From contig CAZCSJ010000003.1 in NCBI GenBank assembly GCA_964501445.1, positions 1-51,230 on the forward strand: a DNA stretch of 51,230 nt. Reading direction: 5' to 3'. Numbering within the stretch: position 1 is the first letter of the stretch; each line of letters begins with the position of its first letter. A program made the translations under genes and the position numbers. The DNA comes from an uncultured Candidatus Saccharibacteria bacterium (GTDB taxonomy: Bacteria > Patescibacteriota > Minisyncoccia > Sungbacterales > HO2-52-23). The notes under the pieces were generated by a model that was given only the letters and a program-made list of their open reading frames with translations, had not been told where the DNA came from and searched no databases. Of this stretch, positions 1 through 51,230 are shown one piece after another.

Positions 1-2580
1 ATGAAAGAACCTTTCTGGTCGCTCTCGGTTGTAGAAACCATGCGCGCGCTTGAGACCTCTGTGGGGGGGCTTGGGGACGGAGAGGTGAGTGCGCGCCAGA
101 AGCGTTTCGGCGCAAATACCATTCGCGAGCGCGTGCGCTCCAGCCGCGTGTCGCTTTTTTTGCGTCAGTTTGCAAATCCCTTGATACTGATGTTGATTGC
201 CGCATGGGTCGTTACGGTATTTTTGGGTGAGTGGACAGAGGCGGGTGTGATAGCGGCCGCAGTGCTTTTGAATGCTGCCCTTGGATTTTATCAGGAATAT
301 CGGGCGGAGTACGCGCTCGCGGCGTTGCGGAGTTACGTGCGTGTGCGCGCGCGCGTGCGAAGAAGCGGAGCCGAGCGCGAGAGTGATGCGTCTGAACTTG
401 TACCCGGCGACATTATCCGCGTTTCGCAAGGGGACCGGGTGCCGGCCGATGTGCGGCTCTTTTTTGTAAATACCCTTGAGGCGGATGAGTCCGTGCTCAC
501 CGGTGAGTCGCTTCCCGTAGAAAAGAGTACTGATGTGCTGCCCGCGCATACCGCACTTGGGGATCGTACAAACATGCTTTTTTCAGGGACGCTCGTCGTG
601 GGGGGAGTTGGAGACGGGGTGGTGACGGCAATAGGCAGCCATACGGAATTCGGAAAGATCGCGCACGCGGTTGCGGCAAAAGAAAAAGAGACAACGCCGC
701 TCCAACGCGCGGTGGCGCGGTTTGCCGCAGGCGCGGGGATCGTGTTTTTGCTCCTTGTGTTGCTGCTTTTTTACGCAGGAATTGCCTCTGGATACGGTCT
801 TTTTGATATGTTTTTGATTGCGGTTGCGGTTGCGGTATCCGCGGTGCCCGAGGGACTTCCCGTGGCGCTCACGGTCATTATGGCAATAGGTGTGGAGCGG
901 ATGGCGCGCCGCAAGGGCGTGGTGCGCCGTCTCCTTGCAGCAGAAACATTAGGGTCCACGAGCATCATCTTGACGGATAAAACCGGCACGCTCACGCAGG
1001 CGCGGCTGGAGCTCCAAACAGTGCGTGCATTCCCGAATGACGACCGCGAGTCGCGCCGTCTCGTGCTTCAAGACGGCGCGGCAAATACCGATGTGGTGAT
1101 TGAAAATCCGGACGCACCGAGAGACGAGTGGCGTGTTTCGGGCCGCGCGATTGATAGGGCGGTGTATCGCGCAGCGCTTCGTGAGGGAGTGTTTCTTGGG
1201 ACGGGTGGCCGTGCGCACGCCAAAGATTTTCTTCCCTTTACCTCTGACGCAAAACTCTCCGCCGTGCTCTACCGAGACGGAAATAGCGTGCGTCTTTCGC
1301 TTCTTGGCGCACCTGAGCGGGTGCTCGCGCATTCTTCTCTCTCATCGGACGGGCGCGCATCCGTGCTTGCGGAAGTCGCCGCGTACGCATCGCGCGGCGA
1401 GCGCGTGCTTGCGGTGGCAGGGCGCACACTTGGCGCGTCAGAGCAGGTTTTGCTTTCAAAGAGACAGTTTGGCTCGCTTGCGTTTGAAGGTCTCTTATCG
1501 TTCCATGACCCGCTTCGGCCCGGCGTGAGGGAAACGATTCGTCACATCGAGAACGCGGGCATCAGGACCGTGATCGTGACCGGAGACCATCAGAACACCG
1601 CAGAAGCGGTTGCGCGGGATGTGGGGCTTATGGACGGTGCGGGTGCGGTGTTGACGAGCGACGACCTCGCGTATCTCACACCCGAGGAACTTTACGCGCG
1701 CGCGGGCGATGTATCCGTATATGCCCGCGTGACTCCGCAGGACAAATTAGCGCTCGTGGAGTTATATCGCGCGCGGGGTGAAGTGGTTGCGGTTACCGGG
1801 GACGGGGTGAACGATGCGCCAGCACTTCATGCCGCGGACATCGGCGTTGCGATGGGCTCGGGCACCGATGTTGCCAAGAGCGCAGCGGATCTCGTGATTC
1901 TTGATGATGATTTCAAAACAATAGTTGCGGCAATTGAGGAGGGACGCAGGGTCCTTGATAATATTCGCAAAGTTATTGTGTATCTCCTTTCCGACGCCCT
2001 TGATGAACTGCTCCTTATTGGCGGGGCACTCCTCATGGGACTCGCGTTGCCGCTAAACGCGCTCCAGATTCTTTTTGTGAATTTCTTCTCCGACAGTTTC
2101 CCTGCAATCGCACTCGCCTTTGAGAAGGGCGTAGACGGCCTCGGGTCAACACCAAAGAAGCTCCACCCCGCTTTGTTTGATCGCCAGATGCGATTTTTAA
2201 TTTTAGTCATCGGCGTTGCGACGTCCGCCTCCCTCTTTCTCCTCTATTTCTTGCTGCTCTCTTCCGGATTCTCACAGGAGCTCGTGCAGACCTTCATTTT
2301 TGCGACATTCGCCACCTACTCGCTCCTGCTCGCATTCTCCGTGCGGAGTTTGGAGAAAAGTATTTTTGCCTATAATCCCTTTGCGAATATTTACCTCACT
2401 CTTGGCGTGGCGATCGGGGTCGCACTCACTCTGCTTGTGGTGTATGTGCCTGTCCTGCAGATGATTTTCCGTACCGTCCCGCTTCCGCCGTTTTGGCTCG
2501 GTGGCGTAGTCGCCATGGGGCTTTTCAACATTGCAGCCGTGGAGTTCGGCAAATGGCTTTTCCGGAAAAATATTTTGTAG
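1..2580 (+). CDS. Cation-transporting P-type ATPase (P2, Ca2+/Mg2+-type)
   Basis: 859-aa ORF with phosphorylation motif DKTGTLT and hinge motif TGDGVNDAPAL. It also has a cation-ATPase N-terminal-like segment and multiple hydrophobic TM stretches at both ends. Confidence 0.9.
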   Translation: MKEPFWSLSVVETMRALETSVGGLGDGEVSARQKRFGANTIRERVRSSRVSLFLRQFANPLILMLIAAWVVTVFLGEWTEAGVIAAAVLLNAALGFYQEYRAEYALAALRSYVRVRARVRRSGAERESDASELVPGDIIRVSQGDRVPADVRLFFVNTLEADESVLTGESLPVEKSTDVLPAHTALGDRTNMLFSGTLVVGGVGDGVVTAIGSHTEFGKIAHAVAAKEKETTPLQRAVARFAAGAGIVFLLLVLLLFYAGIASGYGLFDMFLIAVAVAVSAVPEGLPVALTVIMAIGVERMARRKGVVRRLLAAETLGSTSIILTDKTGTLTQARLELQTVRAFPNDDRESRRLVLQDGAANTDVVIENPDAPRDEWRVSGRAIDRAVYRAALREGVFLGTGGRAHAKDFLPFTSDAKLSAVLYRDGNSVRLSLLGAPERVLAHSSLSSDGRASVLAEVAAYASRGERVLAVAGRTLGASEQVLLSKRQFGSLAFEGLLSFHDPLRPGVRETIRHIENAGIRTVIVTGDHQNTAEAVARDVGLMDGAGAVLTSDDLAYLTPEELYARAGDVSVYARVTPQDKLALVELYRARGEVVAVTGDGVNDAPALHAADIGVAMGSGTDVAKSAADLVILDDDFKTIVAAIEEGRRVLDNIRKVIVYLLSDALDELLLIGGALLMGLALPLNALQILFVNFFSDSFPAIALAFEKGVDGLGSTPKKLHPALFDRQMRFLILVIGVATSASLFLLYFLLLSSGFSQELVQTFIFATFATYSLLLAFSVRSLEKSIFAYNPFANIYLTLGVAIGVALTLLVVYVPVLQMIFRTVPLPPFWLGGVVAMGLFNIAAVEFGKWLFRKNIL

Positions 2581-2603
2581 TAGCATAGAGGGGCAAAATG
2601 ACT

Positions 2604-2639
2604 TGCAGAAATTTATTACGATAGGAGAAAAATTCTGCA
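2604..2639. repeat. 36-bp palindromic-end repeat, copy 1 (TGCAGAAATTT-N14-AAAATTCTGCA)
   Basis: tgcagaaatttattacgataggagaaaaattctgca, immediately upstream of the PaaX-like gene. Closely related to the copies at 3220 and 12933. Confidence 0.8.
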
Positions 2640-2642
2640 TCT

Positions 2643-3206
2643 ATGGCGTTTTCCATCCCACCCCAAACCGTCAAAACTTTGACGAAAGCCACACTCCTGA
2701 TTATCGGGGGTGGTTTGCTGCTCACCGCCGCACTGGTAGCGCCGAATGCCATTCAGGCGCTGCACCCGTTCTTACATAAAAGAAAACGTCCAAAAGAGAG
2801 AATACGCCAGGCGCTTCATGGACTGCACAGAAGGAATCTTATCGCGTATACAGAGCGCGACAACAAAGAGTATGTGCATCTCACCCGCGAGGGAAAACAG
2901 CTCTTTCGGCAATGCCAGATGGAGGGGTTTCAACTCCCTAAACGGCTATGGGACGGAAAGTGGCGTCTCGTATTTTTCGATATCCCCGAATCAAAGGGGA
3001 ATGCGCGTCGCGCATTCCGCACGCGGTTGCAAACAATTGGGTGTTATCCGCTCCAGAAAAGTATTTTGGTCTACCCCCACGAGTGTCGTGATGAAATTCA
3101 TTTTGTTTCCTCTTTCTTCAGTGTCAAACCGTTTGTCTATTATGTAGAAACAGAGAATCTTGGTCGCGCAGAGGCGCGTGCACGTAAGTTTTTCAACCTA
3201 TCGTGA
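2643..3206 (+). CDS. PaaX-like transcriptional regulator with N-terminal TM helix
   Basis: 187-aa ORF. The hydrophobic N-terminus (LLIIGGGLLLTAALV) is followed by a wHTH-like segment. The PaaX-family signature is WDGKWRLVFFDIPESKGNARRAFRTRLQTIGCYPLQKSILVYP. Confidence 0.65.
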   Translation: MAFSIPPQTVKTLTKATLLIIGGGLLLTAALVAPNAIQALHPFLHKRKRPKERIRQALHGLHRRNLIAYTERDNKEYVHLTREGKQLFRQCQMEGFQLPKRLWDGKWRLVFFDIPESKGNARRAFRTRLQTIGCYPLQKSILVYPHECRDEIHFVSSFFSVKPFVYYVETENLGRAEARARKFFNLS

Positions 3207-3219
3207 TAATATAATCTGA

Positions 3220-3255
3220 TGCAGAAATTTCTACCTATCGTATAAAAATTCTGCA
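3220..3255. repeat. 36-bp palindromic-end repeat, copy 2
   Basis: tgcagaaatttctacctatcgtataaaaattctgca, 14 nt downstream of the PaaX-like stop. It is the exact reverse complement of the copy at 12933-12968. Confidence 0.85.
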
Positions 3256-3313
3256 CTGGAGTCCGCGGTTTCTTGAGGTTTCTTTCGGGGGTGATACCCG
3301 CTATACTTAACTC

Positions 3314-4576
3314 ATGCGTATCGTTGCTGATCTCCATATCCACTCGCCCTATTCCCGCGCCGTGTCAAAAGATATGACGCTTGAAAATTTGGATACGTGG
3401 GCGCGCCTCAAGGGAATTACGGTTATGGGCACGGGCGATTTCACGCATCCCGCGTGGATAAAAGAAATCAAATCAAAGTTGGAACCCGCGGAGCAGGGGC
3501 TTTATAGAATCAAGAAGCAAGTAGTAAGTAGTAAGGACGACGCGACGAGATTTTTACTCACGGTAGAGATTTCAAGTATCTATTCCAAAGGCGGGAAAAC
3601 GCGGCGGGTGCACAATCTCTTTTTCTTTCCGTCCATTGAGTCGGCAGAGAAGTTTAATGGTCAGCTTGCATGGCAAGGGAATTTGAAGTCCGACGGACGG
3701 CCCATTCTCGGTATTGACTCAAAACAGCTTGCCAAAATCGCGCTTGATGTTGATGCGCGCGCGATGGTGATTCCGGCGCACGCGTGGACCCCATGGTTTT
3801 CGGTATTTGGCTCCATGTCCGGCTTTGATTCGCTTGAGGAGTGTTTTGACGAATATGCGAAATATATTTATGCAATTGAAACCGGACTTTCCAGTGATCC
3901 TGCGATGAACTGGCGGCTCTCAAAACTGGATAACATCGGCATCATCTCAAACTCCGATTCCCACTCGCTCCAAAAAATCGGCAGAGAAGCAAATGTGTTT
4001 GATACGGACCTTTCATACAACGGGATTATGGACGCAATAAAATCGCATGACCCCAAGCAATTTCTTTTCACCATTGAGTTTTACCCGGAAGAAGGGAAAT
4101 ATCATTATGACGGCCATCGGAATTGCAATTTTTCCTGCGGCCCCGAGGAGACAAAGCGCCTCAAGAAAATTTGTCCGAAGTGCGGAAAACCAATGACGGT
4201 CGGCGTGATGTTTCGCGTGGATGAGCTCGCAGACCGTCCCGTGGGCGCGAAGTCGCCACATGCGATTCCGTTTAAGAGTTTGGTGCCGCTTAATGAAATC
4301 ATCGCGGAGAGTTTTGGCGTCGGCACCGCATCAAAAAAAGTAAAAGAGGAGTATATGCGCATTGTTGAAAAGCTCGGAAGCGAGTTCGCGACGCTCGTGG
4401 ATGCCTCAAAATCCGATTTGGAGCGCGCGACCGTGCCAGAGGTGGTGGAGGGAATTATGCGCGTGCGCGAAGGTCGACTCCACATAGAACCCGGATTTGA
4501 CGGCGAATACGGCAAAGTAAAAATTTTTGAAGATGACGAGCGGCGCGAGATTACAAAACAAGTGAGTTTATTTTGA
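3314..4576 (+). CDS. Endonuclease Q (EndoQ)-like PHP-domain protein
   Basis: 420-aa ORF. The N-terminus MRIVADLHIHSPYSRAVSKDMT...GTGDFTHP is a PHP metal-binding motif as in archaeal/Bacillus EndoQ. A C-terminal Zn-ribbon is present (CPKCGKPMTVGVMFRVDEL). The length matches EndoQ. Confidence 0.7.
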   Translation: MRIVADLHIHSPYSRAVSKDMTLENLDTWARLKGITVMGTGDFTHPAWIKEIKSKLEPAEQGLYRIKKQVVSSKDDATRFLLTVEISSIYSKGGKTRRVHNLFFFPSIESAEKFNGQLAWQGNLKSDGRPILGIDSKQLAKIALDVDARAMVIPAHAWTPWFSVFGSMSGFDSLEECFDEYAKYIYAIETGLSSDPAMNWRLSKLDNIGIISNSDSHSLQKIGREANVFDTDLSYNGIMDAIKSHDPKQFLFTIEFYPEEGKYHYDGHRNCNFSCGPEETKRLKKICPKCGKPMTVGVMFRVDELADRPVGAKSPHAIPFKSLVPLNEIIAESFGVGTASKKVKEEYMRIVEKLGSEFATLVDASKSDLERATVPEVVEGIMRVREGRLHIEPGFDGEYGKVKIFEDDERREITKQVSLF

Positions 4577-4597
4577 TAATAGATAACTCATAAGGAT

Positions 4598-5809
4598 ATG
4601 CGCGAACACTTTCCTCAACCGGAAGAAATTCCGGAAGAGAATAAAACCACTCCCAGGAAAACCGTAAAGGAAAAAGCACTGGAAGGTATTAAAAGAACGA
4701 TACTCGTCGGCATGTTGGCATTTACCGAGTGCGGCGCTGATATTGAAAAGCCTTCGTCGTCCGTTACGGTTACGGTAGAACAGGAACCTATTGTTGACTC
4801 GCCGGAAGCCTTCATGTATCGGGAGGATGTAAGAGTTTATCCGCCGCGTATGGAAGTGGAAGCGTCAGAGAATTATAAGAAGGTTATCCGGATGATAGAC
4901 GGCTTTTCAAAAGAAGATTTGCGTACGGTCTCGCTCTCACCCTCCGATGTCGCTCAAGTAAAAAAAATTATCCATCATGCGTTTGTGCAGGACAAAAAGA
5001 CAGGCGAGAGTATGATGGTATTTAACCCCAACCTTCTCCTTGGGGGTCTCCATGTGTATTTTGCCTACGATGACGCCGTCTGGTCTCTTAAGAAGGAGGC
5101 GGGAAAGGACCGTTTTGTCTTATCCAAAGAGCAGGCGGCCGCGGCGATACAAGAGGGCCTGCGCCGTTTTACCATGCTCACATCCGTAGAAACCACAATG
5201 GAATCCCGCAAAGAAAAGGCAAATATGATTTGCCGCCCTTTCCTCATACGGGAGTTCACCTTTGAGGGTGTTACAAAAAGGAGCGCGGGGGGTGTATATC
5301 TCCGCCATCAAAAGAGGTATAACGGTTCTTTAGGAAACTACATCCGTGTAGACGCCGGCAAGTTGCCGAAGATGAATGTGGGTCTTAATCCCGTAGAGTT
5401 CAAGCTCTCGTTACCGCCAAAATTGGCGTATCGCGTGAATAGCAAATCTCTCTCTGCTGTTGTGCAACACGAGCTCGTGCATCTGTTTTCGTTCCTCCCG
5501 CATTTCCCCAAAACCCAACCCGATATAATGTATGCGGCATTTAATATCTCATTGCGTCTTCCTCCTCCGTCCGGGATACCCGGGCGACCCCCCCAATCCA
5601 TTTCGCCGTTTACAGAAAACATCAACGACCTCAAAGTACTGCGGTCCGTAGATGAAAAAACCGTACAGGTCGTTTTCAATGGCAAACCGATAGACAAAAT
5701 AGAGGGGGACTCCGATAGTTTTAAATTTATAGGGCTCCAAAAGCTCATGGCGCAAAAAGCATACGGCGGTTTAAGTTACAGTACCGTTGCGGGTCAGGGG
5801 GGGGTATAG
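4598..5809 (+). CDS. Hypothetical protein with HExxH motif (putative metallopeptidase)
   Basis: 403-aa ORF in an operon-like position. It has a hydrophobic segment near the N-terminus (ILVGMLAFTECG) and a single HELVH motif (VVQHELVHLF). No other family was recognised. Confidence 0.55.
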   Translation: MREHFPQPEEIPEENKTTPRKTVKEKALEGIKRTILVGMLAFTECGADIEKPSSSVTVTVEQEPIVDSPEAFMYREDVRVYPPRMEVEASENYKKVIRMIDGFSKEDLRTVSLSPSDVAQVKKIIHHAFVQDKKTGESMMVFNPNLLLGGLHVYFAYDDAVWSLKKEAGKDRFVLSKEQAAAAIQEGLRRFTMLTSVETTMESRKEKANMICRPFLIREFTFEGVTKRSAGGVYLRHQKRYNGSLGNYIRVDAGKLPKMNVGLNPVEFKLSLPPKLAYRVNSKSLSAVVQHELVHLFSFLPHFPKTQPDIMYAAFNISLRLPPPSGIPGRPPQSISPFTENINDLKVLRSVDEKTVQVVFNGKPIDKIEGDSDSFKFIGLQKLMAQKAYGGLSYSTVAGQGGV

Positions 5810-5877
5810 CGTATGGTGTGAGACACGGCCTCTCTTTACGCGCGGGGAGAATTGCGGATGAGTTTGTGCGGCATATG

Positions 5878-5886
5878 TGGTATACT
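5878..5886 (+). promoter_or_regulatory. Candidate extended -10 promoter (TGgTATACT)
   Basis: TGGTATACT lies 27 nt upstream of the ATG at 5913. The same TGGTATA motif recurs upstream of four other gene starts in the window. Confidence 0.4.
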
Positions 5887-5912
5887 AAAAGGTATTATTA
5901 CTAACTCTTTTT

Positions 5913-6233
5913 ATGACCGACCAAGAACTTCTTAAAACAAATATTATTACTTCTCTAGGGCTGCAGGCGGCATCGGATGACAATAAAGTAGCGCTTATAA
6001 GCGAGATGGCCGCACTCGTGGAAAAGCGTTTGATCGCGCGCATCCTCGAGACGCTTAGCGAGAAAGACCGGAAAAAACTCGACTCGCTCCTTGGAGAAAA
6101 GGGCAATGAAAGTGACGAAGTGGGTGAGTTTTTAAAGAGCAAGATTCCCAATATTGATACGCTATTTCAAGAAGAAGTAGTGGCGGTAAAGCGCGAGATG
6201 ATGCAGGAGCAGGAAGCATTTTTAAATGCGTAA
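5913..6233 (+). CDS. Small hypothetical helical protein
   Basis: 106-aa ORF that is acidic and coiled-coil-like. It is tightly followed (8 nt) by the next ORF. Confidence 0.6.
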   Translation: MTDQELLKTNIITSLGLQAASDDNKVALISEMAALVEKRLIARILETLSEKDRKKLDSLLGEKGNESDEVGEFLKSKIPNIDTLFQEEVVAVKREMMQEQEAFLNA

Positions 6234-6241
6234 CCTAAGAT

Positions 6242-9200
6242 ATGCCACAACCTTTTGAGGAAGCTGCGCCGGAGCCAAAGAAACAAGAGGAGCCGGAGAT
6301 AGTTGAGACAAAACCAACGGAAGAGGCTACCAAAGAAGCAGCTATCCCTGTGTCCGATGAGCTGCCGAAACAAAAGGAAAGAACGGACACGGAAAAAATT
6401 AAAAATAACATGCGCGAGCGCACTCGGAAGGCGCTTGCTGAGGTTGACGCTACGGCTCCGAATGCCGGAGAAGAGAAAGGGAAAATCCTCAAGGATCATT
6501 ATCGGAAGTATCTGAAACTTGAATCAAAGGAAAGCGGATCCCGATTCGAGGAATCTTTTTGGAATAGCGAGCGGAGCAAGGGCCTCGCGCGATTTTTTGA
6601 TAAAATGGCAGGCTGGGGCGTTGCGCGGCTGTGGATGGATACGAAAGACGGAACCGGAGAAAAACTTCCCGCTGAAGAAGTAAAAAAAAGAATAGATGAC
6701 TGGGCGGCACAGGAGAAAAAGCTTGTCGGAGGAATGGCCCTCGGATGGCGCAAAGTGGCGGCAGCATTGAATTTGCGTACCCTGACCGCATCGGCATTGA
6801 TTGGCGGCGGCGGTGTTGCGCTTGCCACAGGCGGAGGAATGACTGCGCTTGGGGCTCTTACGCTCGGGCGTGTATTTACGGGTACGGGAGCTGCGGTGCA
6901 ATCCGAGAAATTGATGCGGGAAAGGCTCTTTGGAAAAAATGACCTTTGGAAAAAAGATGCGCTGTCCCCGGAGGAACTCGAAAAAATAGAAAAAATGGAG
7001 GACCTTGATGCGCTTGAAAATGAAATTTTACGCACGTATTTTTCAATGAAGATGGCGGGCGTGCCCGTGCCAGTTCACGATGGAGATGTAAAATTTGAAG
7101 GAGAAATTATTCAGGGAAATCCCTATGTCTCTGCGCTTCGACAGCGTGCGGAAAAACTCTACGGCAGAAAAGCAGTTGAAGATCAGCTTAAGGCATTAGA
7201 GGAATGGGAACGGGCTATTGATAAAAAATCCGCAGCAATCGTAAAAAAACAAAAGTTGAAGAATGTTGCGTCAATGATTGGGGGTACTGCTGTCGGAGGT
7301 GTTGTAGGAGCAGGTATTGTGCATGCGATACAAAAAGCAGGTTCATTAGTGGAGGCGGGAGCCGGGCGCCTATTTGGATGGAAAATGCCGTGGCATGCAT
7401 TTACGGAAATTGCAGAGAACAAGGAGCTGATTGCCGCATACCAGGAAAAAATAGGAATGTATCAAGATAAACCCCTTCAGGCTTCTCGGTTGGAAAATGC
7501 TCTGAAGCGTGCATCCCACGCCGTTCCGAGTGATGCGGGACCCGCAGCAGGAAGTACGCAAGTTGCGCCTAAAGCGGGGGCATCCGCGCAATTGAGTCCT
7601 GGCGCGATTACATCGGCCGGAGAGGCACCCGATGTTCAAGCGGGAAATAGATACGCAAGTGAATTACTTGAAAAAGATGGCATCGGAACTCCTGAAAATG
7701 AATTACGTTTGGAAAAAATCACGAACGCAGTCGGGCAGACCGCGGAGGCCTACGAACAGTATGTGAAAGACTATTCGGGAAAACTTTTAGACATTCGTCA
7801 GGAAATGGCGGACGGAAAATTTTCCCAAGAGCGTCTGGACCATCTCCGCAAAATAATGTCGTGGCGCCACGGGCCGGAGGGCGAGACCGCGCTTGCGAAA
7901 GCCGCGCGGGAATTGTACGAGCAGGCACAACAGCAATTTAATATAAAAGAAATACCACTCACGAAAGATAATCATAATTTCCTTAAAGCGATTACCGAAC
8001 AGGTAGGAGGAGACCAAGTAAAAGCGCGGGGACTTATGCGGAGTTATCTCTCTGACCACGGATTTACCGGAGTGTCGGATTCTGACCTCGCAGGGCTCGG
8101 AAATGCGGACGACAAGGTGATAGTATTTACCGACGCAAACGGCGCGCCGCATATTTCTCTCAGTACCGATTCGGGGCATTTCTTAGGGTATCATGAGGGC
8201 GGTACGGAGTTTTTGAAAAACAATCCGCAACTCAACGCGTTTTTTGACGCATTCAAAAATAACACACCGGACAAATTTATTACACTTCTGCAAGATGCAA
8301 AAGACCCGAAGGAGATGCAGAAACTCTTTGAGTCCTATTTTCAGCAGAAGCGGATGGGGCTGATGACGGATAACATAAAAGAGGTGCTTGGGAAATGGAT
8401 TGTTGAATTGCAATCTAAAGACCCAAAGCGCGTAGGACCCGCCAAGATATTTTTTGAAGCGATCTGGCGGCGGCATCATTGGGAATTGGGGCAGGAAGGA
8501 CTTTTGGAGAAAACGATCGCACACGCGAAGAAAGTGGTGAAGGAAGCCGTGGGAACGGGTACTGCGGGACCTGCGGCAGCGGAGCACGTGGCACGGGAGG
8601 TAGGGCGGGCGGCAAAAAGAGCGGTTCCGGGTGCGAGGTATCCGTCAGGAGGCGCAGGTGTTTCGCCCGTTGACACATTGGAGCAGGCCGCCCCGGGGGG
8701 CATACAGATTGAGTCGCAAAAGGGGGCGCTTGACGGGGAGTTCACAAATATCCTTAGAAATGCAAAATACGGAACCCACCAAGGCGCCGTGGACGCATTT
8801 CATAATGCGGTGAAGGCAGTAGAAAGGGTAGCGCCCCATCTGCCACCCAAAAATCAACAAGAGATGCTGGACCAGTTTATACAGCAATGGAACAGCGGAA
8901 ATGAGGGCCACCGTATTACCCCAGAACTCGTTGAGAAATATTATCCGTGGATCGCGCACCCGGATGATTATGTAAAGATAAACGGGAAATGGCAGCCTAT
9001 CACTCGTATTGACGATGCCCTGCCTGGTTCACAAGATGTTCCGCCTCCTCCGGGGCAACAACCCGCGCCGCAGCCATCCGCTCCCGCAACGCCGCCTCCT
9101 GCCGGAGTGCCGCCTGTCCAGAATGTACCTCCGTCACCTGCCCCACCAAGCATGGAGTCAGTTACAGATAATATACCGTCGGGTGGACGACCACCAACGA

Positions 9201-9406
9201 TCGATGATCTACGTAACACACCACAGAGTCAGGAGCGAGTGTTACAGGATTATCAGAGGCATTTCAAAGTAAATCAAGATCAGGTAGAGCGGGTACGTAG
9301 TGATTTGAAGAAGAACATAGATCAAATGCAATCCCAATCTGAAGGAATCCGTAAAAGAGCGAATGAAAAACTTCAAGCGATACTTGATAAGATTTATAAA
9401 AAGTAA
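6242..9406 (+). CDS. Large hypothetical membrane-associated protein (Gly-rich TM segments, Pro-rich tract, C-terminal coiled coil)
   Basis: 1054-aa uninterrupted ORF with an acidic N-terminus. It has two Gly/Ala-rich hydrophobic segments (LIGGGGVALATGGGMTALGALTLG; MIGGTAVGGVVGAGIV). A proline-rich tract is present (PPPPGQQPAPQPSAPATPPPAGVPPVQNVPPSPAPP). Confidence 0.7.
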   Translation: MPQPFEEAAPEPKKQEEPEIVETKPTEEATKEAAIPVSDELPKQKERTDTEKIKNNMRERTRKALAEVDATAPNAGEEKGKILKDHYRKYLKLESKESGSRFEESFWNSERSKGLARFFDKMAGWGVARLWMDTKDGTGEKLPAEEVKKRIDDWAAQEKKLVGGMALGWRKVAAALNLRTLTASALIGGGGVALATGGGMTALGALTLGRVFTGTGAAVQSEKLMRERLFGKNDLWKKDALSPEELEKIEKMEDLDALENEILRTYFSMKMAGVPVPVHDGDVKFEGEIIQGNPYVSALRQRAEKLYGRKAVEDQLKALEEWERAIDKKSAAIVKKQKLKNVASMIGGTAVGGVVGAGIVHAIQKAGSLVEAGAGRLFGWKMPWHAFTEIAENKELIAAYQEKIGMYQDKPLQASRLENALKRASHAVPSDAGPAAGSTQVAPKAGASAQLSPGAITSAGEAPDVQAGNRYASELLEKDGIGTPENELRLEKITNAVGQTAEAYEQYVKDYSGKLLDIRQEMADGKFSQERLDHLRKIMSWRHGPEGETALAKAARELYEQAQQQFNIKEIPLTKDNHNFLKAITEQVGGDQVKARGLMRSYLSDHGFTGVSDSDLAGLGNADDKVIVFTDANGAPHISLSTDSGHFLGYHEGGTEFLKNNPQLNAFFDAFKNNTPDKFITLLQDAKDPKEMQKLFESYFQQKRMGLMTDNIKEVLGKWIVELQSKDPKRVGPAKIFFEAIWRRHHWELGQEGLLEKTIAHAKKVVKEAVGTGTAGPAAAEHVAREVGRAAKRAVPGARYPSGGAGVSPVDTLEQAAPGGIQIESQKGALDGEFTNILRNAKYGTHQGAVDAFHNAVKAVERVAPHLPPKNQQEMLDQFIQQWNSGNEGHRITPELVEKYYPWIAHPDDYVKINGKWQPITRIDDALPGSQDVPPPPGQQPAPQPSAPATPPPAGVPPVQNVPPSPAPPSMESVTDNIPSGGRPPTIDDLRNTPQSQERVLQDYQRHFKVNQDQVERVRSDLKKNIDQMQSQSEGIRKRANEKLQAILDKIYKK

Positions 9407-9409
9407 TAT

Positions 9410-9577
9410 ATGGGCATCTTCAGAGATTTTTTCAATTTTCTTGATTCGTGGGGTGGGGAGGCCGAATCCCGCGCCTCGTCGCACGACGAGTATATCGCCT
9501 CCTCTCACATCTGGTTGGGGCCGAGCGTGTTTGAGCCCGCTCCTCCGGAGGGAATCGCATGGAAAGAGGACGAGTAA
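9410..9577 (+). CDS. Possible small ORF (55 aa), hypothetical
   Basis: ATG lies 4 nt after the previous stop. The product MGIFRDFFNFLDSWGGEAESRASSHDEYIASSHIWLGPSVFEPAPPEGIAWKEDE is below the ORF-track cutoff. Support comes only from position and composition. Confidence 0.3.
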   Translation: MGIFRDFFNFLDSWGGEAESRASSHDEYIASSHIWLGPSVFEPAPPEGIAWKEDE

Positions 9578-9590
9578 TCTAAATGTACGA

Positions 9591-9695
9591 ATCCCGTTAG
9601 AAGTCTTGGGAATATACTTAATCATTCTTATCTCATAGATTATGACTATGGAAGTAATAACGTGTAGAGATACACCCCCACACTTCTAACGGGAT
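9591..9695. mobile_element. ~101-bp TIR element (MITE-like), copy 1
   Basis: 14-bp terminal inverted repeats ATCCCGTTAGAAGT / ACTTCTAACGGGAT. The AT-rich interior shares cttggga and tagattatgactatg blocks with the copy at 41445. Confidence 0.6.
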
Positions 9696-9697
9696 GA

Positions 9698-9801
9698 ATC
9701 CCGTTAGAGATGCGGCTATGGGATCAACATGTGTTATAATTCCACCCATTGTGTGTGTTGTTATGCAAGCACTATGTCATAGTAGAAATCTCTAACGGGA
9801 T
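9698..9801. mobile_element. ~100-bp TIR element (MITE-like), copy 2, abutting a start codon
   Basis: TIRs are ATCCCGTTAGAGAT / ATCTCTAACGGGAT. The right TIR ends in the AT of the ATG at 9800. The interior contains a perfect extended -10 (TGtTATAAT, 9732-9740). Confidence 0.6.
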
Positions 9802-10450
9802 GAACTGGCTTTTCGAAAAACTCCGAATGCCGGCGGTCAATCAAGTGATCCTTATTATCATCCTCGCGGAGTTTATTTTAACCACCGCCGATGCGCTTAT
9901 AGGCCCCCTTTTTGCGCTCTTCGTGGTGCAGGATGTGGGGGCTGCGGTGACAACCGTTGGCTTTGCGATCGCGATTTACTGGATTACCAAATCTATTGTG
10001 CAACTCTTTGTCGCGCGGTATTTGGATAAAAACCACGGAGAGGTGGATGATTACTATTCAATGCTTGCGGGGCTTTTGATCGTGATTGTGACGATCTACA
10101 GTTACTACTTTGTCCGTGAAGTATGGCAGATCTACCTCCTCCAATTTTTCTTAGCACTCGGCAATTCTTTTGTCGTGCCACCGTTTTACGCGATTTTCAC
10201 GCGGCATATTGATAAAGACCGCGAGGCGTCCGAATGGGCAATGCGCTCAAGTTTTTCGCTCGGCGCGGGTTCTGCCTTGGGAGGTGCCCTCTCGGGACTT
10301 TTGGCGGCGGCCATCGGCATCCGTCCGATTTTTCTCATCAACGGAACTCTCATGCTCATCGGGTTTTTTGTGCTCCTCTTCCTCGGCCCCTACATAAAGC
10401 CCCGCACCCCGCGTGATCTCGCGAATTTTTACGAGCAAAAGCGGGTGTAA
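9800..10450 (+). CDS. Six-TM membrane protein, MFS-like half-size transporter
   Basis: The ORF track starts at 9749, but those 17 codons lie inside the TIR element. ATG 9800 (MNWLFEK...) is the likely start. It has about 6 hydrophobic helices and an MFS-like loop (ARYLDKNHG). Confidence 0.6.
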   Translation: MNWLFEKLRMPAVNQVILIIILAEFILTTADALIGPLFALFVVQDVGAAVTTVGFAIAIYWITKSIVQLFVARYLDKNHGEVDDYYSMLAGLLIVIVTIYSYYFVREVWQIYLLQFFLALGNSFVVPPFYAIFTRHIDKDREASEWAMRSSFSLGAGSALGGALSGLLAAAIGIRPIFLINGTLMLIGFFVLLFLGPYIKPRTPRDLANFYEQKRV

Positions 10451-10454
10451 ATCC

Positions 10455-10479
10455 CTGTACCGATCTAAGATCGGTACAG
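10455..10479 (+). terminator. 11-bp perfect hairpin after the membrane-protein gene (no T-tract)
   Basis: ctgtaccgatc-taa-gatcggtacag lies 5 nt after the stop and 6 nt before the polX ATG. It lacks a U-tract, so terminator function is uncertain. Confidence 0.35.
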
Positions 10480-10485
10480 AATACA

Positions 10486-12330
10486 ATGCATCATTTTTCA
10501 AACCAAGAAATCGCGCGGATGCTCTTAGATACTGCCCTCCTCTACGAGATGGAGGGTGTTCAATTTAAACCCCGGGCATACGAGAAAGCCGCACTCGGGG
10601 TGGAGGCGCTAGATACGGAAGCCGCGGAGATCTATAAAAAAGGCGGCCTCAAGGCGCTTATGGAGATTCCGGGCGTGGGGCGGGGCATTGCCGACCACAT
10701 GGAGGAGCTTTTTACCAAAGGCCATTTCCGCGAATACGAGCGTCTGAAAAAGAAAATTCCGGTGAATCTCTCGGAATTGACATCGGTGGAAGGCGTGGGG
10801 CCGAAGATGGTGAAGGTGCTTTGGCAGAAATTGCGGGTGCGGGGTTTGAAGGATTTGGAGCGCGTGGCGCGAGCAGGAAAAATTCGGCGCCTCGCGCGAT
10901 TCGGTGAAAAATCCGAGCAAAAGATACTGAAAGGCATTGAGTTTTTGAAAAGTACTGGCGGCAGACGCGTGCTCGGCACTCTTCTTCCCGAAATCCGCGC
11001 GTTTGAGAAGATGATCCAGTCATTTCCCGAGGTGGAACGCGCGGTGGTGGCGGGTTCCGTGCGCAGGTATAAAGAAACGATTGGCGACATTGATATCCTT
11101 GCGGTTTCCAAAAAACCGGAGGGTGTGATGGAGCGGTTTGTCGGGTTGCCATCTGTCGCGCATGTCTATGCAAAGGGTCCTACCAAAACGAATGTGCGCC
11201 TGAAAAACGGGCTTGATGTAGACCTCCGTGTGGTGCCGCGCGAATCATTTGGCGCTGCGCTGAATTATTTTACCGGTTCCAAAGACCACAATGTGGCGCT
11301 TCGCGAGATCGCGATCAAAAAGGGATATAAACTTAACGAGTACGGATTGTTTCAAAATCAAAAATCAAAAATCAAAAATCAAAATGACAGATTAAAATTT
11401 AAAAATAAAGGGAAGCAAATTGCCGGCAAAACCGAGGAAGAAATTTATAAGACCCTCGGACTTCGTTATATTGAACCGGAGATGCGGGAGGATACGGGGG
11501 AGATAGAGGCGGCCCTTCGACAAGCTCAGGGTAAACGCGACGGATTACCGAAATTGATCGGGTACGGCGACCTCAAGGGCGACTTACAAATCCAGACCGA
11601 TTGGACCGATGGCGAGAATTCAATTGAAGAAATGGCGCTTGGCGCGCGCGCGGCGGGTCTTGAGTATATCGCGATAACCGACCATACGCGCTCGCTTGCT
11701 ATGACCGGAGGAGCGGATGAAAAGAAACTGTTGAAGCAAATGGCGGCGATTGATAAATTAAATAAGGAAAAGTTCTCGACACGCTCGAACAATATTCCTC
11801 GAGCGAAGTCGAGGGGGTTCCGTATTTTAAAAGGTGCTGAAGTGAATATCGGGAAAGACGGCTCACTCGACATTAAAGACGAGGTGTTAAAAAAACTGGA
11901 TGTGGTGGGCGCGGCAGTGCATAGCCACTTCAATTTGTCACGCGCAGAGCAGACGCGCCGCATCATCCGCGCGATGGAAAATCCAAATGTGGATATCATT
12001 TTTCATCTCACGGGCCGCATCATTGGTAAGCGCCCTGCGATTGAGCTGGATATTGATGAAATTATAAAAACGGCAAAGCGCACCGGCACCGTGCTTGAGA
12101 TCAACGCATTTCCGGACCGCGCGGACATCAAGGACGATTATATTCGCAAATGTGTGGAAGCGGGTGTGAAGATGAGTATTGATTCCGATGCCCATTCGGT
12201 AAAACATTTTGCGGTTTTGGAACACGGCATTGCGCAGGCGCGCCGCGGCTGGGCAGAGAAGAGAGATATCATTAATGCGTGGCCATTACAAAAAATGGTA
12301 CGGCTTTTAAAGGGAGTGAAGATGTATTAA
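10486..12330 (+). CDS. polX: DNA polymerase X family protein with C-terminal PHP domain (PolX)
   Basis: 614-aa ORF with HhH motifs (IPGVGRGIADH; VEGVGPKM), a Pol-beta-like nucleotidyltransferase (GSVRRYKETIGDIDIL) and a PHP domain (ITDHT...HSHFN...DSDAHS). It carries repeat-derived insertions. Confidence 0.9.
   Translation: MHHFSNQEIARMLLDTALLYEMEGVQFKPRAYEKAALGVEALDTEAAEIYKKGGLKALMEIPGVGRGIADHMEELFTKGHFREYERLKKKIPVNLSELTSVEGVGPKMVKVLWQKLRVRGLKDLERVARAGKIRRLARFGEKSEQKILKGIEFLKSTGGRRVLGTLLPEIRAFEKMIQSFPEVERAVVAGSVRRYKETIGDIDILAVSKKPEGVMERFVGLPSVAHVYAKGPTKTNVRLKNGLDVDLRVVPRESFGAALNYFTGSKDHNVALREIAIKKGYKLNEYGLFQNQKSKIKNQNDRLKFKNKGKQIAGKTEEEIYKTLGLRYIEPEMREDTGEIEAALRQAQGKRDGLPKLIGYGDLKGDLQIQTDWTDGENSIEEMALGARAAGLEYIAITDHTRSLAMTGGADEKKLLKQMAAIDKLNKEKFSTRSNNIPRAKSRGFRILKGAEVNIGKDGSLDIKDEVLKKLDVVGAAVHSHFNLSRAEQTRRIIRAMENPNVDIIFHLTGRIIGKRPAIELDIDEIIKTAKRTGTVLEINAFPDRADIKDDYIRKCVEAGVKMSIDSDAHSVKHFAVLEHGIAQARRGWAEKRDIINAWPLQKMVRLLKGVKMY
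11353..11412 (+). repeat. A-rich heptamer-stutter insertion, in frame in polX
   Basis: caaaatcaaaaatcaaaaatcaaaaatcaaaatgacagattaaaatttaaaaataaaggg encodes QNQKSKIKNQNDRLKFKNKG. It is about 85% identical over ~45 nt to the left arm of the intergenic palindrome at 12335-12444. Confidence 0.75.
11775..11815 (+). repeat. GC-rich hairpin element (CTCGAC..GCTCGA / TCGAGCGAAGTCGAGG family), in frame in polX
   Basis: ctcgacacgctcgaacaatattcctcgagcgaagtcgaggg encodes STRSNNIPRAKSRG. The right arm is identical to the one in argS at 21018-21033. A lone left arm (cccttcgacaagctcaggg) sits at 11513-11531. Confidence 0.7.
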
Positions 12331-12334
12331 TGAA

Positions 12335-12444
12335 TAAAAAATCAAATATCAAAAATCAAAATCACATAGTAAAATTTAAAAATAATCACGATTTCTCGGG
12401 ATACCTTAATTTTGCATTTTGCTTTTTACTTTTTGATTTTGAGC
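12335..12444. repeat. AT-rich imperfect palindromic element downstream of polX
   Basis: The A-rich left arm is aatcaaatatcaaaaatcaaaatcacatagtaaaatttaaaaa. The T-rich right arm is ttaattttgcattttgctttttactttttgattttgagc. They flank a GC loop (gatttctcgggatacc). Confidence 0.65.
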
Positions 12445-12454
12445 AATAGCGAAC

Positions 12455-12916
12455 ATGCCCGCACTCCGTTCCGCCGGTATTATTTTATTCCGAAACACGA
12501 AAGAGGGGAGAACATACCTCGTGCTTCGTGCTGCGCGTTCATCCCCGCAGATAGGGAAGAAGCAATTTGCAAAAGAATTTTGGGACTTTCCGAAAGGCGA
12601 GTTAGACCCAAAGGAAACCGCGATTGATGCTGCGCGGCGCGAGGCAAAAGAAGAAGCAGGAATTCATATACGCGAGGTACTGCCGGATTTCAGGGAAACC
12701 GTGCAGTATTTCGTGTGGCGCGACGGCAAACCCATACTAAAATTCGTGGCGCTGTTTCTTGCCCAGTCGCCTACGGAAAAAGTGACGCTTTCCTGGGAGC
12801 ATGATGCGTGTGAGTGGCTTTTATTTGCAGACGCAAAAAAGCGCCTCATGCTTCCGCAGATGAAAAAGGCATTGGAAGCGGCGGAAAAATTTTTGAACGA
12901 CACACGCAGGTTATAG
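12455..12916 (+). CDS. NUDIX hydrolase
   Basis: 153-aa ORF with the Nudix box GELDPKETAIDAARREAKEEAGI (Gx5Ex7REUxEExGU). Confidence 0.85.
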   Translation: MPALRSAGIILFRNTKEGRTYLVLRAARSSPQIGKKQFAKEFWDFPKGELDPKETAIDAARREAKEEAGIHIREVLPDFRETVQYFVWRDGKPILKFVALFLAQSPTEKVTLSWEHDACEWLLFADAKKRLMLPQMKKALEAAEKFLNDTRRL

Positions 12917-12932
12917 GTGATATTCAGAAGAA

Positions 12933-12968
12933 TGCAGAATTTTTATACGATAGGTAGAAATTTCTGCA
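12933..12968. repeat. 36-bp palindromic-end repeat, copy 3
   Basis: tgcagaatttttatacgataggtagaaatttctgca is the exact reverse complement of 3220-3255. It lies between the NUDIX and ogt genes. Confidence 0.85.
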
Positions 12969-13020
12969 TGGCGGCCTTTCTCTTCTGTTTTTGATTGTGT
13001 TGCGCGCTGCTTCATTTTTT

Positions 13021-13320
13021 ATGATTACGCCATTTCAGAAAAGGGTGTATAATGCGGTGAAGCGGATTCCGCGGGGGCGCGTTGCGACCTATCAGACGAT
13101 TGCATGTGCCATTGGCCGACCGCGCGCCGCGCGTGCCGTTGGGACGGCACTCAACAAAAATCCGTTCGCGTCTGTTCCGTGCCATCGCGTGGTTCGCTCT
13201 GACGGTGCGATTGCGGGCTTCAATCGCGGGCTACGAGAGAAAAAGAAGCTTTTACAGCGGGAAGGAGTTGTGATAGAAGAGGGTAGGGTCCGTCCATTAT
13301 TCATAATTCATAATTCTTGA
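13021..13320 (+). CDS. ogt: Methylated-DNA--protein-cysteine methyltransferase (Ogt/MGMT, DNA-binding/active-site domain)
   Basis: The active-site motif PCHRVV is preceded by IPRGRVATYQTIA...GTALNKNP. The track ORF begins at TTG 12991, but ATG 13021 (MITPFQKRVY) is more likely. Confidence 0.85.
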   Translation: MITPFQKRVYNAVKRIPRGRVATYQTIACAIGRPRAARAVGTALNKNPFASVPCHRVVRSDGAIAGFNRGLREKKKLLQREGVVIEEGRVRPLFIIHNS

Positions 13321-13330
13321 TTCTCGTTTT

Positions 13331-14068
13331 ATGACTCCTTTGGTAAGTATTCTCCTCGCATCGTTTGTGGAAAGCATTGTGTCTTTCACAGGCGGTGCGC
13401 TCGCGATTTTCGGGGTGGAACGGATCAAGCGCTTCACCCATTTTGTCGTGAGTTTTGCGGTGGGCGCGCTTTTGGGCGTCTCGCTTTTAGAGTTGATTCC
13501 CGAGGCGATTGAGATGGCAGGCGGCGCCTCCGTGTTCCCGTGGGTGCTTGGAGGGATCATTTTCTTTTTTATCGTAGAGAAATTTTTCTCCTGGTATCAC
13601 CACCATGGACATGAAGATGAGGTGCGCCCGTATGCCTACCTCATTCTCTGGGGAGATTTTTTGCATAATTTTATTGACGGCGTGATTCTCGCACTCGCGT
13701 TTCTCGCCGATCCGAAGCTCGGCGTCATCACCACTCTTGCGGTGGTTCTTCACGAGATTCCCCAAGAGATAGGCGATTTCGGAGTTCTCATGCATGCGGG
13801 ATTCTCCCCGCTCCGCGCGCTCTTCTACAATTTCCTTGTGTCGCTCTCAACCATTTTTGGCGCGCTCCTCACGTATTTTTTGGGTGCGGGCCTCAGCCCC
13901 GCTTTGCCCTTTGCCCTTGCCTTCATCGCAGGAAACTTTCTCTACCTTGCATCCACCGATCTCATACCCGAATTGCACGAAAAAACACATGTGTGGCACT
14001 CACTCGGTCAGATCGTATTGATTGTGGCAGGCGCGCTCCTCGTGATCCTCCCGGAGTTTCTTTTCTAG
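13331..14068 (+). CDS. ZIP family divalent-metal (zinc) transporter, ZupT-like
   Basis: 245-aa polytopic ORF with a His-rich loop (HHHGHEDE) and the ZIP signature HEIPQEIGDFGVLM. Confidence 0.85.
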   Translation: MTPLVSILLASFVESIVSFTGGALAIFGVERIKRFTHFVVSFAVGALLGVSLLELIPEAIEMAGGASVFPWVLGGIIFFFIVEKFFSWYHHHGHEDEVRPYAYLILWGDFLHNFIDGVILALAFLADPKLGVITTLAVVLHEIPQEIGDFGVLMHAGFSPLRALFYNFLVSLSTIFGALLTYFLGAGLSPALPFALAFIAGNFLYLASTDLIPELHEKTHVWHSLGQIVLIVAGALLVILPEFLF

Positions 14069-14085
14069 AAGGGTGAAAATGTATG

Positions 14086-14130
14086 CCTTCGACATGCTCA
14101 GGCAATATATCTCCTGAACGAAGTTGAAGG
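14086..14130. repeat. GC-rich hairpin element (CCTTCGAC..GCTCAGG family), intergenic copy
   Basis: ccttcgacatgctcagg-caatatatctc-ctgaacgaagttgaagg. The arms are imperfectly complementary. It belongs to the same family as the in-frame copies in argS and polX. Confidence 0.7.
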
Positions 14131-14148
14131 AGTACCTTCTGCAACAAC

Positions 14149-14172
14149 AAAAGTCCCCATATGGGGACTTTT
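14149..14172. terminator. Bidirectional rho-independent terminator between convergent ZIP and rplT genes
   Basis: aaaagtcccc-atat-ggggactttt is a 10-bp stem flanked by A-tract and T-tract. It lies 3 nt from the rplT stop. Confidence 0.8.
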
Positions 14173-14174
14173 GT

Positions 14175-14519
14175 TTACTTCACCTGCGCCAGTATTTTTT
14201 TGAATATAGCCGGATGGTGTTCTGCGAGGATGGCGAGTATTTTTCGGTCAAGGGCGATGTTTTTTTTCTTGAGCGCGGCGATGAGACGGCTGTAACTCAT
14301 GGATTCTATTTTTGCGCCCGCGCTTATCTTTGACTGCCACAATCGGCGGTAGTCGCGCTTTTTTTGCTTCCGGCCCTTGAATGCGTGCGACCACGCGTGC
14401 AAAAGCGCCTCGCGCGCGAGCCGTTCTTTGGATTTTCTGCCCCAGCGAAATCCCTTTGTTGCTTTGAGTACTTTTCGTCTGCGCTTGAGCGCGATGACTC
14501 CTCGTTTGACGCGTGTCAT
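14175..14519 (-). CDS. rplT: 50S ribosomal protein L20
   Basis: 114-aa basic ORF MTRVKRGVIALKRRRKVLKATKGFRWGRKS..., a canonical L20 N-terminus. It sits in infC-rpmI-rplT order. Confidence 0.95.
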   Translation of the reverse strand: MTRVKRGVIALKRRRKVLKATKGFRWGRKSKERLAREALLHAWSHAFKGRKQKKRDYRRLWQSKISAGAKIESMSYSRLIAALKKKNIALDRKILAILAEHHPAIFKKILAQVK

Positions 14520-14575
14520 ACCTGATTATTGATTATTAATTATTGATAATTGATGCGCACCAACGAGTGGTTCGT

Positions 14576-14755
14576 CTACTGATTAATATACGCCCGTATT
14601 CTTTTATCCGTTGCGGGGTAGAGCCCTCTCGTACTTTTCTTTCGCATCTGGGCGCGGCGGGATTCTTTTGCATTGAAATGATTCTGACCCGAACCCCGCC
14701 GGAGGAGTTTTCCGGTTTTGGTTATCTTAATTCGTTTAAGTACAGCTTTTCTCAT
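14576..14755 (-). CDS. rpmI: 50S ribosomal protein L35
   Basis: Hand-translated 59-aa ORF, below the track cutoff: MRKAVLKRIKITKTGKLLRRGSGQNHFNAKESRRAQMRKKSTRGLYPATDKRIRAYINQ. It has a typical L35 sequence and position. Confidence 0.85.
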   Translation of the reverse strand: MRKAVLKRIKITKTGKLLRRGSGQNHFNAKESRRAQMRKKSTRGLYPATDKRIRAYINQ

Positions 14756-14866
14756 GATGATAATGCTAATCTACGAATCGTATGCGAATAATGCGAATTG
14801 CTAATTACGATAGGTTAGTATTCGCGATTGGTAGATTCGCATCTGATTTGTATATTCGCATCATGT
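14756..14866 (-). repeat. GCGAAT-rich ~100-bp intergenic cassette, copy A (inverted)
   Basis: Its reverse complement (atgcgaatctaccaatcgcgaatac...gcaattcgcattattcgcatac...tagattagcat) aligns at about 85% with 43644-43738. It ends at the rpmI start codon. Confidence 0.75.
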
Positions 14867-15325
14867 TTATTTCTTTTTTACAAGTACCGTCTGAAATCCC
14901 CGCGGGAACTTTTTTGGCGGCGCTTCAAGCGCGAATTCCGTCTGGATTATATCAAGAAACGCCTTGAATTTTTTTAACGCGAGGTCGCCATGCGCTTTTT
15001 CGCGTCCGCGGAGCCGCATCTCCACGCGCACCTTATCGCCCTTTTCAAGAAATCCTTGTACTTTCTCTGCGGTGCGTTTAAGGTCGTGCGCGCCGGTGGT
15101 AAATCCGATGCGCACCCCTTTGATCCCGACCTCTTTTTGTTTCTTCCCGTGTTCGCGCTCGCCTTTTTCGCGGTCGTATTTGAACTTTCCAAAGCCCATT
15201 ATTTTGCAGACCGGGGGACGCGCCGTTGCGGAGATTTCAATGAGGTCAAGTCCGCGTTCTCGCGCGATACGGAGCGCTTCAGCGGTTTCAAGAACGCCGA
15301 GATTCTTTCCCGTTTCGTCGATCAC
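14867..15325 (-). CDS. infC: Translation initiation factor IF-3
   Basis: 152-aa ORF from GTG with IF-3 N- and C-domain sequence (VIDETGKNLGV...; KVRVEMRLRGRE). The conserved IF-3 N-terminus (RYRINQYIRLSPVRV) continues upstream in frame with no ATG/GTG/TTG. The true start is therefore probably ATC (15356-15358) or ATT (15386-15388). Confidence 0.9.
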   Translation of the reverse strand: MIDETGKNLGVLETAEALRIARERGLDLIEISATARPPVCKIMGFGKFKYDREKGEREHGKKQKEVGIKGVRIGFTTGAHDLKRTAEKVQGFLEKGDKVRVEMRLRGREKAHGDLALKKFKAFLDIIQTEFALEAPPKKFPRGFQTVLVKKK

Positions 15326-15403
15326 GCGTACGGGTGAGAGGCGGATATACTGATTGATGCGGTATCGTTTTTGGATAGGATTGAAAATTAGGAATGGTAA
15401 CGG

Positions 15404-15769
15404 GGTGGAGGTGGGGAGATTTGAACTCCCGTCCGAATCGCTTCCTCCATGCCATTTCTACAAGCGTATCCCGAATCCGCCAGCTGGCGGACGGGAAAGG
15501 ATGTTTGATAGGCGTCGCGATCCGTATCAAACAGTCAGAATCGCCAAGCTCGATGTATGACACCGGTTATTTCCCATACGAGCGTGAGGAAGCCGATGGT
15601 CCGACGTGACGTCGGACAGAACCGATTTACGCTACTGCAAATGCAGGTCGCGCAGTCGGCATAGAGAATACGTTTGCACGTATGTGATGCGCGGTGTTGA
15701 TAAGGAAGGTGTCGCGCCCCTCCCGCTTGATGGTGTGGATTCTGTAATCCGTCGAGGCCTGTCACCCCC
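15404..15769 (-). ncRNA. ssrA: tmRNA (SsrA)
   Basis: On the minus strand the 5' end reads GGGGGUGACAGGCCUCGACGG and the 3' end reads GGACGGGAGUUCAAAUCUCCCCACCUCCA-CC. This gives a 7-bp acceptor stem with G3:U and a T-arm. The tag ORF is GCA AAC GUA UUC UCU AUG CCG ACU GCG CGA CCU GCA UUU GCA GUA GCG UAA, giving ANVFSMPTARPAFAVA. It is directly downstream of smpB. Confidence 0.85.
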
Positions 15770-16208
15770 GTTTCAATGTGCGCGCGATTTCGCGTTTTGC
15801 TTCGCGTTTTTTAATGACCTCGCGCTTATCCGTTTTCTTTTTGTGGCGCGCGAGGCCGATCAAAATCTTCACGAAACCCCGCTTACTATACACTTTGAGC
15901 GGGATGATTGTCAAACCTTTTGTCGCGGATTTTCCGATGAGCTCTTTGAGTTCTGCTCTCTTCAAAAGGAGCCGGCGCGAGCGCGTAGGGTCATAGCCCG
16001 CGGGCGTGTTTTTTGCCTGATACGGCGAGATGGCGGCGTTAAGCAACCATGCCTCATTTCTACGTATTACCACATAACTTCCGACGAGGGTGATGCGTCC
16101 GTTTTTTACCGCTTTCACCTCAAAACCCAAAAGTGAAATCCCCGCCTCGTATGTTTCAAGGATTTCGTAGTCAAAGTAGGCGCGTTTGTTGGAGGCGAAG
16201 TCGGACAC
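15762..16208 (-). CDS. smpB: SsrA-binding protein SmpB
   Basis: 148-aa ORF with typical SmpB sequence (NKRAYFDYEILETYEAGISLLGFEVK...LLLKRAELKEL...). It is adjacent to the tmRNA. Confidence 0.95.
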   Translation of the reverse strand: MSDFASNKRAYFDYEILETYEAGISLLGFEVKAVKNGRITLVGSYVVIRRNEAWLLNAAISPYQAKNTPAGYDPTRSRRLLLKRAELKELIGKSATKGLTIIPLKVYSKRGFVKILIGLARHKKKTDKREVIKKREAKREIARTLKRG

Positions 16209-16217
16209 GCAAAACAG

Positions 16218-16505
16218 TTAGCGATAGGTGTCTTCGCGGCGTAGACCGCAACGCGAGAGGAGTACTATGTGATTTGCGACATCATAGCGAAAACGAAAGC
16301 GACCCAATGCGAGTCGCCATTGACCATCACCGTGTGGTACTCCCTCCAGTTTCTTGATGTGGTAATTGTGGATGCGGTTATGCGGATCAGTTGCAAGGAT
16401 AGCGCGCGCCTGATTGAGGGTTGATCGGAATTCCGGGTGATGTTTTATGAGTTTGATAGCCAGCCGCTCGAATCGTGGAGTGGTAGTAATAGTGAAATCA
16501 GACAT
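16218..16505 (-). CDS. Type II toxin, RelE/ParE superfamily
   Basis: 95-aa product from the internal ATG (MSDFTITTTPRFERL...). The C-terminal signature is WRLALGRFRFRYDVANHIVLLSRCGLRREDTY. It overlaps the upstream antitoxin by 8 nt. Confidence 0.75.
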   Translation of the reverse strand: MSDFTITTTPRFERLAIKLIKHHPEFRSTLNQARAILATDPHNRIHNYHIKKLEGVPHGDGQWRLALGRFRFRYDVANHIVLLSRCGLRREDTYR

Positions 16506-16800
16506 TATTTTTTGATGGAAGCCGCAGGGGTACCTTTGTTTTCCTCGTATCGAGCTCTTTGAAAAATTCCTCAATAGGTCGGCTTTTACCTGCAAGATGT
16601 TCTTGATAGCTTTGTCGAATCTCCATTTGTATCTTCGGGTCTTGAATTTCCAAGTAGTCCTCAAATTCATCAATATCCATAATACCGACAATGGGGATGC
16701 CGTCTTTTTCCAGAATCACGTACTCTTTGTTGAGATGTATTTTTTTCACGACCGCGCCAAGATTGATTCGCGCTTTCGTGATGGGGAGGGTTTTGATCAT
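16498..16800 (-). CDS. Type II antitoxin, Phd/YefM family
   Basis: 100-aa ORF MIKTLPITKARINLGAVVKKIHLNKEYVILEKDGIPIVGIMDIDEFEDY has a Phd/YefM N-domain. It sits directly upstream of the RelE-like toxin and overlaps it. Confidence 0.8.
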   Translation of the reverse strand: MIKTLPITKARINLGAVVKKIHLNKEYVILEKDGIPIVGIMDIDEFEDYLEIQDPKIQMEIRQSYQEHLAGKSRPIEEFFKELDTRKTKVPLRLPSKNNV

Positions 16801-16904
16801 GGTGTGTAGTGTTAATTAATGTTGATTGATTTGAGTATAGCGAATGGAGTATACGCGGTCAAGCGGCATCCTCACTCCATGAATTTGCTTTTTCTTTGGG
16901 GACG

Positions 16905-16913
16905 TGGTATAAG
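16905..16913 (+). promoter_or_regulatory. Candidate extended -10 promoter (TGgTATAAG) of the DGR target gene
   Basis: It lies 91 nt upstream of ATG 17004. A homologous TGGTATAGA sits at the same distance upstream of the paralogous module at 38707. Confidence 0.45.
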
Positions 16914-17003
16914 AAAATCCAGTTCTTGGCGTCAAAGATTCTGCAACGGGCGGAATGGGCGCAAAAAAAGTCCCGTTGAGGCGGGACGGAAAGGAGAATC
17001 GTC

Positions 17004-17648
17004 ATGGCACAGCGTGTCGAGGCGAATCTGTATGTGGAGTTGGATGGACAACTTCAGGAAATCAAGCGACAACTCCGTCAATCCTCGGGGTATCCGTTCG
17101 ACCCCGAAAAACTGAAGATCGCGCTTCAAGGAATCGTCGAGGGGCGGTTCGATAATGGCAAAGTCGCCGAGTCGATCCTCGAGTTTGTCGGCACCGTCGC
17201 CATCCAGGCTCTCCCGAAGTTTGTCGCGAAGGATAACTTCGCGCAGAACACCGGGGAAAAGGCCAAAGTAAAGATCTCCTATGTGGGGGATAATTTCAAG
17301 GCGTGGTTCGGCGACAAGATCGAGGAGCCCGTGGCGGAGCATACGCTCCGTTACGCAAAACTCTTGAAGTCTTCGGTTGATGGTCCGATCCGCGCCGAGA
17401 TCGGTGCTGATCATGAGGAGACCACTCTGGGCGCGGTTCACGCGCTCATGGGCCTCCAGCCGAACGGCGAAGATGGCGTGTTGCTAAAGAACGGCTACGC
17501 CAACATCTTCTACGTGAAGGATGTTGGCGGAACGCTCCAGGCGGTGCGCGTCGGCTGGGACGATGACGGTTGGAACGTCAGTGCCAGCTCCGTCACGAAT
17601 CCGGGTGGGTGGGGTGACGGGTACCAGGTTTTCTCTCGCAATTCCTAG
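17004..17648 (+). CDS. DGR variable (target) protein, probable C-type-lectin-fold ligand-binding protein
   Basis: 214-aa ORF. The last ~37 codons (LQAVRVGWDDDGWNVSASSVTNPGGWGDGYQVFSRNS) are the VR matching the TR at 17991-18100. The first ~52 aa are paralogous to the ORF at 38707. Confidence 0.85.
   Translation: MAQRVEANLYVELDGQLQEIKRQLRQSSGYPFDPEKLKIALQGIVEGRFDNGKVAESILEFVGTVAIQALPKFVAKDNFAQNTGEKAKVKISYVGDNFKAWFGDKIEEPVAEHTLRYAKLLKSSVDGPIRAEIGADHEETTLGAVHALMGLQPNGEDGVLLKNGYANIFYVKDVGGTLQAVRVGWDDDGWNVSASSVTNPGGWGDGYQVFSRNS
17534..17643 (+). repeat. DGR variable repeat (VR)
   Basis: 110 nt align without gaps to the TR. Of 16 mismatches, 14 lie where the TR has adenine. Confidence 0.9.
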
Positions 17649-17990
17649 GATCTCTGGGTTTTGGATTCTTTGAGTCTGATCCCTTTGACCCTTTTATTCT
17701 TTGTCCCTTGGCTCACGCCCGGGGACATTTGTATTTATGACAAATTTTAAAAAGATTGATAAGATGTATATGGATCCGTAAGATACGGAGCGGCTACGGC
17801 TTCTCCGACATGGGTCTGGAATACTTTTCGCCGGAGTTACAGCGGATACGTCTTCTGTAAGAGTGTGATACGTATTTCAAAAAAACACAGGAATTGGTAC
17901 CGGCTGCTGGTGGGCTTTGATGCCCCACATACGATACAGCCCCACGAGTATTCAAGGGGCAGTGGCATAGATGGCTTTCGGTACGAGAGT

Positions 17991-18100
17991 GCTCCAGGCG
18001 GTGAACGTCAACTGGAACGATGACGGTTGGAACGTCAATGCCAACTCCGTCACGAATCCGAATGAGTGGAATGACGGTAACCAGGTTTTCTCTCGAAACT
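17991..18100 (+). repeat. DGR template repeat (TR)
   Basis: This is the non-coding copy of the VR, rich in AAC/AAT codons (gtg aac gtc aac tgg aac ... aat gcc aac ... aat ccg aat gag tgg aat gac ggt aac). The overlapping ORF at 17971-18231 is judged spurious. Confidence 0.9.
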
Positions 18101-18109
18101 GCTGTATTT

Positions 18110-18140
18110 CTCCCGCTCTACCGAGCGGGAGTTTTGTTTT
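18110..18140 (+). terminator. Hairpin plus T-tract immediately after the TR, overlapping the avd stop codon
   Basis: ctcccgctc-tacc-gagcgggag followed by ttttgtttt. The loop contains the complement of the avd TAG stop. Confidence 0.6.
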
Positions 18141-18465
18141 CAATACCCTTTATCCACCCGCCGAGCATCTTGCCGATTTCGTTCAGCGCTTCCGAGATTT
18201 GCGTATATTTTTTAGTATCGAGAGTTTTTAATTCCCACGCCACCTGCAGAAAGAATTTTAATATATCTAGTTTGCCGTTTGCTTTTTGTAGTATGGGAAG
18301 CTTCTGTTCTTTGGACAGGTAGCTTGCGATAAAGAGAAGTTCTATTGTGTCGAGAAAAAGATTTTCAATTTTTGCCCCGATCGTGAATCGGGATTGCTTT
18401 GGGATGTGATTACGGAATACGTGCCATAGCTTGTATGCTGAAATAAATTTCTGAATAATAGGCAA
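18118..18465 (-). CDS. avd: Four-helix-bundle protein, DGR accessory variability determinant (Avd)-like
   Basis: 115-aa ORF resembling the 23S-rRNA-IVS / Avd family (...LDILKFFLQVAWELKTLDTKKYTQISEALNEIGKMLGGWIKG). It lies between the TR and the RT but on the opposite strand. Confidence 0.75.
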   Translation of the reverse strand: MPIIQKFISAYKLWHVFRNHIPKQSRFTIGAKIENLFLDTIELLFIASYLSKEQKLPILQKANGKLDILKFFLQVAWELKTLDTKKYTQISEALNEIGKMLGGWIKGIENKTPAR

Positions 18466-18500
18466 AACTCCCGAGGGGGGGGCTTAGATGAAGCGTTATT

Positions 18501-19499
18501 ATGAAATTGCAATTGAGCCATACGTTCGAAGATATTGTTAAAGTTGAAAATCTCTTGGAGGCATGGAGGGAATTTGTCCGCGGGAAACGGAGCAAGCGCG
18601 ATGTCCAAGAGTTTTCCTTTTCGTTAATGGATAGTATTTTCGCGCTTCACGGTGATCTCCGAAATCATACCTACTCCCACGGGCTGTATCAAGGGTTTTC
18701 AATCCATGACCCGAAGCCGAGGAGTATCCACAAAGCCACGGTACGCGACCGGCTTTTACATCACGCCATCTATCGGGCGCTGTATCCGTTTTTTGACAGG
18801 ACGTTTATCGAAGATTCGTATTCATGTAGGGTCAGGAAAGGAACCCACAAAGCAATGGCGTGTTTCAGGGAGTTTGGCTATCGGGTCAGTAAAAACAATA
18901 CGAAAACCTGCTGGGTGCTCAAATGTGACATCAAAAAGTTTTTTGCAAGTATTGACCAGGCGGTACTCCTCGAAATCCTCGGGCAGTATATTCCGGATAA
19001 AAAGATACTTTTGCTCCTGGATCGGGTGATCGGCAGTTTCGAGAGTACTGCTCCGGGCAAGGGTTTACCGCTTGGTAATCTCACCTCGCAACTTCTCGTG
19101 AATATCTACATGAATGAATTTGACCAGTTTGCGAAGCACACTCTGAAAGCCCGGCAGTATATCCGCTACGCGGATGACTTTGTGATTTTTTCGGAAGATA
19201 AAGAGCGGCTGGAAGAGTTGATACCGAGAATTGAGGAGTTTCTCGGAAGTCATCTGCGCCTCCGTCTTCATCCCGACAAGGTTTTTATCAAAACCTTTGC
19301 CTCGGGAGTGGACTTTCTCGGATGGGTGCATTTTCCGGATCATCGGGTGCTGCGCACCGCCACAAAACGGAGAATGATGAAAAAACTGGAGCAGTCGAAT
19401 TTACCCGAGACCCTTCAATCCTATTTGGGTTTATTGGGCCATGGAAATACCTATAAAATAAGGAAACAAATAGGGCGTGATTTTTCAGTTACTCTATGA
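18501..19499 (+). CDS. DGR reverse transcriptase
   Basis: 332-aa ORF with RT motifs (KPRSIHKATVRDRLLHHA; SYSCRVRKGTHKA), the DGR-typical motif-4 LPLGNLTSQLLVNIYMNEFD and the catalytic box YIRYADDFVIF. Confidence 0.9.
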   Translation: MKLQLSHTFEDIVKVENLLEAWREFVRGKRSKRDVQEFSFSLMDSIFALHGDLRNHTYSHGLYQGFSIHDPKPRSIHKATVRDRLLHHAIYRALYPFFDRTFIEDSYSCRVRKGTHKAMACFREFGYRVSKNNTKTCWVLKCDIKKFFASIDQAVLLEILGQYIPDKKILLLLDRVIGSFESTAPGKGLPLGNLTSQLLVNIYMNEFDQFAKHTLKARQYIRYADDFVIFSEDKERLEELIPRIEEFLGSHLRLRLHPDKVFIKTFASGVDFLGWVHFPDHRVLRTATKRRMMKKLEQSNLPETLQSYLGLLGHGNTYKIRKQIGRDFSVTL

Positions 19500-19511
19500 T
19501 ACTATTGTTCC

Positions 19512-21323
19512 ATGTTTCGCCTAAAATTACGAGAGGCAATCAAGGGGGCAATAAAAGAAAAATTCAGGAATATTGAATCTCCTGATTTTTCGGTGGAGGT
19601 GCCGGAAAACTCCGCGCATGGCGATTATGCCACGAACGTCGCGATGGTGCTGGCAAAGGTATTGAAAAAGCCGCCGATGGCGATCGCGGAGGCGATTGCA
19701 CGGGGATTAGGAAGTCCTTCGACGGGCTCGGGAGATAATGGTAGCCCTTCGACGAGCTCAGGGCATATTACACGGGTGGAGGTTGTGGCGCCCGGGTTTA
19801 TTAATTTTACCGTCAGCGATGAAGCATTACTGCAGGCGCTACAAGACGTAGTGGCACATCCGGAAAAGTGGGGGAAATCGGATGTCGGGAAAAGCAAGAA
19901 GGTTATCGTTGAGTATTTTCAGTTGAATATCGCAAAGCGGCCGCATGTGGGGCATTTGCGTTCTGCAGTAATTGGCGATGCGCTCAAGCGTATGCTTCGC
20001 GCGGAAGGGTACAACGCCATTTCCGACACCCATGTGGGAGATTGGGGCACGCAGTTCGGGATTTTGCTTTTGCAATATAGAGAGGAAGGAGAGCCGGCAA
20101 TAAACGAGCAAGACCCTTTTGATGAACTGGAAAAAATATACCAACGAGGCGCCCAGCGCGCCGAGGCAGATACCGAGTGGCGCGAGAAGGCAAAAGGAGA
20201 ATTTGCAAAACTTGAGAAAGGGGATACAGAAAGGAGAAAGATATGGCAGTGGATGGTGGATGTGTCCATGAAAAAATTGGAAGAAAGCGCGGAGCGCCTC
20301 GGGCTTCTCCCATTTGACGAGCATCGCGGCGAGAGCGCGTATGAAGACGCGATGCCGCCGATTATAGATGAGGCATTACAAAAAGGCGTTGCGAAAAAAA
20401 ATGAGGACGGATCGGTGGTCGTGGATCTCTCGGAGGATGCGCTTGATGAAGCGGTATTGATAAAGTCCGATGGCGCAACGACGTATCTGCTCCGCGATCT
20501 TGCGGCGTTGAAATATCGCACGTCGCATCACGAATTTTTTGAGAATCTCTATGTGGTGGATGTGCGCCAAACCCATCATTTCCGGCAGGTGTTTCGGGTT
20601 GCGGAACTGCTCGGGTGGCGCGGTGTATCGGGAAGTCGTCACATCGCATTCGGATTTATGACGCTTCCTGAAGGCCCCATGAGCACGCGCAAAGGCACGG
20701 CGATTTCGCTTGATGCGGTGTTGGATGAAGCGGAGAGGCGCGCACGCGCAATAATTCAAGAAAAGAATCCGGAACTTGCGAATAGAGAAGAAGTCGCCCA
20801 AATGGTGGGTCTCGGCGCGCTGAAGTACTTTGACCTCTCACACAACAGAAAATCTGATATAGTATTTGATTGGGACCGCGCGCTCGCGTTTGAGGGAAAT
20901 ACAGGGCCTTATCTTCAGTATACGCACGCACGTCTCCGGAGTATTTTAAGAAAAGTAAATCCTTCGACAAGCTCAGGAAATATCTCCGGAGAGAAATCAA
21001 CAAGAGGAAATATCTCCCGAGCGAAGTCGAGGGACAACCTACAAGCGAGCGAATTGGATCCGCTTGAGCACCACATTGCGGCTTCAATCCTCCGTTTTCC
21101 CGAAGCAATTGAAGATACGTTGAAAGAGTACTTTCCGAATGTCCTTGTAAATTATTTATACCACCTCGCGCAGGTAGCAAATGAGTTTTACCACTCCCAT
21201 CCCGTGATGCAGGAGGAAGACGCAAAAAAACGCGCGGTGCGCGTGGCATTGGTGTCGGCCGCGGCAACAACGCTCAAAAATGGTTTAGGACTTCTCGGCA
21301 TTGAGGCGCCGGAGGAAATGTGA
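19512..21323 (+). CDS. argS: Arginine--tRNA ligase
   Basis: 603-aa ORF with an ArgRS N-domain (GDYATNVAM), the HIGH-region variant (AKRPHVGHLRSAVIGD) and a DALR anticodon-binding C-terminus. It contains two repeat-derived insertions. Confidence 0.93.
   Translation: MFRLKLREAIKGAIKEKFRNIESPDFSVEVPENSAHGDYATNVAMVLAKVLKKPPMAIAEAIARGLGSPSTGSGDNGSPSTSSGHITRVEVVAPGFINFTVSDEALLQALQDVVAHPEKWGKSDVGKSKKVIVEYFQLNIAKRPHVGHLRSAVIGDALKRMLRAEGYNAISDTHVGDWGTQFGILLLQYREEGEPAINEQDPFDELEKIYQRGAQRAEADTEWREKAKGEFAKLEKGDTERRKIWQWMVDVSMKKLEESAERLGLLPFDEHRGESAYEDAMPPIIDEALQKGVAKKNEDGSVVVDLSEDALDEAVLIKSDGATTYLLRDLAALKYRTSHHEFFENLYVVDVRQTHHFRQVFRVAELLGWRGVSGSRHIAFGFMTLPEGPMSTRKGTAISLDAVLDEAERRARAIIQEKNPELANREEVAQMVGLGALKYFDLSHNRKSDIVFDWDRALAFEGNTGPYLQYTHARLRSILRKVNPSTSSGNISGEKSTRGNISRAKSRDNLQASELDPLEHHIAASILRFPEAIEDTLKEYFPNVLVNYLYHLAQVANEFYHSHPVMQEEDAKKRAVRVALVSAAATTLKNGLGLLGIEAPEEM
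19716..19763 (+). repeat. Tandem CCTTCGACGRGCTCRGG arms, in frame in argS
   Basis: ccttcgacgggctcggg...cccttcgacgagctcaggg encodes SPSTGSGDNGSPSTSSG, inside the ArgRS N-terminal domain. Confidence 0.7.
20961..21033 (+). repeat. Palindromic CCTTCGACAAGCTCAGG...CGAGCGAAGTCGAGGG element, in frame in argS
   Basis: It encodes PSTSSGNISGEKSTRGNISRAKSRD. It has imperfect inverted arms and an internal direct repeat (ggaaatatctcc, twice). Confidence 0.75.
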
Positions 21324-21416
21324 GGCGCTTCGCTATACGATGCGAATATACGAATTATACCAATGATACAAATATTCGTATGATTAGTATGCATTAGTAT
21401 ATTAGCATCGCGGTAT
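21324..21416 (+). repeat. GCGAAT-rich intergenic cassette, copy B
   Basis: gatgcgaatatacgaattataccaatgatacaaat...tatgattagtatgcattagtatattagcatcgcggtat runs up to the ileS ATG. It is very similar to 49508-49624. Confidence 0.75.
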
Positions 21417-24400
21417 ATGTCTAACGAAAAAACAAAATTTAATCTCCCTCAGGAGGAAGAGAAAATCCTGAAATTCTGGGAAGAACAGAGAGTTTTTGAG
21501 AAAACCCTTGCGCAAAAGAAAGGGCAGAAGACGTTTGTATTTTATGAGGGGCCGCCCACGGCAAACGGCCTTCCCGGGCTTCACCACATGCTCGCGCGGT
21601 CGTTCAAAGACATCATCTGCCGCTACAAAACCATGCGGGGTTTTTATGTCCCGCGCCGCGCGGGTTGGGACACGCACGGGCTTCCGGTGGAAATTGAAGT
21701 GGAGAAACAGCTCGGGTTCAAAACAAAGCAGGATATTGAGCGCTACGGCATCGGGAAGTTCAATCAGAAAGCAAAAGAATCGGTATGGAAGTATAAAAAC
21801 GAGTGGGAGCAATTTACCCGACGGATGGGGTTTTGGATTGATTTACAGAATCCCTATATCACATATGAAACATCATATATAGAAACCCTTTGGTGGATTA
21901 TCAAAGAATTTTGGAAGAAGAAATTGCTCGTCCGCGATTTTAAATCCGTGCCATGGTGTCCGCGCTGTATGACAGGGCTCTCAAGCCACGAAGTGGGGCA
22001 GGGCTACAAGCGCGTGAAAGATGCATCGGTATATGTGAAATTGAAAATTAAGGGAAAAGAGAATGAATATCTTTTGGTGTGGACGACTACTCCATGGACG
22101 CTTCCGGCAAATGTTGCGGTCGTGGTAAATCCCGGAATTGAATACACGAAATTCAAAGTGGGAGACCAGTATCTCTGGTCCAGCCGGCCGATTGCAGGAG
22201 AGTGGGACGCAAAGATCGCGGTCGCGGAGCGGGCATCGGGCAAAACGCTTGTAGGTATTGAGTACGAGCCGCTCTACCGCGTGCCAAGAGAGTATTCTCT
22301 TGGAATTGAGCCGCCCTATCGGGTATTTCCCGCGGATTTCGTGTCCGTGGAGGACGGCACGGGATTTGTGCATATTGCCCCTGCGTTCGGAGAAGATGAT
22401 TTGAATTTGATGAAATCTGTTTATGCACGTCACCCTGAACGCAATGGTCATCCTGAATCCTTCGATGGTCATTCTGATCCGCCAGCTGGCGGAGAAGAAT
22501 CTCAGGATAAACTCCGTGAAGGATCTCGGGATCCTTCGGCCTCGCCTCAGGATGACGATATGCCTCGGGATGATGGACGCCACTTCTTGTATCCCATTCT
22601 CCAAACCGTCAACCCCGACGGCACAATGAAAAGAGGAGTCATCGGCGAAGGGAAGTTCGTCAAGGAGGCGGATAAGGATATTGTCGCAGATTTGAGGAGC
22701 CGCCACCTGCTCTATAAGGAAGAGCAGTATGAACACGAGTATCCGTTTTGCTGGCGGTGTGCGACCCCGCTCCTCTACATGGCGCGCGAGGCGTGGTGGG
22801 TAAAAACGACAAAAGTAAAATCCGCGTTGCTGAAAAACAATGACACCATCAACTGGATCCCGGCGCATGTAGGGCGCGGGAGATTTGGCGAGTTTTTGCG
22901 CGAGAATCGCGACTGGGCGTTTTCCCGCGAGCGGTACTGGGGAACTCCGCTTCCCATTTGGGAGTGCGGGAAGTGTGGAGAACGCGATGTTATCGGATCG
23001 CGCGAGGAACTTGCGGCACGCGCGGCGCATCCCCACAACCGCTACCTCATCATGCGTCACGGCGAGTCGGAAAATAATGTGAAGGGAATTTTAAATTTTT
23101 CCATTGCAAAAAACCATTGGCATTTGACACTTCGCGGGAGAACGCAGGTAGAAAAAGCAGTAAAAGCGCTTCAGAAACAGAGCGTTGATGTGATTCTCAC
23201 TTCTGATTTTCTCCGCGCAAAAGAAACCGCGGATATCATGGGACGCACATTTAAAGTTCCCGTGCGCACTGATGCGCGGCTGCGGGAAGTTGAGGATCGC
23301 GCGTTTGACGGCAAGACCGTGAAAGAGTATGGCGACTGTTTTGTTTTTCACGGCGCACGGTTTCGTTCAGAAATGCTCGGCCTTGAGCCAATGGCGCACC
23401 TCCGCGCGCGCGTGCTTGCCGTAGTTCGCGATTGTGAAAAGAAATATAAAGGAAAGACGATTCTTCTCGTGAGCCATGATTATCCGCTCTGGATGCTTAC
23501 CGCGGGCGCGGAGGGGCTCACGGATGAGGAGACGATTTTGCGCCACAGCGGCAAATGCACAGAACATTTTCTGCCCAATGCCGGAGTGGAGGAGTTGGAG
23601 TATCGCGTGCTCCCGCGCGATGAGACCGGCGCGGTGAATCTCCATAAGCCGTATGTGGATGACGTTACGTTTTCCTGCGAGAAGTGTAAAGGTACGATGC
23701 GCCGCGTGCCGGAAGTGGCGGATGTCTGGTTTGATCCAGGAAGTATGCCGTTTGCCCAGGCACATTTCCCATTCCGGCAAAATCGTCATCCTGAGAGAGC
23801 GAAGCGAACGAAGGATCTTGAGATTCTTCTCCGCCAGTTGTCGGATCAGAATGACAATGGCTATTATTTTCCCGCCGATTACATCTCTGAAGCCGTAGAT
23901 CAAACCCGCGGGTGGTTTTATACGCTCCTTGCCGTTGCGACACTCCTCGGGAAAAAGGCGCCCTATAAAAACGTGATTTCGCTTGGCCATGTGCTGGATA
24001 AAAATGGTCAGAAAATGTCCAAGTCCAAAGGCAATGTCGTGGATCCCAACGAAATGATGGGGAAATACGGCGCAGATGCGCTCCGCTGGTATTTTTACAC
24101 CGTGAACGCCCCGGGAGAGGCGAAACATTTTGACGAAAAAGATGTGGCAGGGAAGCTCCGCGGATTTCTGATGACGCTTTGGAATAGTTTTCTCCTCTTT
24201 GATACTTATGTGAAGAAATCTACAACCTACAACCTACAACCTAAAACCTTGTATATCCTTGACCGCTGGATTCTCACGCGGCTCGATATGCTGGTTGCCG
24301 ATGCAACCAAGAAACTTGATGCGTATGACATCACGGGCGCTGCGCGCGCGATTGAAGAGTTTCTTATTAATGATTTTTCTCAGTGGTATCTGCAGCTTTC

Positions 24401-25112
24401 GCGCCGCCGCCTCCAGCGCCCCCGCTCGCGCGCTGAAAAAGAAGAAGTTACGCGTACCACCGGGGAGGTGCTCTTCACATTGTGTGTGCTTACCGCGCCC
24501 TTTGCGCCATTTTTCGCGGAGGTCATGTACCAGCGTCTTCGCAAAAAAATGGGGCTGAAAGACGCGAGTGTGCATCTCGCGGCGTGGCCAAAACAAGAAT
24601 CAAGAAGCAAGAATCAAGAATTAAAGGTTTTGAAGGATATGGACATGATACGGGCGGCGGTTGCCGAGGGTCTGCGGCTTCGCGCAGAGGCGGGTATTAA
24701 AGTGCGTCAGCCCCTCCGGCGTTTTTCCACCGTACTCCCCAAAACGCATGCGCGCGCGGCAGAACAGATTCTCCGCGAACGGCTCAATGTGAAGGAAGTG
24801 GTGTGTGGCGCAAAAAAATCTGCGTTGGATACAACCATCACGCCGGAGCTCCGTGAAGAAGGAATCGTGCGCGAGGTCATCCGCAACATCCAGGAGATGC
24901 GCCGCGACCTCGGGTTGACACCTCGCACAGAGATCAGGGTGCAAGGAGTGGGGCCTGCCGCGCTCACCGTGCTTTTGATTCGCGAAAAACGGGAGATTCT
25001 AAAAGAGGCAGGCGCGCGCGAGGTGACCGCAGGAGGAAAGAAAGTCTTTGACGCGGAGCGGGAGATTCCCATTGACGGAGAAATTCTTTGGCTTGGCATC
25101 CGGCGCGTGTGA
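21417..25112 (+). CDS. ileS: Isoleucine--tRNA ligase with an embedded histidine-phosphatase-like domain
   Basis: 1231-aa ORF with HIGH region (PPTANGLPGLHHM), CP1 editing domain (WTTTPWTLPAN; GTGFVHIAPAFGEDD), KMSKS (QKMSKSKGN) and Zn-finger CXXC motifs. It also has about 200 extra aa with an RHGE motif and two repeat-derived insertions. Confidence 0.93.
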   Translation: MSNEKTKFNLPQEEEKILKFWEEQRVFEKTLAQKKGQKTFVFYEGPPTANGLPGLHHMLARSFKDIICRYKTMRGFYVPRRAGWDTHGLPVEIEVEKQLGFKTKQDIERYGIGKFNQKAKESVWKYKNEWEQFTRRMGFWIDLQNPYITYETSYIETLWWIIKEFWKKKLLVRDFKSVPWCPRCMTGLSSHEVGQGYKRVKDASVYVKLKIKGKENEYLLVWTTTPWTLPANVAVVVNPGIEYTKFKVGDQYLWSSRPIAGEWDAKIAVAERASGKTLVGIEYEPLYRVPREYSLGIEPPYRVFPADFVSVEDGTGFVHIAPAFGEDDLNLMKSVYARHPERNGHPESFDGHSDPPAGGEESQDKLREGSRDPSASPQDDDMPRDDGRHFLYPILQTVNPDGTMKRGVIGEGKFVKEADKDIVADLRSRHLLYKEEQYEHEYPFCWRCATPLLYMAREAWWVKTTKVKSALLKNNDTINWIPAHVGRGRFGEFLRENRDWAFSRERYWGTPLPIWECGKCGERDVIGSREELAARAAHPHNRYLIMRHGESENNVKGILNFSIAKNHWHLTLRGRTQVEKAVKALQKQSVDVILTSDFLRAKETADIMGRTFKVPVRTDARLREVEDRAFDGKTVKEYGDCFVFHGARFRSEMLGLEPMAHLRARVLAVVRDCEKKYKGKTILLVSHDYPLWMLTAGAEGLTDEETILRHSGKCTEHFLPNAGVEELEYRVLPRDETGAVNLHKPYVDDVTFSCEKCKGTMRRVPEVADVWFDPGSMPFAQAHFPFRQNRHPERAKRTKDLEILLRQLSDQNDNGYYFPADYISEAVDQTRGWFYTLLAVATLLGKKAPYKNVISLGHVLDKNGQKMSKSKGNVVDPNEMMGKYGADALRWYFYTVNAPGEAKHFDEKDVAGKLRGFLMTLWNSFLLFDTYVKKSTTYNLQPKTLYILDRWILTRLDMLVADATKKLDAYDITGAARAIEEFLINDFSQWYLQLSRRRLQRPRSRAEKEEVTRTTGEVLFTLCVLTAPFAPFFAEVMYQRLRKKMGLKDASVHLAAWPKQESRSKNQELKVLKDMDMIRAAVAEGLRLRAEAGIKVRQPLRRFSTVLPKTHARAAEQILRERLNVKEVVCGAKKSALDTTITPELREEGIVREVIRNIQEMRRDLGLTPRTEIRVQGVGPAALTVLLIREKREILKEAGAREVTAGGKKVFDAEREIPIDGEILWLGIRRV
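22429..22579 (+). repeat. Composite nested palindromic insertion (GTCAYCCTGA...TCAGGATGAC family), in frame in ileS
   Basis: There are three left arms (gtcaccctgaac, gtcatcctgaat, gtcattctgatc). The central palindromes are tccgccagctggcgga and gaaggatctcgggatccttc. There are three right arms (ctcaggataa, ctcaggatgac, ctcgggatgatggac). It encodes HPERNGHPESFDGHSDPPAGGEESQDKLREGSRDPSASPQDDDMPRDDG. Confidence 0.8.
23035..23630 (+). other. Histidine phosphatase (phosphoglycerate-mutase-like) domain inserted in IleRS
   Basis: NRYLIMRHGESENNVKG...LTSDFLRAKETA...REVEDRAFDG...ILLVSHDYPL carries the RHG catalytic motif and the downstream SH motif. It is flanked by the IleRS blocks IGSREEL and NLHKPYVDDV. 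Confidence 0.7.
23785..23855 (+). repeat. Palindromic GTCATCCTGAG...TCAGAATGAC element, in frame in ileS
   Basis: gtcatcctgagagagcgaagcgaacgaaggatcttgagattcttctccgccagttgtcggatcagaatgac encodes HPERAKRTKDLEILLRQLSDQND, just before the conserved PADYISEAVDQTRGWFY block. Confidence 0.8.
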
Positions 25113-25576
25113 TGATTTACTTCACCGATGCAATCGTATTGAAGCGTACCGATGCCGGGGAAGCGGACCTCTTTTTTACACTCTATACAAAGGAATTCGG
25201 GAAAATCCGCGCATCCGCGCAGGGGATAAAAAAAGAGGGTGCAAAACTTCGCGGGCACCTTGAACCGCCCTCGTTTGTGCACGTAGGATTTGTGTCCACG
25301 CGGCACGGCGAGCGTCTGGTGCACGCCTCACTCATCGTGCCGTGGGCCACTATCCGGCGCGAACTTCTTTTGATGGGTACGGCGCTCCGCATTGCGGATT
25401 TTCTTGACCGCCATGTCTTTGACCGCGAATCTGACATAACGGTGTGGGATGCGCTCCTTGATGCGTACGGAGCGCTTGATGGGGGGCGCGTGCCCGTTGC
25501 GGCGTGCGAAACGTTTCGCGCCGCGTGGGAGAAGCGTATGGGTCAGTGGTGTGAAAGCGGCATGCGGGGCGCGTGA
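25112..25576 (+). CDS. recO: DNA repair protein RecO (short form)
   Basis: MIYFTDAIVLKRTDAGEADLFFTLYTKEFGKIRASAQGIKK... is a RecO N-terminal OB-fold sequence. ATG 25112 overlaps the ileS TGA. The track start at 25088 is less likely. The product is shorter than a typical RecO. Confidence 0.65.
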   Translation: MIYFTDAIVLKRTDAGEADLFFTLYTKEFGKIRASAQGIKKEGAKLRGHLEPPSFVHVGFVSTRHGERLVHASLIVPWATIRRELLLMGTALRIADFLDRHVFDRESDITVWDALLDAYGALDGGRVPVAACETFRAAWEKRMGQWCESGMRGA

Positions 25577-25578
25577 TG

Positions 25579-25587
25579 TGGTATACT
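25579..25587 (+). promoter_or_regulatory. Candidate extended -10 promoter (TGgTATACT)
   Basis: TGGTATACT lies 18 nt upstream of ATG 25605. The 9-mer is identical to the one at 5878. Confidence 0.4.
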
Positions 25588-25604
25588 GGAGAAGATATAT
25601 AGTT

Positions 25605-27530
25605 ATGGAAGACAAGCAGATCGACGAGTTAGAAAAAACTCTTTCTACCAAAGAAGGGGAGGAGGAAATCGCGCGGCGCCTGCATGCACGGGTAACACTC
25701 CCGACACCCGAGAAGAATTTTCCCTCCGCGTGGAATCCGCCGCGACCTCCGCCTGCGGATGATTCGTATTCCCGTATGGCACGATACCAGCGCCGCATTA
25801 TGCCGGTCCTTGTGTTTGGCACGTTTGCCTTGCTTCTCGCGGGAGCAGCGATTTTTGTATTTTTCTATCTTGGCATCCGCGGCCGCGAGGCAGACGTGAT
25901 GCTCGGCGAGATTCGGGGTGCTGAGGCGGGCGAACTTTTGACAATTCCGGTGACTGTTCGCAATGTCTCACGGACCCGCCTCACACACGCCGAACTCACG
26001 TTGGTTCTTCCGCCCGGTTCATTGGTGGTGGAGGAGGGAAAAGAAAAACAGGCGCCTCCGCGGCTTGTGACGCGCCTTGACGATTTTTCTCCCGGCGAGG
26101 CGCGGTCTGTGGAAATTCCCGTGCGGCTCTTTGGGAGCGAAGGCGATGCGCTTGAAGTGCAGGCGGTGTTTCTCTACCGTCCGGAAAATTTCAAGGCGCT
26201 CTTTTCGGTAAAAGCAATTGAAAAGGTGGTGCTTGAGCGCGTGCCGCTCGCCCTTTCCATAGATATTCCCGAGACGCTCTCAAACGGACAAGAGGTGTTA
26301 ATGACGTTTCGCTATCGCTCCGAAACCTCGTCGCTGTTTCCTGATTTCGCGCTTCGGGCAGTGTATCCTCCCGGCTTCACGTTTGTTTCTGCAAATCCCC
26401 CTCCGAGCGCGGATGACAATTTGTGGCGTCTCTCGGATGTGCCCGAAGGAGAAGAACGGACGGTTACGGTACGCGGAACAATTCATGGAAATGAAGGAGA
26501 AATTCAAGCAGTGCAGGCGGCCCTTGGCGCGTCCAGTCCCCTGACAAAAGAATGGCGGTCGTACCGCGATGTCACGCGCGAGTTTAAAATCGCGGCAAGC
26601 CCGTTGTCTTTGGAGGCGCGTGTAAACGAGGGGCGCGACGGGGCAGTCACGCCCGGAGAGCGCATCCACGTTTCACTCGCCTATAAAAACAATACCGCAT
26701 CTTCGCTTAGAAACGTTACGGTGCGCGCGGCGCTTGAAGATTCCGGCGGGGATATTCTTTTACCCGAGAGTATCGCACCGACAGGCGGCGGCGTGTATGA
26801 CGAGGCGCGGCGTGAAGTGGTGTGGGGACCTGCGAATGTCGCGGCATTTCGGGAATTAGCACCCGGAGAGAGCGGAGAATTTGGCTTCACCATTCGCACG
26901 CGCGAAACGCCGCTTGTGAAGACCGATCGCGATACGAACCTCACCGTGCGTCTCCGCGCAAAGGTGAGCGCCGCAAACATCCCCGAAGAGTTTGCAGGAC
27001 GCGCGGTCGGATCCGAGGATACCATCACAATGAAGGTGCGCTCCGTTGTTCGTTTTCACGCAAGTACGCTCTATCGGTCTGACATTCTTTTAAACAAAGG
27101 CCCTCTCCCGCCAAAGGTAGGCGCGAAAACCACCTATGCGCTCGTGTGGGAGTTGCGTACGTTTACCAATGATATCAAGGATGTCATGATTACCGGTTTT
27201 CTGCCGGAAAACGTGACATGGCAGAATGTCATCGTTCCTTCCGGCGCGGGCATCCAATACGATGAGGCATCGCGAAAGGTGTCTTGGGTTGTTTCAGAGA
27301 TGAAGGCGGGTACGGGCGTGCGCCTCCCCGCCGCAGTTGCTGCATTTCAGGTGGCGATTACCCCGGCCTCTGCTGATATCAGCCGTCCGATCGAACTCCT
27401 TCGGGACATTGCATTTACCGCCACGGATGTATTTACCGGCGAGCGGGTGGATTTGAAAGTTTTGTCCCTCACGACCGAACTTCGTGATGATGCGCTGTCC
27501 GTATCAAAAGAGTGGTCGGTGGTGAAGTGA
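25605..27530 (+). CDS. Membrane-anchored hypothetical protein with repeated beta-sandwich (CARDB/DUF11-like) modules
   Basis: The likely start is MEDKQIDELEK (the track ORF begins at 25449, inside recO). It has one TM helix (VLVFGTFALLLAGAAIFVFFYL). This is followed by repeated ~110-aa segments with patterns such as 'L..PG....V.V.V.N'. Confidence 0.6.
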   Translation: MEDKQIDELEKTLSTKEGEEEIARRLHARVTLPTPEKNFPSAWNPPRPPPADDSYSRMARYQRRIMPVLVFGTFALLLAGAAIFVFFYLGIRGREADVMLGEIRGAEAGELLTIPVTVRNVSRTRLTHAELTLVLPPGSLVVEEGKEKQAPPRLVTRLDDFSPGEARSVEIPVRLFGSEGDALEVQAVFLYRPENFKALFSVKAIEKVVLERVPLALSIDIPETLSNGQEVLMTFRYRSETSSLFPDFALRAVYPPGFTFVSANPPPSADDNLWRLSDVPEGEERTVTVRGTIHGNEGEIQAVQAALGASSPLTKEWRSYRDVTREFKIAASPLSLEARVNEGRDGAVTPGERIHVSLAYKNNTASSLRNVTVRAALEDSGGDILLPESIAPTGGGVYDEARREVVWGPANVAAFRELAPGESGEFGFTIRTRETPLVKTDRDTNLTVRLRAKVSAANIPEEFAGRAVGSEDTITMKVRSVVRFHASTLYRSDILLNKGPLPPKVGAKTTYALVWELRTFTNDIKDVMITGFLPENVTWQNVIVPSGAGIQYDEASRKVSWVVSEMKAGTGVRLPAAVAAFQVAITPASADISRPIELLRDIAFTATDVFTGERVDLKVLSLTTELRDDALSVSKEWSVVK

Positions 27531-27579
27531 TCCGCCTCTGGCGCGCGCGGCATCTTTCTGATAGTGTAGGTCTACTTTT

Positions 27580-28902
27580 ATGGAGCATCTCATGGAGAAA
27601 ATTGTATCGCTTGCCAAACGCCGCGGATTTATTTTCCCCGGCTCTGAAATTTATGGGGGGCTTGCGGGCACATGGGATTATGGGCCGCTCGGTGTGGAGT
27701 TGAAAAATAATATCAAACGAGAGTTTTGGAAGACGATGGTGTATGAGCGCGAGGACACCGTGGGGCTGGACGCCGCGATTTTGATGAATCCGAAAGTGTG
27801 GGAGGCATCCGGGCATACGGAAGCGTTTACCGATCCCCTGATAGAATGTAAATTGTGTCATGTGCGCGTGCGGGCAGATCAGGAAGATGCGGTTGCCGCG
27901 CACGACGCAGAGCACAAAAAAAAGGGAGAGATCGCAGTGTGGACCGAGCCTCGGCAATTTAATCTTTTAGTAGAGGCGGGGCTTGGCGCAGTGGAGGGCG
28001 AAAAGTCAAAAGTGTATTTGCGCGGAGAGATCACGCAGGGCGTGCATGTGAATTTCAAAAATGTGCTTGATTCTACGCATCCGAAATTGCCGTTTGGCAT
28101 CGTGCAGGTGGGAAAAGCATTTCGCAATGAAATTACGCCCGGGAACTTCACCTTCCGTTCGCGCGAGTTTGAACAGATGGAGCTCCAGTATTATGTGAAG
28201 CCGGAGGAAGCGGAAAGATATTTTGATATGTGGAAGCAGGCGCGGATGCAGTGGTACGAGCGGCTGGGCATGAAAAAAGAAAATATGCGATTTCGTGAAC
28301 ACTCGCCGGACGAGCGCGCGCACTATGCGAAGGCCGCATGGGATATTGAGTATCATTCACCGATTGGATGGAAAGAGTGTGAGGGGATTCACAATCGCGG
28401 GGATTGGGATTTGTCGCGCCACACGCAGTTTTCCGGTGAGCCGCTTACGTATTTTGATGAAGCAGAAGGCGAGCGCCTCACGCCCTATGTGATAGAAACT
28501 TCAGGCGGAGTGGACCGAGCAGCGCTCTTTTTCCTGCTTGATGCGTATTTTGAGGATGGCGATCGCGTGGTGTTGAAGCTTCACCCCCGTCTCGCGCCCG
28601 TAAAAGTTGCGGTGTTCCCGCTTCTCGCCAATAAACCCGCACTCGTTGAGAAAGCAAGAGAGATTTATAAGTACCTACAAGCTACAAGCTACCACCTGCA
28701 ACCTCTCGCATGGGACGACCGCGGCAACATCGGCAAGCGCTACTACGCGCAGGACGAGATCGGCACGCCATGGTGCGTGACGGTAGATTTTGAGACGCTT
28801 GAGAACGATACCGTCACCGTGCGCGATCGAGATACCGGTACACAGGAGCGGATCAATATTTCAGAATTAGCTCCGTATTTTTCTGGAAAACTAACGTTAT
28901 AA
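27580..28902 (+). CDS. glyQS: Glycine--tRNA ligase (class II, homodimeric type)
   Basis: 440-aa ORF with MEKIVSLAKRRGFIFPGSEIYGGLAGTWDYGPLGVELKNN and FRNEITPGNFTFRSREFEQMELQYYV (motif 2). The start could be ATG 27592. Confidence 0.93.
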   Translation: MEHLMEKIVSLAKRRGFIFPGSEIYGGLAGTWDYGPLGVELKNNIKREFWKTMVYEREDTVGLDAAILMNPKVWEASGHTEAFTDPLIECKLCHVRVRADQEDAVAAHDAEHKKKGEIAVWTEPRQFNLLVEAGLGAVEGEKSKVYLRGEITQGVHVNFKNVLDSTHPKLPFGIVQVGKAFRNEITPGNFTFRSREFEQMELQYYVKPEEAERYFDMWKQARMQWYERLGMKKENMRFREHSPDERAHYAKAAWDIEYHSPIGWKECEGIHNRGDWDLSRHTQFSGEPLTYFDEAEGERLTPYVIETSGGVDRAALFFLLDAYFEDGDRVVLKLHPRLAPVKVAVFPLLANKPALVEKAREIYKYLQATSYHLQPLAWDDRGNIGKRYYAQDEIGTPWCVTVDFETLENDTVTVRDRDTGTQERINISELAPYFSGKLTL

Positions 28903-28945
28903 TAGTAAGATTGTATAAGGCCGTGTTTAGTGGTACCATAAAATT

Positions 28946-29194
28946 ATGAATACGGTCGTCACAGTCCCCAGCTCCACGAAGCTCAAGCAAGAAAAAGAAC
29001 TTGTCCTTATACCCAAAAGGGAGTATGAGACACTTTTGCGTATGAAATCGCGGGCGGTACCGGAGATAGCAATTTCTGCGGCGACAAAACGCGCCATCCA
29101 GAAAAGTGAAAAAGAATTACGTGCGGGCCAATTCATAACTCTTAGCGAGTTGCATCATGCGGTGGGAGGTGCACGTACCAAGACGCGTCGTTAG
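28946..29194 (+). CDS. Putative type II antitoxin
   Basis: 82-aa ORF directly upstream of a RelE/ParE-like toxin and overlapping it. The family was not recognised from sequence. Confidence 0.5.
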   Translation: MNTVVTVPSSTKLKQEKELVLIPKREYETLLRMKSRAVPEIAISAATKRAIQKSEKELRAGQFITLSELHHAVGGARTKTRR

Positions 29195-29414
29195 AACACT
29201 TTTGCGTTTTCCCGCGCGTGATATCCGACGTCTTCAGGAAATCCTTGGAGAGTTCGCCCGCGATCCCTGGAATGGGGATGTGGTAAAAATCAAGGGCGAG
29301 AGTAATCTTTGGAGACGGAGGGTAGGCAACTACCGTATTTTTTATTCTCCGGAGATTTCTACGCGAAAAGTAGAGATTAAAGAGATAGAGCGGCGTACAA
29401 GTACTACATATTGA
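29157..29414 (+). CDS. Type II toxin, RelE/ParE superfamily
   Basis: 85-aa ORF with ...DPWNGDVVKIKGESNLWRRRVGNYRIFYSPEISTRKVEIKEIERRTSTTY, which matches the RelE/ParE C-terminal pattern G.YR..Y. Confidence 0.7.
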   Translation: MRWEVHVPRRVVRTLLRFPARDIRRLQEILGEFARDPWNGDVVKIKGESNLWRRRVGNYRIFYSPEISTRKVEIKEIERRTSTTY

Positions 29415-29419
29415 CTTCT

Positions 29420-30697
29420 ATGTTCAAAAAAACAGTTTTAGAAAACGGGCTTCGCATCATCACTGCCCCTATGCAAGGGACGAATACCGTGACGGTACTT
29501 GTGCTTTGCGGCACGGGGTCGGATCACGAATCAAACGAGATTGCCGGCATCTCGCATTTTTTGGAGCATATGTTTTTCAAAGGCACGAAAAACCGGCCCA
29601 CGCCCGACCACATCAAACACGAGCTTGACAGCATGGGGTCTGTTTCAAATGCGTTTACCTCCCATGAGATCACCGGGTACCACATCAAGGCCGCGCGCAC
29701 GTTTCTTGACCAGTCGTTAGACCTTTTGGCCGATGTGTACAAAAATTCTCTGATTGATGCGACGGAAATTGACCGCGAGCGGCAGGTGATCGTGGAAGAA
29801 CTCCATAAAGATAAAGACACGCCGACCCTCTATATCTGGTGGGTGTGGGAAAATTTGGTCTACGGCAATCAGCCCGCGGGACGGGACGTGATCGGTTTTG
29901 AGGAGGTGATACGAAAACTCTCTCGCGATGATTTTTACAATTATTTTATGCACCAGTACGTCGCGTCAAACACCGCGATTGTGGTTGCGGGGAATTTTGA
30001 GGAGCAGGCGGTAATTGAGAAAGTAAAAGAACTTTTCGGCGATATACGCCACGACCTACCCATGCGCGCTATGCCGGCAGTGGCGCAGGCGCAAAGAGCG
30101 CCCGCGCTCCAGATTGAATACAAAGAAACCGACCAGACGCATTTAGCACTCGGTTTCCGGGGATTTGACGCGCATCACCCGAAGCGCTATGTCGCGGAAG
30201 TGCTTGCAGCGATTCTCGGCGGCTCATGGAGCGCGCGGATGTGGGATCGCATCCGCGAGAAGCTCGGGCTTGCGTATACGGTATGGACTTCGTATCAAAC
30301 CTATTCCAATCGCGGATACCTCATCACCTATGCGGGCGTAGCACATGAGAATACAGAGAAGACGATTCAGGCGGCGCTGGAGGAATATAAAAAAATCGCG
30401 GAAGAACCGGTGGGGGATGTAGAGTTGAAGCGTATCAAGGACTACATTCGCGGGACGACCTTGATCGGCCTTGAACAGTCAAATGCCGTGGCGAATTTCA
30501 TCGGCACCGAGGAGATGGTAACCGGCAAGCCCCTGACAGTTGACGAAGTTTTTGCTAAAGTAGATTCAATCACCGCGGAGGATCTTCGGGCAGTGGCGCG
30601 AGAACTCATCCGCCCCGAAAATCTGAATCTCGCGATGATAGGCCCGTGGAAGGAAAAGGAACCGTTTGAGAAACTACTCGGCGAGTTAAAGAGTTGA
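29420..30697 (+). CDS. M16 family (pitrilysin/insulinase-like) zinc peptidase
   Basis: The inverted zinc motif HFLEHMFFKGT (HxxEH) lies near the N-terminus. It has the two-domain M16 length. ATG 29420 (MFKKTVLENG) is preferred over TTG 29411. Confidence 0.85.
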   Translation: MFKKTVLENGLRIITAPMQGTNTVTVLVLCGTGSDHESNEIAGISHFLEHMFFKGTKNRPTPDHIKHELDSMGSVSNAFTSHEITGYHIKAARTFLDQSLDLLADVYKNSLIDATEIDRERQVIVEELHKDKDTPTLYIWWVWENLVYGNQPAGRDVIGFEEVIRKLSRDDFYNYFMHQYVASNTAIVVAGNFEEQAVIEKVKELFGDIRHDLPMRAMPAVAQAQRAPALQIEYKETDQTHLALGFRGFDAHHPKRYVAEVLAAILGGSWSARMWDRIREKLGLAYTVWTSYQTYSNRGYLITYAGVAHENTEKTIQAALEEYKKIAEEPVGDVELKRIKDYIRGTTLIGLEQSNAVANFIGTEEMVTGKPLTVDEVFAKVDSITAEDLRAVARELIRPENLNLAMIGPWKEKEPFEKLLGELKS

Positions 30698-30766
30698 TGA
30701 GTTTAATGAGTTAAGGAGTTTTCCTGCGAGGTTGCGGAGCGACCGAAACTCATTAAACGCATTAAC
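30696..30766. repeat. Palindromic element with low-complexity arms
   Basis: The arms gatgagtttaatgagtt and aactcattaaacgcattaac flank a GC-rich loop. It lies between the M16 peptidase and the permease gene. Confidence 0.6.
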
Positions 30767-30781
30767 TGATTCAACTGCTCT

Positions 30782-31837
30782 ATGCCCCAAAAAGAAATCC
30801 ACCATCTTCACATTTCCACCTGGACGCTTGCCCAATTCTTTGGCATTATCCTCGGGCTCGCGTTTTTCTACCTCATTGCCGAAATTATTGCCGCGCTCTT
30901 TTTTGCCGTGATTATCGCCTCTGCCATGGAGCCGGGAATCCAGTGGTTGCAGGAGCGCAAAGTCCCGCGGATCTTGGGAGTCATTTTGATCTATCTCGCG
31001 ATTGCGATTGCGGTGGCGACCGTGGTGTACATCATCTTTCCGATCCTCCTTGAGGATGTCCAAAACATCTTCCTCTCGCTCCCTATTTTGCAGCGCGAGC
31101 TTTTTTCGGAGACCAGGGTTCGCGACGGCATCGCGTCATTCTTTTTCTCTTCGGAGAACGTTCAAGATTTCCTTTTTTCTTCGGTGGATTATTTACGTAA
31201 ACTCTCCGGCGGGGTAGTGGATTTCGCGTCAAATATATTCGGGGGCATCTTCACATTTTTCCTCATTGTGATTTTCTCTTTTTACCTCGCGATCCAAGAG
31301 CGGGGAATTGAAAATTTTTTGCGTCTCGTGAGCCCCCTCCGCCACGAGGAATATATCATTGACCTTTGGTACCGCTCCCAACACAAACTCGGCCTTTGGT
31401 TCCGCTCGCAGATGCTCCTTGGCGCGATTATCGGCGTGTTTATTTTCTTCGGACTCACATTTCTTGGCATTCCGCACGCGCTCCTTTTTGCGATCATTGC
31501 GGCGGTCTTTGAGATTATTCCGGTCGCAGGTCCGGTGCTCGCGGCCGTACCCGCGGTTGCCGCGGGATTTCTCACCTCCCCGCTCCTTGGGCTCACCACG
31601 GCAGCGCTCTATGTGGTTGCCCAGCAGATTGAGAGCCACGTGATTATTCCGGTGGTGATGTCGCGGACGATAGGGTTAAACCCTCTTATCGTAATGCTCG
31701 CGTTGGTGGTGGGCGCAAAAGTGGGCGGGATTTTTGGGATCCTCATTGCGGTGCCGGTGACCGCCATCTTGGCGGAGTTTCTTTTGGATTGGAATAAAAA
31801 GAAGCGCGATCTTTTGGAAAAATTGCCCCTTAGATGA
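30782..31837 (+). CDS. AI-2E family transporter (PerM/UPF0118)
   Basis: 351-aa polytopic ORF with a typical AI-2E C-terminal region (IIPVAGPVLAAVPAV...QIESHVIIPVVMSRTIGLNPLIVMLALVVGAKVGGIFGILIAVP). Confidence 0.8.
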   Translation: MPQKEIHHLHISTWTLAQFFGIILGLAFFYLIAEIIAALFFAVIIASAMEPGIQWLQERKVPRILGVILIYLAIAIAVATVVYIIFPILLEDVQNIFLSLPILQRELFSETRVRDGIASFFFSSENVQDFLFSSVDYLRKLSGGVVDFASNIFGGIFTFFLIVIFSFYLAIQERGIENFLRLVSPLRHEEYIIDLWYRSQHKLGLWFRSQMLLGAIIGVFIFFGLTFLGIPHALLFAIIAAVFEIIPVAGPVLAAVPAVAAGFLTSPLLGLTTAALYVVAQQIESHVIIPVVMSRTIGLNPLIVMLALVVGAKVGGIFGILIAVPVTAILAEFLLDWNKKKRDLLEKLPLR

Positions 31838-32324
31838 GTATCAAGAGCGCCGCTCCTGCAATGAGGAGTTGGAGGGGGATGCCGATCAGCGGGAAGGGCC
31901 CGAGTCGGATTTTGGTGTGGAATATATCGTGCACGCGTTGGATCGCTTCAAGGAATCCCCATTTTTTTGCGATATACAGTCCTTGGAACGCGTCGGGGAG
32001 CACCGCACCTGCGATAATGGCAAGCATTGCGAGTGTGTGCATGGTGCCCGTCGGGGGGCTCGCGAGAAAAAAGATCGCGGATCCGACGCCAAAATCAATT
32101 CCGGCATTCCGCACGTCTCGGAGAAATGCCTGGCGCTGGAATGTTTTTTTCACCTCTCCGGTGGTGGGGTCGCGCGGCGCTGACCCCACGGGGTAATCCC
32201 AATGTGGAATTGCATCGGCGAGGTAGTGCGTCGCGAGTGCTGCAAAAAATCCGAGGATCGGATGTGCGGAGGCGAAGGTCTTGGTGACGGCCGCGGCAAT
32301 CACGATATGGGTTGCGAGAGTCAT
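31830..32324 (-). CDS. Membrane-bound metal-dependent hydrolase-like protein (YdjM/DUF457-like)
   Basis: 164-aa hydrophobic ORF with an N-terminal THIVIAAAV and an HYLADAIPHWDYP His-rich motif. It is convergent with the permease gene. Confidence 0.5.
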   Translation of the reverse strand: MTLATHIVIAAAVTKTFASAHPILGFFAALATHYLADAIPHWDYPVGSAPRDPTTGEVKKTFQRQAFLRDVRNAGIDFGVGSAIFFLASPPTGTMHTLAMLAIIAGAVLPDAFQGLYIAKKWGFLEAIQRVHDIFHTKIRLGPFPLIGIPLQLLIAGAALLILI

Positions 32325-32331
32325 ATCCTCA

Positions 32332-32340
32332 TGGTACTAA
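32332..32340 (+). promoter_or_regulatory. Candidate extended -10 promoter (TGgTACTAA) for metG
   Basis: It lies 8 nt upstream of an aggt SD-like sequence and the ATG at 32348. It is a weaker match than the other TGGTATA sites. Confidence 0.3.
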
Positions 32341-32347
32341 ATGAGGT

Positions 32348-33832
32348 ATGGAGAATGCAAAGAAATTCTACATCACAACCGCGATTGACTATGTGAATGC
32401 GCGGCCGCACATAGGCCACGCGCTTGAAAAGATTCAAGCCGATGTTCTCGCGCGCTATCATCGTCTTAAGGGCGACGATGTCTTTTTTTTGACCGGAACG
32501 GACGAGCACGGCGCAAAAATCGCGCGCGCGGCAGAGGAAGCGGGTGAAAATCCGGAGGAATTTACAGATACCATTTCGCAGAAGTTCCGCGGCCTCAAAG
32601 AGATATTGGATCTCTCATGGGATGATTTTATTCGTACGAGCGACCACGCGCGCCATTGGCCCGGCGCGCAAAAAGTATGGGCGGCACTTTTAGAAAAAGG
32701 AGACCTCTATAAAAAGAATTACCGGGGGCTCTATTGCGTGGGGCATGAAGCATTTGTGACGGAAAAGGATTTGGTGGGCGGCGTGTGCCGCGACCATCAG
32801 AAAGCGCCGGAAGTGATTGAAGAGGAGAACTATTTTTTCCGCCTCTCGAAATACGGGCCCGATATTGAGAAGGCAATCACAAGTGATGAATTGAAAATTG
32901 TCCCCGCAACGCGAAAAAAAGAAATTCTTTCGTTTATCCGTGCGGGGCTTGAGGATGTGAGTTTTTCGCGTCCGCGCAAAGATCTGCCGTGGGGGATTCC
33001 CGTGCCCAATGATTCCGAGCACACGATGTATGTATGGTGCGATGCGCTCACGAGTTACCTTACGGCGCTTGGGTATGGGCAAGACGACTCAAAACTCAAA
33101 ACTCAGAACTCAAAACTGGATTATTGGCCCGCGGATATTCATGTGATAGGGAAAGATATTCTACGTTTCCATGCCGCAATTTGGCCCGGGATGCTCCTTT
33201 CGGCCGGTCTTCCTTTACCGCGTTCCATTTTCGTCCACGGCTTTATCACGGTGGAGGGACAGAAGATGTCAAAAACCATTGGGAATGTGGTTGATCCGGT
33301 GGAGCTTGTGAAAAAGTACGGTACGGATCCGGTGCGCTACTTTTTGCTTCGCGAGATTCCGACCACCGAAGACGGCGATTTCAGCGTGAAAAAATTTGAG
33401 GATCGCTACCACGGCGACCTTGCAAATGGCATCGGGAATTTGGTGTCGCGCGTGGCGACACTGGGCGAGCGCATAAGCCCGATCTCTTTTGATTTCAAAA
33501 AAGATATTGCGAGTGAAATAGATGGCGCGGCGGAGCTTGTATTTAAAGAGTATGAGGCGCATATCACCGAGTTTCGATTGAATGATGCGCTTGCGGATAT
33601 ATGGCAACTCGTTTCGTCTGGTGATAAATATATCAATGAAAAGAAACCGTGGGAGCTAAAAGGCGAGGAATTGCAGCTCGTCCTGGTCAATGTGGGGTAT
33701 CTCATCGGCGTGATTGCCAATCTCTTGGAACCGTTTCTGCCCGAGACCGCGGAGAAAATCCGCGCGCAGGTGCGCTTTGACGACTCAACGATTGTGTTCA
33801 AAAAAGGCGACCCGCTTTTTCCTCGACTATAG
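32348..33832 (+). CDS. metG: Methionine--tRNA ligase (short form)
   Basis: 494-aa ORF with HIGH region (NARPHIGHALE) and KMSKS (QKMSKTIGN). It contains a short stutter insertion (DDSKLKTQNSKLD). Confidence 0.93.
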   Translation: MENAKKFYITTAIDYVNARPHIGHALEKIQADVLARYHRLKGDDVFFLTGTDEHGAKIARAAEEAGENPEEFTDTISQKFRGLKEILDLSWDDFIRTSDHARHWPGAQKVWAALLEKGDLYKKNYRGLYCVGHEAFVTEKDLVGGVCRDHQKAPEVIEEENYFFRLSKYGPDIEKAITSDELKIVPATRKKEILSFIRAGLEDVSFSRPRKDLPWGIPVPNDSEHTMYVWCDALTSYLTALGYGQDDSKLKTQNSKLDYWPADIHVIGKDILRFHAAIWPGMLLSAGLPLPRSIFVHGFITVEGQKMSKTIGNVVDPVELVKKYGTDPVRYFLLREIPTTEDGDFSVKKFEDRYHGDLANGIGNLVSRVATLGERISPISFDFKKDIASEIDGAAELVFKEYEAHITEFRLNDALADIWQLVSSGDKYINEKKPWELKGEELQLVLVNVGYLIGVIANLLEPFLPETAEKIRAQVRFDDSTIVFKKGDPLFPRL

Positions 33833-33835
33833 AAA

Positions 33836-33855
33836 AAACGGGCGGCTGCCCGTTT
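33836..33855 (+). terminator. Rho-independent terminator-like hairpin after metG
   Basis: aaacgggc-ggct-gcccgttt lies directly after the metG stop. It has only a short T run. Confidence 0.55.
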
Positions 33856-33988
33856 AGCGGCGGTTGGTGGCAAGGACTACGAATATAAGATAGATCACGA
33901 AAGATATTGTAATTCCCATCACACCCACTTGTTGATAACAAATAATAAGAACTCCAATAAAAGTGAGTAAGCTTATCCCGACCGGCAT
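33854..33988 (-). CDS. Possible 44-aa two-TM micro-protein
   Basis: Hand translation gives MPVGISLLTFIGVLIICYQQVGVMGITISFVIYLIFVVLATNRR. It is below the track cutoff and is supported only by hydrophobic periodicity and intergenic position. Confidence 0.25.
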   Translation of the reverse strand: MPVGISLLTFIGVLIICYQQVGVMGITISFVIYLIFVVLATNRR

Positions 33989-34026
33989 TGACATGTGTAC
34001 CACCTCTCTCACTATCAGCTTTGATT

Positions 34027-34923
34027 ATGGCACAGCGTTTTTTTGATGTCCACGCCCATACGCAGTTTGCCGCATACCAAGACGACGCGGATGCGGTGAT
34101 TCAGCGCGCGCTGGATGCGGGCGTATGGATGATACAAGTCGGCACCCAGCGCGATACATCAGCATCCGCGATTGCGATCGCGGAAAAATATCCTGAGGGC
34201 GTGTATGCGACTGTAGGTCTCCACCCGATTCATACGGAAAAGTCGTATCACGACGAACAGGAATTAGGAATTATGAATAATGAATTAGGGGAACCCTCCT
34301 TCGCTGAAGCTTCGGAAGGGTTAAAAGGCTTCACAAGCCGCGGCGAGGAATTTGATTATGAGTACTATAAAAAATTAGCACTCCATCCGAAAGTGGTGGG
34401 GATAGGCGAGTGCGGGCTTGATTACTACAGAATTACGAATGATGAATTACGAATTAAGGAAAAACAGAAGCGAGCATTTATACAGCAAATCGAGCTTGCT
34501 CGTGAAGTAGAAAAACCCCTTATGATTCATTGCAGGGAAGCCTTTAGTGATTTGATAGAGGTCCTTAATTCATACTTCTTAACTCATAATTCCAGCCGTT
34601 CGCCAGGCGTCATCCACTTCTTCTCCGGCACAAAAGAAGACGCCCGCGCGCTCTTGGATCTCGGATTTTCATTTTCCTTCGGCGGTGTGATTACCTTCAC
34701 GCACGATTATGATGAAGTGGTGCGCTATATTCCGCTTGACCGCATTGTGCTAGAAACCGATGCTCCGTATGTTACGCCCGTGCCGCACCGCGGCAAGCGA
34801 AACGAGCCCGCGTATGTGGTGGAGGTAGCGAAGAAGATGGCAGAAGTGAAGCAGATTTCTATGGACGAAGTTGCCTCAAAAACGTTTGGGAATGCAAAGA
34901 TAATTTTTGGATTGACTGCTTAG
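34027..34923 (+). CDS. TatD family metal-dependent hydrolase (DNase)
   Basis: MAQRFFDVHAHTQF...GECGLDYY...PLMIHCREA...VLETDAPYVTP are canonical TatD motifs. The track start TTG 33988 is less likely. It contains two stutter insertions. Confidence 0.88.
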   Translation: MAQRFFDVHAHTQFAAYQDDADAVIQRALDAGVWMIQVGTQRDTSASAIAIAEKYPEGVYATVGLHPIHTEKSYHDEQELGIMNNELGEPSFAEASEGLKGFTSRGEEFDYEYYKKLALHPKVVGIGECGLDYYRITNDELRIKEKQKRAFIQQIELAREVEKPLMIHCREAFSDLIEVLNSYFLTHNSSRSPGVIHFFSGTKEDARALLDLGFSFSFGGVITFTHDYDEVVRYIPLDRIVLETDAPYVTPVPHRGKRNEPAYVVEVAKKMAEVKQISMDEVASKTFGNAKIIFGLTA

Positions 34924-34940
34924 TAAGCGATTGATATCAT

Positions 34941-35162
34941 TTGAATATGACTATTGCTATCAAAAGGAAAATTAAGAAAGATTTAAGGGAGGTATCTCAA
35001 CGTATGGGCATCACGGAACATGATGTTGTGGATCGCGCACTTCTGCTGTATTTGGAGAGTGTAAAAAAGATTACTGAAGTGCAAAGAGAGTTTGAGGCAT
35101 GGGATGCATTGAGCGATGAGTCATTCTCGCTTTTATCCAAGCGTACACGGTTTGGTTTATGA
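34941..35162 (+). CDS. Ribbon-helix-helix antitoxin (MazE/CopG-like)
   Basis: 73-aa ORF (ATG at 34947 is possible). It overlaps the downstream MazF-like gene by 4 nt. Confidence 0.65.
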   Translation: MNMTIAIKRKIKKDLREVSQRMGITEHDVVDRALLLYLESVKKITEVQREFEAWDALSDESFSLLSKRTRFGL

Positions 35163-35485
35163 AAAAAGGAGAGGTTTGGCTTGTTGATATTCCCATTGCA
35201 AACGGGCATGAGCAGGGAGGATCGCGCCCCGTTATTGTTATCGCCGATGCACGGGCGAGTGTCGCGATAGTTATTCCTTGCACCTCTAACCTGCAAGCGC
35301 TCCGATTCCCATTTACTCTGCAGGTGAGCCCGTCTCGCGTAAATGGATTCCACACCGCATCCATAGTTCTCGTGCTTCAATTGCGAGCGATTGACAAGAG
35401 ACGCTTGCATAAAAAAGTAGGCATTCTTGAGAAGAAAACGCTCAAAGAGATTGATGGGATGGTTAAAAACCTTCTCGATATTTGA
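35159..35485 (+). CDS. mazF: Type II toxin, MazF/PemK family endoribonuclease
   Basis: 108-aa ORF with MKKGEVWLVDIPIANGHEQGGSRPVIVIA...IPCTSN...AIDKRRL, the typical MazF/PemK pattern. Confidence 0.85.
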   Translation: MKKGEVWLVDIPIANGHEQGGSRPVIVIADARASVAIVIPCTSNLQALRFPFTLQVSPSRVNGFHTASIVLVLQLRAIDKRRLHKKVGILEKKTLKEIDGMVKNLLDI

Positions 35486-38400
35486 TTGTGCGCTATCTCC
35501 CGCAACAATTTGAGAAAAAGTGGCAAAAGAAGTGGCTCAAAGAGAAAATCTATGAGCCCGATTTGGCGCGATCCGCAAGCCGGCGGAAACCTTTCTATAA
35601 CCTCATGATGTTTCCGTATCCGTCTGCGGAGGGGCTTCATGTGGGTAATATGTATGCGTTTACGGGTGCGGACATATATGGGAGATTCAAGCGGATGCAG
35701 GGATATGATGTGTTTGAGCCGATTGGGCTTGATGGGTTTGGGATTCATTCGGAGAATTATGCGATAAAAGTGGGCAAGCACCCTGCGGAGCAGGCGAAAA
35801 TTTCAGAGAAGAATTTCTACCGGCAATTGCAGATGCTTGGTAACGGCTTTGCGTGGAATGAACGGCTCGAAACCTACGACCCTGAATACTATAAGTGGAC
35901 CCAATGGATTTTTATCCAGATGTTCAAGCGCGGGCTCGCGTATCGCAAAAAGGCCGCGGTGAATTGGTGTCCTTCGTGTAAAACCGTGCTCGCGGATGAG
36001 CAAGTCATCCAAAAGAAGCAAGAAGCAAGAATCAAGAATCAAGGCAAAACGGTTAGTGTTTGCGAACGGTGCGAGACAGAGGTGGTAAAAAAAGAATTAG
36101 AGCAATGGTTTCTCAGGATTACGAATTATGCCGACCGCCTGCTTAAGAATCTTGAGAAGATTGACTGGTCAGAGAGAATCAAAATCGCGCAGAGAAATTG
36201 GATTGGAAAGTCGGAGGGAGCGAAAATTGAATTCCCGCTCACCTTGAATAAGGATACCAATTTTCTGATATTGCACGGTTATACCGGTCGCGCAGATAAG
36301 AATTTTATCCCTTGGTTAAAAAGAGAACTTGAATCGCGAGGATTTGAGGTGCACGCACCCCAATTACCGAATACAGATTTACCGAAGGAGTCGGAACAGG
36401 TGGGATATGTCCTCAAAAAATGTCGCATGGATGAGCACACGATTGTGATAGGTCATAGTTTGGGTGGCGCGGTTGCGATGAAGGCATTACAGAAGATTAA
36501 CCGTCCTATTGCGGGGCTCGTTCTTGTCGCTCCTACGGTAGAGCCACGATTCCGTACTGGAGCTGAAAGACCGTTCTGGAAAACCTTCTCTTTGGATTAT
36601 GATTACAAAAAAATTAAAAAACTTAGCGGATTCAGAGCGATCATTTCGGATACCCTCGAAAAGGACAAACGAGGCGCTTACTTGGAGTATTTATCGCAAA
36701 GAATATCAGCGTCTTTGTATGAGACCAAGGCAGGAAGAGTGCATTTTACTAGCAACAAAGAACCTTTTGTATTGGAGCATTTAAGTGCACCAATAACCGT
36801 TTTCACGACCCGACCCGATACGATTTTCGGAGCGACATACCTTGTGTTAAGCCCTGAATATCCGTTCGTGGAAAATCACAAATCACAAATCACAAATCAC
36901 AAAGAGGCAGAAGCGTATATCAAGAAAGCTGAATCAAAAACCGAAGAGGAGCGGATAACGGAAGGACGAGAGAAAACAGGCGTTGAACTCAAAGGTATAA
37001 AAGCGATTAATCCCGCAAATGGTGAGGAAATTTCGATATGGGTTGCGGATTATGTTTTAGGCGGCGTGGGAACGGGCGCAATTATGGCAGTACCCGCGCA
37101 CGACGAGCGGGATTTTGAGTTTGCACAAAAATATAATTTGCCGATTCGGATGGTCGTCTGCCCGCACTATCCAGAACCGACATGTCCAGTACTTGATAAT
37201 GCGTATATAGGCGTGGGGCATCTTGTAGATTCCGGAAAATTCTCCGGCATGGATTCCGAGAGCGCAAAATGGGAAATTACGAAATTCGTGGGTGGCAAGA
37301 AAACTTCGCAGTACCGCCTGCGCGATTGGCTTATTTCGCGTCAACGTTATTGGGGTCCCCCGATCCCCATGATCTATTGCGAGAAATGCGGCTGGCAGCC
37401 GGTGCCGGAAAAGGATTTGCCGGTGAAATTGCCGTATGTGAAAAACTTCCGTCCGACCGGAACCGAGAAATCCCCGCTCGCTACCGTAGAGAAATTTTGG
37501 AAAGTCAGATGCCCGAAATGCGGGTCTGCGGCGCGGAGAGAGACCGATGTATCGGATACATTTTTGGATTCTGCGTGGTACTACCTCGGATATCTCCTCG
37601 GAACGAAAAGCGAAAAGCGCAAAGCGAAAAACTACAACGCAAAACTTAAAACCCTTCCTATTGAGAAATCCATACTGAAGCGATGGCTACCGGTTGATAT
37701 GTATATTGGAGGGGCAGAACATGCAGTTTTGCATTTGCTCTACGTGCGTTTCCTCGCAATGGCGCTTCATGATATTGGAGTTCTGAATTTTCCCGCCCAA
37801 GGCGGGTCTGCCTCGGGCAGAGAGGAGCCGTTCAAGCATTTCCGCGCGCATGGTCTTATCATCAAAGACGGCGCGAAAATGTCAAAATCAAAAGGGAATA
37901 TCGTAAATCCCGATGACTACATTCGCGCCTACGGCGCGGACGCGCTCCGGATGTATCTTATGTTTTTGGGACCGTTTGAGCAGGGGGGCGATTTTCGCGA
38001 TTCGGGAATGAAGGGGATTACGCGGTTTTTGGAGCGCGCGTGGAAGTTTGCGAATCAGGTCATCCTGAGTGCGAAGCCCGAAGGATCTCGAGATTCTTCG
38101 CCTACGGCTCAGAATGACAACTTGAAGAGGTTAATTCATAAAACAATTAAAAAAGTCACGGAAGATATTGAGGGGCTTCAATATAATACCGCGGTTTCGG
38201 CGTTGATGGTTTTACTGAATGAATTTGAAGAGCATCGGGATAGCGTAATGTATGAGGATGTAAAAATATTTCTGAAACTTCTCGCCCCTTTTGCTCCCCA
38301 CCTCACGGAAGAATTATGGCAAAAATTGCAAAAGCAAAAGAAGTTTGCGTCTATTCATACGGAGCCGTGGCCAAAATATAATCTCAAATTATTGAAAGAA

Positions 38401-38586
38401 GATACTTTTGAACTCGTGATACAGATAAACGGCAAAGTCCGCGGACGGGCGACATTAGCCGTCGGCGCATCCGAGGCAGAAGCAAAGAAAGCCGCGCTCG
38501 CACTGCCGCAAGTAAAACAATATATCTCCGGTGAGCCAAAGAAAGTAATCTTTGTCCCCAACAAGCTCATCAATTTTGTGGTGTGA
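35482..38586 (+). CDS. leuS: Leucine--tRNA ligase with an embedded alpha/beta serine-hydrolase-like domain
   Basis: 1034-aa ORF with HIGH-region variant (PYPSAEGLHVGNMY), CP1 editing domain (FTTRPDTIFGATYLVLSPE; AIMAVPAHDERDFEFA) and KMSKS (AKMSKSKGN). It also has a ~180-aa insertion carrying GHSLGG and several repeat-derived insertions. The start codon (TTG 35482 or GTG 35488) is uncertain. Confidence 0.93.
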   Translation: MIVRYLPQQFEKKWQKKWLKEKIYEPDLARSASRRKPFYNLMMFPYPSAEGLHVGNMYAFTGADIYGRFKRMQGYDVFEPIGLDGFGIHSENYAIKVGKHPAEQAKISEKNFYRQLQMLGNGFAWNERLETYDPEYYKWTQWIFIQMFKRGLAYRKKAAVNWCPSCKTVLADEQVIQKKQEARIKNQGKTVSVCERCETEVVKKELEQWFLRITNYADRLLKNLEKIDWSERIKIAQRNWIGKSEGAKIEFPLTLNKDTNFLILHGYTGRADKNFIPWLKRELESRGFEVHAPQLPNTDLPKESEQVGYVLKKCRMDEHTIVIGHSLGGAVAMKALQKINRPIAGLVLVAPTVEPRFRTGAERPFWKTFSLDYDYKKIKKLSGFRAIISDTLEKDKRGAYLEYLSQRISASLYETKAGRVHFTSNKEPFVLEHLSAPITVFTTRPDTIFGATYLVLSPEYPFVENHKSQITNHKEAEAYIKKAESKTEEERITEGREKTGVELKGIKAINPANGEEISIWVADYVLGGVGTGAIMAVPAHDERDFEFAQKYNLPIRMVVCPHYPEPTCPVLDNAYIGVGHLVDSGKFSGMDSESAKWEITKFVGGKKTSQYRLRDWLISRQRYWGPPIPMIYCEKCGWQPVPEKDLPVKLPYVKNFRPTGTEKSPLATVEKFWKVRCPKCGSAARRETDVSDTFLDSAWYYLGYLLGTKSEKRKAKNYNAKLKTLPIEKSILKRWLPVDMYIGGAEHAVLHLLYVRFLAMALHDIGVLNFPAQGGSASGREEPFKHFRAHGLIIKDGAKMSKSKGNIVNPDDYIRAYGADALRMYLMFLGPFEQGGDFRDSGMKGITRFLERAWKFANQVILSAKPEGSRDSSPTAQNDNLKRLIHKTIKKVTEDIEGLQYNTAVSALMVLLNEFEEHRDSVMYEDVKIFLKLLAPFAPHLTEELWQKLQKQKKFASIHTEPWPKYNLKLLKEDTFELVIQINGKVRGRATLAVGASEAEAKKAALALPQVKQYISGEPKKVIFVPNKLINFVV
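36235..36785 (+). other. Alpha/beta serine-hydrolase-like (YdeN/RBBP9-type) domain inserted in LeuRS
   Basis: NFLILHGYTGRADKNFIPWLKRELESRGFEVHAPQLPNTDLP...HTIVIGHSLGGAVAMKAL...GLVLVAP carries the nucleophile elbow G-H-S-L-G-G. It lies between the LeuRS blocks NWIGKSEGAKIEF and VFTTRPDT. Confidence 0.7.
38059..38118 (+). repeat. Palindromic GTCATCCTGAG...CTCAGAATGAC element, in frame in leuS
   Basis: gtcatcctgagtgcgaagcccgaaggatctcgagattcttcgcctacggctcagaatgac is 60 nt (20 codons) and encodes VILSAKPEGSRDSSPTAQND. Confidence 0.8.
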
Positions 38587-38608
38587 TTTTGTATTTTTTG
38601 CGGGTGCG

Positions 38609-38617
38609 TGGTATAGA
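38609..38617 (+). promoter_or_regulatory. Candidate extended -10 promoter (TGgTATAGA) of the wHTH gene
   Basis: It lies 90 nt upstream of ATG 38707. It is homologous in sequence and spacing to 16905-16913. Confidence 0.45.
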
Positions 38618-38706
38618 AATAGTTAGTTCTTTGGTCGTCGAGAGTTCCGCAATGGGCGGAACAGACCACCACAATATTGTCAGAAGACGAGGAAAGGAGA
38701 ATCGTC

Positions 38707-39264
38707 ATGATACAGCATGTCAAGGCGAATCTGTATAAGGAGCAGGATGCCCAGCTTACGAAAATCAAGCGGCAGCTCCGACAAAAGTCGGGCTATCCGT
38801 TCAACCCGCAGAAGTTGAAACTCGTGCTTCAGGCGCTCATAGAGGGGCGGTTTGACGGCATCAAGTCACCGGATGATTTCTTCTGCGCGGTGTTCCGCCG
38901 GAGCGAGCAGATCACTATGTGTAAACGAGTTATAATCAATTCTCACCTGCTGCGAATCGATGCATTTCAGCAGAAGGTCTGGGTGGACGATCAGCTTGTT
39001 GAACTGACCCCTACAGAGCTTCAGTTGCTGAACTACTTCCTGCAACAGCACGATCAGATACTGACCTGCGACGAACTAACCGAGGCAATCTGGAATCTCG
39101 CTCACACGGACACCCAGACATTGAAGGTGCACTTGTGCCGAATGCGTCGCAAGCTCTCCCGGTACCTTCCTGATTGTCCACGTCTCATTGGGTCCATACA
39201 CGGTGTGGGGTACCGATTCAACCTGTCCGGTCAGGACCGGCCTATCGCGGTCTCCGTCAAATGA
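38707..39264 (+). CDS. Orphan OmpR/PhoB-type winged-helix DNA-binding protein with a DGR-target-like N-terminal module
   Basis: The likely start is ATG 38707 (MIQHVKANLY...), preceded by ggaaaggagaatcgtc as at 17004. The C-terminus LTPTELQLLNYFLQQHDQILTCDELTEAIW...TLKVHLCRMRRKL...IGSIHGVGYRF is a trans_reg_C-type wHTH. There is no receiver domain. Confidence 0.75.
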   Translation: MIQHVKANLYKEQDAQLTKIKRQLRQKSGYPFNPQKLKLVLQALIEGRFDGIKSPDDFFCAVFRRSEQITMCKRVIINSHLLRIDAFQQKVWVDDQLVELTPTELQLLNYFLQQHDQILTCDELTEAIWNLAHTDTQTLKVHLCRMRRKLSRYLPDCPRLIGSIHGVGYRFNLSGQDRPIAVSVK

Positions 39265-39298
39265 TGAAACGGCTTTTCCCGATATGCCATATAACAGG

Positions 39299-39331
39299 AA
39301 CCTCGTACAGTTTTGTACGAGGTTTTCTTTT
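39299..39331 (+). terminator. Rho-independent terminator after the wHTH gene
   Basis: aacctcgtaca-gttt-tgtacgaggtt is followed by ttcttttg. Confidence 0.75.
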
Positions 39332-39594
39332 GCGAGACGGAATATAAATAGGTATAGTTATATACGATAGGTAATGCTTTTAAGCGAGCCTATCGCACGC
39401 GAGACCAGGTTAACGCCCTTCGACAAGCTCAGGGAATATAAAGTAGATACTCTAAGCGAGCCTCATATGTCTTCGAGACCATTATGGAGGCGCGCGGCTT
39501 GGATCCCGCGAAGCGGGACGCGCGCCGAATAGTGAGCGATGCCGCCCGCAGGAGGCGGCGAGCGTGTCGAGAAGGTATATGAGCGAACGACAAT

Positions 39595-41436
39595 ATGTGT
39601 GGAATTATCGGCTACATCGGCAAACAAAAGGCAGTTCCCATCGTGCTTGATGGGCTGAATCAGATGGAGTATCGGGGGTATGATTCCAGCGGCATTGCAG
39701 TACTTGAAGGCGATGGGTCAGTGAAAACCGAGAAGGCAGTCGGTCGTATTGTGAACCTTGAAGAAAAGTTGTTAGGGAATCATTTGAATGGCGTGGTTGC
39801 AGTGGGGCATTCCCGGTGGGCCACTCATGGGGGTGTGACGGAAGCGAACGCCCATCCGCATTCGGACTGCAAAGGCGCAATTCATCTGGTCCATAACGGC
39901 ATTGTAGAGAACTATAAGGAACTCAAAGCAGAACTCATAAAAAAAGGACACACCTTTACATCAGAAACAGATACCGAGGTGCTGGCGCATCTTATTGAAG
40001 AAGCAAGAATTAAGAAGCAAGAATTAAGCATTGAAGACGCAGTGCGTTTCGCGCTTAAACGCGTCCGCGGAACCTACGGCCTTGCGATTATTGACAAACG
40101 CGAGCCGCAAAAACTCATTGCCGCGCGGAATTTCAGCCCTCTGCTTTTGGGCATCGGCGAGGGCGAGTATTTTGTGGCATCCGACGCATCAGCAGTTTTG
40201 CGGCACACGCGGCACGTCGTGTATCTTGACGACGGCGAGATGGCAGTCATCACCCCGGATGGCTACCGGATTTTTGACCTTGGCAGGAATCTTCGCGACA
40301 AGCCGTCCCAGCAGATTGAATGGTCGGTGGAACAGGCGCAAAAAGGCGGGTATTCGCATTTTATGTTAAAAGAAATTTTTGAGGAGCCGGAAGCGATTGA
40401 AAATACGCTCCGCGGACGAACGATTCCTGCAGAGGGGCGAGTGCGTCTGGGGGGGCTCACCGATGTGATGGACCAACTCAAATCCACAAAGCGGATTTTG
40501 ATTTCTGCGTGCGGCACGGCGTATCTTGCGGGGCGCGTCGGCGAGTACATGCTTGAGGAGTATGCCGGGATTCCGGTGGAGGTGGACCTCGCATCAGAAT
40601 TTCGCTATCGCAAGCCCGTATTCCGCGAGGGCGATCTCTTTCTTGCGATCTCGCAGTCGGGCGAGACCGCCGATACTCTTGCCGCAATTCAGGAGGCGAA
40701 AGAAAAAGGAGTGCCGGCATTCGGAATTGTGAATGTCGTGGGCTCCACAGTTGCGCGCACCACCGACGCGGGGGTGTATCAGCACATCGGGCCGGAGATC
40801 GGTGTTGCGTCTACGAAAGCGTTTGCGTCGCAGGTTGCGATTTTAGCGCTTTGGACCGTGCTTCTCGGCCGCCAGCGCGATATGTCGGTTGTGACCGGCA
40901 AGCGAATTCTCACGGAACTCAATCGGATTCCTGATTTGATGCGTCGCGTAGTCGCGCAAAATAATTCGGTGAAGGCGCTCGCCGAGAAATATAAACATTG
41001 CAATAATTTCTTTTTTCTTGGCCGCAAATACAATTTGCCGGTTGCATCGGAGGGCGCATTGAAATTGAAGGAAGTGTCGTATGTGCACGCGGAGGGGTAT
41101 GGCGCAGGCGAGTTGAAACACGGGCCCATTGCGATGATTGATGAAAAACTTCCTTCGGTTGTCATCGCACCTCAGGACTCGGTGTATGAAAAAATGCTTT
41201 CAAATATTGAGGAAATCCGCGCGCGCAAGGGCCCGGTGATCGCGATTGCGACCGAGGGAGATAAAAAAATCGCGGAACTCGCGGACGACGTGGTGTATGT
41301 TCCCAAAACCCTTGAGATGTTAACTCCCCTTTTGGCAGTAGTACCCCTCCAGATGTTTGCCTACCACTTTGGCGTGGGCAAGGGATATGACGTAGATAAA
41401 CCGAGAAACTTGGCGAAGAGCGTAACGGTAGAATAG
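39595..41436 (+). CDS. glmS: Glutamine--fructose-6-phosphate aminotransferase (isomerizing)
   Basis: 613-aa ORF with N-terminal MCGIIGYIG (Ntn Cys), two SIS domains and a C-terminal ...DKPRNLAKSVTVE. Confidence 0.95.
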   Translation: MCGIIGYIGKQKAVPIVLDGLNQMEYRGYDSSGIAVLEGDGSVKTEKAVGRIVNLEEKLLGNHLNGVVAVGHSRWATHGGVTEANAHPHSDCKGAIHLVHNGIVENYKELKAELIKKGHTFTSETDTEVLAHLIEEARIKKQELSIEDAVRFALKRVRGTYGLAIIDKREPQKLIAARNFSPLLLGIGEGEYFVASDASAVLRHTRHVVYLDDGEMAVITPDGYRIFDLGRNLRDKPSQQIEWSVEQAQKGGYSHFMLKEIFEEPEAIENTLRGRTIPAEGRVRLGGLTDVMDQLKSTKRILISACGTAYLAGRVGEYMLEEYAGIPVEVDLASEFRYRKPVFREGDLFLAISQSGETADTLAAIQEAKEKGVPAFGIVNVVGSTVARTTDAGVYQHIGPEIGVASTKAFASQVAILALWTVLLGRQRDMSVVTGKRILTELNRIPDLMRRVVAQNNSVKALAEKYKHCNNFFFLGRKYNLPVASEGALKLKEVSYVHAEGYGAGELKHGPIAMIDEKLPSVVIAPQDSVYEKMLSNIEEIRARKGPVIAIATEGDKKIAELADDVVYVPKTLEMLTPLLAVVPLQMFAYHFGVGKGYDVDKPRNLAKSVTVE

Positions 41437-41444
41437 AGGGATGA

Positions 41445-41550
41445 ATCCCGTTAGAAATCTTGGGAGCCTTCGTATATCATGTTGATCTCGTAGATTATGA
41501 CTATGAAAATACTACATATGGAACATCAGACCTTACATTTCTAACGGGAT
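41445..41550. mobile_element. ~102-bp TIR element (MITE-like), copy 3, abutting a start codon
   Basis: TIRs are ATCCCGTTAGAAAT / ATTTCTAACGGGAT. It is flanked by atga on both sides. The right TIR supplies the AT of ATG 41549. Confidence 0.6.
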
Positions 41551-42640
41551 GAAGTTATACGAATGTGAGGGAAAAAAATTGTTTATCCAGTACGGTATTC
41601 CGGTGCCTGCCGGAATACTTTGTGATACGGCATCTCGCACAAAAAAAATACCATTTGCATTTCCTCGGGTGCTGAAAGCCCAGATGCTCTTTGGGGACCG
41701 GATGAAACGCGGGGGCATTGTGTTTGTAAAAAATGAACGCGAGTACCGTGCGCGTCTTACCTCTCTTTTGGGAGGCACCGTGACGCGCGTGCCAGTGGAG
41801 CGGGTGCTTGTGGAGGAAGCGTTGCCGGTTGCGGCAGAATATTACATTTCTCTTTCCTATGACACGGACACGCGCGGGCCGATGCTCGCGGTTTCTATAA
41901 AAGGGGGATCGGGTGTGAAGCGCGCGCACCTCTCTTCGGTGGATGCGGTGATCGGTATGCCCGGGTTTAGCGTGCGAAGCGCCCTCCTCCAGGCAGGATT
42001 CCCACGGGGGGATGTGCCGGCAATTACCGAGATCATCCAAGCGCTCTGGAACTGTTTTCTTGCAGAATATGCCCTGCTTCTGGAAATCAATCCGTTGATA
42101 AAAACAAAGGACGGAAGGTTTGTCGCGGGCGACGCGAAAGTGATACTGGACGACGCGAAGGTGAATCCCGGCGAGCGTCGATTCATTGAGATGAAAGGCG
42201 ATATTGCAATACTTGCGTCCGGCGGAGGGGCGTCGCTTGTAAACATTGATACACTTCTCCATTTCGGGGGAAGGCCCGCAAATTACACCGAGTATTCTGG
42301 AAATCCCCCGGCGCACGTGGTGAAGGAATTAACAAAAAAAGTTCTTGAACGATCAAACCTCAAGGGGTGCTGGGTCGTGGGCGGCACCGCAAATTTCACG
42401 GATATTTTTGAGACAATGAATGGATTTATTGAGGGGTTGCGGGAGGTACGCCCAAAGCCGACCTACCCCATTGTCATTCGCCGCGACGGGCCGCGACAGG
42501 ACGAGGCATTCCGGATGCTTACGGATGTGGCGCGAAAAGAAGGGTACGATTTTCACTTATGTGGCCGCGAAACATCAATGTCGGAGAGCGCAAAGAAAAT
42601 GGTTGAGCTCGCGTACGGTAACAGGACGAAACGCGTATGA
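41549..42640 (+). CDS. sucC: Succinyl-CoA synthetase beta-subunit-like ATP-grasp protein (possibly citryl-CoA synthetase large subunit)
   Basis: 363-aa ORF. MKLYECEGKKLFIQYGIPVP matches the SucC N-terminus pattern (LHEYQAK.LF..YG.P.P). It has an ATP-grasp domain plus a CoA-ligase domain and is shorter than a canonical SucC. Confidence 0.75.
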   Translation: MKLYECEGKKLFIQYGIPVPAGILCDTASRTKKIPFAFPRVLKAQMLFGDRMKRGGIVFVKNEREYRARLTSLLGGTVTRVPVERVLVEEALPVAAEYYISLSYDTDTRGPMLAVSIKGGSGVKRAHLSSVDAVIGMPGFSVRSALLQAGFPRGDVPAITEIIQALWNCFLAEYALLLEINPLIKTKDGRFVAGDAKVILDDAKVNPGERRFIEMKGDIAILASGGGASLVNIDTLLHFGGRPANYTEYSGNPPAHVVKELTKKVLERSNLKGCWVVGGTANFTDIFETMNGFIEGLREVRPKPTYPIVIRRDGPRQDEAFRMLTDVARKEGYDFHLCGRETSMSESAKKMVELAYGNRTKRV

Positions 42641-42641
42641 G

Positions 42642-42744
42642 TCCCGTTAGAGATAGCATGTTGAATATCGTAATTAGAAAAAAAAAACCCCAAAAGTTGG
42701 AGAGGTTGTATGTGTTTTATTCATAGTCCAAATCTCTAACGGGA
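42642..42744. mobile_element. ~101-bp TIR element (MITE-like), copy 4, between the sucC-like stop and the sucD-like start
   Basis: TIRs are TCCCGTTAGAGAT / ATCTCTAACGGGA. It is flanked by ATGAGT on both sides. The left ATGA contains the sucC-like TGA stop and the right ATG is the sucD-like start. Confidence 0.6.
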
Positions 42745-43643
42745 TGAGTATTCTGATTGATAAAAAAACACGTGCAATTCTTCAGGGGATCACCGGCCGC
42801 GAGGGTTCTCGCGCGTGCCGCGAGATGCGCGCGTACGGCACAAAAGTTCTTGCGGGCGTCACTCCGGGCAAAGGCGGTCAGAGCGTGGACGGCGTGCCGG
42901 TGTATGATACGGTGGGTGAGGCAGTGGCGTGCCACAAAGGAATCAATGCGACACTCATTGCCGTACCCGGGCCTTTTGTGCGAGATGCGGCAATTGAGGC
43001 AATTACCGCAGGCATTCCATTGATTGTGATATTGACCGAACACGTGCCGGTGCAGGATAGCGCCTTTCTCACGCGATATGCGCGTTATAGAAAGGTGCGT
43101 ATTGTCGGCCCCTCGTCGGTCGGCATCATCTCTCCGGGAAAAGGAAAAATCGGGAGTATTGGGAGCGGCGGTACTGCGGACGTCTTCAGTAAAGGTCCAA
43201 TAGGACTCATTTCTAAAAGCGGAGGAATGATTGCAGAGATCGCATCTATCCTCACCAATGCCGGTTTGGGGCAGAGTACTGCGGTGGGTATTGGCGGAGA
43301 CATGGTGATCGGGTCGGATTTTGCGGATCTTTTGGAACTTTTTGAAACGGATAGCGCCACGCGCGCGGTGGTGCTCTTCGGCGAGATTGGCGGCACCTAC
43401 GAGGAGCGCGCGGCTTCTCTCATCCGGTCAAAGAAAATTCGCAAACCCGTTGTTGCGGTGGTGGCGGGGAAATTCTCTCGCTTTCTGCCTCCGGAATCTG
43501 TGTTGGGACACGCGGGCGCGATTGTCGCGCGCGGAAAAGGAGGGTATCATTCAAAAATAAACGCATTTCGGCGCGCAGGAGTGCGTATTGCCTACGACAT
43601 TGATGATATTCCAGAGCTCGTGCGCCGTGCGCTTAAGAGATAA
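42744..43643 (+). CDS. sucD: Succinyl-CoA synthetase alpha-subunit-like protein
   Basis: 299-aa ORF with MSILIDKKTRAILQGITGREGS...GVTPGKGG and the phosphohistidine loop SVLGHAGAIV. Confidence 0.88.
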   Translation: MSILIDKKTRAILQGITGREGSRACREMRAYGTKVLAGVTPGKGGQSVDGVPVYDTVGEAVACHKGINATLIAVPGPFVRDAAIEAITAGIPLIVILTEHVPVQDSAFLTRYARYRKVRIVGPSSVGIISPGKGKIGSIGSGGTADVFSKGPIGLISKSGGMIAEIASILTNAGLGQSTAVGIGGDMVIGSDFADLLELFETDSATRAVVLFGEIGGTYEERAASLIRSKKIRKPVVAVVAGKFSRFLPPESVLGHAGAIVARGKGGYHSKINAFRRAGVRIAYDIDDIPELVRRALKR

Positions 43644-43738
43644 TGCCAATCAACGAATTTCATGCGAATCTACCAATTGCGAATACGTATTGGCAATTCG
43701 CATTATTCGCATACTATTAGTAGATTGGCATCATATAT
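43644..43738 (+). repeat. GCGAAT-rich intergenic cassette, copy C
   Basis: catgcgaatctaccaattgcgaatacgtattggcaattcgcattattcgcatactattagtagattggcatcatatat runs up to ATG 43739. It is the inverted homolog of 14756-14866. Confidence 0.75.
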
Positions 43739-44458
43739 ATGGAGAAATGGAAAACAAAAATCAGCGGCAAGAGAGATGGCGAATTCATCATTCGCGGGCA
43801 TCGGCTCGCGGATTTGATTGAGAAAAGAAGTTTTGTTGATGTCGTATTTCTCCTGTGGCGCGGGTCATTGCCGGACGAGACAGAAGCAGCGCTTCTCAAT
43901 GCGATGCTTGTCTCCGCGGCAGAGCACGGGCTTGAGGCGCCGTCCACATTTGTCGCGCGCACGGTTGCATCCACCGGCAATTCATTTTCATCCGCGATCG
44001 CATCGGGCATTTTAACCATCGGCGACTTTCATGGGGGTGCGATTGAGCAGGCAGCAGAACTTTTTGCATCCGAAAAATCCGCGGAGTACATTGTTGCCGA
44101 TGCGCGCGAGAAAAAATTGCGCATCCCGGGCTATGGCCACAAAGTGTATAAAGATGGCGACCCGCGCACGAAAGTTCTTTTTTACAGAGCAGAGGCACTT
44201 GGACATGCGGGCCGGTATGTGGAAAAAGCCAAGGCCATTGAAGCGGGGTTGTCGTCAGGCGGAAAAAAATTGCCCTTGAATATTGACGGCGCGCTCGCAG
44301 CCCTTCTTTTGGAGCTTGGATTTGACCCACATTTCGCCCGTCCCCTTTTCATACTTGCGCGCACTGCCGGACTTGCGGCGCATGCGGTTGAGGAAGTAAA
44401 AAATGAAAAGCCGTATCACCGTTTGGCAGAGGAAGATACGGAGTATATCGGAGTATGA
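43739..44458 (+). CDS. Small citrate-synthase-family protein (citryl-CoA lyase-like)
   Basis: 239-aa ORF with the citrate-synthase-family motifs HGGAIEQA and PGYGHKVYKDGDPRTKVL. Its size is like a stand-alone citryl-CoA lyase or the C-terminal domain of ATP-citrate lyase. Confidence 0.7.
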   Translation: MEKWKTKISGKRDGEFIIRGHRLADLIEKRSFVDVVFLLWRGSLPDETEAALLNAMLVSAAEHGLEAPSTFVARTVASTGNSFSSAIASGILTIGDFHGGAIEQAAELFASEKSAEYIVADAREKKLRIPGYGHKVYKDGDPRTKVLFYRAEALGHAGRYVEKAKAIEAGLSSGGKKLPLNIDGALAALLLELGFDPHFARPLFILARTAGLAAHAVEEVKNEKPYHRLAEEDTEYIGV

Positions 44459-44883
44459 TTGAAATTACGCAGCTTACACGTGCAGACGAAAAAGCGCTTG
44501 GCGAAATCAATGCGCTGCTTTTGCAGCTTTCTTCATCAGGAAAACAAATTGATTTTTCTTTTCTTGAAGAAATGGTACGGGACCCGAATGCGGTGGTGCT
44601 CGCAGTGCGGGAAAACGAGAAAATTATCGGCATGGGCGAGCTTGCGGTGATGCATACCCCCACCGGCAGACGCGGACGGATTGAAGATGTGGTGGTGGAC
44701 GGAGCGTATCGCGGCAAGGGGCTTGGACGGAAACTGATGGATGCGTTGGTCACCGCGGCAAAAGAGCGGAGCGTCCAGAGCATTGAGCTTTCCAGCCGCC
44801 CGAGTCGCATTGAGGCAAACGCACTCTACCAGAAAATAGGGTTTGAGAAGAAGGAAACGAATGTGTATGTGATGAAGTTATGA
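44455..44883 (+). CDS. GNAT family N-acetyltransferase
   Basis: 142-aa ORF with the acetyl-CoA-binding motif VVVDGAYRGKGLGRKLMDAL. It has a 4-nt overlap with the upstream gene. Confidence 0.85.
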   Translation: MIEITQLTRADEKALGEINALLLQLSSSGKQIDFSFLEEMVRDPNAVVLAVRENEKIIGMGELAVMHTPTGRRGRIEDVVVDGAYRGKGLGRKLMDALVTAAKERSVQSIELSSRPSRIEANALYQKIGFEKKETNVYVMKL

Positions 44884-44886
44884 ATC

Positions 44887-45534
44887 ATGATCATTGTTGT
44901 TGATTTTGACGGAGTACTCCTTGATGATAAGCGTTTCAAGGAGGAAAAATTACGGCTGTTCCGAAAATTGGGGGTGAGTACCCGACTTTATCGCGAGGCA
45001 TACGAGGCGGTGAAAAAAAAGAAAGGAGGAGCATACGATTTCCATACGCACCTCAAGGAGATAAAAAAAAGATACGTTGCGTTTTCCATATCCGCGGCCG
45101 AGCGGGTAACAGACCGTTTTATTCGCATCTCACACCGCTTTGTGTACCGCGATGCGGTGGCATTTCTCGCATTTTGGAGAAAACGTAACGTCCCATTGAT
45201 ACTTTTGAGTACCGGGCCGGCGTTTCAGAAAGAGAAGGTGCGGAGGAGCGGTCTCGCGCGTTTTTTTAAAAGGATTATAGTAATTCGCAATGCCGAAAAG
45301 CACGGCTCACTCGGGCGGGTCATGCGGCAGTTCCCAAAACGAGACGTCGTATTTATAGATGATAAAAAATCAGTGGTGGATGGGGTGAAGACGTATCTCC
45401 CGACGGTCTTCACTATTCAGATGAAGCGGCGTGCGTCGCAAGAGCGAAGCAAAAGAGGGGATGCGATTACACGAAATCTCGCGCATGCGCGTCGGATTAT
45501 ACTCTCATGGCAGAAAAAAAACCAAAAATCGTAG
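44887..45534 (+). CDS. HAD superfamily hydrolase
   Basis: 215-aa ORF with motif I (VVDFDGVLLDD) and motif-III-like VVFIDDK. Confidence 0.7.
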   Translation: MIIVVDFDGVLLDDKRFKEEKLRLFRKLGVSTRLYREAYEAVKKKKGGAYDFHTHLKEIKKRYVAFSISAAERVTDRFIRISHRFVYRDAVAFLAFWRKRNVPLILLSTGPAFQKEKVRRSGLARFFKRIIVIRNAEKHGSLGRVMRQFPKRDVVFIDDKKSVVDGVKTYLPTVFTIQMKRRASQERSKRGDAITRNLAHARRIILSWQKKNQKS

Positions 45535-46457
45535 TTATCGGCGGGGGCACGGGTTCTTTTACCGTGCTCTCGGGCTTGCGGAAGCACGCGGCGGATCTCA
45601 CCGCGGTAATTTCTATGGCAGATGACGGCGGCTCCACGGGGATTTTACGCGAAGAGTTCGGCGTGCTGCCTCCGGGCGATATTCGCCGTGCGCTCGTGGC
45701 GCTTTCGCGTTCCGACAAACGCCTTCTCTCGGACCTCTTTAATTATCGGTTTGAGAACGGCGGCGGACTCAAAGGCCATGCGTTCGGGAATATTATGCTT
45801 ACTGCTCTTGAAAAGATCACCGGAAGTTTTGAAGATGCGGTGGATGAAGCCGCGCGCCTCTTGGGTGTGGAGGGTACGGTGTTGCCCGTTACCCTTGATG
45901 ATGTGCGGCTTGTTGCGGAACTGGAAGACGGTTCAGAGATTGTAGGCGAGACCAATATCGATATTCCAAAGCACGACGGGAACCTTAAAATCAAGCGCGT
46001 TACGCTGCGTCCCCGCGCGCGCCTGAATCCTCGCGCGCGGAGCGCGATTCTTTTGGCGGATATGGTGGTAATTTGTCCCGGGGATCTCTACACGAGCCTC
46101 GCGCCGAACCTCTTGGTGGAAGGTATGCCCGAGACACTCAAAAAATCAAAAGCGAAGAAGGTATATGTAATAAATCTTTTGACAAAGTGGGGCGAGACCA
46201 ACGGGTTTACCGCGCGCGATTTTATCAATGCATTGGAGGAGTATCTCGGAAAAGGAGTGCTCACGCATGCAATTGTGAATACCAAGCGGCCTTCGGCCGA
46301 GCGCATGCGGCTCTACGAAAAAGAGTATGCGGAACCCGTATCAGTTGAGGGTCTCAATGATACTCCGCTTCCGATTTTTGGGGATTTTTTGCGCCAGCGC
46401 GGATTTTTGCGCCATGACCCGGATCGGCTCGCGAAGGTTTTGGTATCTTTGCTCTGA
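45507..46457 (+). CDS. YvcK/CofD-family (UPF0052) gluconeogenesis-factor-like protein
   Basis: 316-aa ORF with KIVVIGGGTGSFTVLSGLRKH...AVISMADDGGSTGILREEFGVLPPGDIRRAL. Confidence 0.85.
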   Translation: MAEKKPKIVVIGGGTGSFTVLSGLRKHAADLTAVISMADDGGSTGILREEFGVLPPGDIRRALVALSRSDKRLLSDLFNYRFENGGGLKGHAFGNIMLTALEKITGSFEDAVDEAARLLGVEGTVLPVTLDDVRLVAELEDGSEIVGETNIDIPKHDGNLKIKRVTLRPRARLNPRARSAILLADMVVICPGDLYTSLAPNLLVEGMPETLKKSKAKKVYVINLLTKWGETNGFTARDFINALEEYLGKGVLTHAIVNTKRPSAERMRLYEKEYAEPVSVEGLNDTPLPIFGDFLRQRGFLRHDPDRLAKVLVSLL

Positions 46458-46490
46458 CGAGAATTATGAAGTATGAATTAAGAATTATGG

Positions 46491-47129
46491 ATGAAAACAA
46501 TACGGCTGACTGATACAAATTTCAAAAAGGTTCTTACCGAAGCCGAGAGTACTATTCACGCAGGCGGGGTGGTCGCATGTCCGACGGACACCGTCTATGG
46601 ATTGGTTGCCGACGCTTCGAATCCGGATGCGGTGCGTCGGATTTTTTCAATAAAAGGGCGTGTTTTAGAAAAAGCGCTTCCGGTGTTTGTGCGCGACATT
46701 GCGATGGCGCGCAGGTTTGCATATATCTCTGACGTGAAGGCCGAGTTTTTGAAAAAAGTATGGCCCGGGCAGGTGACAGTCGTGTTTCCGCACAAAGAAA
46801 AACTCCCGAAAGTTCTTACCGGTGGTAAAAATACGATTGGCATGCGGATACCCGCCAACCCGTTTCTTTTAGACATTCTCTCGCGTTTTGAAACGCCCCT
46901 TGCGCAAACCTCTGCAAATCCTTCTGGCAAAGCTCCCGCGCGGAGTGCGTCTATGGTGAAGGAGTATTTTGGGGATGCGGAACACCAGCCCGATCTTTTG
47001 ATTGACGGCGGAGAGACAGGCAAGAATCCTTCCACGGTGATTGATTTCACGGGCACGGAGCCAATTATTCTTCGCACGGGACTCATCACGCGGAAAAAAC
47101 TTGATGAATTGATAGGTACTATGAGATGA
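46491..47129 (+). CDS. tsaC: L-threonylcarbamoyladenylate synthase (YrdC/TsaC domain)
   Basis: 212-aa ORF with GGVVACPTDTVYGLVADASNPDAVRRIFSIKGR...SANPSGK...PSTVID. Confidence 0.88.
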   Translation: MKTIRLTDTNFKKVLTEAESTIHAGGVVACPTDTVYGLVADASNPDAVRRIFSIKGRVLEKALPVFVRDIAMARRFAYISDVKAEFLKKVWPGQVTVVFPHKEKLPKVLTGGKNTIGMRIPANPFLLDILSRFETPLAQTSANPSGKAPARSASMVKEYFGDAEHQPDLLIDGGETGKNPSTVIDFTGTEPIILRTGLITRKKLDELIGTMR

Positions 47130-47157
47130 TGATTGGGAGGTGCGATTATAAATTTTT

Positions 47158-47292
47158 GCTCGGAAAGTGGTTTTCAAAATCTTCGCTCCGCCCCACCGTG
47201 TCGGAGCTCATCAATGGTCGGCCTCACTCGTTCGCTCCGCTCACACCATGGCCGTTCGGCCTCCCAGTGTTTTGAAAACTACCTTTCCTCGC
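47158..47292. repeat. 135-bp palindromic element (GCTCGGAAAGTGGTTTTCAAAA ... TTTTGAAAACTACCTTTCCTCGC)
   Basis: Terminal inverted arms of about 20 bp flank a GC-rich interior. The interior has an internal direct repeat (ttcgctccgc, twice). It is intergenic after tsaC. Confidence 0.65.
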
Positions 47293-47355
47293 TTATATCT
47301 ATAATTGGATGGGAGTGGAAAGAAATATAAAAGGTGTCATGGGGCGTAGGGTACT

Positions 47356-47703
47356 ATGATCAAGTGGATATACAAGAGAATAATCAGGAAATTCGGTCTT
47401 TCTGAAGATCAACTGGAAGAATTAAAGAATAGGTTGTTGCCAGAAAATATATGCAAAGGTCCTTTCGTGCAAGGAGAAAAGAATTGTCCGAATACGACGG
47501 CGTTGGCGATCAGGGAAGGAGCGGGCAAGTTTAAAGCTTCGGGAGAAGTGAAAAAGTTGATGATGAAGTATGGCATAAATAGCATTGAATTATGGGCGTT
47601 TTATGCAATATTTGACCTTTCAGCAATATTGTCCGATAGATATTTTAGAAAATCACTTGTAGATCTGAGAGGTGCAGTTGATGAGTTGGTTAAAGAAAAG
47701 TAA
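47356..47703 (+). CDS. Hypothetical protein
   Basis: 115-aa ORF in a locally AT-richer stretch. No family was recognised. Confidence 0.45.
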   Translation: MIKWIYKRIIRKFGLSEDQLEELKNRLLPENICKGPFVQGEKNCPNTTALAIREGAGKFKASGEVKKLMMKYGINSIELWAFYAIFDLSAILSDRYFRKSLVDLRGAVDELVKEK

Positions 47704-48107
47704 TGATAATCCCTGCGGTTGCGGCAATAAAAACCAGAAGTGTCATGGTAGATAAAAACATGAAAATAGATATTATTGAGCTACAAGTTAATAACTGGAA
47801 ATCGATGGTCGAATGGTATGAAAAAAGTTTGGGATTTACTGTCAGATTTCTTGAAGATGATCATCAATTTGCCCTTTTAAGTGGAGAGGTCGGTGCTATG
47901 CTCGGTTTATACGGTGTAGAGGAAAAAACTTATACTAGTTTTATTCCTTACATGAGGGTTGAAGACGTCGAAGTAGGAGTTCAAAAACTAAAGAGTATGG
48001 AGGTTAACGTTGGTGCTATTGAAGAGAGGCATTGGGGTAAACGAGCAAAAATAACAGATCCCGAAGGTAATGTGTTCTATCTCTATGAGGAAAAGAGAGG
48101 CGATTAG
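47703..48107 (+). CDS. VOC/glyoxalase-bleomycin-resistance family protein
   Basis: It shows the glyoxalase-fold pattern (WKSMVEWYEKSLGFTV...ITDPEGNVFYLYE). The real start may be ATG 47745 or 47760. Confidence 0.7.
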   Translation: MIIPAVAAIKTRSVMVDKNMKIDIIELQVNNWKSMVEWYEKSLGFTVRFLEDDHQFALLSGEVGAMLGLYGVEEKTYTSFIPYMRVEDVEVGVQKLKSMEVNVGAIEERHWGKRAKITDPEGNVFYLYEEKRGD

Positions 48108-48139
48108 TCCTCGTGGGGTTAGACAATAAAAATTAGGAA

Positions 48140-49507
48140 ATGGACTACCGCGTCGTTCAAAAACAAGATCAAGAGATCTACGATTTGATTCGAAAGGAAG
48201 AAGCCCGTCAAAAAGAGGGGCTTGAACTGATTCCCTCGGAAAGTTATGCATCATCCGCAGTGCTTGAAGCAATGGGGAGTATTTTTAACGACAAGTATGC
48301 CGAGAATTATCCGGGCAAGCGGTATTACGGCGGATGTGCGGTGGTGGATGAATTGGAACGGCTTTGCCAAAACCGCGCGCGCGCGGCGTTTGGCGAGGCG
48401 GCGAGCGAGTATTCGGTAAATGTTCAGCCGTATTCCGGAAGTCCGGCAAACCTTGAAGTGTATTTTGGGTTGCTCGAGCCCGGAGACAAAATCATGGCGT
48501 TGCGTCTTGACCACGGCGGGCATCTCACGCACGGCTCGCCCGTGAATTTGTCCGGACGGCTTTTTCAGTTCGTCCATTACTTTGTGGACTCAAAAACGGA
48601 AATGCTGGATTACGACGCGATTGCAAAAATGGCAGCAGAGGAAAAACCGAAACTTATTCTTTCCGGATTTACCGCATATCCCCGGACGATTGATTTTAAA
48701 AAAATGGATGACATCGCACGTTCCGTCGGCGCGATTTCCATGGCCGACATTTCCCATATTTCGGGGCTCGTGATCGGCGGCGTGCACCCCTCACCGTTTC
48801 CTTTTACGGATGTGGTGACCACGACCACGCACAAAACGCTTCGCGGGCCGCGCGCGGCAATGATATTCTCCCGAAAAGATAAGAGTGTCACGATAAAAGA
48901 TAAAAGTGTTGCCATTTCTGAAGCAATTGATAAAGCGGTATTCCCCGGTATGCAGGGCGGGCCGCATGAGCATACGATTGCGGCAATCGCGGTGGCGCTC
49001 CGCGAGGCAATGACATCGGAATTTAAAGAATATGCGGCGCAGGTGGTAAAAAATTCCCATGCGCTTGCAGACGGATTTGCAAAAAATAACATTCGCCTGA
49101 TTTCGGGCGGTACGGACAACCACCTAGTGCTTATCGATCTTCGTCCGTTCGGTCCGGGGCGCGGAATTTTTGTGGAGAAGGCGCTTGAAGCCGCAAACAT
49201 CAGCGTGAATAAAAGCCCGATTCCCAATGACCCTTCGCCGCCGTACTATCCGTCTGGTATTCGTCTCGGCACGCCATCGGTCACGATTCGCGGCATGAAA
49301 GAGCCCGAAATGGCACATGTGGCCGATTTCATTTCGCGTATAGTGCATGAATTTGCTAAAAACGAATTGCCGGAGGATACGACCAAACGCGCGGGCGTGG
49401 TACGCGAGTTTGCAAAAACGCTTTCGTCGCATCCATTGATCAAAGAAATAAGAGAGCAGGTGTGCACGTTTTCGGCAAACTTCCCCGTTCCAGGAATCGA
49501 TATATGA
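48140..49507 (+). CDS. glyA: Serine hydroxymethyltransferase
   Basis: 455-aa ORF with LELIPSESYAS...YPGKRYYGG and the PLP-lysine block TTTTHKTLRGPR. It contains a short duplicated insertion (KDKSVTIKDKSVAI). Confidence 0.95.
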   Translation: MDYRVVQKQDQEIYDLIRKEEARQKEGLELIPSESYASSAVLEAMGSIFNDKYAENYPGKRYYGGCAVVDELERLCQNRARAAFGEAASEYSVNVQPYSGSPANLEVYFGLLEPGDKIMALRLDHGGHLTHGSPVNLSGRLFQFVHYFVDSKTEMLDYDAIAKMAAEEKPKLILSGFTAYPRTIDFKKMDDIARSVGAISMADISHISGLVIGGVHPSPFPFTDVVTTTTHKTLRGPRAAMIFSRKDKSVTIKDKSVAISEAIDKAVFPGMQGGPHEHTIAAIAVALREAMTSEFKEYAAQVVKNSHALADGFAKNNIRLISGGTDNHLVLIDLRPFGPGRGIFVEKALEAANISVNKSPIPNDPSPPYYPSGIRLGTPSVTIRGMKEPEMAHVADFISRIVHEFAKNELPEDTTKRAGVVREFAKTLSSHPLIKEIREQVCTFSANFPVPGIDI

Positions 49508-49624
49508 TCCGGTGCGAATATACGTTAAGTATACCAATGATACGAATGGTTCGATAAACTCACCATATATATTCATATGATTAGTCCGCCAGCTGGCGGA
49601 GCATTAGTATATTGGCATCGCGGT
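49508..49624 (+). repeat. GCGAAT-rich intergenic cassette, copy D, itself interrupted by the CCGCCAGCTGGCGG palindrome
   Basis: gtgcgaatatacg...tataccaatgatacgaat...tatgattagt[ccgccagctggcggag]cattagtatattggcatcgcggt runs up to ATG 49625. Apart from the 16-nt palindrome and a central indel it matches copy B. Confidence 0.75.
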
Positions 49625-50461
49625 ATGGCACAAATTCTTGACGGCAAATTGCTCGCGCGAAAAATAGGAGAGGAGATTCGCGACACGCTCACGGGGTCAA
49701 AAAAGAAACTCCGTCTTGCGATTGTGGTGGTCGGCGAGGACCCGGTAGTCCGCGCGTTTATTCAAAAGAAACAAAAAGAGGCGGCGGCACTCGGCATTGA
49801 TACGCGTGTGTTTCCGTTTGAGGTACACATCACCACAAATGAATTGCGAAAGCGCCTTTCGGTGATTGTACATGAAAAGAAAAACAGCGGGGTGATTATT
49901 CAGCTGCCGCTTCCGCCGCATATAAACACCCAATATATTTTAAATTCTATTCCGCCGGAAAAAGATGTGGATATGCTCTCGGCGCGCGCGATTGGGAATT
50001 TTACAGTCGGGAAAAGTACGGTTATGCCGCCGGTGGTGGGGGCAATTCGCGCATTTTTTGAGGAGTACGGCATTTCGTATCGCGAGAAGAAAATAGTGAT
50101 TGTAGGCGCGGGGAATCTCGTGGGGCGGCCCGTGGCGCTCTGGCTTGCACGCGAGCGAATTCCCTTTTCATTGATTGAGAAAGACACGCCCGCACCCGAG
50201 AAAATACTCCGCGAGGCAGATATCATAATTTCGGGCGTGGGGATTCCTGGTCTTATTACGGGCGATAAAGTAAAAGAGGGGGTGGTGGTAATTGACGCGG
50301 GCACCTCGGAATCGGGCGGGAAAGTGGTCGGCGACGTGGATTTTGATTCTGTGTCAAAAAAAGCATCGTACATCACACCGGTGCCCGGAGGTGTGGGGCC
50401 GGTTGCGGTCGCAATGCTTTTTAAGAATCTTGTAACTTTGGAATTAGGAATCAGGAATTAG
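49625..50461 (+). CDS. folD: Bifunctional methylenetetrahydrofolate dehydrogenase/cyclohydrolase
   Basis: MAQILDGKLLARKI...VVGEDP...QLPLP...VVGAGNLVGRPVA...TPVPGGVGP. The track start at 49577 lies in the repeat cassette, so ATG 49625 is preferred. Confidence 0.93.
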   Translation: MAQILDGKLLARKIGEEIRDTLTGSKKKLRLAIVVVGEDPVVRAFIQKKQKEAAALGIDTRVFPFEVHITTNELRKRLSVIVHEKKNSGVIIQLPLPPHINTQYILNSIPPEKDVDMLSARAIGNFTVGKSTVMPPVVGAIRAFFEEYGISYREKKIVIVGAGNLVGRPVALWLARERIPFSLIEKDTPAPEKILREADIIISGVGIPGLITGDKVKEGVVVIDAGTSESGGKVVGDVDFDSVSKKASYITPVPGGVGPVAVAMLFKNLVTLELGIRN

Positions 50462-50466
50462 GAATT

Positions 50467-50997
50467 ATGGATATAACACTTTTTCGTTGGATGAATTCGT
50501 GGGCCGGAATTTCCCCGTTTTTTGACTGGGCGATTCGTTTCCGCGCGGAGTATTTGATTTATGTCGTGGCAGGTGCGGTTTTGCTTTTTTATCTCGCAAC
50601 CTTCTTTCCGCGTTTCCGCACCTATCGCGCAAAAAATCTTCGGCTCGTTATTTTTGCGTTTGCATCAGCCCTTATCGCGCGCTTCGGCGTCGCGGAATTG
50701 ATTCGTCTTTTCTACAACCGTCCCCGGCCGTTTGAAGCATTGGAGGGCGTTTCGCAACTTATCCCGCACAGCGCCGGCTTCGCATTTCCATCGGGGCACG
50801 CAACATTTGCGTTTGCGCTTGCCGCGGTAGTCGCATACTACTATCCTAAAACGAGCATTCTCTTTTTTCTCGCGGCACTCGCAATCGGTTTTGGCCGTGT
50901 CGCCGCCGGCCTCCACTGGCCGACAGATATTCTCGCAGGAGCGGTGGTAGGGGTGGGGACCACTTTAATTTTAAAAATATTCTGGAGGAGAATATAA
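50467..50997 (+). CDS. PAP2 family phosphatase (undecaprenyl-diphosphatase BcrC-like)
   Basis: 176-aa membrane ORF with PAP2 motifs (YNRPRP; PSGH; RVAAGLHWPTD). Confidence 0.8.
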   Translation: MDITLFRWMNSWAGISPFFDWAIRFRAEYLIYVVAGAVLLFYLATFFPRFRTYRAKNLRLVIFAFASALIARFGVAELIRLFYNRPRPFEALEGVSQLIPHSAGFAFPSGHATFAFALAAVVAYYYPKTSILFFLAALAIGFGRVAAGLHWPTDILAGAVVGVGTTLILKIFWRRI

Positions 50998-51057
50998 TGA
51001 AATGTGGATAACCTTTTTTTAATCCTGTCGATTCTGTTATAATAAGATTGAATAGAT

Positions 51058-51230
51058 GGCATATTACTCCACCGAGATACGAATTTTTATTTTACTCATC
51101 TTTTTTTTGACGGGGTGGTTTTTTTATCCCGCCCTTTTTGAAAATGGCGGAATGTATGCCGAGGCGCAGGGGGCGCTTCCCGATCTCGTGATCTACAGCG
51201 CCTCCCTCACCGACACAGAGTTTACACTCA
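51058..51230 (+). CDS. Hypothetical protein with N-terminal TM anchor (3'-truncated by window end)
   Basis: Open frame from ATG 51058 to the window edge (MAYYSTEIRIFILLIFFLTGWFFYPALF...). It has no stop, so it is absent from the track. Confidence 0.4.

Follow-up and report, generated by a model that had tools for sequence, protein, structure and literature searches.

A DGR-target promoter, leader, and N-terminal module in place of the receiver domain of an OmpR/PhoB-type regulator in a CPR bacterium

Several DGR variable proteins have been described, including Mtd (Bordetella phage), TvpA (Treponema), and TaqVP (Thermus), and gene A of this study resembles them in having a C-terminal VR, a TR with adenine-specific mismatches, Avd, and a reverse transcriptase (RT). 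It also resembles the targets of the CPR 'clade 2' DGRs, which have neither a transmembrane (TM) segment nor a signal peptide nor any known domain, and for which Roux et al. 2021 (PMC8144416) did not settle whether they are truly non-membrane-bound. Gene A adds to the described variable proteins a 51-aa N-terminal module, which is common to several VR-domain families, and a conserved initiation block; both appear to be previously undescribed, as the literature searched does not mention them and Pfam, NCBIfam, and PHROG contain no model of the module. DGR targets fused to signalling domains (kinase-CLec) are known from cyanobacteria (Vallota-Eastman et al. 2020, PMC7517822); the idea of a DGR protein tied to regulation is thus, in general terms, not new. 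DGR-diversified STAND 'antigen sensors' (PMC10907252) also make this connection, and in both systems N-terminal domains are shuffled onto VR domains, as they are here. Those systems, however, hold the signalling domain and the VR in one polypeptide, whereas gene B of this study has no VR and has only the N-terminal module and the expression signals in common with a target.

The other relatives of gene B are the OmpR/PhoB regulators (e.g., PhoB, MtrA, and RpaA; PDB 1gxp, 2gwr). Like them, gene B ends in a complete Trans_reg_C effector (113 aa), but it has no receiver, phospho-acceptor Asp, or alpha4-beta5-alpha5 face, keeping only the last turn of alpha-5, and a 53-aa hairpin of unrelated origin sits in the receiver's place. 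Atypical orphan OmpR-type regulators that do not depend on phosphorylation, such as Helicobacter pylori HP1043 (PMC8345958), and the pseudo-receiver proteins (bioRxiv 10.1101/2025.06.23.661182) have an OmpR-type output without a cognate kinase, as gene B would, and the likeness would extend to dimerisation supplied by a constitutive N-terminal element. These proteins keep a degenerate receiver fold, however, and gene B has none.

The 51,230-nt stretch of DNA that we analysed (the window) contains two homologous 5' gene cassettes, at 16885-17162 (locus A) and 38589-38865 (locus B). Each consists of a candidate sigma-70-like promoter (-35/extended -10), a leader of ~85 nt, an SD-spacer-ATG unit, and a 53-codon module. 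A previous reading of the sequence alone had proposed that 16905-17170 and 38609-38870 are homologous, and this was borne out, with MAFFT placing the upstream limit at ~16885/38589 and an abrupt end after 17162/38865. A repeat finder gave an ungapped match of 16988-17152 to 38691-38855 at 78% identity, the sole long dispersed repeat of the window besides VR/TR and one low-complexity family. Before the ATG, 67 of 101 aligned bases match, and the ATG plus the 19 nt preceding it match fully, as had been claimed for the end of the leader. The protein modules are identical at 35 of 53 residues (BLASTP E 1e-22), so the high similarity first noticed was real and the hand count of 34/52 needed only a small correction. 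Synonymous sites are just 44% identical between the two genes, and the initiation block, promoter hexamers, and stem-loop are better kept. Downstream of the cassettes, as the same reading had it, the two genes are unrelated. The features of gene A and its DGR are as follows:

17004..17648, + strand: gene A, DGR variable (target) protein, 214 aa
17004..17162, + strand: gene A N-terminal module, 53 codons (HMM, 94.8 bits)
17534..17646, + strand: VR (repeat comparison with TR)
17991..18103, + strand: TR (113-nt pair, 85% identical to VR)
18118..18465, - strand: Avd, DGR accessory protein (PF22296 bAvd; NCBIfam DivGenRetAVD NF033474, 92 bits with a cut-off of 80)
18501..19499, + strand: DGR reverse transcriptase (RVT_1, E 6e-25)

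The DGR at locus A is real. Adenines of the TR account for 14 of the 17 VR/TR mismatches, the VR ends 2 nt short of the end of the stop codon, and CCAGGTTTTCTCTCG is the same in VR and TR, a stretch that looks IMH-like. The layout of the locus, i.e., target-TR-Avd(-)-RT(+), recurs in 14 of 58 related loci. The core of gene A (~160 aa) is common to 214 homologues, where it stands behind many differing N-termini. Gene A was matched by no model of Pfam, NCBIfam, or PHROG. AF2 models its core at pLDDT below 50 for aa 59-137, and a Foldseek query for a CLec fold with this low-confidence model gave no match at E<=1e-3.

The ~51-aa module, with a helix-loop-helix hairpin fold, is a family of N-terminal domains in CPR bacteria that lacked annotation. 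Our profile of ~50 aa, which spans aa 1-50 of the gene A module, found 398 clusters at 50% identity (E<=1e-3), and the family is essentially restricted to Patescibacteria: the labels of the 58 module loci are CPR/Patescibacteria for ~45, 'bacterium' for 8, and Gammaproteobacteria, Bdellovibrionales, or Nitrospiraceae for 6. The conserved positions are V5, Y10, L17, E19-I20, R22-Q23, R25-Q26, G29-Y30-P31, L37, L41-Q42, E46-G47, and F49. AF2 predicts an amphipathic two-helix hairpin at pLDDT 82-92 (helix 7-25, GYPFDP loop, helix 34-45). Sequence searches of Pfam, NCBIfam, PHROG, and PDB gave no match to the module, nor did Foldseek against PDB, and it was absent from IMG/VR viral contigs.

Two apparent kinships of the module were rejected. 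MAFFT paired the receiver motif 'DDYxxKPFsPrEL' with 'GYPFdPekL' of the module, as if the module were a receiver remnant, and hhalign gave this a probability of 3.9% over 14 columns. A 1461-aa polyubiquitin was matched via seven weak repeats, which is spurious, the AF2 model being a hairpin and not a beta-grasp.

The module heads at least five unrelated small C-terminal families, and both halves shuffle: the head occurs on just 13 of 120 listed homologues of the gene A core. VR/TR pairs with adenine-biased mismatches are present at 20 of the 58 module loci, in at least five C-terminal classes, and at 17 of the 58 an RT follows the module gene downstream at a distance of up to 2 kb; 14 of these 17 also have Avd, encoded on the opposite strand. 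At a third or more of the genome loci, the C-terminal partners of the module are therefore cis DGR targets. The profile search that the sequence-only reading had proposed thus links the module strongly to DGRs, and not, as it had allowed, to a common domain of known function unrelated to DGR loci.

A constant short head on many unrelated C-termini is also the pattern of LXG/WXG100-type toxins and phage receptor-binding proteins, but their heads have no sequence or structural match to the module, and it has no secretion or tail genes nearby. The module might be a tag that targets, exports, or anchors variable proteins by their N-terminus so that they are displayed at the surface; on gene B it would then be irrelevant or would mis-target the protein. 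A single head on diverse cargo domains is what a trafficking domain would look like, the module is at residue 1 in 106 of ~150 representatives listed, and DGR targets elsewhere are mostly surface proteins (PMC8144416). We nevertheless consider such a tag very improbable. The only conserved neighbours found for module genes are RT and Avd, with no secretion-system gene among them, and the module has no hydrophobic or signal-peptide-like segment but a confidently predicted hairpin. Export would also be incompatible with the intact DNA-binding domain retained by gene B, if that gene is functional.

The features of gene B, which is a chimera, are as follows:

38707..39264, + strand: gene B, module-wHTH chimera, 185 aa
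38707..38865, + strand: gene B module, 53 codons (HMM, 84.8 bits; AF2 helices 7-24 and 34-45)
38866..38881, + strand: chimera junction, the gap separating target-type from response-regulator homology
38882..39226, + strand: regulator-derived part, with the last turn of REC helix alpha-5, linker, and OmpR/PhoB winged helix

Homology to gene A and to L060, a homologous target gene from another metagenome, stops at 38865, and homology to L001 starts at 38882. From there to 39226 (B aa 61-173), gene B is 84% identical in nucleotides and 73% in amino acids to aa 117-229 of P0122, a normal 229-aa REC+wHTH response regulator and the closest to gene B among the 120 of 235 homologues listed. Trans_reg_C (PF00486) matches aa 96-171 at E 1e-18, covering profile positions 2-77 of 77, and the PhoB DNA-binding domain 1gxp matches at E 6e-10. 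A PF00072 receiver domain was not matched in gene B, and NCBIfam response-regulator models align to it only from model position ~113-118 on. The other homologues of gene B listed (120 of 235, from a 5.8-billion-protein database) carry PF00072+PF00486, except P0195, a module-only DGR-type protein that matches gene B via the module alone. In gene B, the cassette has thus replaced the promoter and the whole receiver (residues 1 to ~114) of an OmpR/PhoB-type regulator. The earlier description of an 'orphan winged-helix regulator' was right about an OmpR/PhoB wHTH without a receiver, but the protein is better described as a truncated response regulator whose receiver was replaced by the cassette. 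Gene B has no VR, and the TR has just one match in the window.

AF2 predicts the module and the effector of gene B at pLDDT 70-90, with the junction (aa 59-70) below 50, and the effector fold is complete (4-strand sheet, 3 helices, and wing). An assembly chimera is unlikely, because the B cassette, at only 72-78% identity to A, is no collapsed repeat and the reading frame is kept across the junction. Nor did the B cassette arise by recent duplication from gene A, where a duplication had been supposed: over the same 159 module nt, A and B are 72% identical and B and L060 80%, and BLASTN aligns B to L060 at 83.5% over 182 nt. The donor was therefore a target gene of the A/P0002 subclade and not the present gene A. 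Synteny was not found between L060 and locus B (the gene upstream of L060 is frr, not leuS) or between the L001 flanks and the window.

The signals upstream of the two genes are as follows:

16885..16913, + strand: locus A candidate promoter, with TTGCTT -35-like (16885-16890), 17-nt spacer, and extended -10 TGGTATAAG (16905-16913)
16928..16962, + strand: locus A leader stem-loop 1, with outer stem GCGUC/GGCGC and inner 7-bp hairpin AUUCUGC-AACGG-GCGGAAU (16938-16956)
16970..16987, + strand: locus A leader hairpin 2, GUCCCGU-UGAG-GCGGGAC
16988..17006, + strand: locus A SD, spacer, and start codon, GGAAAGGAGAATCGTC-ATG, with no difference among A, B, L060, and L061
38589..38617, + strand: locus B candidate promoter, with TTGTAT -35-like (38589-38594), 17-nt spacer, and TGGTATAGA (38609-38617)
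38634..38671, + strand: locus B leader stem-loop 1, with inner hairpin GUUCCGC-AAUGG-GCGGAAC (38644-38662)
38677..38690, + strand: locus B leader hairpin 2, UUGUC-AGAA-GACGA
38691..38709, + strand: locus B SD, spacer, and start, the same letters as locus A

The extended -10 elements are where they had been claimed. In a four-way alignment of A, B, L060, and L061, the TTG of the -35 and the TATA of the -10 are invariant. The locus B candidate promoter begins 3 nt past the leuS stop codon; that of locus A was not called by a consensus scan because its -10 hexamer is without its last T.

Stem-loop 1, near the 5' end of the leader, has a two-tier fold common to A, B, L060, and L061, with an MFE of -13.7 kcal/mol (z -3.2) at locus A and -15.4 kcal/mol (z -2.9) at locus B, where the hairpin covariance model (R1) scores 25.9 bits. 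The inner hairpin had been placed correctly at locus A and one position off at locus B. Its compensatory changes between A and B are one double (A-U to G-C) and one one-sided (U.G to C-G), and it is conserved, again with compensatory changes, in two further metagenome lineages. Across 14 loci it is 93% paired, with both-sided changes in 6 of 7 pairs, and in an unbiased scan of 59 upstream regions it turned up in 7, with 0.73 expected. R1 recovered its 14 seeds and added only a weak match to L014, so the hairpin is a feature of a subfamily. The whole-leader model (R2) is strong on A, B, L060, and L061 but weak elsewhere (E 0.15-0.5), where its matches fall at the right place. Rfam covariance models had no match to either leader at gathering thresholds or E<=1. 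Given homologous promoter-leader-module cassettes with a conserved, compensated hairpin, it is reasonable to infer, as had been suggested, that genes A and B are co-regulated.

Hairpin 2 has an equivalent place but differing sequence in A, B, L060, and L061, and that of locus A resembles an intrinsic terminator when read on the minus strand. RNAalifold also predicts a stem enclosing the SD in all four (TCGTC spacer with an upstream GACGA; at locus B, the alternative pairing GACGA/UCGUC). SD-enclosing stems of at least 5 bp occur in 26% of the family and 23% of control genes, so this is not a general explanation.

In both genes the module starts at residue 1, directly behind the initiation block, and this block, AAGGAGnnT(C/T)GTCATGGC, is nearly invariant across 58 CPR loci. 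T[CT]GTCATG occurs twice in the 51-kb window, both times at the start codons of genes A and B, and the motif is found at no other gene start of the window. Being kept across CPR phyla yet specific to the module gene family, AAGGAGnnT(C/T)GTC-ATG indicates a constraint at the nucleotide level.

OmpR/PhoB regulators are dimers that form via the alpha4-beta5-alpha5 face of the receiver, and isolated PhoB effector domains can bind DNA and activate without phosphorylation. We lean towards reading gene B as a phosphorylation-independent OmpR-type DNA-binding protein under the signals of DGR targets, in which the hairpin replaces the role of the receiver. Gene B would be transcribed and translated from the same signals as DGR target genes, its product would bind DNA as an OmpR-type protein without phosphorylation, and the hairpin would stand in for the receiver, either by joining effector domains or by docking them to the module's usual partner. 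If the hairpin does take this role, then the module must work in the cytoplasm and does not direct export.

Signs of function in gene B are the intact 185-codon ORF, the promoter elements, the 19 nt before the ATG, the dN/dS values, and the 19 of 23 family-conserved module positions that it keeps. Module dN/dS is 0.23-0.34; the B module against L060 gives 0.34, gene A against L060 gives 0.20, and the regulator part of B against P0122 gives 0.49. Because of this last value, and because the B module deviates at four of the 23 positions (A2I, G7A, G15A, and E19K) and gene A at one, keeping 22, constraint on gene B looks relaxed. An accident of illegitimate recombination, which destroyed a response-regulator gene and left an open ORF with no selected function, drifting to loss, is an unlikely but serious alternative. 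It would account for both B values exceeding the 0.20 of gene A, for the substitutions in the module, for the 12 codons that gene B reads past the stop position of its relative's gene, and for its surroundings, leuS and glmS with no adjoining histidine kinase or partner gene. Gene B is also unique: a second fusion of the module to a wHTH or other DNA-binding domain was not found among the 120 of 235 gene B homologues listed, the 147 module representatives listed, or the 58 loci. With neither an orthologue nor a parallel fusion, selection for this singleton is not demonstrable. Drift to loss fits poorly, however, with the absence of any frameshift or stop in 185 codons even though each half is separated from its nearest relatives by a dS of 0.3-0.5, with dN/dS below 1 in both halves, with two domains predicted to be folded, and with an identical SD-spacer-ATG and promoter hexamers and stem-loop kept above the level of synonymous sites.

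The sequence-only reading had gone further, proposing a DGR-diversified sensor wired to transcription, i.e., that the module pairs the hypervariable DGR protein with the module-tagged wHTH so that ligand binding by the former controls transcription. Genes A and B have the module, the expression signals, and the genome in common, the module has its strong DGR link, and CPR DGR targets, without signal peptides or TM segments, could be cytoplasmic (PMC8144416). Proteins with tandem modules (P0241, P0242, P0311, and L056) are a hint that modules can pair with each other, but the invariant polar residues E19, R22, Q23, R25, Q26, Q42, and E46 would fit binding to a conserved external partner no less well than pairing of the module with itself. 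A working pair should recur, and gene B has no counterpart of like build in the sets searched, so the proposal is not supported as a system. The B module is also altered at A2I, G15A, and E19K, near-invariant positions that gene A retains. We therefore regard such an association of A with B as rather improbable.

Gene B is a clean natural case of domain replacement in a two-component regulator, with a receiver exchanged for a 53-aa helical hairpin. Since promoter, leader, RBS, and N-terminal domain were transferred together, the 5' cassette moves as a unit. A confidently folded module common to several VR-domain families, together with a natural fusion to a DNA-binding domain, bears on where CPR DGR targets are located: if the fusion is functional, the module acts in the cytoplasm, and its binding partner makes the question testable. 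It is a long shot that the module serves as a handle for pairing or docking, plugging its carriers, in this genome a hypervariable DGR protein and a DNA-binding domain, into one cytoplasmic complex, where capture of a ligand by the DGR protein is read out as transcription; if true, this would be a self-diversifying receptor coupled to gene expression, seen at its evolutionary origin. Should gene B be no more than an accident, the module family itself would be what lasts.

The DGR target gene at locus A (17004-17648, +) and gene B (38707-39264, +) open with homologous cassettes, each consisting of a candidate promoter, leader, start block and N-terminal protein module. A repeat finder run on the window aligned 16988-17152 with 38691-38855 without gaps at 78% identity, and in a MAFFT alignment the similarity reaches upstream to about 16885/38589 and stops sharply past 17162/38865. 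Upstream of the ATG, 67 of 101 aligned positions match, and a 19-base block (GGAAAGGAGAATCGTC) plus the ATG is identical. The proteins share 35 of their 53 N-terminal residues (BLASTP E 1e-22), with no BLASTP similarity past that point. The sequence-only reading had proposed this homology (16905-17170 with 38609-38870), both -10 positions and unrelated downstream proteins, all of which hold; its hairpin coordinates were correct for locus A and one base off for locus B.

Elements of the two cassettes
16905: candidate extended -10 of locus A, TGGTATAAG
38609: candidate extended -10 of locus B, TGGTATAGA
16938-16956: leader hairpin of locus A
38644-38662: leader hairpin of locus B
16993-17006 and 38696-38709: SD-spacer-start block (in loci L002-L059, just 5' of each module gene)

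A six-frame profile search found only these two module copies in the window, and T[CT]GTCATG is confined to their two starts within the 51 kb.

Past the cassette, gene B is derived from a response regulator. A search of 5.8 billion proteins brought up 235 homologues of it; the 120 matches listed all combine a receiver with Trans_reg_C, except P0195, a module-only DGR-type protein that aligns through the module alone. The best homologue among the matches listed is P0122 (229 aa), whose residues 117-229 are 73% identical to B 61-173. At the DNA level, 38882-39226 is 84% identical to positions 618-962 of contig L001, with no relation between the contig flanks, and curated response-regulator models match B only from model position about 113-118. 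Because these are the limits of homology to A and to L001 and the regulator models, we place the cassette end at 38865 and the start of regulator-derived sequence at 38882, which puts the break inside the final turn of receiver helix alpha-5. Gene B, previously described as an orphan wHTH, is thus a chimera. Its ORF runs 12 codons beyond P0122's stop position. AlphaFold2 models it with pLDDT mostly 70-90: a module hairpin (helices 7-24 and 34-45), then a junction helix of low confidence (55-65) and a complete OmpR effector fold (four-stranded sheet 72-98; helices 102-113, 121-129 and 136-153; wing 161-171). Among solved structures the PhoB DNA-binding domain comes nearest (E 6e-10).

The cassette of B had been taken for a duplicate of A's, yet its module and leader are nearer to L060, a target gene of another metagenome lineage. 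Module nucleotide identity is 72% for A-B (dS 1.0, dN/dS 0.23), 80.5% for A-L060 (dS 0.66, dN/dS 0.20) and 80% for B-L060 (dS 0.50, dN/dS 0.34), over 159 nt only, which is too short for branching order. BLASTN gives 83.5% over 182 nt for B-L060 and 78% over 829 nt for A-L060, and the leader of B is 69-70% identical to those of L060 and L061 (a further such lineage) vs 64% to A. On these comparisons B's cassette belongs to the subclade of A and the homologous protein P0002 (common 'ANLY') and was not copied recently from gene A: it is either an old paralogue or was acquired from a relative. The regulator part of B differs from P0122's gene with dS 0.30 and dN/dS 0.49.

The leader is conserved elsewhere, a point on which the sequence-only reading depended. 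Among A, B, L060 and L061 the whole upstream region is alignable, with an invariant TTG at -35, TATA at -10, the GTTCTTnGGnCGT block, a stem-loop and an identical SD-spacer-ATG block. Folded singly, the four stem-loops take the same shape (outer stem of 5-7 bp, inner 7-bp hairpin; z-scores -2.9 to -6.3) with differing stem sequences. Fourteen loci from several C-terminal classes have related hairpins, their loop being C-A(N)NGG-G, 45-75 nt 5' of the ATG; in these hand-picked loci 93% of positions are paired and 6/7 pairs change on both sides. An unbiased scan found the hairpin in 7/59 upstream regions vs 0.73 expected, and the leader matched no Rfam family. Far past this leader subfamily, AAGGAGnnT(C/T)GTC-ATG-GC is nearly invariant across all 58 module loci and many CPR phyla; it occurs at no other place in the window and is not general to gene starts there. 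The start block is under nucleotide-level constraint specific to the module gene family. An SD-enclosing stem was tested as the cause and rejected.

The module itself is a widespread N-terminal domain that does not seem to have been described so far. Searched exhaustively as a profile against 1.84 billion cluster representatives, the module matched 398 proteins at E<=1e-3 (187 at E<=1e-10), and it begins at residue 1 in 106 of the roughly 150 matches listed. Near-invariant residues are A2, V5, G7, Y10, G15, L17, E19, I20, R22, Q23, R25, Q26, G29, Y30, P31, L37, L41, Q42, E46, G47 and F49. AlphaFold2, given a 149-sequence alignment, predicts helix 7-25, a GYPFDP loop and helix 34-45 (pLDDT 82-92). 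Pfam, NCBIfam, PHROG and PDB sequences gave no match, and the module was not found in IMG/VR viral contigs. Weak matches of module aa 14-40 to ubiquitin helix 1/loop in each repeat of one eukaryotic polyubiquitin, through an 'IKxxIxxxxGIPxxxQxL'-like pattern, were judged coincidental, as was a likeness to the REC 'KPFxPxEL' motif. Four proteins (P0241, P0242, P0311 and L056 3475-4275) contain a tandem pair of modules separated by about 70-80 aa, an arrangement that would fit module-module pairing.

In GTDB species-representative genomes we found 58 module loci, about 45 with CPR/Patescibacteria titles (including Saccharibacteria, Uhr-, Magasanik-, Kaiser-, Yanofsky-, Wolfe-, Lipton- and Staskawiczbacteria and Paceibacterota), 8 titled 'bacterium' only and 6 titled Gammaproteobacteria, Bdellovibrionales or Nitrospiraceae. 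This survey, suggested by the sequence-only reading, tabulated fusion partners and found DGRs near part of the loci. An RT lies <=2 kb downstream in 17/58; 14 of those 17 have Avd on the opposite strand, the layout of the window. A TR copy of the module gene's 3' end lies about 450 nt downstream in 20/58, covering at least 5 C-terminal classes; 74-100% of the mismatches fall on TR adenines, which marks these C-termini as DGR targets. Module genes have no conserved neighbours besides RT and Avd. Post-module sequences form 20-24 BLAST clusters, almost none recognised by Pfam, and no second module-wHTH fusion was found among the C-terminal classes at the 58 loci. Conversely, the module heads 13 of the 120 gene A core homologues listed, the rest having other N-termini; shuffling thus affects both halves, a behaviour that Roux et al. 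suspected of DGR targets generally (PMC8144416). At least five other unrelated heads, each recurrent, occur on these homologues (P0001-P0120), for example 'MDTMLSKALREFTTGPLNQLIVNLGG...EPCW', 'MKYP..GDVEAVWNKLGG', 'MSTALNEVPGWYIEFQ' and 'MATTKQ..MVEFQDRF', with no Pfam match.

The DGR at locus A is of canonical CPR type, preceded by tmRNA, smpB and antitoxin genes and followed by argS and ileS.

Features of locus A and its upstream neighbours
15403-15769, minus: tmRNA
15762-16208, minus: smpB
16498-16800, minus: Phd/YefM antitoxin, directly upstream of the DGR target; its overlapping partner ORF has no Pfam match
17534-17646 and 17991-18103: VR and TR, 85% identity, 14/17 mismatches at TR adenines
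18118-18465, minus: Avd, above the NCBIfam DivGenRetAVD cut-off
18501-19499: RT, RVT_1 match

The related metagenome contig L061 has similar genes (Phd, target, relocated smpB, then argS and ileS), and an antitoxin adjoins the DGR target in L061-L063. In minus-strand orientation, leader hairpin 2 of locus A (16970-16987) precedes a run of Ts and is scored as an intrinsic terminator, which could halt antisense transcription from the Avd side. Elsewhere in the window, isoleucyl-tRNA synthetase (21417-25112, +) has a His_Phos_1 (histidine-phosphatase) insertion in its catalytic domain (aa 544-706, E 5e-29), annotated likewise in L061, and leucyl-tRNA synthetase (35482-38586, +) has an alpha/beta-hydrolase (Ser_hydrolase/Abhydrolase) insertion (aa 261-370) with a GHSLGG nucleophile elbow, directly preceding the editing domain. 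A 20-nt repeat, CCCTTCGACAAGCTCAGGGA, has five copies with <=3 mismatches (0 expected), at 11513, 14085, 19745, 20960 and 39416, all +; two fall within argS, where it codes for low-complexity inserts resembling 'PSTSSG', and one lies between gene B and glmS.

PhoB effector domains work without their receiver. For this reason, and because its ORF and expression signals are intact despite dS of 0.3-0.5 and its dN/dS is below 1, we infer that gene B is expressed like a DGR target gene and functions as an OmpR-type DNA-binding protein lacking a receiver, whose hairpin module may provide self-association or docking. Against a functional B stand its uniqueness, its relaxed constraint and four substitutions at conserved module positions. 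The proposal of a sensor wired to transcription is possible; with the module-wHTH fusion a singleton, the comparison lends it no support. Fusions of DGR targets to signalling domains have already been described (PMC7517822, PMC10907252). The feature is real and well defined: a REC-less OmpR-type chimera and, with it, an apparently undescribed module at the N-terminus of CPR DGR targets. Its most lasting outcome is the module family, which behaves like a cassette.

Follow-up and report, generated by a model that had tools for sequence, protein, structure and literature searches.

A diversity-generating retroelement of the Patescibacteria type and the conserved leader RNA upstream of its TR

The locus at positions 17004-19499 of the window (the whole stretch of DNA analysed, 51,230 nt) is very probably a chromosomal diversity-generating retroelement (DGR) of the Patescibacteria (CPR) type, arranged as target gene with VR, spacer, TR, inverted avd, and reverse transcriptase (RT), and working by the mechanism set out below. 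All of the DGR parts were found intact at the locus. A sequence-only reading had described a complete DGR with the adenine-specific signature of mutagenic retrohoming in a CPR-type genome. That description is supported by the TR/VR bias, by the RT and Avd proteins, and by relatives in which VR changes fall only at TR adenines, and every feature named in that reading was found in its place. The element itself is ordinary, being a further member of the known CPR DGR group from which it differs in nothing essential. As thousands of CPR DGRs have already been catalogued, this DGR alone changes little. Its relatives have in common a folded leader RNA upstream of TR and a length-unstable G-run, neither of which is described in the accessible literature. 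The features of the locus are as follows.

17004-17648, + strand: target (variable-protein) gene, 214 aa, of an unannotated family
17534-17643, + strand: VR, the final 110 nt of coding sequence in the target gene (ungapped alignment, mismatch table)
up to ~17622, + strand: mutagenised part of VR
~17623-17646, + strand: IMH, the VR-specific end, ...CAGGTTTTCTCTCG-CAAT-TCC, with CAAT fixed against AAAC across loci
17681-17709, + strand: degenerate 8-nt tandem repeat, consensus CCCTTTGA, ~3.6 copies (TRF score 30, which is weak)
17703-17726, + strand: hairpin rich in GC (GTCCC...GGGAC) with a T-rich stretch after it, stem 17706-17724 (terminator scan)
17757-17765, + strand: extended -10 promoter element TGaTAAGAT, predicted start ~17772 (promoter scan)
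17772-17990, + strand: leader RNA of seven helices, directly upstream of TR (RNAalifold covariation)
17772-17817, + strand: helix P1, inner stem 17785-17808, loop CGGCUACGGCUU
17826-17870, + strand: helix P2, inner stem 17837-17860, loop CGGAUACGUCUU
to 17896, + strand: A-rich single strand with an invariant AAUUGGU
17897-17908 with 17973-17984, + strand: long-range helix P3, enclosing P4 (17912-17925) and P5 (17939-17960)
17991-18100, + strand: TR, with 30 adenines and the 3' end (IMH*) ...CAGGTTTTCTCTCG-AAAC-TGC
18110-18140, + strand: 9-bp stem-loop capped by the tetraloop UACC (18110-18131), then the U-run UUUUGUUUU (terminator scan)
18118-18465, - strand: avd, the accessory variability determinant gene (115 aa), in the opposite orientation to TR and RT
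18475-18482, + strand: G8 homopolymer within the 35 nt that separate the start codons of the divergent genes avd and RT
18501-19499, + strand: DGR RT, 332 aa, with LGNLTSQ and YADD (Pfam RVT_1; phrog_1423, E = 3.6e-105)

In the mechanism we propose, the promoter at 17757-17765 would start an RNA at about 17772, and the RNA made would comprise the seven-helix leader, the 110-nt TR, and the 9-bp stem-loop with its U-run. RT and Avd would bind this template RNA and TR would be copied into cDNA with misincorporation opposite adenines, the cDNA then substituting for VR at the 3' end of the gene encoding the 214-aa target. In this scheme cDNA synthesis would begin at, or immediately 5' of, G18095. 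The 3' limit of transfer would be the segment common to TR and VR, ...TTCTCTCG, and past it the fixed difference between AAAC in TR and CAAT in VR would act as the mark that distinguishes donor from recipient. We infer the ends of this RNA, the pairing of its elements with proteins, the priming site, and the ligand of the target, and likewise the present-day activity of this copy.

VR aligns with TR ungapped at a 457-nt offset, and the earlier count of 16 mismatches, 14 of them at a TR adenine, was confirmed (12 A>G, one A>T, and one A>C), as were the two non-A mismatches, a T>G (17621) and a C>T (17642). With 30 adenines in 110 nt, the hypergeometric probability that at least 14 of 16 mismatches fall on A is 6.8e-8. 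Two of the differences, the A>C (17639) and the C>T (17642), are shared by almost all related loci (TR ...CG-AAAC, VR ...CG-CAAT) and, judged by this comparison of sequences, are fixed end differences between IMH* and IMH across the clade and not products of mutagenesis. There thus remain 13 sites of adenine mutagenesis and one non-A change, the T>G at 17621, which is synonymous (GGT>GGG) and unexplained. TR had also been described as loaded with AAC/AAT codons, and 10 of these lie, in the VR frame, in its transferable part. The 10 AAY codons plus seven single-A codons allow about 1e16 possible protein variants, with no stop codon reachable. No further VR-like copy of TR was found within the 51-kb window on either strand. 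Note that gene callers take TR as a spurious 86-aa ORF (17971-18231), which is a called gene in one related locus, L201.

The protein that would be diversified has neither a signal peptide nor a hydrophobic segment. It has 214 homologues, and a profile search gave at least 914 clusters; all are 'hypothetical' and have no Pfam match. The target itself matched nothing in Pfam, NCBIfam, PHROG, PADLOC, or the PDB in sequence and profile searches. Among 58 family members there was no Pfam match at E <= 1 to FGE-sulfatase, DUF1566, or other lectin-type VR families, and a profile search of PDB sequences returned nothing at E <= 10. AlphaFold modelled the full-length protein with a pLDDT of 88 and residues 56-214 with one of 95. 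In the predicted model, every other residue of two neighbouring beta-strands is variable, as is the loop that comes next, so that the variable residues would share one surface, which fits the weaker part of the sequence-only inference. The companion claim, that the target is a C-type-lectin-fold binder, found no support in a family match or in structure comparison. Foldseek searches with two confident target models gave no match at E <= 0.001 in the PDB or BFVD, and the match of widest coverage, the human MCL C-type lectin over 130 columns, is at chance level (TM 0.31-0.32, rmsd 6 A, E = 1.5-2.6).

We nevertheless consider that the chance of the VR domain being a divergent C-type-lectin fold, rather than another fold, falls only a little short of even. 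Residues 113-212 pass through one strand, two helices, and four strands, an order resembling that of C-type lectins; the widest Foldseek coverage belongs to a member of that fold, and Roux et al. anticipate that unannotated CPR VR domains will be new C-type-lectin variants (PMC8144416). Set against this are the poor statistics of the human MCL alignment itself, the absence of solved DGR variable proteins, whose C-type-lectin-fold class includes Mtd, TvpA, TaqVP, and AvpA, among the best 50 Foldseek matches listed, and a sequence profile that connects with no Pfam family and no PDB chain. The target family is of interest as a large unannotated group whose confidently predicted fold is unmatched by solved ones, and it bears on the question of whether C-type-lectin scaffolds are all that DGRs can diversify.

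A structured leader RNA lies directly upstream of TR. RNAalifold analysis of 23 loci gave 51 pairs, with compensatory changes in 40. Pairing holds in 95.6% of cells of the leader but in only 41-50% once the structure is slid, and sliding lowers the covariation from 0.603 to 0.11-0.20; none of 500 shuffles reached the observed value. Invariant G-U pairs place the leader RNA on the + strand. An element of the form TGnTAnnnT stands 6-7 nt upstream of helix P1 in 25 of the 26 loci. By these alignments and folds, both the leader and the stem-loop that follows TR are structurally conserved. We found no description in the accessible literature of a folded RNA ahead of the template that is common to relatives, and the leader, which is well supported, offers a specific model of the template RNA for DGRs with inverted avd, the prevailing kind in CPR genomes.

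The leader may be distantly related to the Rfam motif RT-9 (RF03080), which matched positions 17782-17898 over its full length at 23.8 bits, under the gathering score of 46.1. The match in a related locus, L010, was likewise full length and at the same relative position with 29.2 bits, also under 46.1, and no related locus reached the gathering score. The first hairpin of the leader (loop GGYUACGGCU) and the later A-rich segment align over the whole of the model, positions 1-92, although the model is 92 nt whereas the leader here has seven helices over about 215 nt. Weinberg et al. 2017 (PMC5737381) defined the RT motifs by their closeness to RT genes. Of these, RT-10 corresponds to the RNA that spans from TR to RT in BPP-1, and RT-9 was given neither a function nor a link to DGRs in the defining paper. 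Through the leader RNA, this orphan motif may gain a function.

At the other end of TR, most loci have the stem-loop beginning 11 nt past the 'CGAAA' of TR, and it overlaps the avd stop codon on the opposite strand. As loop lengths vary, a MAFFT alignment recovered only five of its pairs, and the element was analysed through per-sequence folds in place of the alignment. The folds of the individual loci have 7-13 bp (mode 8), a loop of mode 4 nt, compensatory stem changes, and a conserved U-run. The stem-loop agrees with those found downstream of TR in 207 of 278 DGRs (bioRxiv 10.1101/2023.10.23.563531). It is a candidate for the Avd-binding stem-loop and, with its U-run, possibly forms an intrinsic terminator or attenuator. 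Should it terminate transcription, RT would require read-through or a promoter of its own, and the promoter scan found no + strand promoter for RT between 18140 and 18500.

A further reading takes the stem-loop and U-run as a true terminator that yields a discrete template RNA of about 370 nt (17772-~18140) having its protein-binding elements upstream of TR, permuted relative to Bordetella. The RNA would have its own promoter and structured leader, the hairpin with U-run is kept in nearly all loci, only antisense avd lies past the stem-loop, and RT-9 was separately described as an RNA motif near RT genes (PMC5737381). We hold this reading tentatively, with the balance tilting against it, given that RT would be left without a detected promoter and that Bordetella needs RNA downstream of the Avd-binding stem-loop (a primer strand, a stop duplex, and an RT-binding stem), whereas no equivalent primer strand was identified upstream here. 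Moreover, the C-terminal codons of Avd on the opposite strand also constrain the U-run. Duplex folding of about 30 loci did not locate a primer strand pairing with the TR 3' end. The best partner was often the G tract before RT, which is doubtful in that role because runs of G can pair with pyrimidine-rich sequence of any kind, and partners other than G runs have no consistent covariation. The best partner in the window, UCGAGAG (18217-18223), is not conserved. Priming of cDNA by the U-run through the TR-specific AAAC likewise found no support, since loci in which TR ends in CAAT have no matching U-run change. As to the permutation itself, the template RNA of these elements may carry a large structured domain, distantly related to RT-9, upstream of TR.

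The other feature common to relatives is the repeat tract between avd and RT. At the position of the G8, relatives have G8-G11 or else (TC)17, (GA)12, or (GT)10, and the length of the tract differs between otherwise identical sequences. The window has other G8 runs as well, for example at 5797-5804. Contingency loci built on simple sequence repeats occur between divergent fimbrial genes in Haemophilus, and poly-G examples occur in Neisseria and Campylobacter. The tract here likewise is a long G tract or dinucleotide repeat that lies between divergent start codons and varies in length amid identical flanks, but unlike in those loci its link to expression is hypothetical. By this analogy the G8-G11 tract, or the other simple repeat in its place, may turn expression of avd and RT on and off. 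Were such switching true, the target would be diversified only in a changing subset of cells, and the length-variable repeat thus suggests a way for cells to limit the cost of hypermutation. The full combination, a DGR randomly switched by a hypermutable avd-RT repeat, with a permuted template RNA and a variable domain of some fold other than the C-type lectin, we regard as an unlikely conjunction. As G is always on the RT strand, the tract is also compatible with a role at the RNA level. Frameshift switching by a poly-C tract inside the avd frame was considered as well and is unproven, most loci having no upstream canonical start codon. We found no description in the accessible literature of an unstable G-run common to DGR relatives, and the literature search returned no link of such simple repeats to DGRs.

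The same layout was seen in about 38 of 80 related Patescibacteria loci, with avd on the minus strand in every complete one. TR/VR mismatches in these relatives are almost all at TR adenines (for example 14/14, 16/16, 21/21, and 22/22). Near-identical pairs of loci have identical TRs and differ in VR only at TR-adenine positions. In one such pair (L001 and L003) the TRs are 100% identical and the upstream target 99%, and the VRs differ at 15 positions, all 15 of which are TR adenines. For the present locus, an exact-protein look-up found the target in only one other contig, a 2.4-kb one from the assembly of run SRR8863434, which is 100% identical to the window, and a pattern search of metagenome contigs for VR variants (TR with N for every A) gave no matches. 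This lack of visible polymorphism would suit a fossil, in which TR and VR are a decayed duplication on which RT and Avd no longer act, as would the one non-A mismatch and the many related target genes having neither TR nor RT nearby. We consider a fossil very improbable, as TR adenines account for 13-14 of the 16 differences, which ordinary decay would not bring about (P = 7e-8), the RT retains YADD and LGNLTSQ, Avd is full length, every RNA helix is intact, and the differences between near-identical relatives are restricted as described. In addition, the 'orphan' targets retain a VR-type end and match a TR elsewhere in their own genome, mostly at adenines (16/20 and 22/26).

The 115-aa ORF between TR and RT, taken earlier as Avd-like, is confirmed as Avd, an accessory protein that most DGRs possess, by the NCBIfam equivalog DivGenRetAVD (92.1 bits, cut-off 80); it lies on the minus strand, a point left unstated before. 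Pfam bAvd (62.2 bits, cut-off 40) and a PHROG match annotated 'Avd protein of DGR' agree. The RT ORF at 18501-19499 was likewise recovered with the LGNLTSQ and YADD motifs reported for it. Its best PDB match is the Bordetella phage DGR RT (bRT; 8ub7, E = 1.5e-44), in which IGSLTSQ aligns with the LGNLTSQ of this RT; a group II intron RT in the same search gave E = 1.6e-18, 26 orders of magnitude weaker. On these comparisons the RT is very probably of the DGR type rather than a group II intron or retron enzyme, as bRT is its closest solved relative and its scores miss the cut-offs that NCBIfam sets for the group II intron, retron, and DRT families. That it should belong instead to a retron, group II intron, or defence-associated system, the repeat being incidental, is scarcely credible: the top NCBIfam model is a group II intron RT/maturase (141.5 bits) and PADLOC output contains many DRT and CRISPR-associated RT models, but the NCBIfam scores are far under the cut-offs (141.5 vs 300, 74 vs 200, and 60 vs 235), the Bordetella enzyme leads all other solved relatives by the margin just given, Rfam found no group II intron or retron RNA in the window, and the RT co-occurs with Avd and an adenine-biased TR/VR pair. 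The genes beside it are avd and aminoacyl-tRNA synthetase genes, where a retron or defence-associated RT would have msr/msd RNA or effector genes.

Compared with the prototype, BPP-1 (mtd-avd-TR-brt), the RT is homologous over its full length and the I/LGxxxSQ and YxDD motifs are held in common. BPP-1 also has Avd, adenine-specific TR/VR differences, a target that carries VR at its 3' end, IMH* and IMH ends that differ, and, as here, a tetraloop-capped stem-loop directly after TR. In contrast to BPP-1, avd here occupies the interval from TR to RT in inverted orientation, the RNA has its large conserved structure upstream of TR rather than downstream, and the target is small, has no detectable C-type-lectin match, and does not resemble Mtd. 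The BPP-1 element is phage-borne whereas this one is chromosomal. Closer likeness is found among CPR DGRs. Wu et al. 2018 (PMC5758913) give the B3 layout TR-(avd)-RT for 90% of them, and in Roux et al. 2021 (PMC8144416) they make up a clade of their own (DGR clade 2), having targets without recognisable domains. Gene order, strands, and host group are the same as here, and the target lacks a recognisable domain or membrane segment in both. In the 'UVR' classes of Wu et al., VR is likewise unassignable to a C-type-lectin or Ig fold.

The spacer between VR and TR contains two minor elements. The GC-rich hairpin at 17703-17726 stands about 60 nt past VR, whereas that of BPP-1 adjoins VR. It is terminator-like in appearance, and a GC hairpin with T-run occurs at the corresponding site in relatives. 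On these features it is likely the intrinsic terminator of the target gene. A GC-rich inverted repeat just downstream of IMH is present in only about one-third of DGRs, and the hairpin is a candidate counterpart of that element. The degenerate 8-nt tandem repeat sits between VR and this terminator, and motif marking across loci placed CCYTTGRY-like repeats at the same spot in relatives.

The window carries a complete CPR-type diversity-generating retroelement (DGR), correctly named by the sequence-only reading, with the following parts:

17004-17648, + strand, gene of the 214-aa target protein, with the variable repeat (VR, 17534-17643) at its 3' end
17991-18100, + strand, template repeat (TR)
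18118-18465, - strand, 115-aa ORF of the accessory gene avd, between TR and RT
18501-19499, + strand, reverse transcriptase (RT) ORF with LGNLTSQ and YADD motifs

A repeat finder run over 16000-20500 gave one long direct repeat (17534-17646 and 17991-18103, 85% identity, spacing 457 nt). When 17534-17643 and 17991-18100 were compared base by base, the reported 110-nt alignment was reproduced: there are no gaps and 16 mismatches, 14 of them at an A of the TR, and the two non-A mismatches are T>G at 17621 and C>T at 17642. The TR contains 30 A in 110 nt, and the probability of at least 14 of the 16 mismatches falling on A is 6.8e-8; with both RT and Avd identified (see below), the claim of a complete DGR with adenine-specific TR/VR divergence is upheld. 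The richness of the TR in AAC/AAT codons also holds, as one of these stands at every strongly variable codon in the frame of the 214-aa ORF and most were replaced in the VR (N>R, G, D, S, S, G, G, Y). The coding capacity of the TR is about 1e16 protein variants, and a stop codon is never reachable. Sliding the TR along both strands of the whole window with only non-A positions counted gave no second VR. Note that the TR lies inside a spurious 86-aa ORF (17971-18231, containing NVNWNDDGWNVNANSV), which has been called as a gene (1064-1324) in locus L201; similar TR-derived 'proteins', such as P0013, are present in the protein database.

Both accessory and catalytic proteins were identified by profile. 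Avd scored 92.1 bits on the NCBIfam equivalog "diversity-generating retroelement protein Avd" (cut-off 80) and 62.2 bits on Pfam bAvd (cut-off 40), and also matched the PHROG "Avd protein of DGR". The Avd-like ORF described earlier is thus confirmed, and its minus-strand orientation, previously unstated, can be added. The RT, in which both motifs were verified, matches Pfam RVT_1. Its closest solved structure is the Bordetella phage DGR RT 8ub7 (E = 1.5e-44, residues 9-310), the IGSLTSQ of which aligns with LGNLTSQ; the group II intron RTs that come next among the PDB matches score 1.6e-18 at best. On the NCBIfam group II intron RT/maturase model the RT scored 141.5 bits (cut-off 300), it fell far under the cut-offs for retron RTs and Drt families, and an Rfam scan of the window detected neither intron nor retron RNA. 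By these profile and structure-sequence scores the RT therefore does not group with group II intron or retron RTs, the outcome that the earlier reading had set against a DGR.

A single-sequence search with the target recovered 214 homologues and a profile search at least 914 clusters; every one is called hypothetical, and no Pfam domain is present in any of the matches listed. We fetched 80 related loci from species-representative genomes, mostly labelled Patescibacteria (Paceibacteria, Saccharibacteria as labelled, Taylorbacteria, Vogelbacteria, Doudnabacteria, etc.). The order target (+), ~340 nt, TR (+), avd (-), RT (+) recurs in about 38 of the 80, and the TR/VR mismatches of these relatives fall nearly all at TR adenines (e.g., 14/14, 16/16, 17/17, 21/21, and 22/22). 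The window and these ~38 loci have the published B3 architecture "TR-(avd)-RT", to which 90% of CPR DGRs belong and which is almost absent outside the CPR (PMC5758913). CPR DGRs also have their own RT clade, and their targets are typically without recognisable domains (PMC8144416). The DGR itself is a further example of a known CPR type; of most interest are the target fold, which is unmatched, a structured RNA upstream of the TR that is shared by the clade, and an unstable repeat between avd and RT.

The target sequence has no signal peptide or hydrophobic segment. AlphaFold modelled the whole protein with pLDDT 88 and residues 56-214 with pLDDT 95.2 (pTM 0.90). The sequence-only reading had proposed a C-type-lectin-fold binder, which is unproven: Foldseek gave no match at E <= 0.001 in PDB or BFVD, the match of widest coverage, a human C-type lectin, had a TM of 0.31 (chance level), and solved DGR variable proteins were absent among the best 50 matches listed. 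A C-type-lectin-like topology would fit the predicted C-terminal half, in which a strand is followed by two helices and four strands. Variable residues 182, 184, and 186 alternate along one strand of the model and 191, 193, and 195 along the next, with 198-207 in the following loop, so the predicted structure places them on one face, as had been expected.

Comparison of the related loci delimits the transferred segment. TRs end in ...TTCTCYCG-AAAC and VRs in ...TTCTCYCG-CAAT. The A>C (17639) and C>T (17642) of the window belong to this end difference, which is fixed between the recipient (IMH, VR-type) and donor (IMH*, TR-type) repeat ends, and did not arise by mutagenesis. The A of ...CCAGG..., just 5' of the end difference, is mutated in several loci, which argues that the cDNA start must lie 3' of that A and before the fixed difference, within GGTTTTCTCTCG (TR 18084-18095). 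This leaves one non-A change, at 17621; it is synonymous (GGT>GGG) and could have arisen by ordinary point mutation or through an error of the RT.

At the window locus the evidence of activity is the TR/VR mismatch pattern alone. The sole other contig encoding the same target protein is 100% identical over 2436 nt, and a TR query with each A written as N found no VR variants in metagenome contigs. Near-identical pairs of related loci, as judged by sequence, give direct evidence of DGR activity in the clade. Between L001 and L003 the TR is unchanged and the upstream target sequence 99% identical, yet the VRs differ at 15 positions, all TR adenines; the VR differences between L001 and L037 are at TR-adenine positions in 20 of 20 cases. 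Roughly half of the related target genes lack both TR and RT in the surrounding 5 kb. The VR-type end CGCAAT is retained by 30 of 45 such orphan targets, in which AAY codons are scarce. Where the same MAG has a complete DGR at another site, its TR matches the orphan target with differences mostly at adenines (16/20 for target L014 against the TR of L018, and 22/26 for L044 against that of L028), and so extra targets served in trans, several per DGR, seem common in the family. None is visible within the 51-kb window.

In many of the loci L001-L064, three to five copies of a degenerate 8-nt tandem repeat (CCYTTGRY) separate the VR stop codon from the terminator of the target gene; the window copy is as follows:

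17681-17709, degenerate 8-nt repeat, weak TRF score

The likely terminator, a GC hairpin with a T-run, follows 3' of the repeat. Beyond it an extended -10 promoter element, TGnTAnnnT, is present in 25 of 26 loci and ends 6-7 nt before the first conserved helix of a leader that runs from ~17772 to the TR. When 23 loci were aligned, the leader folded into seven helices with 51 pairs, 40 of them with compensatory changes. Pairing was found in 95.6% of cells (41-50% with partners slid) and the covariation score was 0.603 (0.11-0.20 slid), values matched by 0 of 500 shuffles. Several pairs are invariant G-U, which identifies the + strand as the sense of the RNA. Two hairpins have near-identical 12-nt loops (CGGYUACGGCUU and YGGRUAYGYCUU), both of which can close into UACG-type tetraloops, and a long-range 12-bp helix ends 7 nt 5' of the TR. 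The only Rfam family resembling the leader is RT-9, an orphan motif near RT genes (PMC5737381); the whole model aligned, at 23.8 bits against a gathering score of 46.1, and the L010 leader reached 29.2 bits at the same relative position, also below the gathering score.

A further stem-loop, 7-13 bp long (mode 8), occurs in every locus 11 nt past the TR 'CGAAA', with compensatory changes across loci and UUUU after it; that of the window has 9 bp and a UACC loop. Cryo-EM of the Bordetella RNA showed an "Avd-binding stem-loop", and one is predicted 3' of the TR in 207 of 278 DGRs, typically with 9 bp and a tetraloop (bioRxiv 10.1101/2023.10.23.563531); by analogy the post-TR stem-loop fits as a candidate. 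It also scores as an intrinsic terminator in a terminator scan and overlaps the avd stop codon of the other strand. The Bordetella RNA has its RT-binding elements, primer strand, and stop duplex all on the 3' side of the TR, whereas in the window that side is occupied by avd in antisense and the large conserved structure is upstream, so the template RNA is likely rearranged relative to that of Bordetella. Duplex folding of ~30 loci did not locate a primer strand pairing with the TR 3' end.

The start codons of avd and RT, which are divergent, lie 20-60 nt apart. Most of the related DGR loci have a run of G8-G11 in this gap, with the G on the RT strand in every case; in three loci (TC)17, (GA)12, or (GT)10 takes its place. 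G or dinucleotide tracts are found at:

18475-18482 in the window (G8)
6422-6429 in L001
5864-5874 in L003
3936-3969 in L015
6333-6356 in L028
6303-6322 in L049

Nearly all such tracts in ~700 kb of fetched loci sit in this gap. Metagenome sequences with identical 13-nt and 6-nt flanks have tract lengths of 8, 9, 10, and 11, and L166, L191, and L090, with at least 99.6% identity over ~260 nt on each side, nevertheless carry G10, G8, and G9. By sequence the tract behaves like a hypermutable contingency repeat and may be a phase-variation switch. The length differences could instead be homopolymer sequencing error, and the tract may also act as an RNA-level element. Our literature search found no link of such repeats to DGRs. 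The window has another G8 (5797-5804, at the extreme 3' end of a 403-aa ORF, 4598-5809) and a C7 (5588-5594) inside the same ORF; both are unrelated to the DGR and are possible controls for homopolymer sequencing error. A 17-codon ORF (18488-18541) begins with an ATG 5 nt past the avd-RT tract; it overlaps the RT start codon (18501) in another frame and is unconserved in the relatives examined.

The element is chromosomal, because its flanking genes are housekeeping genes (IF-3, tmRNA, SmpB, ArgRS, and IleRS). The tmRNA gene (15403-15769, - strand, 98 bits, tag peptide ANVFSMPTARPAFAVA) lies directly 3' of smpB (15762-16208, - strand), the overlap being its first few bases, and infC, encoding IF-3, is next after it (14867-15325). 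Just upstream of the DGR target is an antitoxin/putative toxin pair (16218-16800, - strand), in which a Phd/YefM-type antitoxin gene (16498-16800, - strand, Pfam 31.6 bits) overlaps a downstream ORF that by eye looks like a RelE/ParE-type toxin and has no Pfam match. In the related locus L012 a LOOT RNA (Rfam RF03000, 82 bits, 3307-3437) lies ~1.6 kb upstream of the DGR target. The 1231-aa IleRS of the window (21417-25112) has a His_Phos_1 (histidine-phosphatase) insert at residues 544-706 (E = 4.7e-29), within its catalytic domain.

What the first reader, a model, noticed from the sequence alone, without database searches (positions are those of the whole stretch)
23035..23630. Isoleucyl-tRNA synthetase carries an in-frame histidine-phosphatase (PGAM-like) domain
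Seen in sequence:
- The single 1231-aa ileS ORF contains about 200 aa between IGSREELAARAAHPH and AVNLHKPYVDDV.
- This segment reads like a complete histidine-phosphatase-superfamily domain. It has LIMRHGESENN (the RHG catalytic His), LTSDFLRAKETA, and LLVSHDYPL (the second catalytic-type His).
- There are no stops or frameshifts, and the flanking IleRS blocks are intact.

From memory (needs alignment): canonical IleRS has only a short linker at this position.

Inference:
- This is a domain insertion rather than a gene fusion at a terminus.
- A phosphatase/phosphodiesterase-type active site sitting beside the aminoacylation site could act on adenylates, Ap4A-type by-products or the tRNA 3' end.
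- This would be an undescribed accessory activity for a class I aaRS.
Basis: partly seen in the sequence, partly recalled or inferred. Interest (0 to 1): 0.7.

Follow-up and report, generated by a model that had tools for sequence, protein, structure and literature searches.

The report
Histidine phosphatase domain inside isoleucyl-tRNA synthetase
The enzyme that loads isoleucine onto tRNA in this tiny uncultured (CPR/Patescibacteria) bacterium carries a complete, apparently active phosphatase domain spliced into one of its surface loops, an arrangement shared by hundreds of related bacteria but not found described in the papers I could search.

Summary
The 1231-aa ileS ORF (21417-25112, +) contains a branch-1 histidine phosphatase domain (Pfam His_Phos_1, E 1.4e-30). 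It replaces a 6-15-residue loop at the tip of the zinc-knuckle CP3 subdomain; all IleRS motifs are intact.

It is not an assembly artefact. 113 of the 120 best-scoring IleRS clusters, all from Paceibacteria-type CPR bacteria, have it at the same position. At least 50 GTDB species representatives carry it.

The catalytic Arg-His...Arg...Glu/Asp...His set is invariant or conservatively kept. AlphaFold gives pLDDT about 95, and the nearest folds are small phosphomonoesterases (PspA, GpgP, PhoE), not mutases.

Gracilibacteria-type IleRS carry the same domain family at three different loops, up to three copies per protein. It also occurs inside a ValRS and fused to TsaC. One IleRS has a HAD phosphatase in its place.

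The likeliest reading is an active, tethered phosphohydrolase coupled to adenylate-forming enzymes. Pyrophosphate is the best substrate guess, but the substrate is unproven.

A rival reading is hitch-hiking in permissive loops: the same loops host GNAT, kinase, endonuclease-like, hydrolase and transposase domains. Close syntenic relatives have lost the insert.

No paper describing this was found.

The parts
21417..25112 (+). ileS ORF, 1231 aa, type-2 (eukaryote-like) IleRS with a GLHH variant of the HIGH motif (nt 21576-21587) and KMSKS (nt 24012-24026)
   Evidence: TIGR00392 scores 827 bits against a cut-off of 621. The best PDB matches are 1ILE and Priestia megaterium IleRS2 8C8W.
22965..22976 (+). 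First CxxC (C517, C520) of the CP3 zinc knuckle, upstream of the insert
   Evidence: C517 and C520 are invariant in 120 sequences. T. thermophilus CP3 carries a zinc-binding motif (PMC7191050).
23028..23609 (+). Inserted histidine phosphatase module, aa 538-731. The Pfam core is aa 544-706 (nt 23046-23534). A C-terminal helix and strand (aa 707-731) bring the chain back to the entry point.
   Evidence: His_Phos_1 E 1.4e-30. Boundaries come from comparison with insert-less relatives. AF2 gives pLDDT 94-98 in the full model and 94.4 (pTM 0.91) for the domain alone. Foldseek TM is 0.72-0.77 to 4IJ5/4IJ6, 6S2Q, 4QIH, 9MMH and 1H2E.
23055..23063 (+). RHG motif: R547 and the nucleophile H548
   Evidence: R547 and H548 are kept in 113/113 fused homologues and G549 in 109/113. 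They are also conserved in every other insertion-site class.
23214..23216 (+). R600, second arginine of the phosphate pocket (S596-D-F-L-R600)
   Evidence: R is kept in 112/113 and S596 in 113/113.
23286..23288 (+). E624, putative proton donor (LRE motif, aligned with PhoE E83)
   Evidence: E in 89 and D in 24 of 113.
23475..23477 (+). H687, second catalytic histidine (LLVSH)
   Evidence: H is kept in 113/113.
23610..23687 (+). Native CP3 resumes: LPRDETGAVNLHKPYVDDVTFS and the second CxxC (C754, C757)
   Evidence: The same LPxDExGEVNxHRPYVD loop is present in insert-less relatives. H743, P745, D748, C754 and C757 are invariant.
22413..22577 (+). Window-specific disordered extra segment in the editing-domain region (aa 333-387), containing a small palindromic DNA element (22447-22556)
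   Evidence: Relatives have a median of 7 aa here. pLDDT is below 50. Terminal inverted repeats GTCATYCTGA...TCAGRATGAC were found.
23784..23861 (+). Second window-specific disordered segment (aa 790-815): the same palindromic element in the opposite orientation (23785-23855). It lies in the loop that hosts whole domains in Gracilibacteria-type IleRS ('site b').
   Evidence: Inverted repeat 22465-22508 / 23815-23858, 44 nt, 91% complementary.
24261..25106 (+). Anticodon-binding domain (aa 949-1101) and C-terminal DUF5915 (aa 1136-1230)
   Evidence: Pfam PF08264 E 1.8e-31 and PF19302 E 2.2e-13.

Best explanation
Shown. A complete branch-1 histidine phosphatase domain is nested in frame in the tip loop of the zinc-knuckle CP3 subdomain of a type-2 IleRS. 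The organism is a Paceibacteria-type CPR bacterium whose nearest named relatives are Sungbacteria. The insertion is old and has descended with the host enzyme. It keeps the full catalytic set: R547, H548 (nucleophile), R600, E624 (proton donor) and H687. It is predicted to fold as an autonomous, well-ordered domain on a short two-stranded stalk. IleRS itself has all its motifs.

Inferred. The domain is an active phosphomonoesterase-type hydrolase, not a phosphoglycerate mutase. It works through a phospho-histidine intermediate and is kept at 1:1 stoichiometry next to the enzyme.

Most likely role (inferred, weak). It removes a phosphorylated by-product common to adenylate-forming reactions, with pyrophosphate the leading candidate. 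This would pull amino-acid activation forward in a cell with minimal metabolism. The reasoning is that the same domain family has been captured repeatedly by enzymes whose shared chemistry is ATP -> acyl-AMP + PPi. These are IleRS at three or more loops, ValRS and the t6A enzyme TsaC. In one IleRS an unrelated HAD phosphatase sits in its place. Tethering, rather than exact aiming at the synthetic site, seems to be what matters.
For: Identity and integrity of the domain. Insertion point in CP3.

Independent occurrence: 113 of the 120 best-scoring IleRS clusters carry it, including named Sungbacteria, Nealsonbacteria, Liptonbacteria and Pacebacteria MAGs. 121 of 149 50%-identity representatives are IleRS. 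About 50 GTDB species representatives have it, including complete 0.83-Mb chromosomes.

Catalytic residues: invariant or conservative in 113 sequences whose insert is only about 41% identical pairwise. Insert and body identities correlate (r 0.66).

Structure: the full model has pLDDT 88 and pTM 0.86, with the insert at 94-98. The domain model has pLDDT 94.4. The nearest folds are 200-aa phosphatases, with mutases lower.

Recurrence: Gracilibacteria/Peregrinibacteria-type IleRS carry the family at sites a, b and d, with up to 3 copies. The catalytic set is intact at every site.

Other hosts: ValRS P0514/P0376 has an internal His_Phos, and TsaC-His_Phos is P0377. P0458 has HAD_2 at aa 567-733 where its relatives have His_Phos.
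Against: No substrate evidence of any kind; PPi hydrolysis by this subfamily is not established.

The insert has been lost at least two or three times among the closest, fully syntenic relatives. No free-standing copy lies nearby in those genomes, so the domain is dispensable there.

The same loops in other CPR IleRS host GNAT, P-loop kinase, DUF559, serine hydrolase and IS200 transposase domains. The window's LeuRS hosts an alpha/beta hydrolase. These loops may therefore simply be permissive landing sites.

The window protein and its nearest relative have R/E at position 628, where 109/113 have G.

I could not see coordinates or PAE, so the distance from H548 to the synthetic site is unknown. 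I could not check whether these genomes lack a conventional pyrophosphatase.
Confidence: 0.5

Rival explanations
1. Hitch-hiking or moonlighting. The phosphatase is an ordinary small-molecule (metabolic or salvage) phosphatase that landed in a permissive surface loop of an essential, well-expressed gene. It works independently of aminoacylation. IleRS is only a carrier that gives it expression.
For: The same loops accept many unrelated domains (GNAT, AAA_33/zeta-like kinase, DUF559, Ser_hydrolase, IS200 Y1 transposase). In this window they even accept a small palindromic DNA element in frame. LeuRS in the window carries an alpha/beta hydrolase. The insert was lost repeatedly in syntenic relatives. 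Free-standing 190-220-aa relatives exist in Patescibacteria.
Against: His_Phos is by far the commonest passenger. It is kept across two deep CPR classes, was captured at three or more sites and in up to three copies, was also captured by ValRS and TsaC, and is replaced by a HAD phosphatase in one case. That pattern is hard to get without selection for phosphatase activity next to these enzymes.
Confidence: 0.25
2. tRNA-end healing. The domain removes a 3'-phosphate, 2',3'-cyclic-derived phosphate or 3'-pyrophosphate from damaged or toxin-modified tRNA bound to the synthetase, restoring a chargeable CCA end. (tRNA pyrophosphorylation by toxSAS enzymes is from my own knowledge.)
For: All hosts are tRNA-pathway enzymes: IleRS, ValRS and TsaC. 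tRNA is long enough to be reached from sites a, b and d. Some relatives add a PNK-like P-loop kinase (AAA_33) to the same protein, reminiscent of kinase-plus-phosphatase end-healing enzymes.
Against: TsaC does not bind tRNA (own knowledge). No branch-1 histidine phosphatase is known to act on RNA ends. No basic RNA-binding surface was evident from conservation. CP3 is not reported to touch tRNA in the papers read.
Confidence: 0.12
3. Built-in regulatory or self-protective protein phosphatase. The domain removes inhibitory phosphorylation from the synthetase itself or a partner. (HipA/HipT-type toxin kinases phosphorylate GltX and TrpS; own knowledge.)
For: Branch 1 includes protein phosphatases (SixA, Sts-1, PGAM5; own knowledge). 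There is partial SixA similarity (TIGR00249, 34 bits). Co-occurring kinase and GNAT domains in related IleRS suggest post-translational control modules.
Against: The SixA cut-off is not met (34 vs 74.5 bits). The structural neighbours are small-molecule phosphatases. No kinase is encoded in or next to the window's ileS.
Confidence: 0.08
4. Artefact or dead domain. The insert is an assembly chimera, an intein-like element removed after translation, or a catalytically dead structural spacer.
For: None beyond the unusual architecture.
Against: More than 100 independent contigs from different studies have the same junctions. GC content is uniform. Pfam finds no Hint/intein domain. No direct repeats flank the insert. 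The catalytic residues are invariant.
Confidence: 0.02

Closest known systems
Small branch-1 histidine phosphatases: Hydrogenobacter PspA/iPSP (4IJ5), mycobacterial GpgP Rv2419c (4PZ9/4QIH), Geobacillus PhoE (1H2E), HFP (9MMH)
   Same: Same fold (TM 0.72-0.77), same size of catalytic core, and the same Arg-His/Arg/Glu/His catalytic set.
   Different: Those are free-standing (usually dimeric) enzymes with defined small substrates. Here the domain is nested in another enzyme, and its C-terminal tail is replaced by a return strand. Sequence identity is only 20-25%, and no NCBIfam equivalog cut-off is reached.
CP1 editing domain of class Ia synthetases
   Same: A hydrolytic domain inserted into the connective polypeptide of the Rossmann fold of the same enzyme family. 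It is the classical precedent for an accessory catalytic site in IleRS, ValRS and LeuRS.
   Different: Unrelated fold and chemistry (aminoacyl-ester hydrolysis versus phosphoryl transfer through phospho-histidine). CP1 is universal and essential for fidelity. The phosphatase is lineage-restricted and has been lost in close relatives.
NCBIfam NF040702 'isoleucine--tRNA ligase, N-acetyltransferase domain-containing'
   Same: An IleRS carrying an extra enzyme domain, already recognised by annotators. Many Gracilibacteria-type proteins have both GNAT and His_Phos.
   Different: A different passenger domain. The window protein scores 256 bits against a cut-off of 1999, so it is not a member.
Rv2228c-type bifunctional RNase HI / CobC-like acid phosphatase (NF005567)
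   Same: A branch-1 histidine phosphatase joined to a nucleic-acid enzyme. The insert matches the phosphatase half (61 bits).
   Different: That is a terminal fusion, not a nested insertion. The cut-off of 326 is not met, and the partner enzyme differs.
LysX of Mycobacterium tuberculosis (LysRS fused to MprF; own knowledge)
   Same: A synthetase physically joined to an enzyme that handles a product of the synthetase reaction.
   Different: Terminal fusion to a membrane transferase that uses Lys-tRNA. No phosphatase chemistry is involved.

Membership tests
Histidine phosphatase superfamily, branch 1 (Pfam PF00300) | Profile match above the curated gathering score | tested here: met
   106.9 bits against a cut-off of 21.7; E 1.4e-30; profile positions 2-166 of 194.
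Histidine phosphatase superfamily, branch 1 (Pfam PF00300) | RHG motif with the nucleophilic His, plus the second Arg and second His forming the phosphate pocket | tested here: met
   R547, H548, R600 and H687 are present. They are kept in 113/113, 113/113, 112/113 and 113/113 homologues.
Histidine phosphatase superfamily, branch 1 (Pfam PF00300) | Acidic proton donor | tested here: met
   E624 in the LRE motif aligns with PhoE E83. E in 89 and D in 24 of 113.
Histidine phosphatase superfamily, branch 1 (Pfam PF00300) | Alpha/beta fold of the superfamily | tested here: met
   AF2 domain model has pLDDT 94.4. Foldseek probability is 1.00 and TM 0.72-0.77 to solved members.
Histidine phosphatase superfamily, branch 1 (Pfam PF00300) | Phosphoryl transfer through a phospho-histidine intermediate | not testable with these tools
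   Needs enzyme assays.
Cofactor-dependent phosphoglycerate mutase (dPGM / 'PGAM') | NCBIfam equivalog score and mutase-type structure | tested here: not met
   dPGM_arch scores 91 bits against a cut-off of 225, GpmB 50 vs 261 and pgm_1 20 vs 81.7. Mutases rank below the small phosphatases, with TMt about 0.6.
SixA phosphohistidine phosphatase | TIGR00249 equivalog score | tested here: not met
   34 bits against a cut-off of 74.5; only the first 70 residues align.
Isoleucyl-tRNA synthetase (TIGR00392 ileS) | Equivalog score; HIGH-type and KMSKS motifs; editing-domain motifs | tested here: met
   827 bits against a cut-off of 621. GLHH at aa 54-57, KMSKS at 866-870 and WTTTPWTLP at 222-230. Foldseek E is 1e-77 to IleRS2 8C9D and 2e-73 to 1ILE.
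Intein / post-translationally excised element | Hint domain and splice-junction residues | tested here: not met
   No Hint or intein family appears in the Pfam scan. The junctions read ...AAHPH|NRY... and ...YRV|LPRD..., without the usual Cys/Ser...His-Asn|Cys/Ser/Thr pattern.

The most novel reading that the evidence does not exclude
Class Ia synthetases (IleRS, ValRS) and TsaC of CPR bacteria have recruited a dedicated phosphatase as a second accessory catalytic site, alongside editing. It would act on the reaction's own phosphate chemistry or on the tRNA or an inhibitor. Candidate activities are in-cis pyrophosphate removal, repair of 3'-(pyro)phosphorylated tRNA, and destruction of adenylate-mimic antibiotics. 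The GNAT, kinase and hydrolase inserts in sister proteins would form a modular toolkit built into synthetases.
Probability: 0.3. Interest if true: 0.85.

Novelty: new variant of a known kind. Interest (0 to 1): 0.68.

Why it matters
Aminoacyl-tRNA synthetases are among the best-studied enzymes, and their accessory domains (editing, tRNA-binding, signalling) are a classic theme. A conserved, catalytically intact phosphatase nested in the catalytic body of IleRS would be a new kind of accessory activity. It recurs at several loops, in several copies, and also in ValRS and TsaC across a very large bacterial radiation. It offers a direct, testable handle on how ultra-small symbiotic bacteria manage the energetics or quality control of translation. 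It also shows that CP3 and two neighbouring loops tolerate whole-domain insertions, which is useful for synthetase engineering. If the domain proves to be a mere passenger, the case still documents an unusual mode of gene packing in CPR genomes: whole enzymes and even palindromic DNA elements inserted in frame into essential genes.

Tried and rejected
**Mis-assembly or chimera.** Rejected: the same junctions occur in more than 100 independent contigs, and GC content is uniform.

**Intein or mobile-element footprint.** No Hint domain was found, and no direct repeats flank nt 23028-23609.

**Glycolytic dPGM or SixA identity.** The NCBIfam cut-offs are not met, and the fold neighbours are phosphatases.

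**Rosetta-stone test.** I looked for a free-standing His_Phos gene next to ileS in three insert-less, syntenic relatives. None lies within 8-10 kb.

**Pyrophosphatase, PGM or a second His_Phos gene in the window.** None was found among the ORFs scanned.

**Literature.** Eight full-text searches for IleRS or aaRS combined with histidine phosphatase, PGAM, His_Phos_1, GNAT, CPR or Patescibacteria insertions found nothing relevant. The searches for pyrophosphatase in Parcubacteria were uninformative.

**Geometry.** The position of the phosphatase pocket relative to the synthetic and editing sites could not be measured. The structure tool returns no coordinates or PAE, and the papers read do not report CP3-tRNA contacts.

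**Caveats on counts and the tree.** The '113 of 120' figure is biased upwards, because fused proteins score higher against a fused query. It shows breadth, not prevalence. The neighbour-joining tree has no bootstrap support.
Full report
**1. The observation**

- The window encodes one uninterrupted 1231-aa ORF at 21417-25112 (+).
- The inserted block is aa 541-738, nt 23037-23630. The stated start of 23035 is two bases out of frame, which is why the first translation attempts failed.
- Pfam finds tRNA-synt_1 (E 2e-110), Anticodon_1, DUF5915 and His_Phos_1 in between. His_Phos_1 scores E 4.7e-29 in the whole protein and 1.4e-30 on the insert alone, against a gathering score of 21.7 bits.
- NCBIfam calls the whole protein ileS (827 bits, cut-off 621). 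It gives the insert only sub-threshold matches: archaeal dPGM 91 vs 225, RNase H/acid phosphatase 61 vs 326, CobC 57 vs 163 and SixA 34 vs 74.5.

**2. Where the insert sits**

- Against T. thermophilus IleRS (1ILE) the protein aligns in three blocks: 6-332 to 6-332, 388-539 to 333-483, and 742-1083 to 490-817.
- About 200 residues therefore replace the six residues 484-489.
- This loop lies between the two CxxC pairs of a zinc knuckle (C517/C520 and C754/C757 here). In IleRS nomenclature this is the CP3 subdomain, the last part of the connective polypeptide before the second half of the Rossmann fold. In T. thermophilus CP3 carries a zinc-binding motif (PMC7191050).
- Seven very close CPR relatives lack the domain and read ...ELEKRAG-CLPKDEKGEVNFHRPYVD... 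at this point.
- The window reads ...YRV-LPRDETGAVNLHKPYVD..., so the native loop resumes at L732. The foreign piece is about aa 538-731 (nt 23028-23609).

**3. It is real and old**

- GC content is flat across the junctions, and no direct repeats flank the insert.
- A search with the junction region found a dozen partial IleRS from Nealsonbacteria, Nomurabacteria and unnamed metagenomes. All have the same architecture at the same position.
- With the full protein, 113 of the 120 best clusters are 1130-1260-aa IleRS with PF00133 + PF00300. They are 45-71% identical and include Sungbacteria, Nealsonbacteria, Liptonbacteria, Pacebacteria and 'Parcubacteria group' MAGs. This ranking favours fused proteins, so it shows breadth, not frequency.
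- In a library of 50%-identity representatives, 46 proteins match at E <= 1e-30 and 554 at E <= 1e-10. Of the best 149, 121 are IleRS.
- A pattern scan of GTDB species representatives returned about 50 Patescibacteria genomes with full-length matches. They include Jorgensen-, Niyogi-, Wolfe-, Yonath-, Kaiser- and Nomurabacteria, Paceibacterota, and two complete 0.83-Mb chromosomes.
- Pairwise identity is 41% in the insert and 58% in the IleRS body, and the two are correlated (r 0.66). This fits descent together.

**4. It looks catalytically competent and is a phosphatase type**

| Residue | Conservation in 113 fused homologues |
|---|---|
| R547 | 113/113 |
| H548 | 113/113 |
| G549 | 109/113 |
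| T571 | 112/113 |
| G574 | 113/113 |
| S596 | 113/113 |
| R600 | 112/113 |
| E624 | E 89, D 24 |
| E657 | 113/113 |
| R665 | 113/113 |
| H687 | 113/113 |

- The window has R at position 628, where 109/113 have G. This is a local peculiarity shared in kind with its nearest relative.
- AlphaFold2 on aa 1-1135 with a 120-sequence alignment gives mean pLDDT 88 and pTM 0.86. The insert scores 94-98.
- The domain alone gives pLDDT 94.4 and pTM 0.91.
- Its best structural matches are roughly 200-residue phosphomonoesterases: the novel-type phosphoserine phosphatase 4IJ5/4IJ6, mycobacterial hydrolase 6S2Q, GpgP 4QIH/4PZ9, HFP 9MMH and PhoE 1H2E (TM 0.72-0.77). The dPGM mutases come later, with target-normalised TM near 0.6.
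- The chain's first strand and a C-terminal strand (aa 724-727) are predicted side by side, so the domain sits on a short two-stranded stalk.

**5. The wider pattern, which changes the interpretation**

A second IleRS lineage (PPFATGxPHYGH type; Gracilibacteria, Peregrinibacteria, Peribacteria) nearly always carries the same domain family, at three different places.

| Site | Position | Approximate count in the set examined |
|---|---|---|
| a | The same CP3 loop as in the window | 39+ |
| b | Between WF(D/E)SG and FPADFIAEGxDQTRGWF | about 17 |
| d | 76-79 residues after KMSKS, at the entry to the anticodon-binding domain | about 55 |

- Some proteins have two copies and one has three.
- Within-site identity (0.38-0.44) exceeds between-site identity (0.31-0.34). 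Each site class is therefore its own lineage.
- The Arg-His/Arg/Glu/His set is kept in all of them and in the free-standing Patescibacteria relatives.
- The family also occurs inside a ValRS. P0514 is 1140 aa with His_Phos at 577-752, between the catalytic and anticodon domains. This is the equivalent of site b.
- It is fused to the C-terminus of TsaC, the threonylcarbamoyl-AMP synthase (P0377; TIGR00057 146.8 bits against a cut-off of 123.2).
- One IleRS (P0458) has no His_Phos but carries a HAD_2 phosphatase at site b.

IleRS, ValRS and TsaC share one chemistry: ATP plus a carboxylate gives an acyl-adenylate plus PPi. This recurrent, multi-site, multi-copy capture, together with the non-homologous replacement, is my main argument. 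Phosphatase activity next to these enzymes appears to be selected, and proximity rather than exact geometry appears to be what counts.

**6. Evidence pointing the other way**

- The same loops in Gracilibacteria-type IleRS also hold GNAT acetyltransferases, AAA_33/zeta-like P-loop kinases, DUF559 endonuclease-like domains, a serine hydrolase and even an IS200-type Y1 transposase.
- The window's own LeuRS has an alpha/beta hydrolase with a GHSLG nucleophile elbow inserted at aa 261-370.
- The window's IleRS has two lineage-specific disordered segments (aa 333-387 and 790-815; pLDDT below 50). Both are copies of one small palindromic DNA element in opposite orientations, and the second lies exactly in site b.
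- These loops are therefore generally permissive.
- In a neighbour-joining tree of 891 body columns, the seven insert-less IleRS fall inside the fused clade at three places. P0150 is sister to the window and its nearest relative (no bootstrap).
- The insert-less genomes are syntenic with the window (PolX, NUDIX, SmpB, argS, ileS, recO, a DUF11-type protein, a class II aaRS, an M16 peptidase, AI-2E, metG, TatD). None has a free-standing His_Phos within 8-10 kb.
- The domain can therefore be lost cleanly.

**7. Mechanism**

- *Shown:* a nested, intact histidine phosphatase fold with a full catalytic set, in an intact IleRS.
- *Inferred:* it is an active phosphohydrolase working through phospho-His548, with E624 as the general acid.
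- *Best guess for its role (about one chance in four on its own):* hydrolysis of PPi or another phosphorylated by-product at the source, pulling adenylate formation forward.
- *Rivals:* an unrelated metabolic phosphatase riding in a permissive loop; tRNA 3'-end (pyro)phosphate removal; and self-dephosphorylation.
- I could not measure where the pocket points, because no coordinates or PAE were available. The papers read report no CP3-tRNA contact.

**8. Comparison with what is known**

- The domain meets every sequence and fold criterion of Pfam His_Phos_1. It fails the dPGM and SixA equivalog tests.
- The host meets the ileS equivalog test. It is a type-2 IleRS whose HIGH motif reads GLHH, like Priestia IleRS2 (GVHH) in the alignment.
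- Conceptually the nearest precedents are the CP1 editing domain (a hydrolase nested in the connective polypeptide), the NCBIfam 'ileS with GNAT' family, the RNase H/acid-phosphatase fusion Rv2228c, and LysX.
- Eight full-text searches found no description of a synthetase-phosphatase architecture.
- Automated annotation has noticed it. JGI names one relative 'isoleucyl-tRNA synthetase/phosphohistidine phosphatase SixA/...GNAT'.

**9. Verdict**

This is a new variant of a known kind: a synthetase with an accessory domain. It is widespread in CPR bacteria, functionally uncharacterised and readily testable.

Noticed in passing
window 35482-38586 (+), insert at about aa 261-370 (nt ~36262-36591): The LeuRS gene of the same window also carries an in-frame enzyme insert. 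It is an alpha/beta (Ser_hydrolase/YdeN-like) hydrolase with a GHSLG nucleophile elbow at aa 324-328. It lies between the N-terminal Rossmann half and the editing domain.
   Followed up: partly
window 22447-22556, 23785-23855 (both in ileS), 38059-38118 (in leuS); core palindrome also at 15475-15491 and 49585-49601: A small palindromic element with terminal inverted repeats GTCATYCTGA...TCAGRATGAC is inserted in frame in two synthetase genes, twice in ileS in opposite orientations. None is expected by chance. It encodes disordered, low-complexity loops (pLDDT below 50). It is reminiscent of Rickettsia palindromic elements or MITEs.
   Followed up: partly
proteins P0314, P0318, P0330, P0360, P0398-P0508 (not in the window): IleRS of Gracilibacteria, Peregrinibacteria and Peribacteria reach 1200-1860 aa. 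They hold up to three His_Phos domains plus GNAT, AAA_33/zeta-toxin-like kinase, DUF559, Ser_hydrolase, HAD or IS200 Y1 transposase domains, inserted at three recurrent loops.
   Followed up: partly
proteins P0377 and P0514/P0376 (not in the window): The same His_Phos subfamily is fused to TsaC (threonylcarbamoyl-AMP synthase). It is also nested inside a ValRS at the loop equivalent to IleRS site b.
   Followed up: partly
window 18501-19499 (+): A 332-aa reverse transcriptase (RVT_1, E 6e-25) is encoded immediately upstream of argS. The insert-less syntenic relatives have only small unannotated ORFs of 93-267 aa between smpB and argS. I did not determine whether it belongs to a retron, a group II intron or a diversity-generating element.
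   Followed up: no
window 19512-21323 (+): ArgRS is 603 aa, against 532-548 aa in syntenic relatives. It contains low-complexity Ser/Gly/Thr-rich segments (GSPSTGSGDNGSPSTSSGH; NPSTSSGNISGEKSTRGNISRAKSRDN) with a 24-nt tandem repeat at 20975-21028.
   Followed up: no
window 41549-44458 (+): Three adjacent genes resemble a split ATP-citrate lyase / citryl-CoA system: ATP-grasp_2 + Citrate_bind, then CoA_binding + CoA-ligase, then the citrate synthase C-terminal domain. This is unusual for a CPR genome.
   Followed up: no
window 15403-15769 (-): A tmRNA gene (Rfam 98 bits; tag peptide ANVFSMPTARPAFAVA) contains the 16-nt palindrome TCCGCCAGCTGGCGGA, which also forms the core of the ileS element.
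   Followed up: no
window 3314-4576, 4598-5809, 6242-9406 (+): Three large ORFs (420, 403 and 1054 aa) have no Pfam match at E <= 1e-5.
   Followed up: no

What the first reader, a model, noticed from the sequence alone, without database searches (positions are those of the whole stretch)
36235..36785. Leucyl-tRNA synthetase carries an in-frame alpha/beta serine-hydrolase-like domain next to CP1
Seen in sequence:
- Between the LeuRS blocks RNWIGKSEGAKIEF and ITVFTTRPDTIFGATY the ORF contains about 180 extra aa.
- This segment looks like a YdeN/RBBP9-type alpha/beta hydrolase: NFLILHGYTGRADKNFIPWLKRELESRGFEVHAPQLPN...TIVIGHSLGGAVAMKAL...GLVLVAP, including a G-x-S-x-G nucleophile elbow.
- The normal CP1 editing domain (TTRPDT ... 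AVPAHDERD) follows intact.

Established knowledge: aminoacyl-tRNA is an ester, and serine hydrolases of this fold are esterases.

Inference:
- This could be a second, non-canonical deacylase or editing module, or another esterase activity recruited to LeuRS.
- Together with the IleRS insertion it suggests a lineage-specific habit of grafting hydrolase domains into class Ia synthetases.
- I could not identify the Asp and His of a catalytic triad by eye.
Basis: partly seen in the sequence, partly recalled or inferred. Interest (0 to 1): 0.7.

Follow-up and report, generated by a model that had tools for sequence, protein, structure and literature searches.

The report
Serine hydrolase nested inside leucyl-tRNA synthetase
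The leucyl-tRNA synthetase of this ultra-small (Patescibacteria/CPR) bacterium carries a complete, apparently active serine-hydrolase enzyme spliced into a hairpin of its proofreading domain. The design is shared by many related bacteria, I found no paper describing it, and its job is still unknown.

Summary
The LeuRS ORF (35482-38586, 1034 aa) holds a 186-aa insert (aa 252-437, nt 36235-36792). It replaces the turn of the first beta-hairpin of the CP1 editing domain (T. thermophilus LeuRS 237-240).

The insert is a YdeN/RBBP9-type minimal alpha/beta hydrolase:
- Pfam PF06821 scores above its cut-off.
- The AF2 model has pLDDT 94, with Foldseek TM 0.81 to YdeN and 0.80 to RBBP9.

By alignment the triad is complete: Ser326, His421 and Glu393 (Asp390 is an alternative acid). 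In 159 embedded copies Ser is kept in 100%, His in 98% and Asp/Glu in 96%.

It is not an artefact. 76 of the 119 closest database LeuRS carry the domain, nearly all at the same hairpin. Oral Saccharibacteria carry it at the homologous hairpin of IleRS. CP1 editing motifs remain intact.

Function is unproven. I favour a tethered aminoacyl-ester hydrolase, because RBBP9 acts on free-amine hydrophobic aminoacyl groups. A "lodger" enzyme with no link to LeuRS is nearly as likely. The clade also occurs free-standing and inside ValRS, AlaRS, Fmt, TsaD, SecA and UvrA, and CPR synthetases also host NUDIX, His-phosphatase and LMW-PTP domains.

I found no publication on it.

The parts
35482..38586 (+). 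Leucyl-tRNA synthetase ORF (1034 aa from TTG 35482). The true start is probably GTG 35488, giving MRYLP...
   Evidence: ORF. (TIGR00396, 890 bits against cut-off 548). (the N-terminus aligns from residue 1 of orthologue P0105).
35638..35649 (+). HIGH-type signature, reading HVGN (aa 53-56).
   Evidence: The clade consensus is GLHVGNMY.
36208..36234 (+). First beta-strand of CP1 (aa 243-251, ...GAKIEF), the N-terminal arm of the hairpin that hosts the insert.
   Evidence: strand E243-251, pLDDT about 88-90. (aligns to T. thermophilus LeuRS up to V236).
36235..36792 (+). Inserted YdeN/RBBP9-type alpha/beta serine-hydrolase domain (aa 252-437).
   Evidence: PF06821; YdeN and RBBP9 sequence matches. 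(AF2 pLDDT 94, pTM 0.91). (Foldseek 1uxo TM 0.81, 7oex TM 0.80).
36274..36279 (+). His265-Gly266 (LILHG), the presumed oxyanion-hole 'HG' motif after the first strand.
   Evidence: H in 92% and G in 94% of 159 embedded copies. Assigning it to the oxyanion hole rests on established knowledge of the alpha/beta-hydrolase fold.
36451..36465 (+). Nucleophile elbow G-H-S-L-G (aa 324-328). Ser326 (36457-36459) is the catalytic nucleophile.
   Evidence: Ser in 159/159. (aligns with RBBP9 Ser75). (strand 69-74, then helix 76-87 in insert numbering).
36649..36660 (+). Acid loop D390-T-L-E393. Glu393 (36658-36660) aligns with the family's catalytic Asp. Asp390 (36649-36651) is a clade-specific alternative acid.
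   Evidence: column 393: D 120 + E 32 of 159; column 390: D 130 of 159. (RBBP9 D138 maps to E393). (E393 nearly always co-occurs with D390).
36742..36744 (+). His421 (GRVHF), the catalytic histidine.
   Evidence: His in 156/159. (aligns with RBBP9 His165).
36793..37287 (+). Remainder of the CP1 editing domain (aa 438 to about 602). It holds the T-rich motif TTRPDT (36805-36822) and AVPAHDERD (37087-37113).
   Evidence: PF13603, 199 bits, aa 429-602. (motifs intact).
37876..37890 (+). KMSKS loop (aa 799-803).

Best explanation
Shown: the gene is the genome's housekeeping bacterial-type LeuRS, with intact synthetic and CP1 editing motifs. The 4-12-residue turn of the first CP1 beta-hairpin is replaced by a complete 186-aa minimal alpha/beta hydrolase of the YdeN/RBBP9 (PF06821) family. 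The turn lies 7 residues upstream of the T-rich editing motif. The inserted domain keeps the HG oxyanion motif, the GHSLG nucleophile elbow (Ser326), His421 and an acid (Glu393, with Asp390 beside it). It is attached by short, confidently modelled connections.

Inferred: it works as a third, autonomous catalytic site, a Ser-His-Glu acyl-enzyme hydrolase tethered to the editing domain. Its most likely substrates are aminoacyl esters or anhydrides with a free alpha-amine that the synthetase itself makes or handles. These would be mischarged or surplus aminoacyl-tRNA, or released aminoacyl-adenylate. It would then be an auxiliary deacylase or clearing activity acting by proximity. It would not replace CP1.

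Confidence in what the domain is stands at about 0.95. The confidence given below is for the functional part.
For: Identity and fold.

Triad:
- It maps on RBBP9 S75/D138/H165.
- It is conserved in 159 embedded copies: Ser 100%, His 98%, Asp/Glu 96%.
- This holds even though the insert is only 42% identical on average, against 63-72% for the LeuRS core. That indicates purifying selection on catalysis.

Real and widespread:
- 76 of the 119 nearest LeuRS carry the domain, about 95% of them between NWIGKS and TTRPDT.
- 25 GTDB species genomes carry it, all Patescibacteria.
- It is the orthologous housekeeping gene, by synteny with an insert-less LeuRS.

Coupling to the synthetase:
- In a search unbiased for host, 50 of the 56 host proteins of 450 aa or more among the top 150 representative clusters are LeuRS.
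- Several divergent insert subfamilies occupy the same hairpin.
- LeuRS also carries the domain at 3 or more other sites.
- Oral Saccharibacteria carry a 48%-identical copy at the homologous CP1 hairpin of IleRS, just before WTTTPWT.
- Most other hosts bind tRNA or acyl-adenylates: ValRS, AlaRS, Fmt, TsaD.

Chemistry: RBBP9 is the only characterised family member. It forms acyl-enzymes with single Leu/Ile, Met, Phe, Tyr and Trp residues and needs a free alpha-amine (PMC8866121).

Attachment: the linkers are short and have pLDDT of about 90 in the full-length model, whose pTM is 0.77.
Against: - CP1 editing motifs are equally intact in LeuRS with the insert (76/77) and without it (42/43). No editing deficit needs compensating.
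- RBBP9's substrate-pocket residues (S76, Y99, L103, E108, F140, L141) are not conserved. The segment after the acid is polar and charged (EKDKRG).
- The same clade also occurs as a genuine free-standing gene (P0157).
- It also sits inside SecA and UvrA, and in ValRS at a non-CP1 site.
- 43 of 120 close LeuRS do without it.
- Insert and core distances correlate poorly (r=0.19).
- CPR synthetases also host NUDIX, His-phosphatase and LMW-PTP domains, and a curated IleRS class holds a GNAT domain (NCBIfam NF040702). This points to a general tolerance for guest enzymes.
- No coordinates were available. Triad geometry and the orientation of the active site relative to the CP1 pocket or the tRNA path were not measured.
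Confidence: 0.4

Rival explanations
1. Autonomous 'lodger' enzyme. The hydrolase does a general housekeeping job unrelated to leucylation, on an unknown ester, thioester or amide. It is carried inside LeuRS only because large, essential, constitutively expressed class I synthetases have permissive surface loops. Reduced CPR genomes would benefit from fusing small enzymes to such carriers. There is no substrate or mechanistic coupling.
For: - The same clade is found free-standing (P0157; L028-L030).
- It is found inside unrelated hosts: SecA, UvrA, TsaD, Fmt, AlaRS, and ValRS at a non-CP1 site.
- Broader family members are fused to NUDIX, thioredoxin and adenylate kinase.
- CPR LeuRS and IleRS also host NUDIX, His_Phos_1 and LMWPc domains; NCBIfam also curates an IleRS class holding a GNAT domain (NF040702).
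- Presence is patchy among close LeuRS.
- The insert evolves faster than the core and is weakly correlated with it.
- CP1 is intact.
- In the GTDB scan each assembly gave one locus only.
Against: - There is a strong preference for LeuRS: 50 of the 56 long hosts (450 aa or more) among the top 150 clusters of an unbiased search.
- The same hairpin is filled by several divergent subfamilies.
- There are additional sites within LeuRS.
- The jump to IleRS landed on the homologous CP1 hairpin.
- Internal insertion into an essential enzyme is riskier than a terminal fusion.
Confidence: 0.35
2. Amino-acid supply. This would be an RBBP9-like serine aminopeptidase that clips N-terminal hydrophobic residues (Leu or Ile) from scavenged peptides. 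Fusing it to LeuRS or IleRS would feed the free amino acid to the synthetase in an organism that cannot make amino acids.
For: - RBBP9 is an aminopeptidase that traps Leu/Ile, Met, Phe, Tyr and Trp (PMC8866121).
- The synthetase hosts all handle aliphatic amino acids: Leu, Ile, Val and Ala, with Met through Fmt.
- Coupling by mere proximity would tolerate the several insertion sites seen in LeuRS.
- Patescibacteria lack amino-acid biosynthesis (established knowledge).
Against: - RBBP9's hydrophobic cage and amine-binding Glu108 are not conserved.
- Free amino acids diffuse, so channelling gives little obvious gain.
- SecA, UvrA and TsaD as hosts do not fit.
Confidence: 0.1
3. Catalytically dead scaffold. 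The fold would be kept only as a structural, tRNA-binding or regulatory module (a pseudoenzyme).
For: The canonical Asp is replaced by Glu in the window's subfamily, and the 'DPxVP' acid loop is remodelled into a helix start.
Against: Ser is kept in 100%, His in 98%, the acid in 96% and the HG motif in 92-94% of 159 copies that are only about 42% identical overall. Glu is a known triad acid in alpha/beta hydrolases (established knowledge).
Confidence: 0.03
4. Assembly chimera, pseudogene or mobile (intein-like) element.
For: Two short metagenome contigs with the same architecture carry frameshifts or an in-frame stop (L001, L002).
Against: - The window has an uninterrupted ORF.
- Composition is uniform.
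- There are no flanking repeats.
- I saw no intein-like residues at the insert junctions (by eye only).
- The same architecture appears in more than 100 independent assemblies.
Confidence: 0.01

Closest known systems
YdeN (B. subtilis, PDB 1UXO) and the PF06821 'Ser_hydrolase' family
   Same: The insert has the same minimal alpha/beta-hydrolase fold of about 190 aa with no cap (Foldseek TM 0.81). The sequence aligns end to end (E=4e-11). It has the HG motif, a GxSxG elbow, an acid after beta7 and a His after beta8.
   Different: YdeN is a free-standing protein of unknown substrate. Here the domain is nested in a beta-hairpin of LeuRS. The acid is Glu (with an adjacent clade-specific Asp390) and the DPxVP loop is remodelled. 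Clade-specific motifs are EQV in place of the family Trp, D390, and a C-terminal EPxxL.
Human RBBP9 (PDB 2QS9, 7OEX), a serine aminopeptidase
   Same: The fold matches (TM 0.80) and the triad positions align: S75/D138/H165 with S326/E393/H421. RBBP9 acts on single hydrophobic aminoacyl groups with a free alpha-amine. That is chemically the acyl part of aminoacyl-tRNA.
   Different: Sequence identity is about 22%. RBBP9's pocket residues S76, Y99, L103, E108, F140 and L141 are not conserved. Specificity therefore cannot be transferred, and the insert is not an orthologue.
CP1 editing domain of class Ia synthetases (LeuRS, IleRS, ValRS)
   Same: It is a precedent for a hydrolytic domain inserted into the synthetase body that deacylates aminoacyl-tRNA. 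The new domain is nested inside CP1 itself, 7 residues before the T-rich motif.
   Different: The fold and chemistry are unrelated. CP1 has no Ser-His-acid triad and forms no acyl-enzyme. CP1 is near-universal in these synthetases, whereas this insert was found only in Patescibacteria and is patchy there.
Free-standing trans-editing factors (AlaX, YbaK/ProX, DTD)
   Same: The evolutionary pattern is the same: one hydrolase clade exists both embedded in synthetases and as a stand-alone protein (P0157).
   Different: The folds differ. The deacylase activity of the present clade has not been shown.
NCBIfam NF040702 'isoleucine--tRNA ligase, N-acetyltransferase domain-containing'
   Same: It is a curated example of an unrelated enzyme domain carried inside a class Ia synthetase (listed).
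   Different: The guest (GNAT) and the host (IleRS) differ. No curated model exists for LeuRS plus Ser_hydrolase. Pipelines name such proteins 'alpha/beta fold hydrolase' or 'leucyl-tRNA synthetase' inconsistently.

Membership tests
PF06821 Ser_hydrolase (YdeN/RBBP9) family | Profile-HMM score above the curated gathering threshold | tested here: met
   34.7 bits in the full protein and 38.5 bits for the isolated insert, against a cut-off of 22. The Pfam match covers profile positions 1-92, but phmmer to YdeN covers 7-169 of 192.
PF06821 Ser_hydrolase (YdeN/RBBP9) family | Minimal cap-less alpha/beta-hydrolase fold of about 180-190 aa | tested here: met
   AF2 pLDDT 94 and pTM 0.91. Foldseek best hits are 1uxo (TM 0.81) and RBBP9 7oex/2qs9/9fcr (TM 0.78-0.80).
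PF06821 Ser_hydrolase (YdeN/RBBP9) family | Ser nucleophile in a GxSxG elbow between a strand and a helix | tested here: met
   GHS326LG lies between strand 69-74 and helix 76-87 in insert numbering. Ser is present in 159/159 embedded copies.
PF06821 Ser_hydrolase (YdeN/RBBP9) family | Catalytic His after the last strand | tested here: met
   His421 aligns with RBBP9 H165 and is present in 156/159 copies.
PF06821 Ser_hydrolase (YdeN/RBBP9) family | Catalytic Asp after beta7 (SxxD-P-x-V-P) | tested here: inconclusive
   The aligned residue is Glu393. The column is D or E in 152/159 copies, and most exceptions are register shifts. Asp390 is adjacent. The loop is remodelled, and the geometry could not be measured because no coordinates were returned.
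PF06821 Ser_hydrolase (YdeN/RBBP9) family | Hydrolytic activity | not testable with these tools
   This needs an activity-based probe or enzyme assays.
RBBP9-type aromatic/hydrophobic aminopeptidase (specific function) | Substrate cage Y99/L103/F140/L141 and amine anchor E108/S76 | tested here: not met
   These residues map to T352/R356/D395/K396 and G360/L327. They are not conserved in the embedded clade. The alignment is uncertain in the loop region.
Bacterial-type leucyl-tRNA synthetase (TIGR00396) | Equivalog HMM above cut-off, HIGH-like and KMSKS motifs, and CP1 inserted after the Zn-1 region | tested here: met
   890 bits against a cut-off of 548. HVGN at aa 53 and KMSKS at aa 799. PF13603 scores 199 bits. 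The gene is syntenic with an orthologous LeuRS.
Bacterial-type leucyl-tRNA synthetase (TIGR00396) | Intact CP1 editing-site motifs (T-rich TTRPDT, GTGxxM, HDxRD) | tested here: met
   All are present in the window. The T-rich and HDxRD motifs are present in 76/77 insert-bearing and 42-43/43 insert-less relatives, and GTGxxM in 74/77 and 42/43.
Known aminoacyl-tRNA editing or deacylase domains (CP1, INS/YbaK, N2/AlaX, DTD) | Homology or fold shared with one of these families | tested here: not met
   All Pfam, NCBIfam, PDB and Foldseek matches of the insert are alpha/beta hydrolases.
Known aminoacyl-tRNA editing or deacylase domains (CP1, INS/YbaK, N2/AlaX, DTD) | Deacylation of mischarged tRNA | not testable with these tools
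   This needs a biochemical assay.
Intein or mobile insertion element | Splicing-junction residues, an endonuclease, or target-site or terminal repeats | tested here: not met
   I saw no intein-like residues at the insert junctions (by eye only). Only short, chance-level repeats are present. Composition is like the host gene.

The most novel reading that the evidence does not exclude
The embedded Ser-His-Glu hydrolase is a previously unrecognised type of aminoacyl-tRNA (or aminoacyl-adenylate) proofreading or clearing domain, unrelated in fold to all known editing modules. Patescibacteria would have grafted it onto the CP1 hairpin of LeuRS and IleRS. The free-standing copies would be the corresponding trans-acting factors.
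Probability: 0.25. Interest if true: 0.85.

Novelty: new variant of a known kind. Interest (0 to 1): 0.62.

Why it matters
Aminoacyl-tRNA synthetases are among the best-studied enzymes, and their accessory domains usually point to new quality-control or moonlighting biology.

Here a third, apparently active catalytic centre sits inside the editing domain of LeuRS across much of the Patescibacteria. It also sits inside IleRS of human oral Saccharibacteria, some of which can be cultured and genetically manipulated.

- If the domain acts on aminoacyl esters, it would be a new class of editing or clearing activity.
- If it is a 'lodger', it documents an unusual genome-streamlining strategy, in which essential synthetases serve as carriers for NUDIX, phosphatase and hydrolase enzymes.

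There is also a practical consequence. Annotation pipelines currently name these LeuRS genes 'alpha/beta fold hydrolase' or truncate them.

Tried and rejected
- Exact-sequence look-up of the window LeuRS and of P0001 found no record. The database copy P0027 is an N-terminally truncated gene call.
- Contigs L001 and L002 have the same architecture but carry frameshifts or an in-frame stop. I did not use them as evidence of intact genes.
- A search for flanking direct or inverted repeats gave only chance-level matches. I saw no intein-like junction residues by eye. A mobile element or intein was rejected.
- Mapping RBBP9's substrate pocket onto the insert showed the residues are not conserved. 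Specificity therefore cannot be transferred by homology.
- I tested whether the insert compensates for a degenerate CP1. It does not: motifs are equally intact with and without it.
- I tested for simple vertical co-inheritance by correlating insert and core identities. The correlation is weak (r=0.19), but the core identity range is narrow, so this is not decisive.
- The full-length AF2 model (pLDDT 86, pTM 0.77) gave no coordinates. Triad geometry and domain orientation could not be measured.
- Six literature searches on LeuRS/aaRS with hydrolase, NUDIX, CPR, Patescibacteria or PF06821, plus a term search within one paper on domain insertion (PMC13114784), found no description of this architecture. 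The library does not hold most subscription-journal papers.
- A whole-genome test for a complementary distribution, meaning one copy per genome, could not be run.
Full report
**1. Observation**

The window contains one uninterrupted ORF, 35482-38586 (+), of 1034 aa. It is a bacterial-type leucyl-tRNA synthetase:
- TIGR00396 scores 890 bits against a curated cut-off of 548.
- Pfam finds the tRNA-synt_1, LeuRS editing-domain (PF13603, 199 bits) and Anticodon_1 domains.

RNWIGKSEGAKIEF starts at aa 238 and ITVFTTRPDT at aa 438. AVPAHDERD is at aa 536, KMSKS at aa 799, and the HIGH-type motif HVGN at aa 53. The extra segment is aa 252-437 (nt 36235-36792).

Base composition across it is within the range of the flanking genes. 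It has no meaningful flanking repeats.

**2. What the insert is**

- On its own the segment matches PF06821 'Ser_hydrolase' at 38.5 bits (cut-off 22). It also matches several generic alpha/beta-hydrolase families above their cut-offs.
- Against PDB sequences it aligns end to end with B. subtilis YdeN (1uxo, E=4e-11, residues 7-169 of 192). It also aligns with human RBBP9 (E=2e-6).
- An AlphaFold2 model built on 27 sequences is highly confident (pLDDT 94, pTM 0.91). It has the strand and helix order of a minimal cap-less alpha/beta hydrolase.
- Foldseek against the PDB returns YdeN (TM 0.81) and RBBP9 (TM 0.78-0.80) far ahead of other hydrolases.

**3. Catalytic residues**

I aligned the insert with RBBP9. 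I entered the RBBP9 sequence from memory. It agrees with all nine residue numbers I checked: six are stated in the retrieved passages of PMC8866121, and D138, H165 and L103 I recalled from the RBBP9 literature. The triad maps as follows:

| RBBP9 | Window LeuRS |
|---|---|
| S75 | Ser326 |
| D138 | Glu393 |
| H165 | His421 |

I then examined 159 full-length copies embedded in proteins of 450 aa or more, drawn from the searches below:
- Ser is present in 159/159.
- His is present in 156/159.
- The acid column is Asp in 120 and Glu in 32. Most of the 7 exceptions are one-residue register shifts.
- The HG motif after the first strand is 92-94% conserved.
- Asp390, three residues before Glu393, is specific to the embedded clade (82%, against 23% in ordinary free-standing members). 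It accompanies Glu393 in 31 of 32 cases.

Which acid residue serves, Glu393 or Asp390, remains uncertain. The tools returned no coordinates for measuring the geometry.

RBBP9's substrate cage and amine anchor (S76, Y99, L103, E108, F140, L141) are not conserved.

**4. Where it sits in LeuRS**

Against T. thermophilus LeuRS (1h3n, 2byt) the flanks align up to V236 and from V241. The 186-aa domain therefore replaces the 4-residue turn (237-240) of the first beta-hairpin of the CP1 editing domain. That turn is seven residues upstream of the T-rich editing motif (T247-T252).

A syntenic orthologue without the insert has a loop of about 12 residues at this point. It is P0105 (808 aa) from the complete genome CP066690.1, with the same MetRS-TatD-LeuRS-GlmS order as the window. 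This also shows that the insert-bearing gene is the housekeeping LeuRS and not a paralogue.

In a full-length AF2 model (pLDDT 86, pTM 0.77) the insert keeps pLDDT of 90-97, and both short connections score about 90.

**5. Distribution**

- A full-length LeuRS search returned 119 closest database proteins other than the window's own. Of these, 76 carry the domain (median length 1065 aa, against 847 aa without it). Nearly all have it between NWIGKS and TTRPDT.
- A scan of one genome per GTDB species found 25 loci, all in Patescibacteria: Kerfeld-, Komeili- and Doudnabacteria, Paceibacterota, Saccharimonadales and Nanosynbacter.
- In ten of these loci the host is LeuRS.
- In the fifteen oral Saccharibacteria loci the host is IleRS (TIGR00392, 708 bits against a cut-off of 621).
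  - There a 48%-identical copy sits at the homologous CP1 hairpin, between VYVKFxL and LLAWTTTPWTLP. The window's own IleRS has the short turn KGKENE at that point.
  - Those IleRS reach 1759 aa. They also contain NUDIX, LMW-PTP and a second alpha/beta hydrolase.
- An exhaustive HMMER search of 1.84 billion cluster representatives gave 1489 hits at E<=1e-3, 256 at E<=1e-10 and 33 at E<=1e-30.
  - Among the best 150, 54 are LeuRS or LeuRS fragments and 80 are free-standing proteins of about 180-190 aa.
  - Single examples lie inside AlaRS, ValRS, UvrA, SecA, Fmt and TsaD.
- The copies inside non-LeuRS hosts have LeuRS-embedded copies as their nearest relatives. So do some free-standing proteins (P0157, P0161, P0172, P0173, P0182; 46-57% identity). 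Terminal fusions to NUDIX, adenylate kinase and thioredoxin belong instead to the ordinary free-standing branch.
- P0157 is a genuine stand-alone gene with its own start and stop in three contigs.

**6. Evolutionary behaviour**

- Among 81 full-length LeuRS with the canonical insert, mean pairwise identity is 0.42 in the insert. It is 0.72 in the N-terminal part and 0.63 in the C-terminal part.
- Insert and core identities correlate weakly (r=0.19).
- The inserts fall into at least six subfamilies that do not track core similarity. One resembles ordinary free-standing members.
- Within LeuRS the domain also occupies other sites: after HDxRD, between RDW..SRQRYWG and KMSKS, and after KMSKS. L004 carries two copies.
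- CP1 editing motifs are equally intact with the insert (76/77) and without it (42/43).

**7. Interpretation**

Shown: this is a real, widespread, catalytically equipped YdeN/RBBP9-type serine hydrolase nested in the CP1 hairpin of a fully equipped LeuRS.

Inferred: its function. Evidence for coupling to the synthetase:
- LeuRS is the overwhelmingly preferred host in a search unbiased for host.
- The same hairpin has been filled repeatedly by divergent subfamilies.
- The IleRS copy landed on the homologous hairpin.
- Most other hosts handle tRNA or acyl-adenylates.
- RBBP9, the only characterised family member, forms acyl-enzymes with single Leu/Ile, Met, Phe, Tyr and Trp residues and requires a free alpha-amine (PMC8866121). 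That is the chemistry of an aminoacyl ester.

Evidence against a dedicated editing role:
- CP1 is intact.
- The RBBP9 pocket is not conserved.
- The domain uses non-CP1 sites in LeuRS and ValRS.
- SecA and UvrA also host it.
- Free-standing copies exist.
- Presence among close relatives is patchy.
- CPR class I synthetases also carry NUDIX, His-phosphatase and LMW-PTP guests; the window's IleRS holds His_Phos_1 at aa 544-706. NCBIfam also curates an IleRS class that holds a GNAT domain (NF040702).

I rank the readings as follows:

| Reading | Probability |
|---|---|
| Tethered aminoacyl-ester/anhydride hydrolase acting by proximity | about 0.4 |
| Functionally uncoupled 'lodger' enzyme | about 0.35 |
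| Aminopeptidase that supplies Leu or Ile | about 0.1 |
| Pseudoenzyme | about 0.03 |
| Artefact | about 0.01 |

**8. Comparison with what is known, and novelty**

- The guest is a member of PF06821 by HMM, fold and triad.
- It is not an RBBP9 orthologue in specificity.
- It is not related to any known editing-domain fold.
- The host is an ordinary bacterial LeuRS.
- The nearest curated precedent for an unrelated enzyme inside a class Ia synthetase is NCBIfam NF040702 (IleRS with a GNAT domain).

Public pipelines have seen these proteins but name them inconsistently: 'alpha/beta fold hydrolase', 'leucyl-tRNA synthetase/predicted alpha/beta hydrolase family esterase', or 'hypothetical protein'.

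Six literature searches and a term search within one paper on domain insertion found no description of the architecture. The held library does not include most subscription-journal papers.

I class it as a new variant of a known kind: a synthetase with an accessory inserted domain. Its interest is moderately high because the function is open and is directly testable.

Noticed in passing
window 21417-25112 (+): The IleRS (TIGR00392, 827 bits) holds an inserted histidine-phosphatase (His_Phos_1) domain at aa 544-706, with RHG at aa 547. It sits after the WECGKCG zinc knuckle. There is also a low-complexity acidic/Pro-rich stretch at about aa 340-395. The CP1 hairpin of this IleRS is short and has no hydrolase.
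   Followed up: partly
window 35159-35485 (+): A PemK/MazF-type toxin ORF (108 aa, PF02452, 85 bits) ends 4 nt inside the TTG start of LeuRS, or 2 nt before the GTG start. I did not look for an antitoxin partner.
   Followed up: partly
window 35482-35649: The real LeuRS start is probably GTG 35488, since MRYLP matches the orthologue's MRYDP. The database gene call for this protein (P0027, 981 aa) starts 53 aa too late and loses the HIGH-type motif. That motif reads HVGN here and throughout the clade.
   Followed up: partly
L009-L019, L021-L023, L027 (oral Saccharibacteria / Nanosynbacter genomes): These IleRS genes are 1200-1760 aa long and hold up to four guest enzyme domains. Going in order, they are LMW-PTP, NUDIX, a LeuRS-type Ser_hydrolase in the first CP1 hairpin, and a second alpha/beta hydrolase after WTTTPWT.
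   Followed up: partly
L003:1576-5073, L007:4634-8617, and many of P0028-P0146: Many Patescibacteria LeuRS carry one or two NUDIX domains in addition to the hydrolase. They sit either before the hydrolase or after the HDERD motif of CP1. NUDIX plus Ser_hydrolase also occurs as a free two-domain protein (P0247, P0248, P0018).
   Followed up: partly
P0162, P0183, P0198, P0181, P0217, P0226: The LeuRS-type hydrolase clade is also found inside AlaRS, ValRS (after DTWFSS, not in CP1), UvrA, SecA, methionyl-tRNA formyltransferase and TsaD.
   Followed up: partly
window 37072-37098 (LeuRS aa 531-539): In the full-length AF2 model the conserved editing-site motif GTGAIMAVP has pLDDT below 50, while its surroundings are confident. 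This is unexplained. It could be an alignment artefact from the many inserts, or real conformational ambiguity next to the guest domain.
   Followed up: no
L001 (Logan ERR3661022) and L002 (JGI 3300065532): Two short metagenome contigs encode LeuRS with the same insert but carry frameshifts (L001) or an in-frame stop inside the hydrolase plus a missing Zn-1 region (L002). These may be assembly errors or decaying copies.
   Followed up: partly
window 6242-9406 (+): A 1054-aa ORF with no Pfam match at E<=1e-3.
   Followed up: no
window 32348-41436 versus L031 (CP066690.1): The gene order MetRS-TatD-LeuRS-GlmS is conserved with a complete Candidatus Sungiibacteriota genome. The window additionally has the MazF-like ORF, and a Trans_reg_C ORF (38677-39264) flanking LeuRS.
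   Followed up: partly
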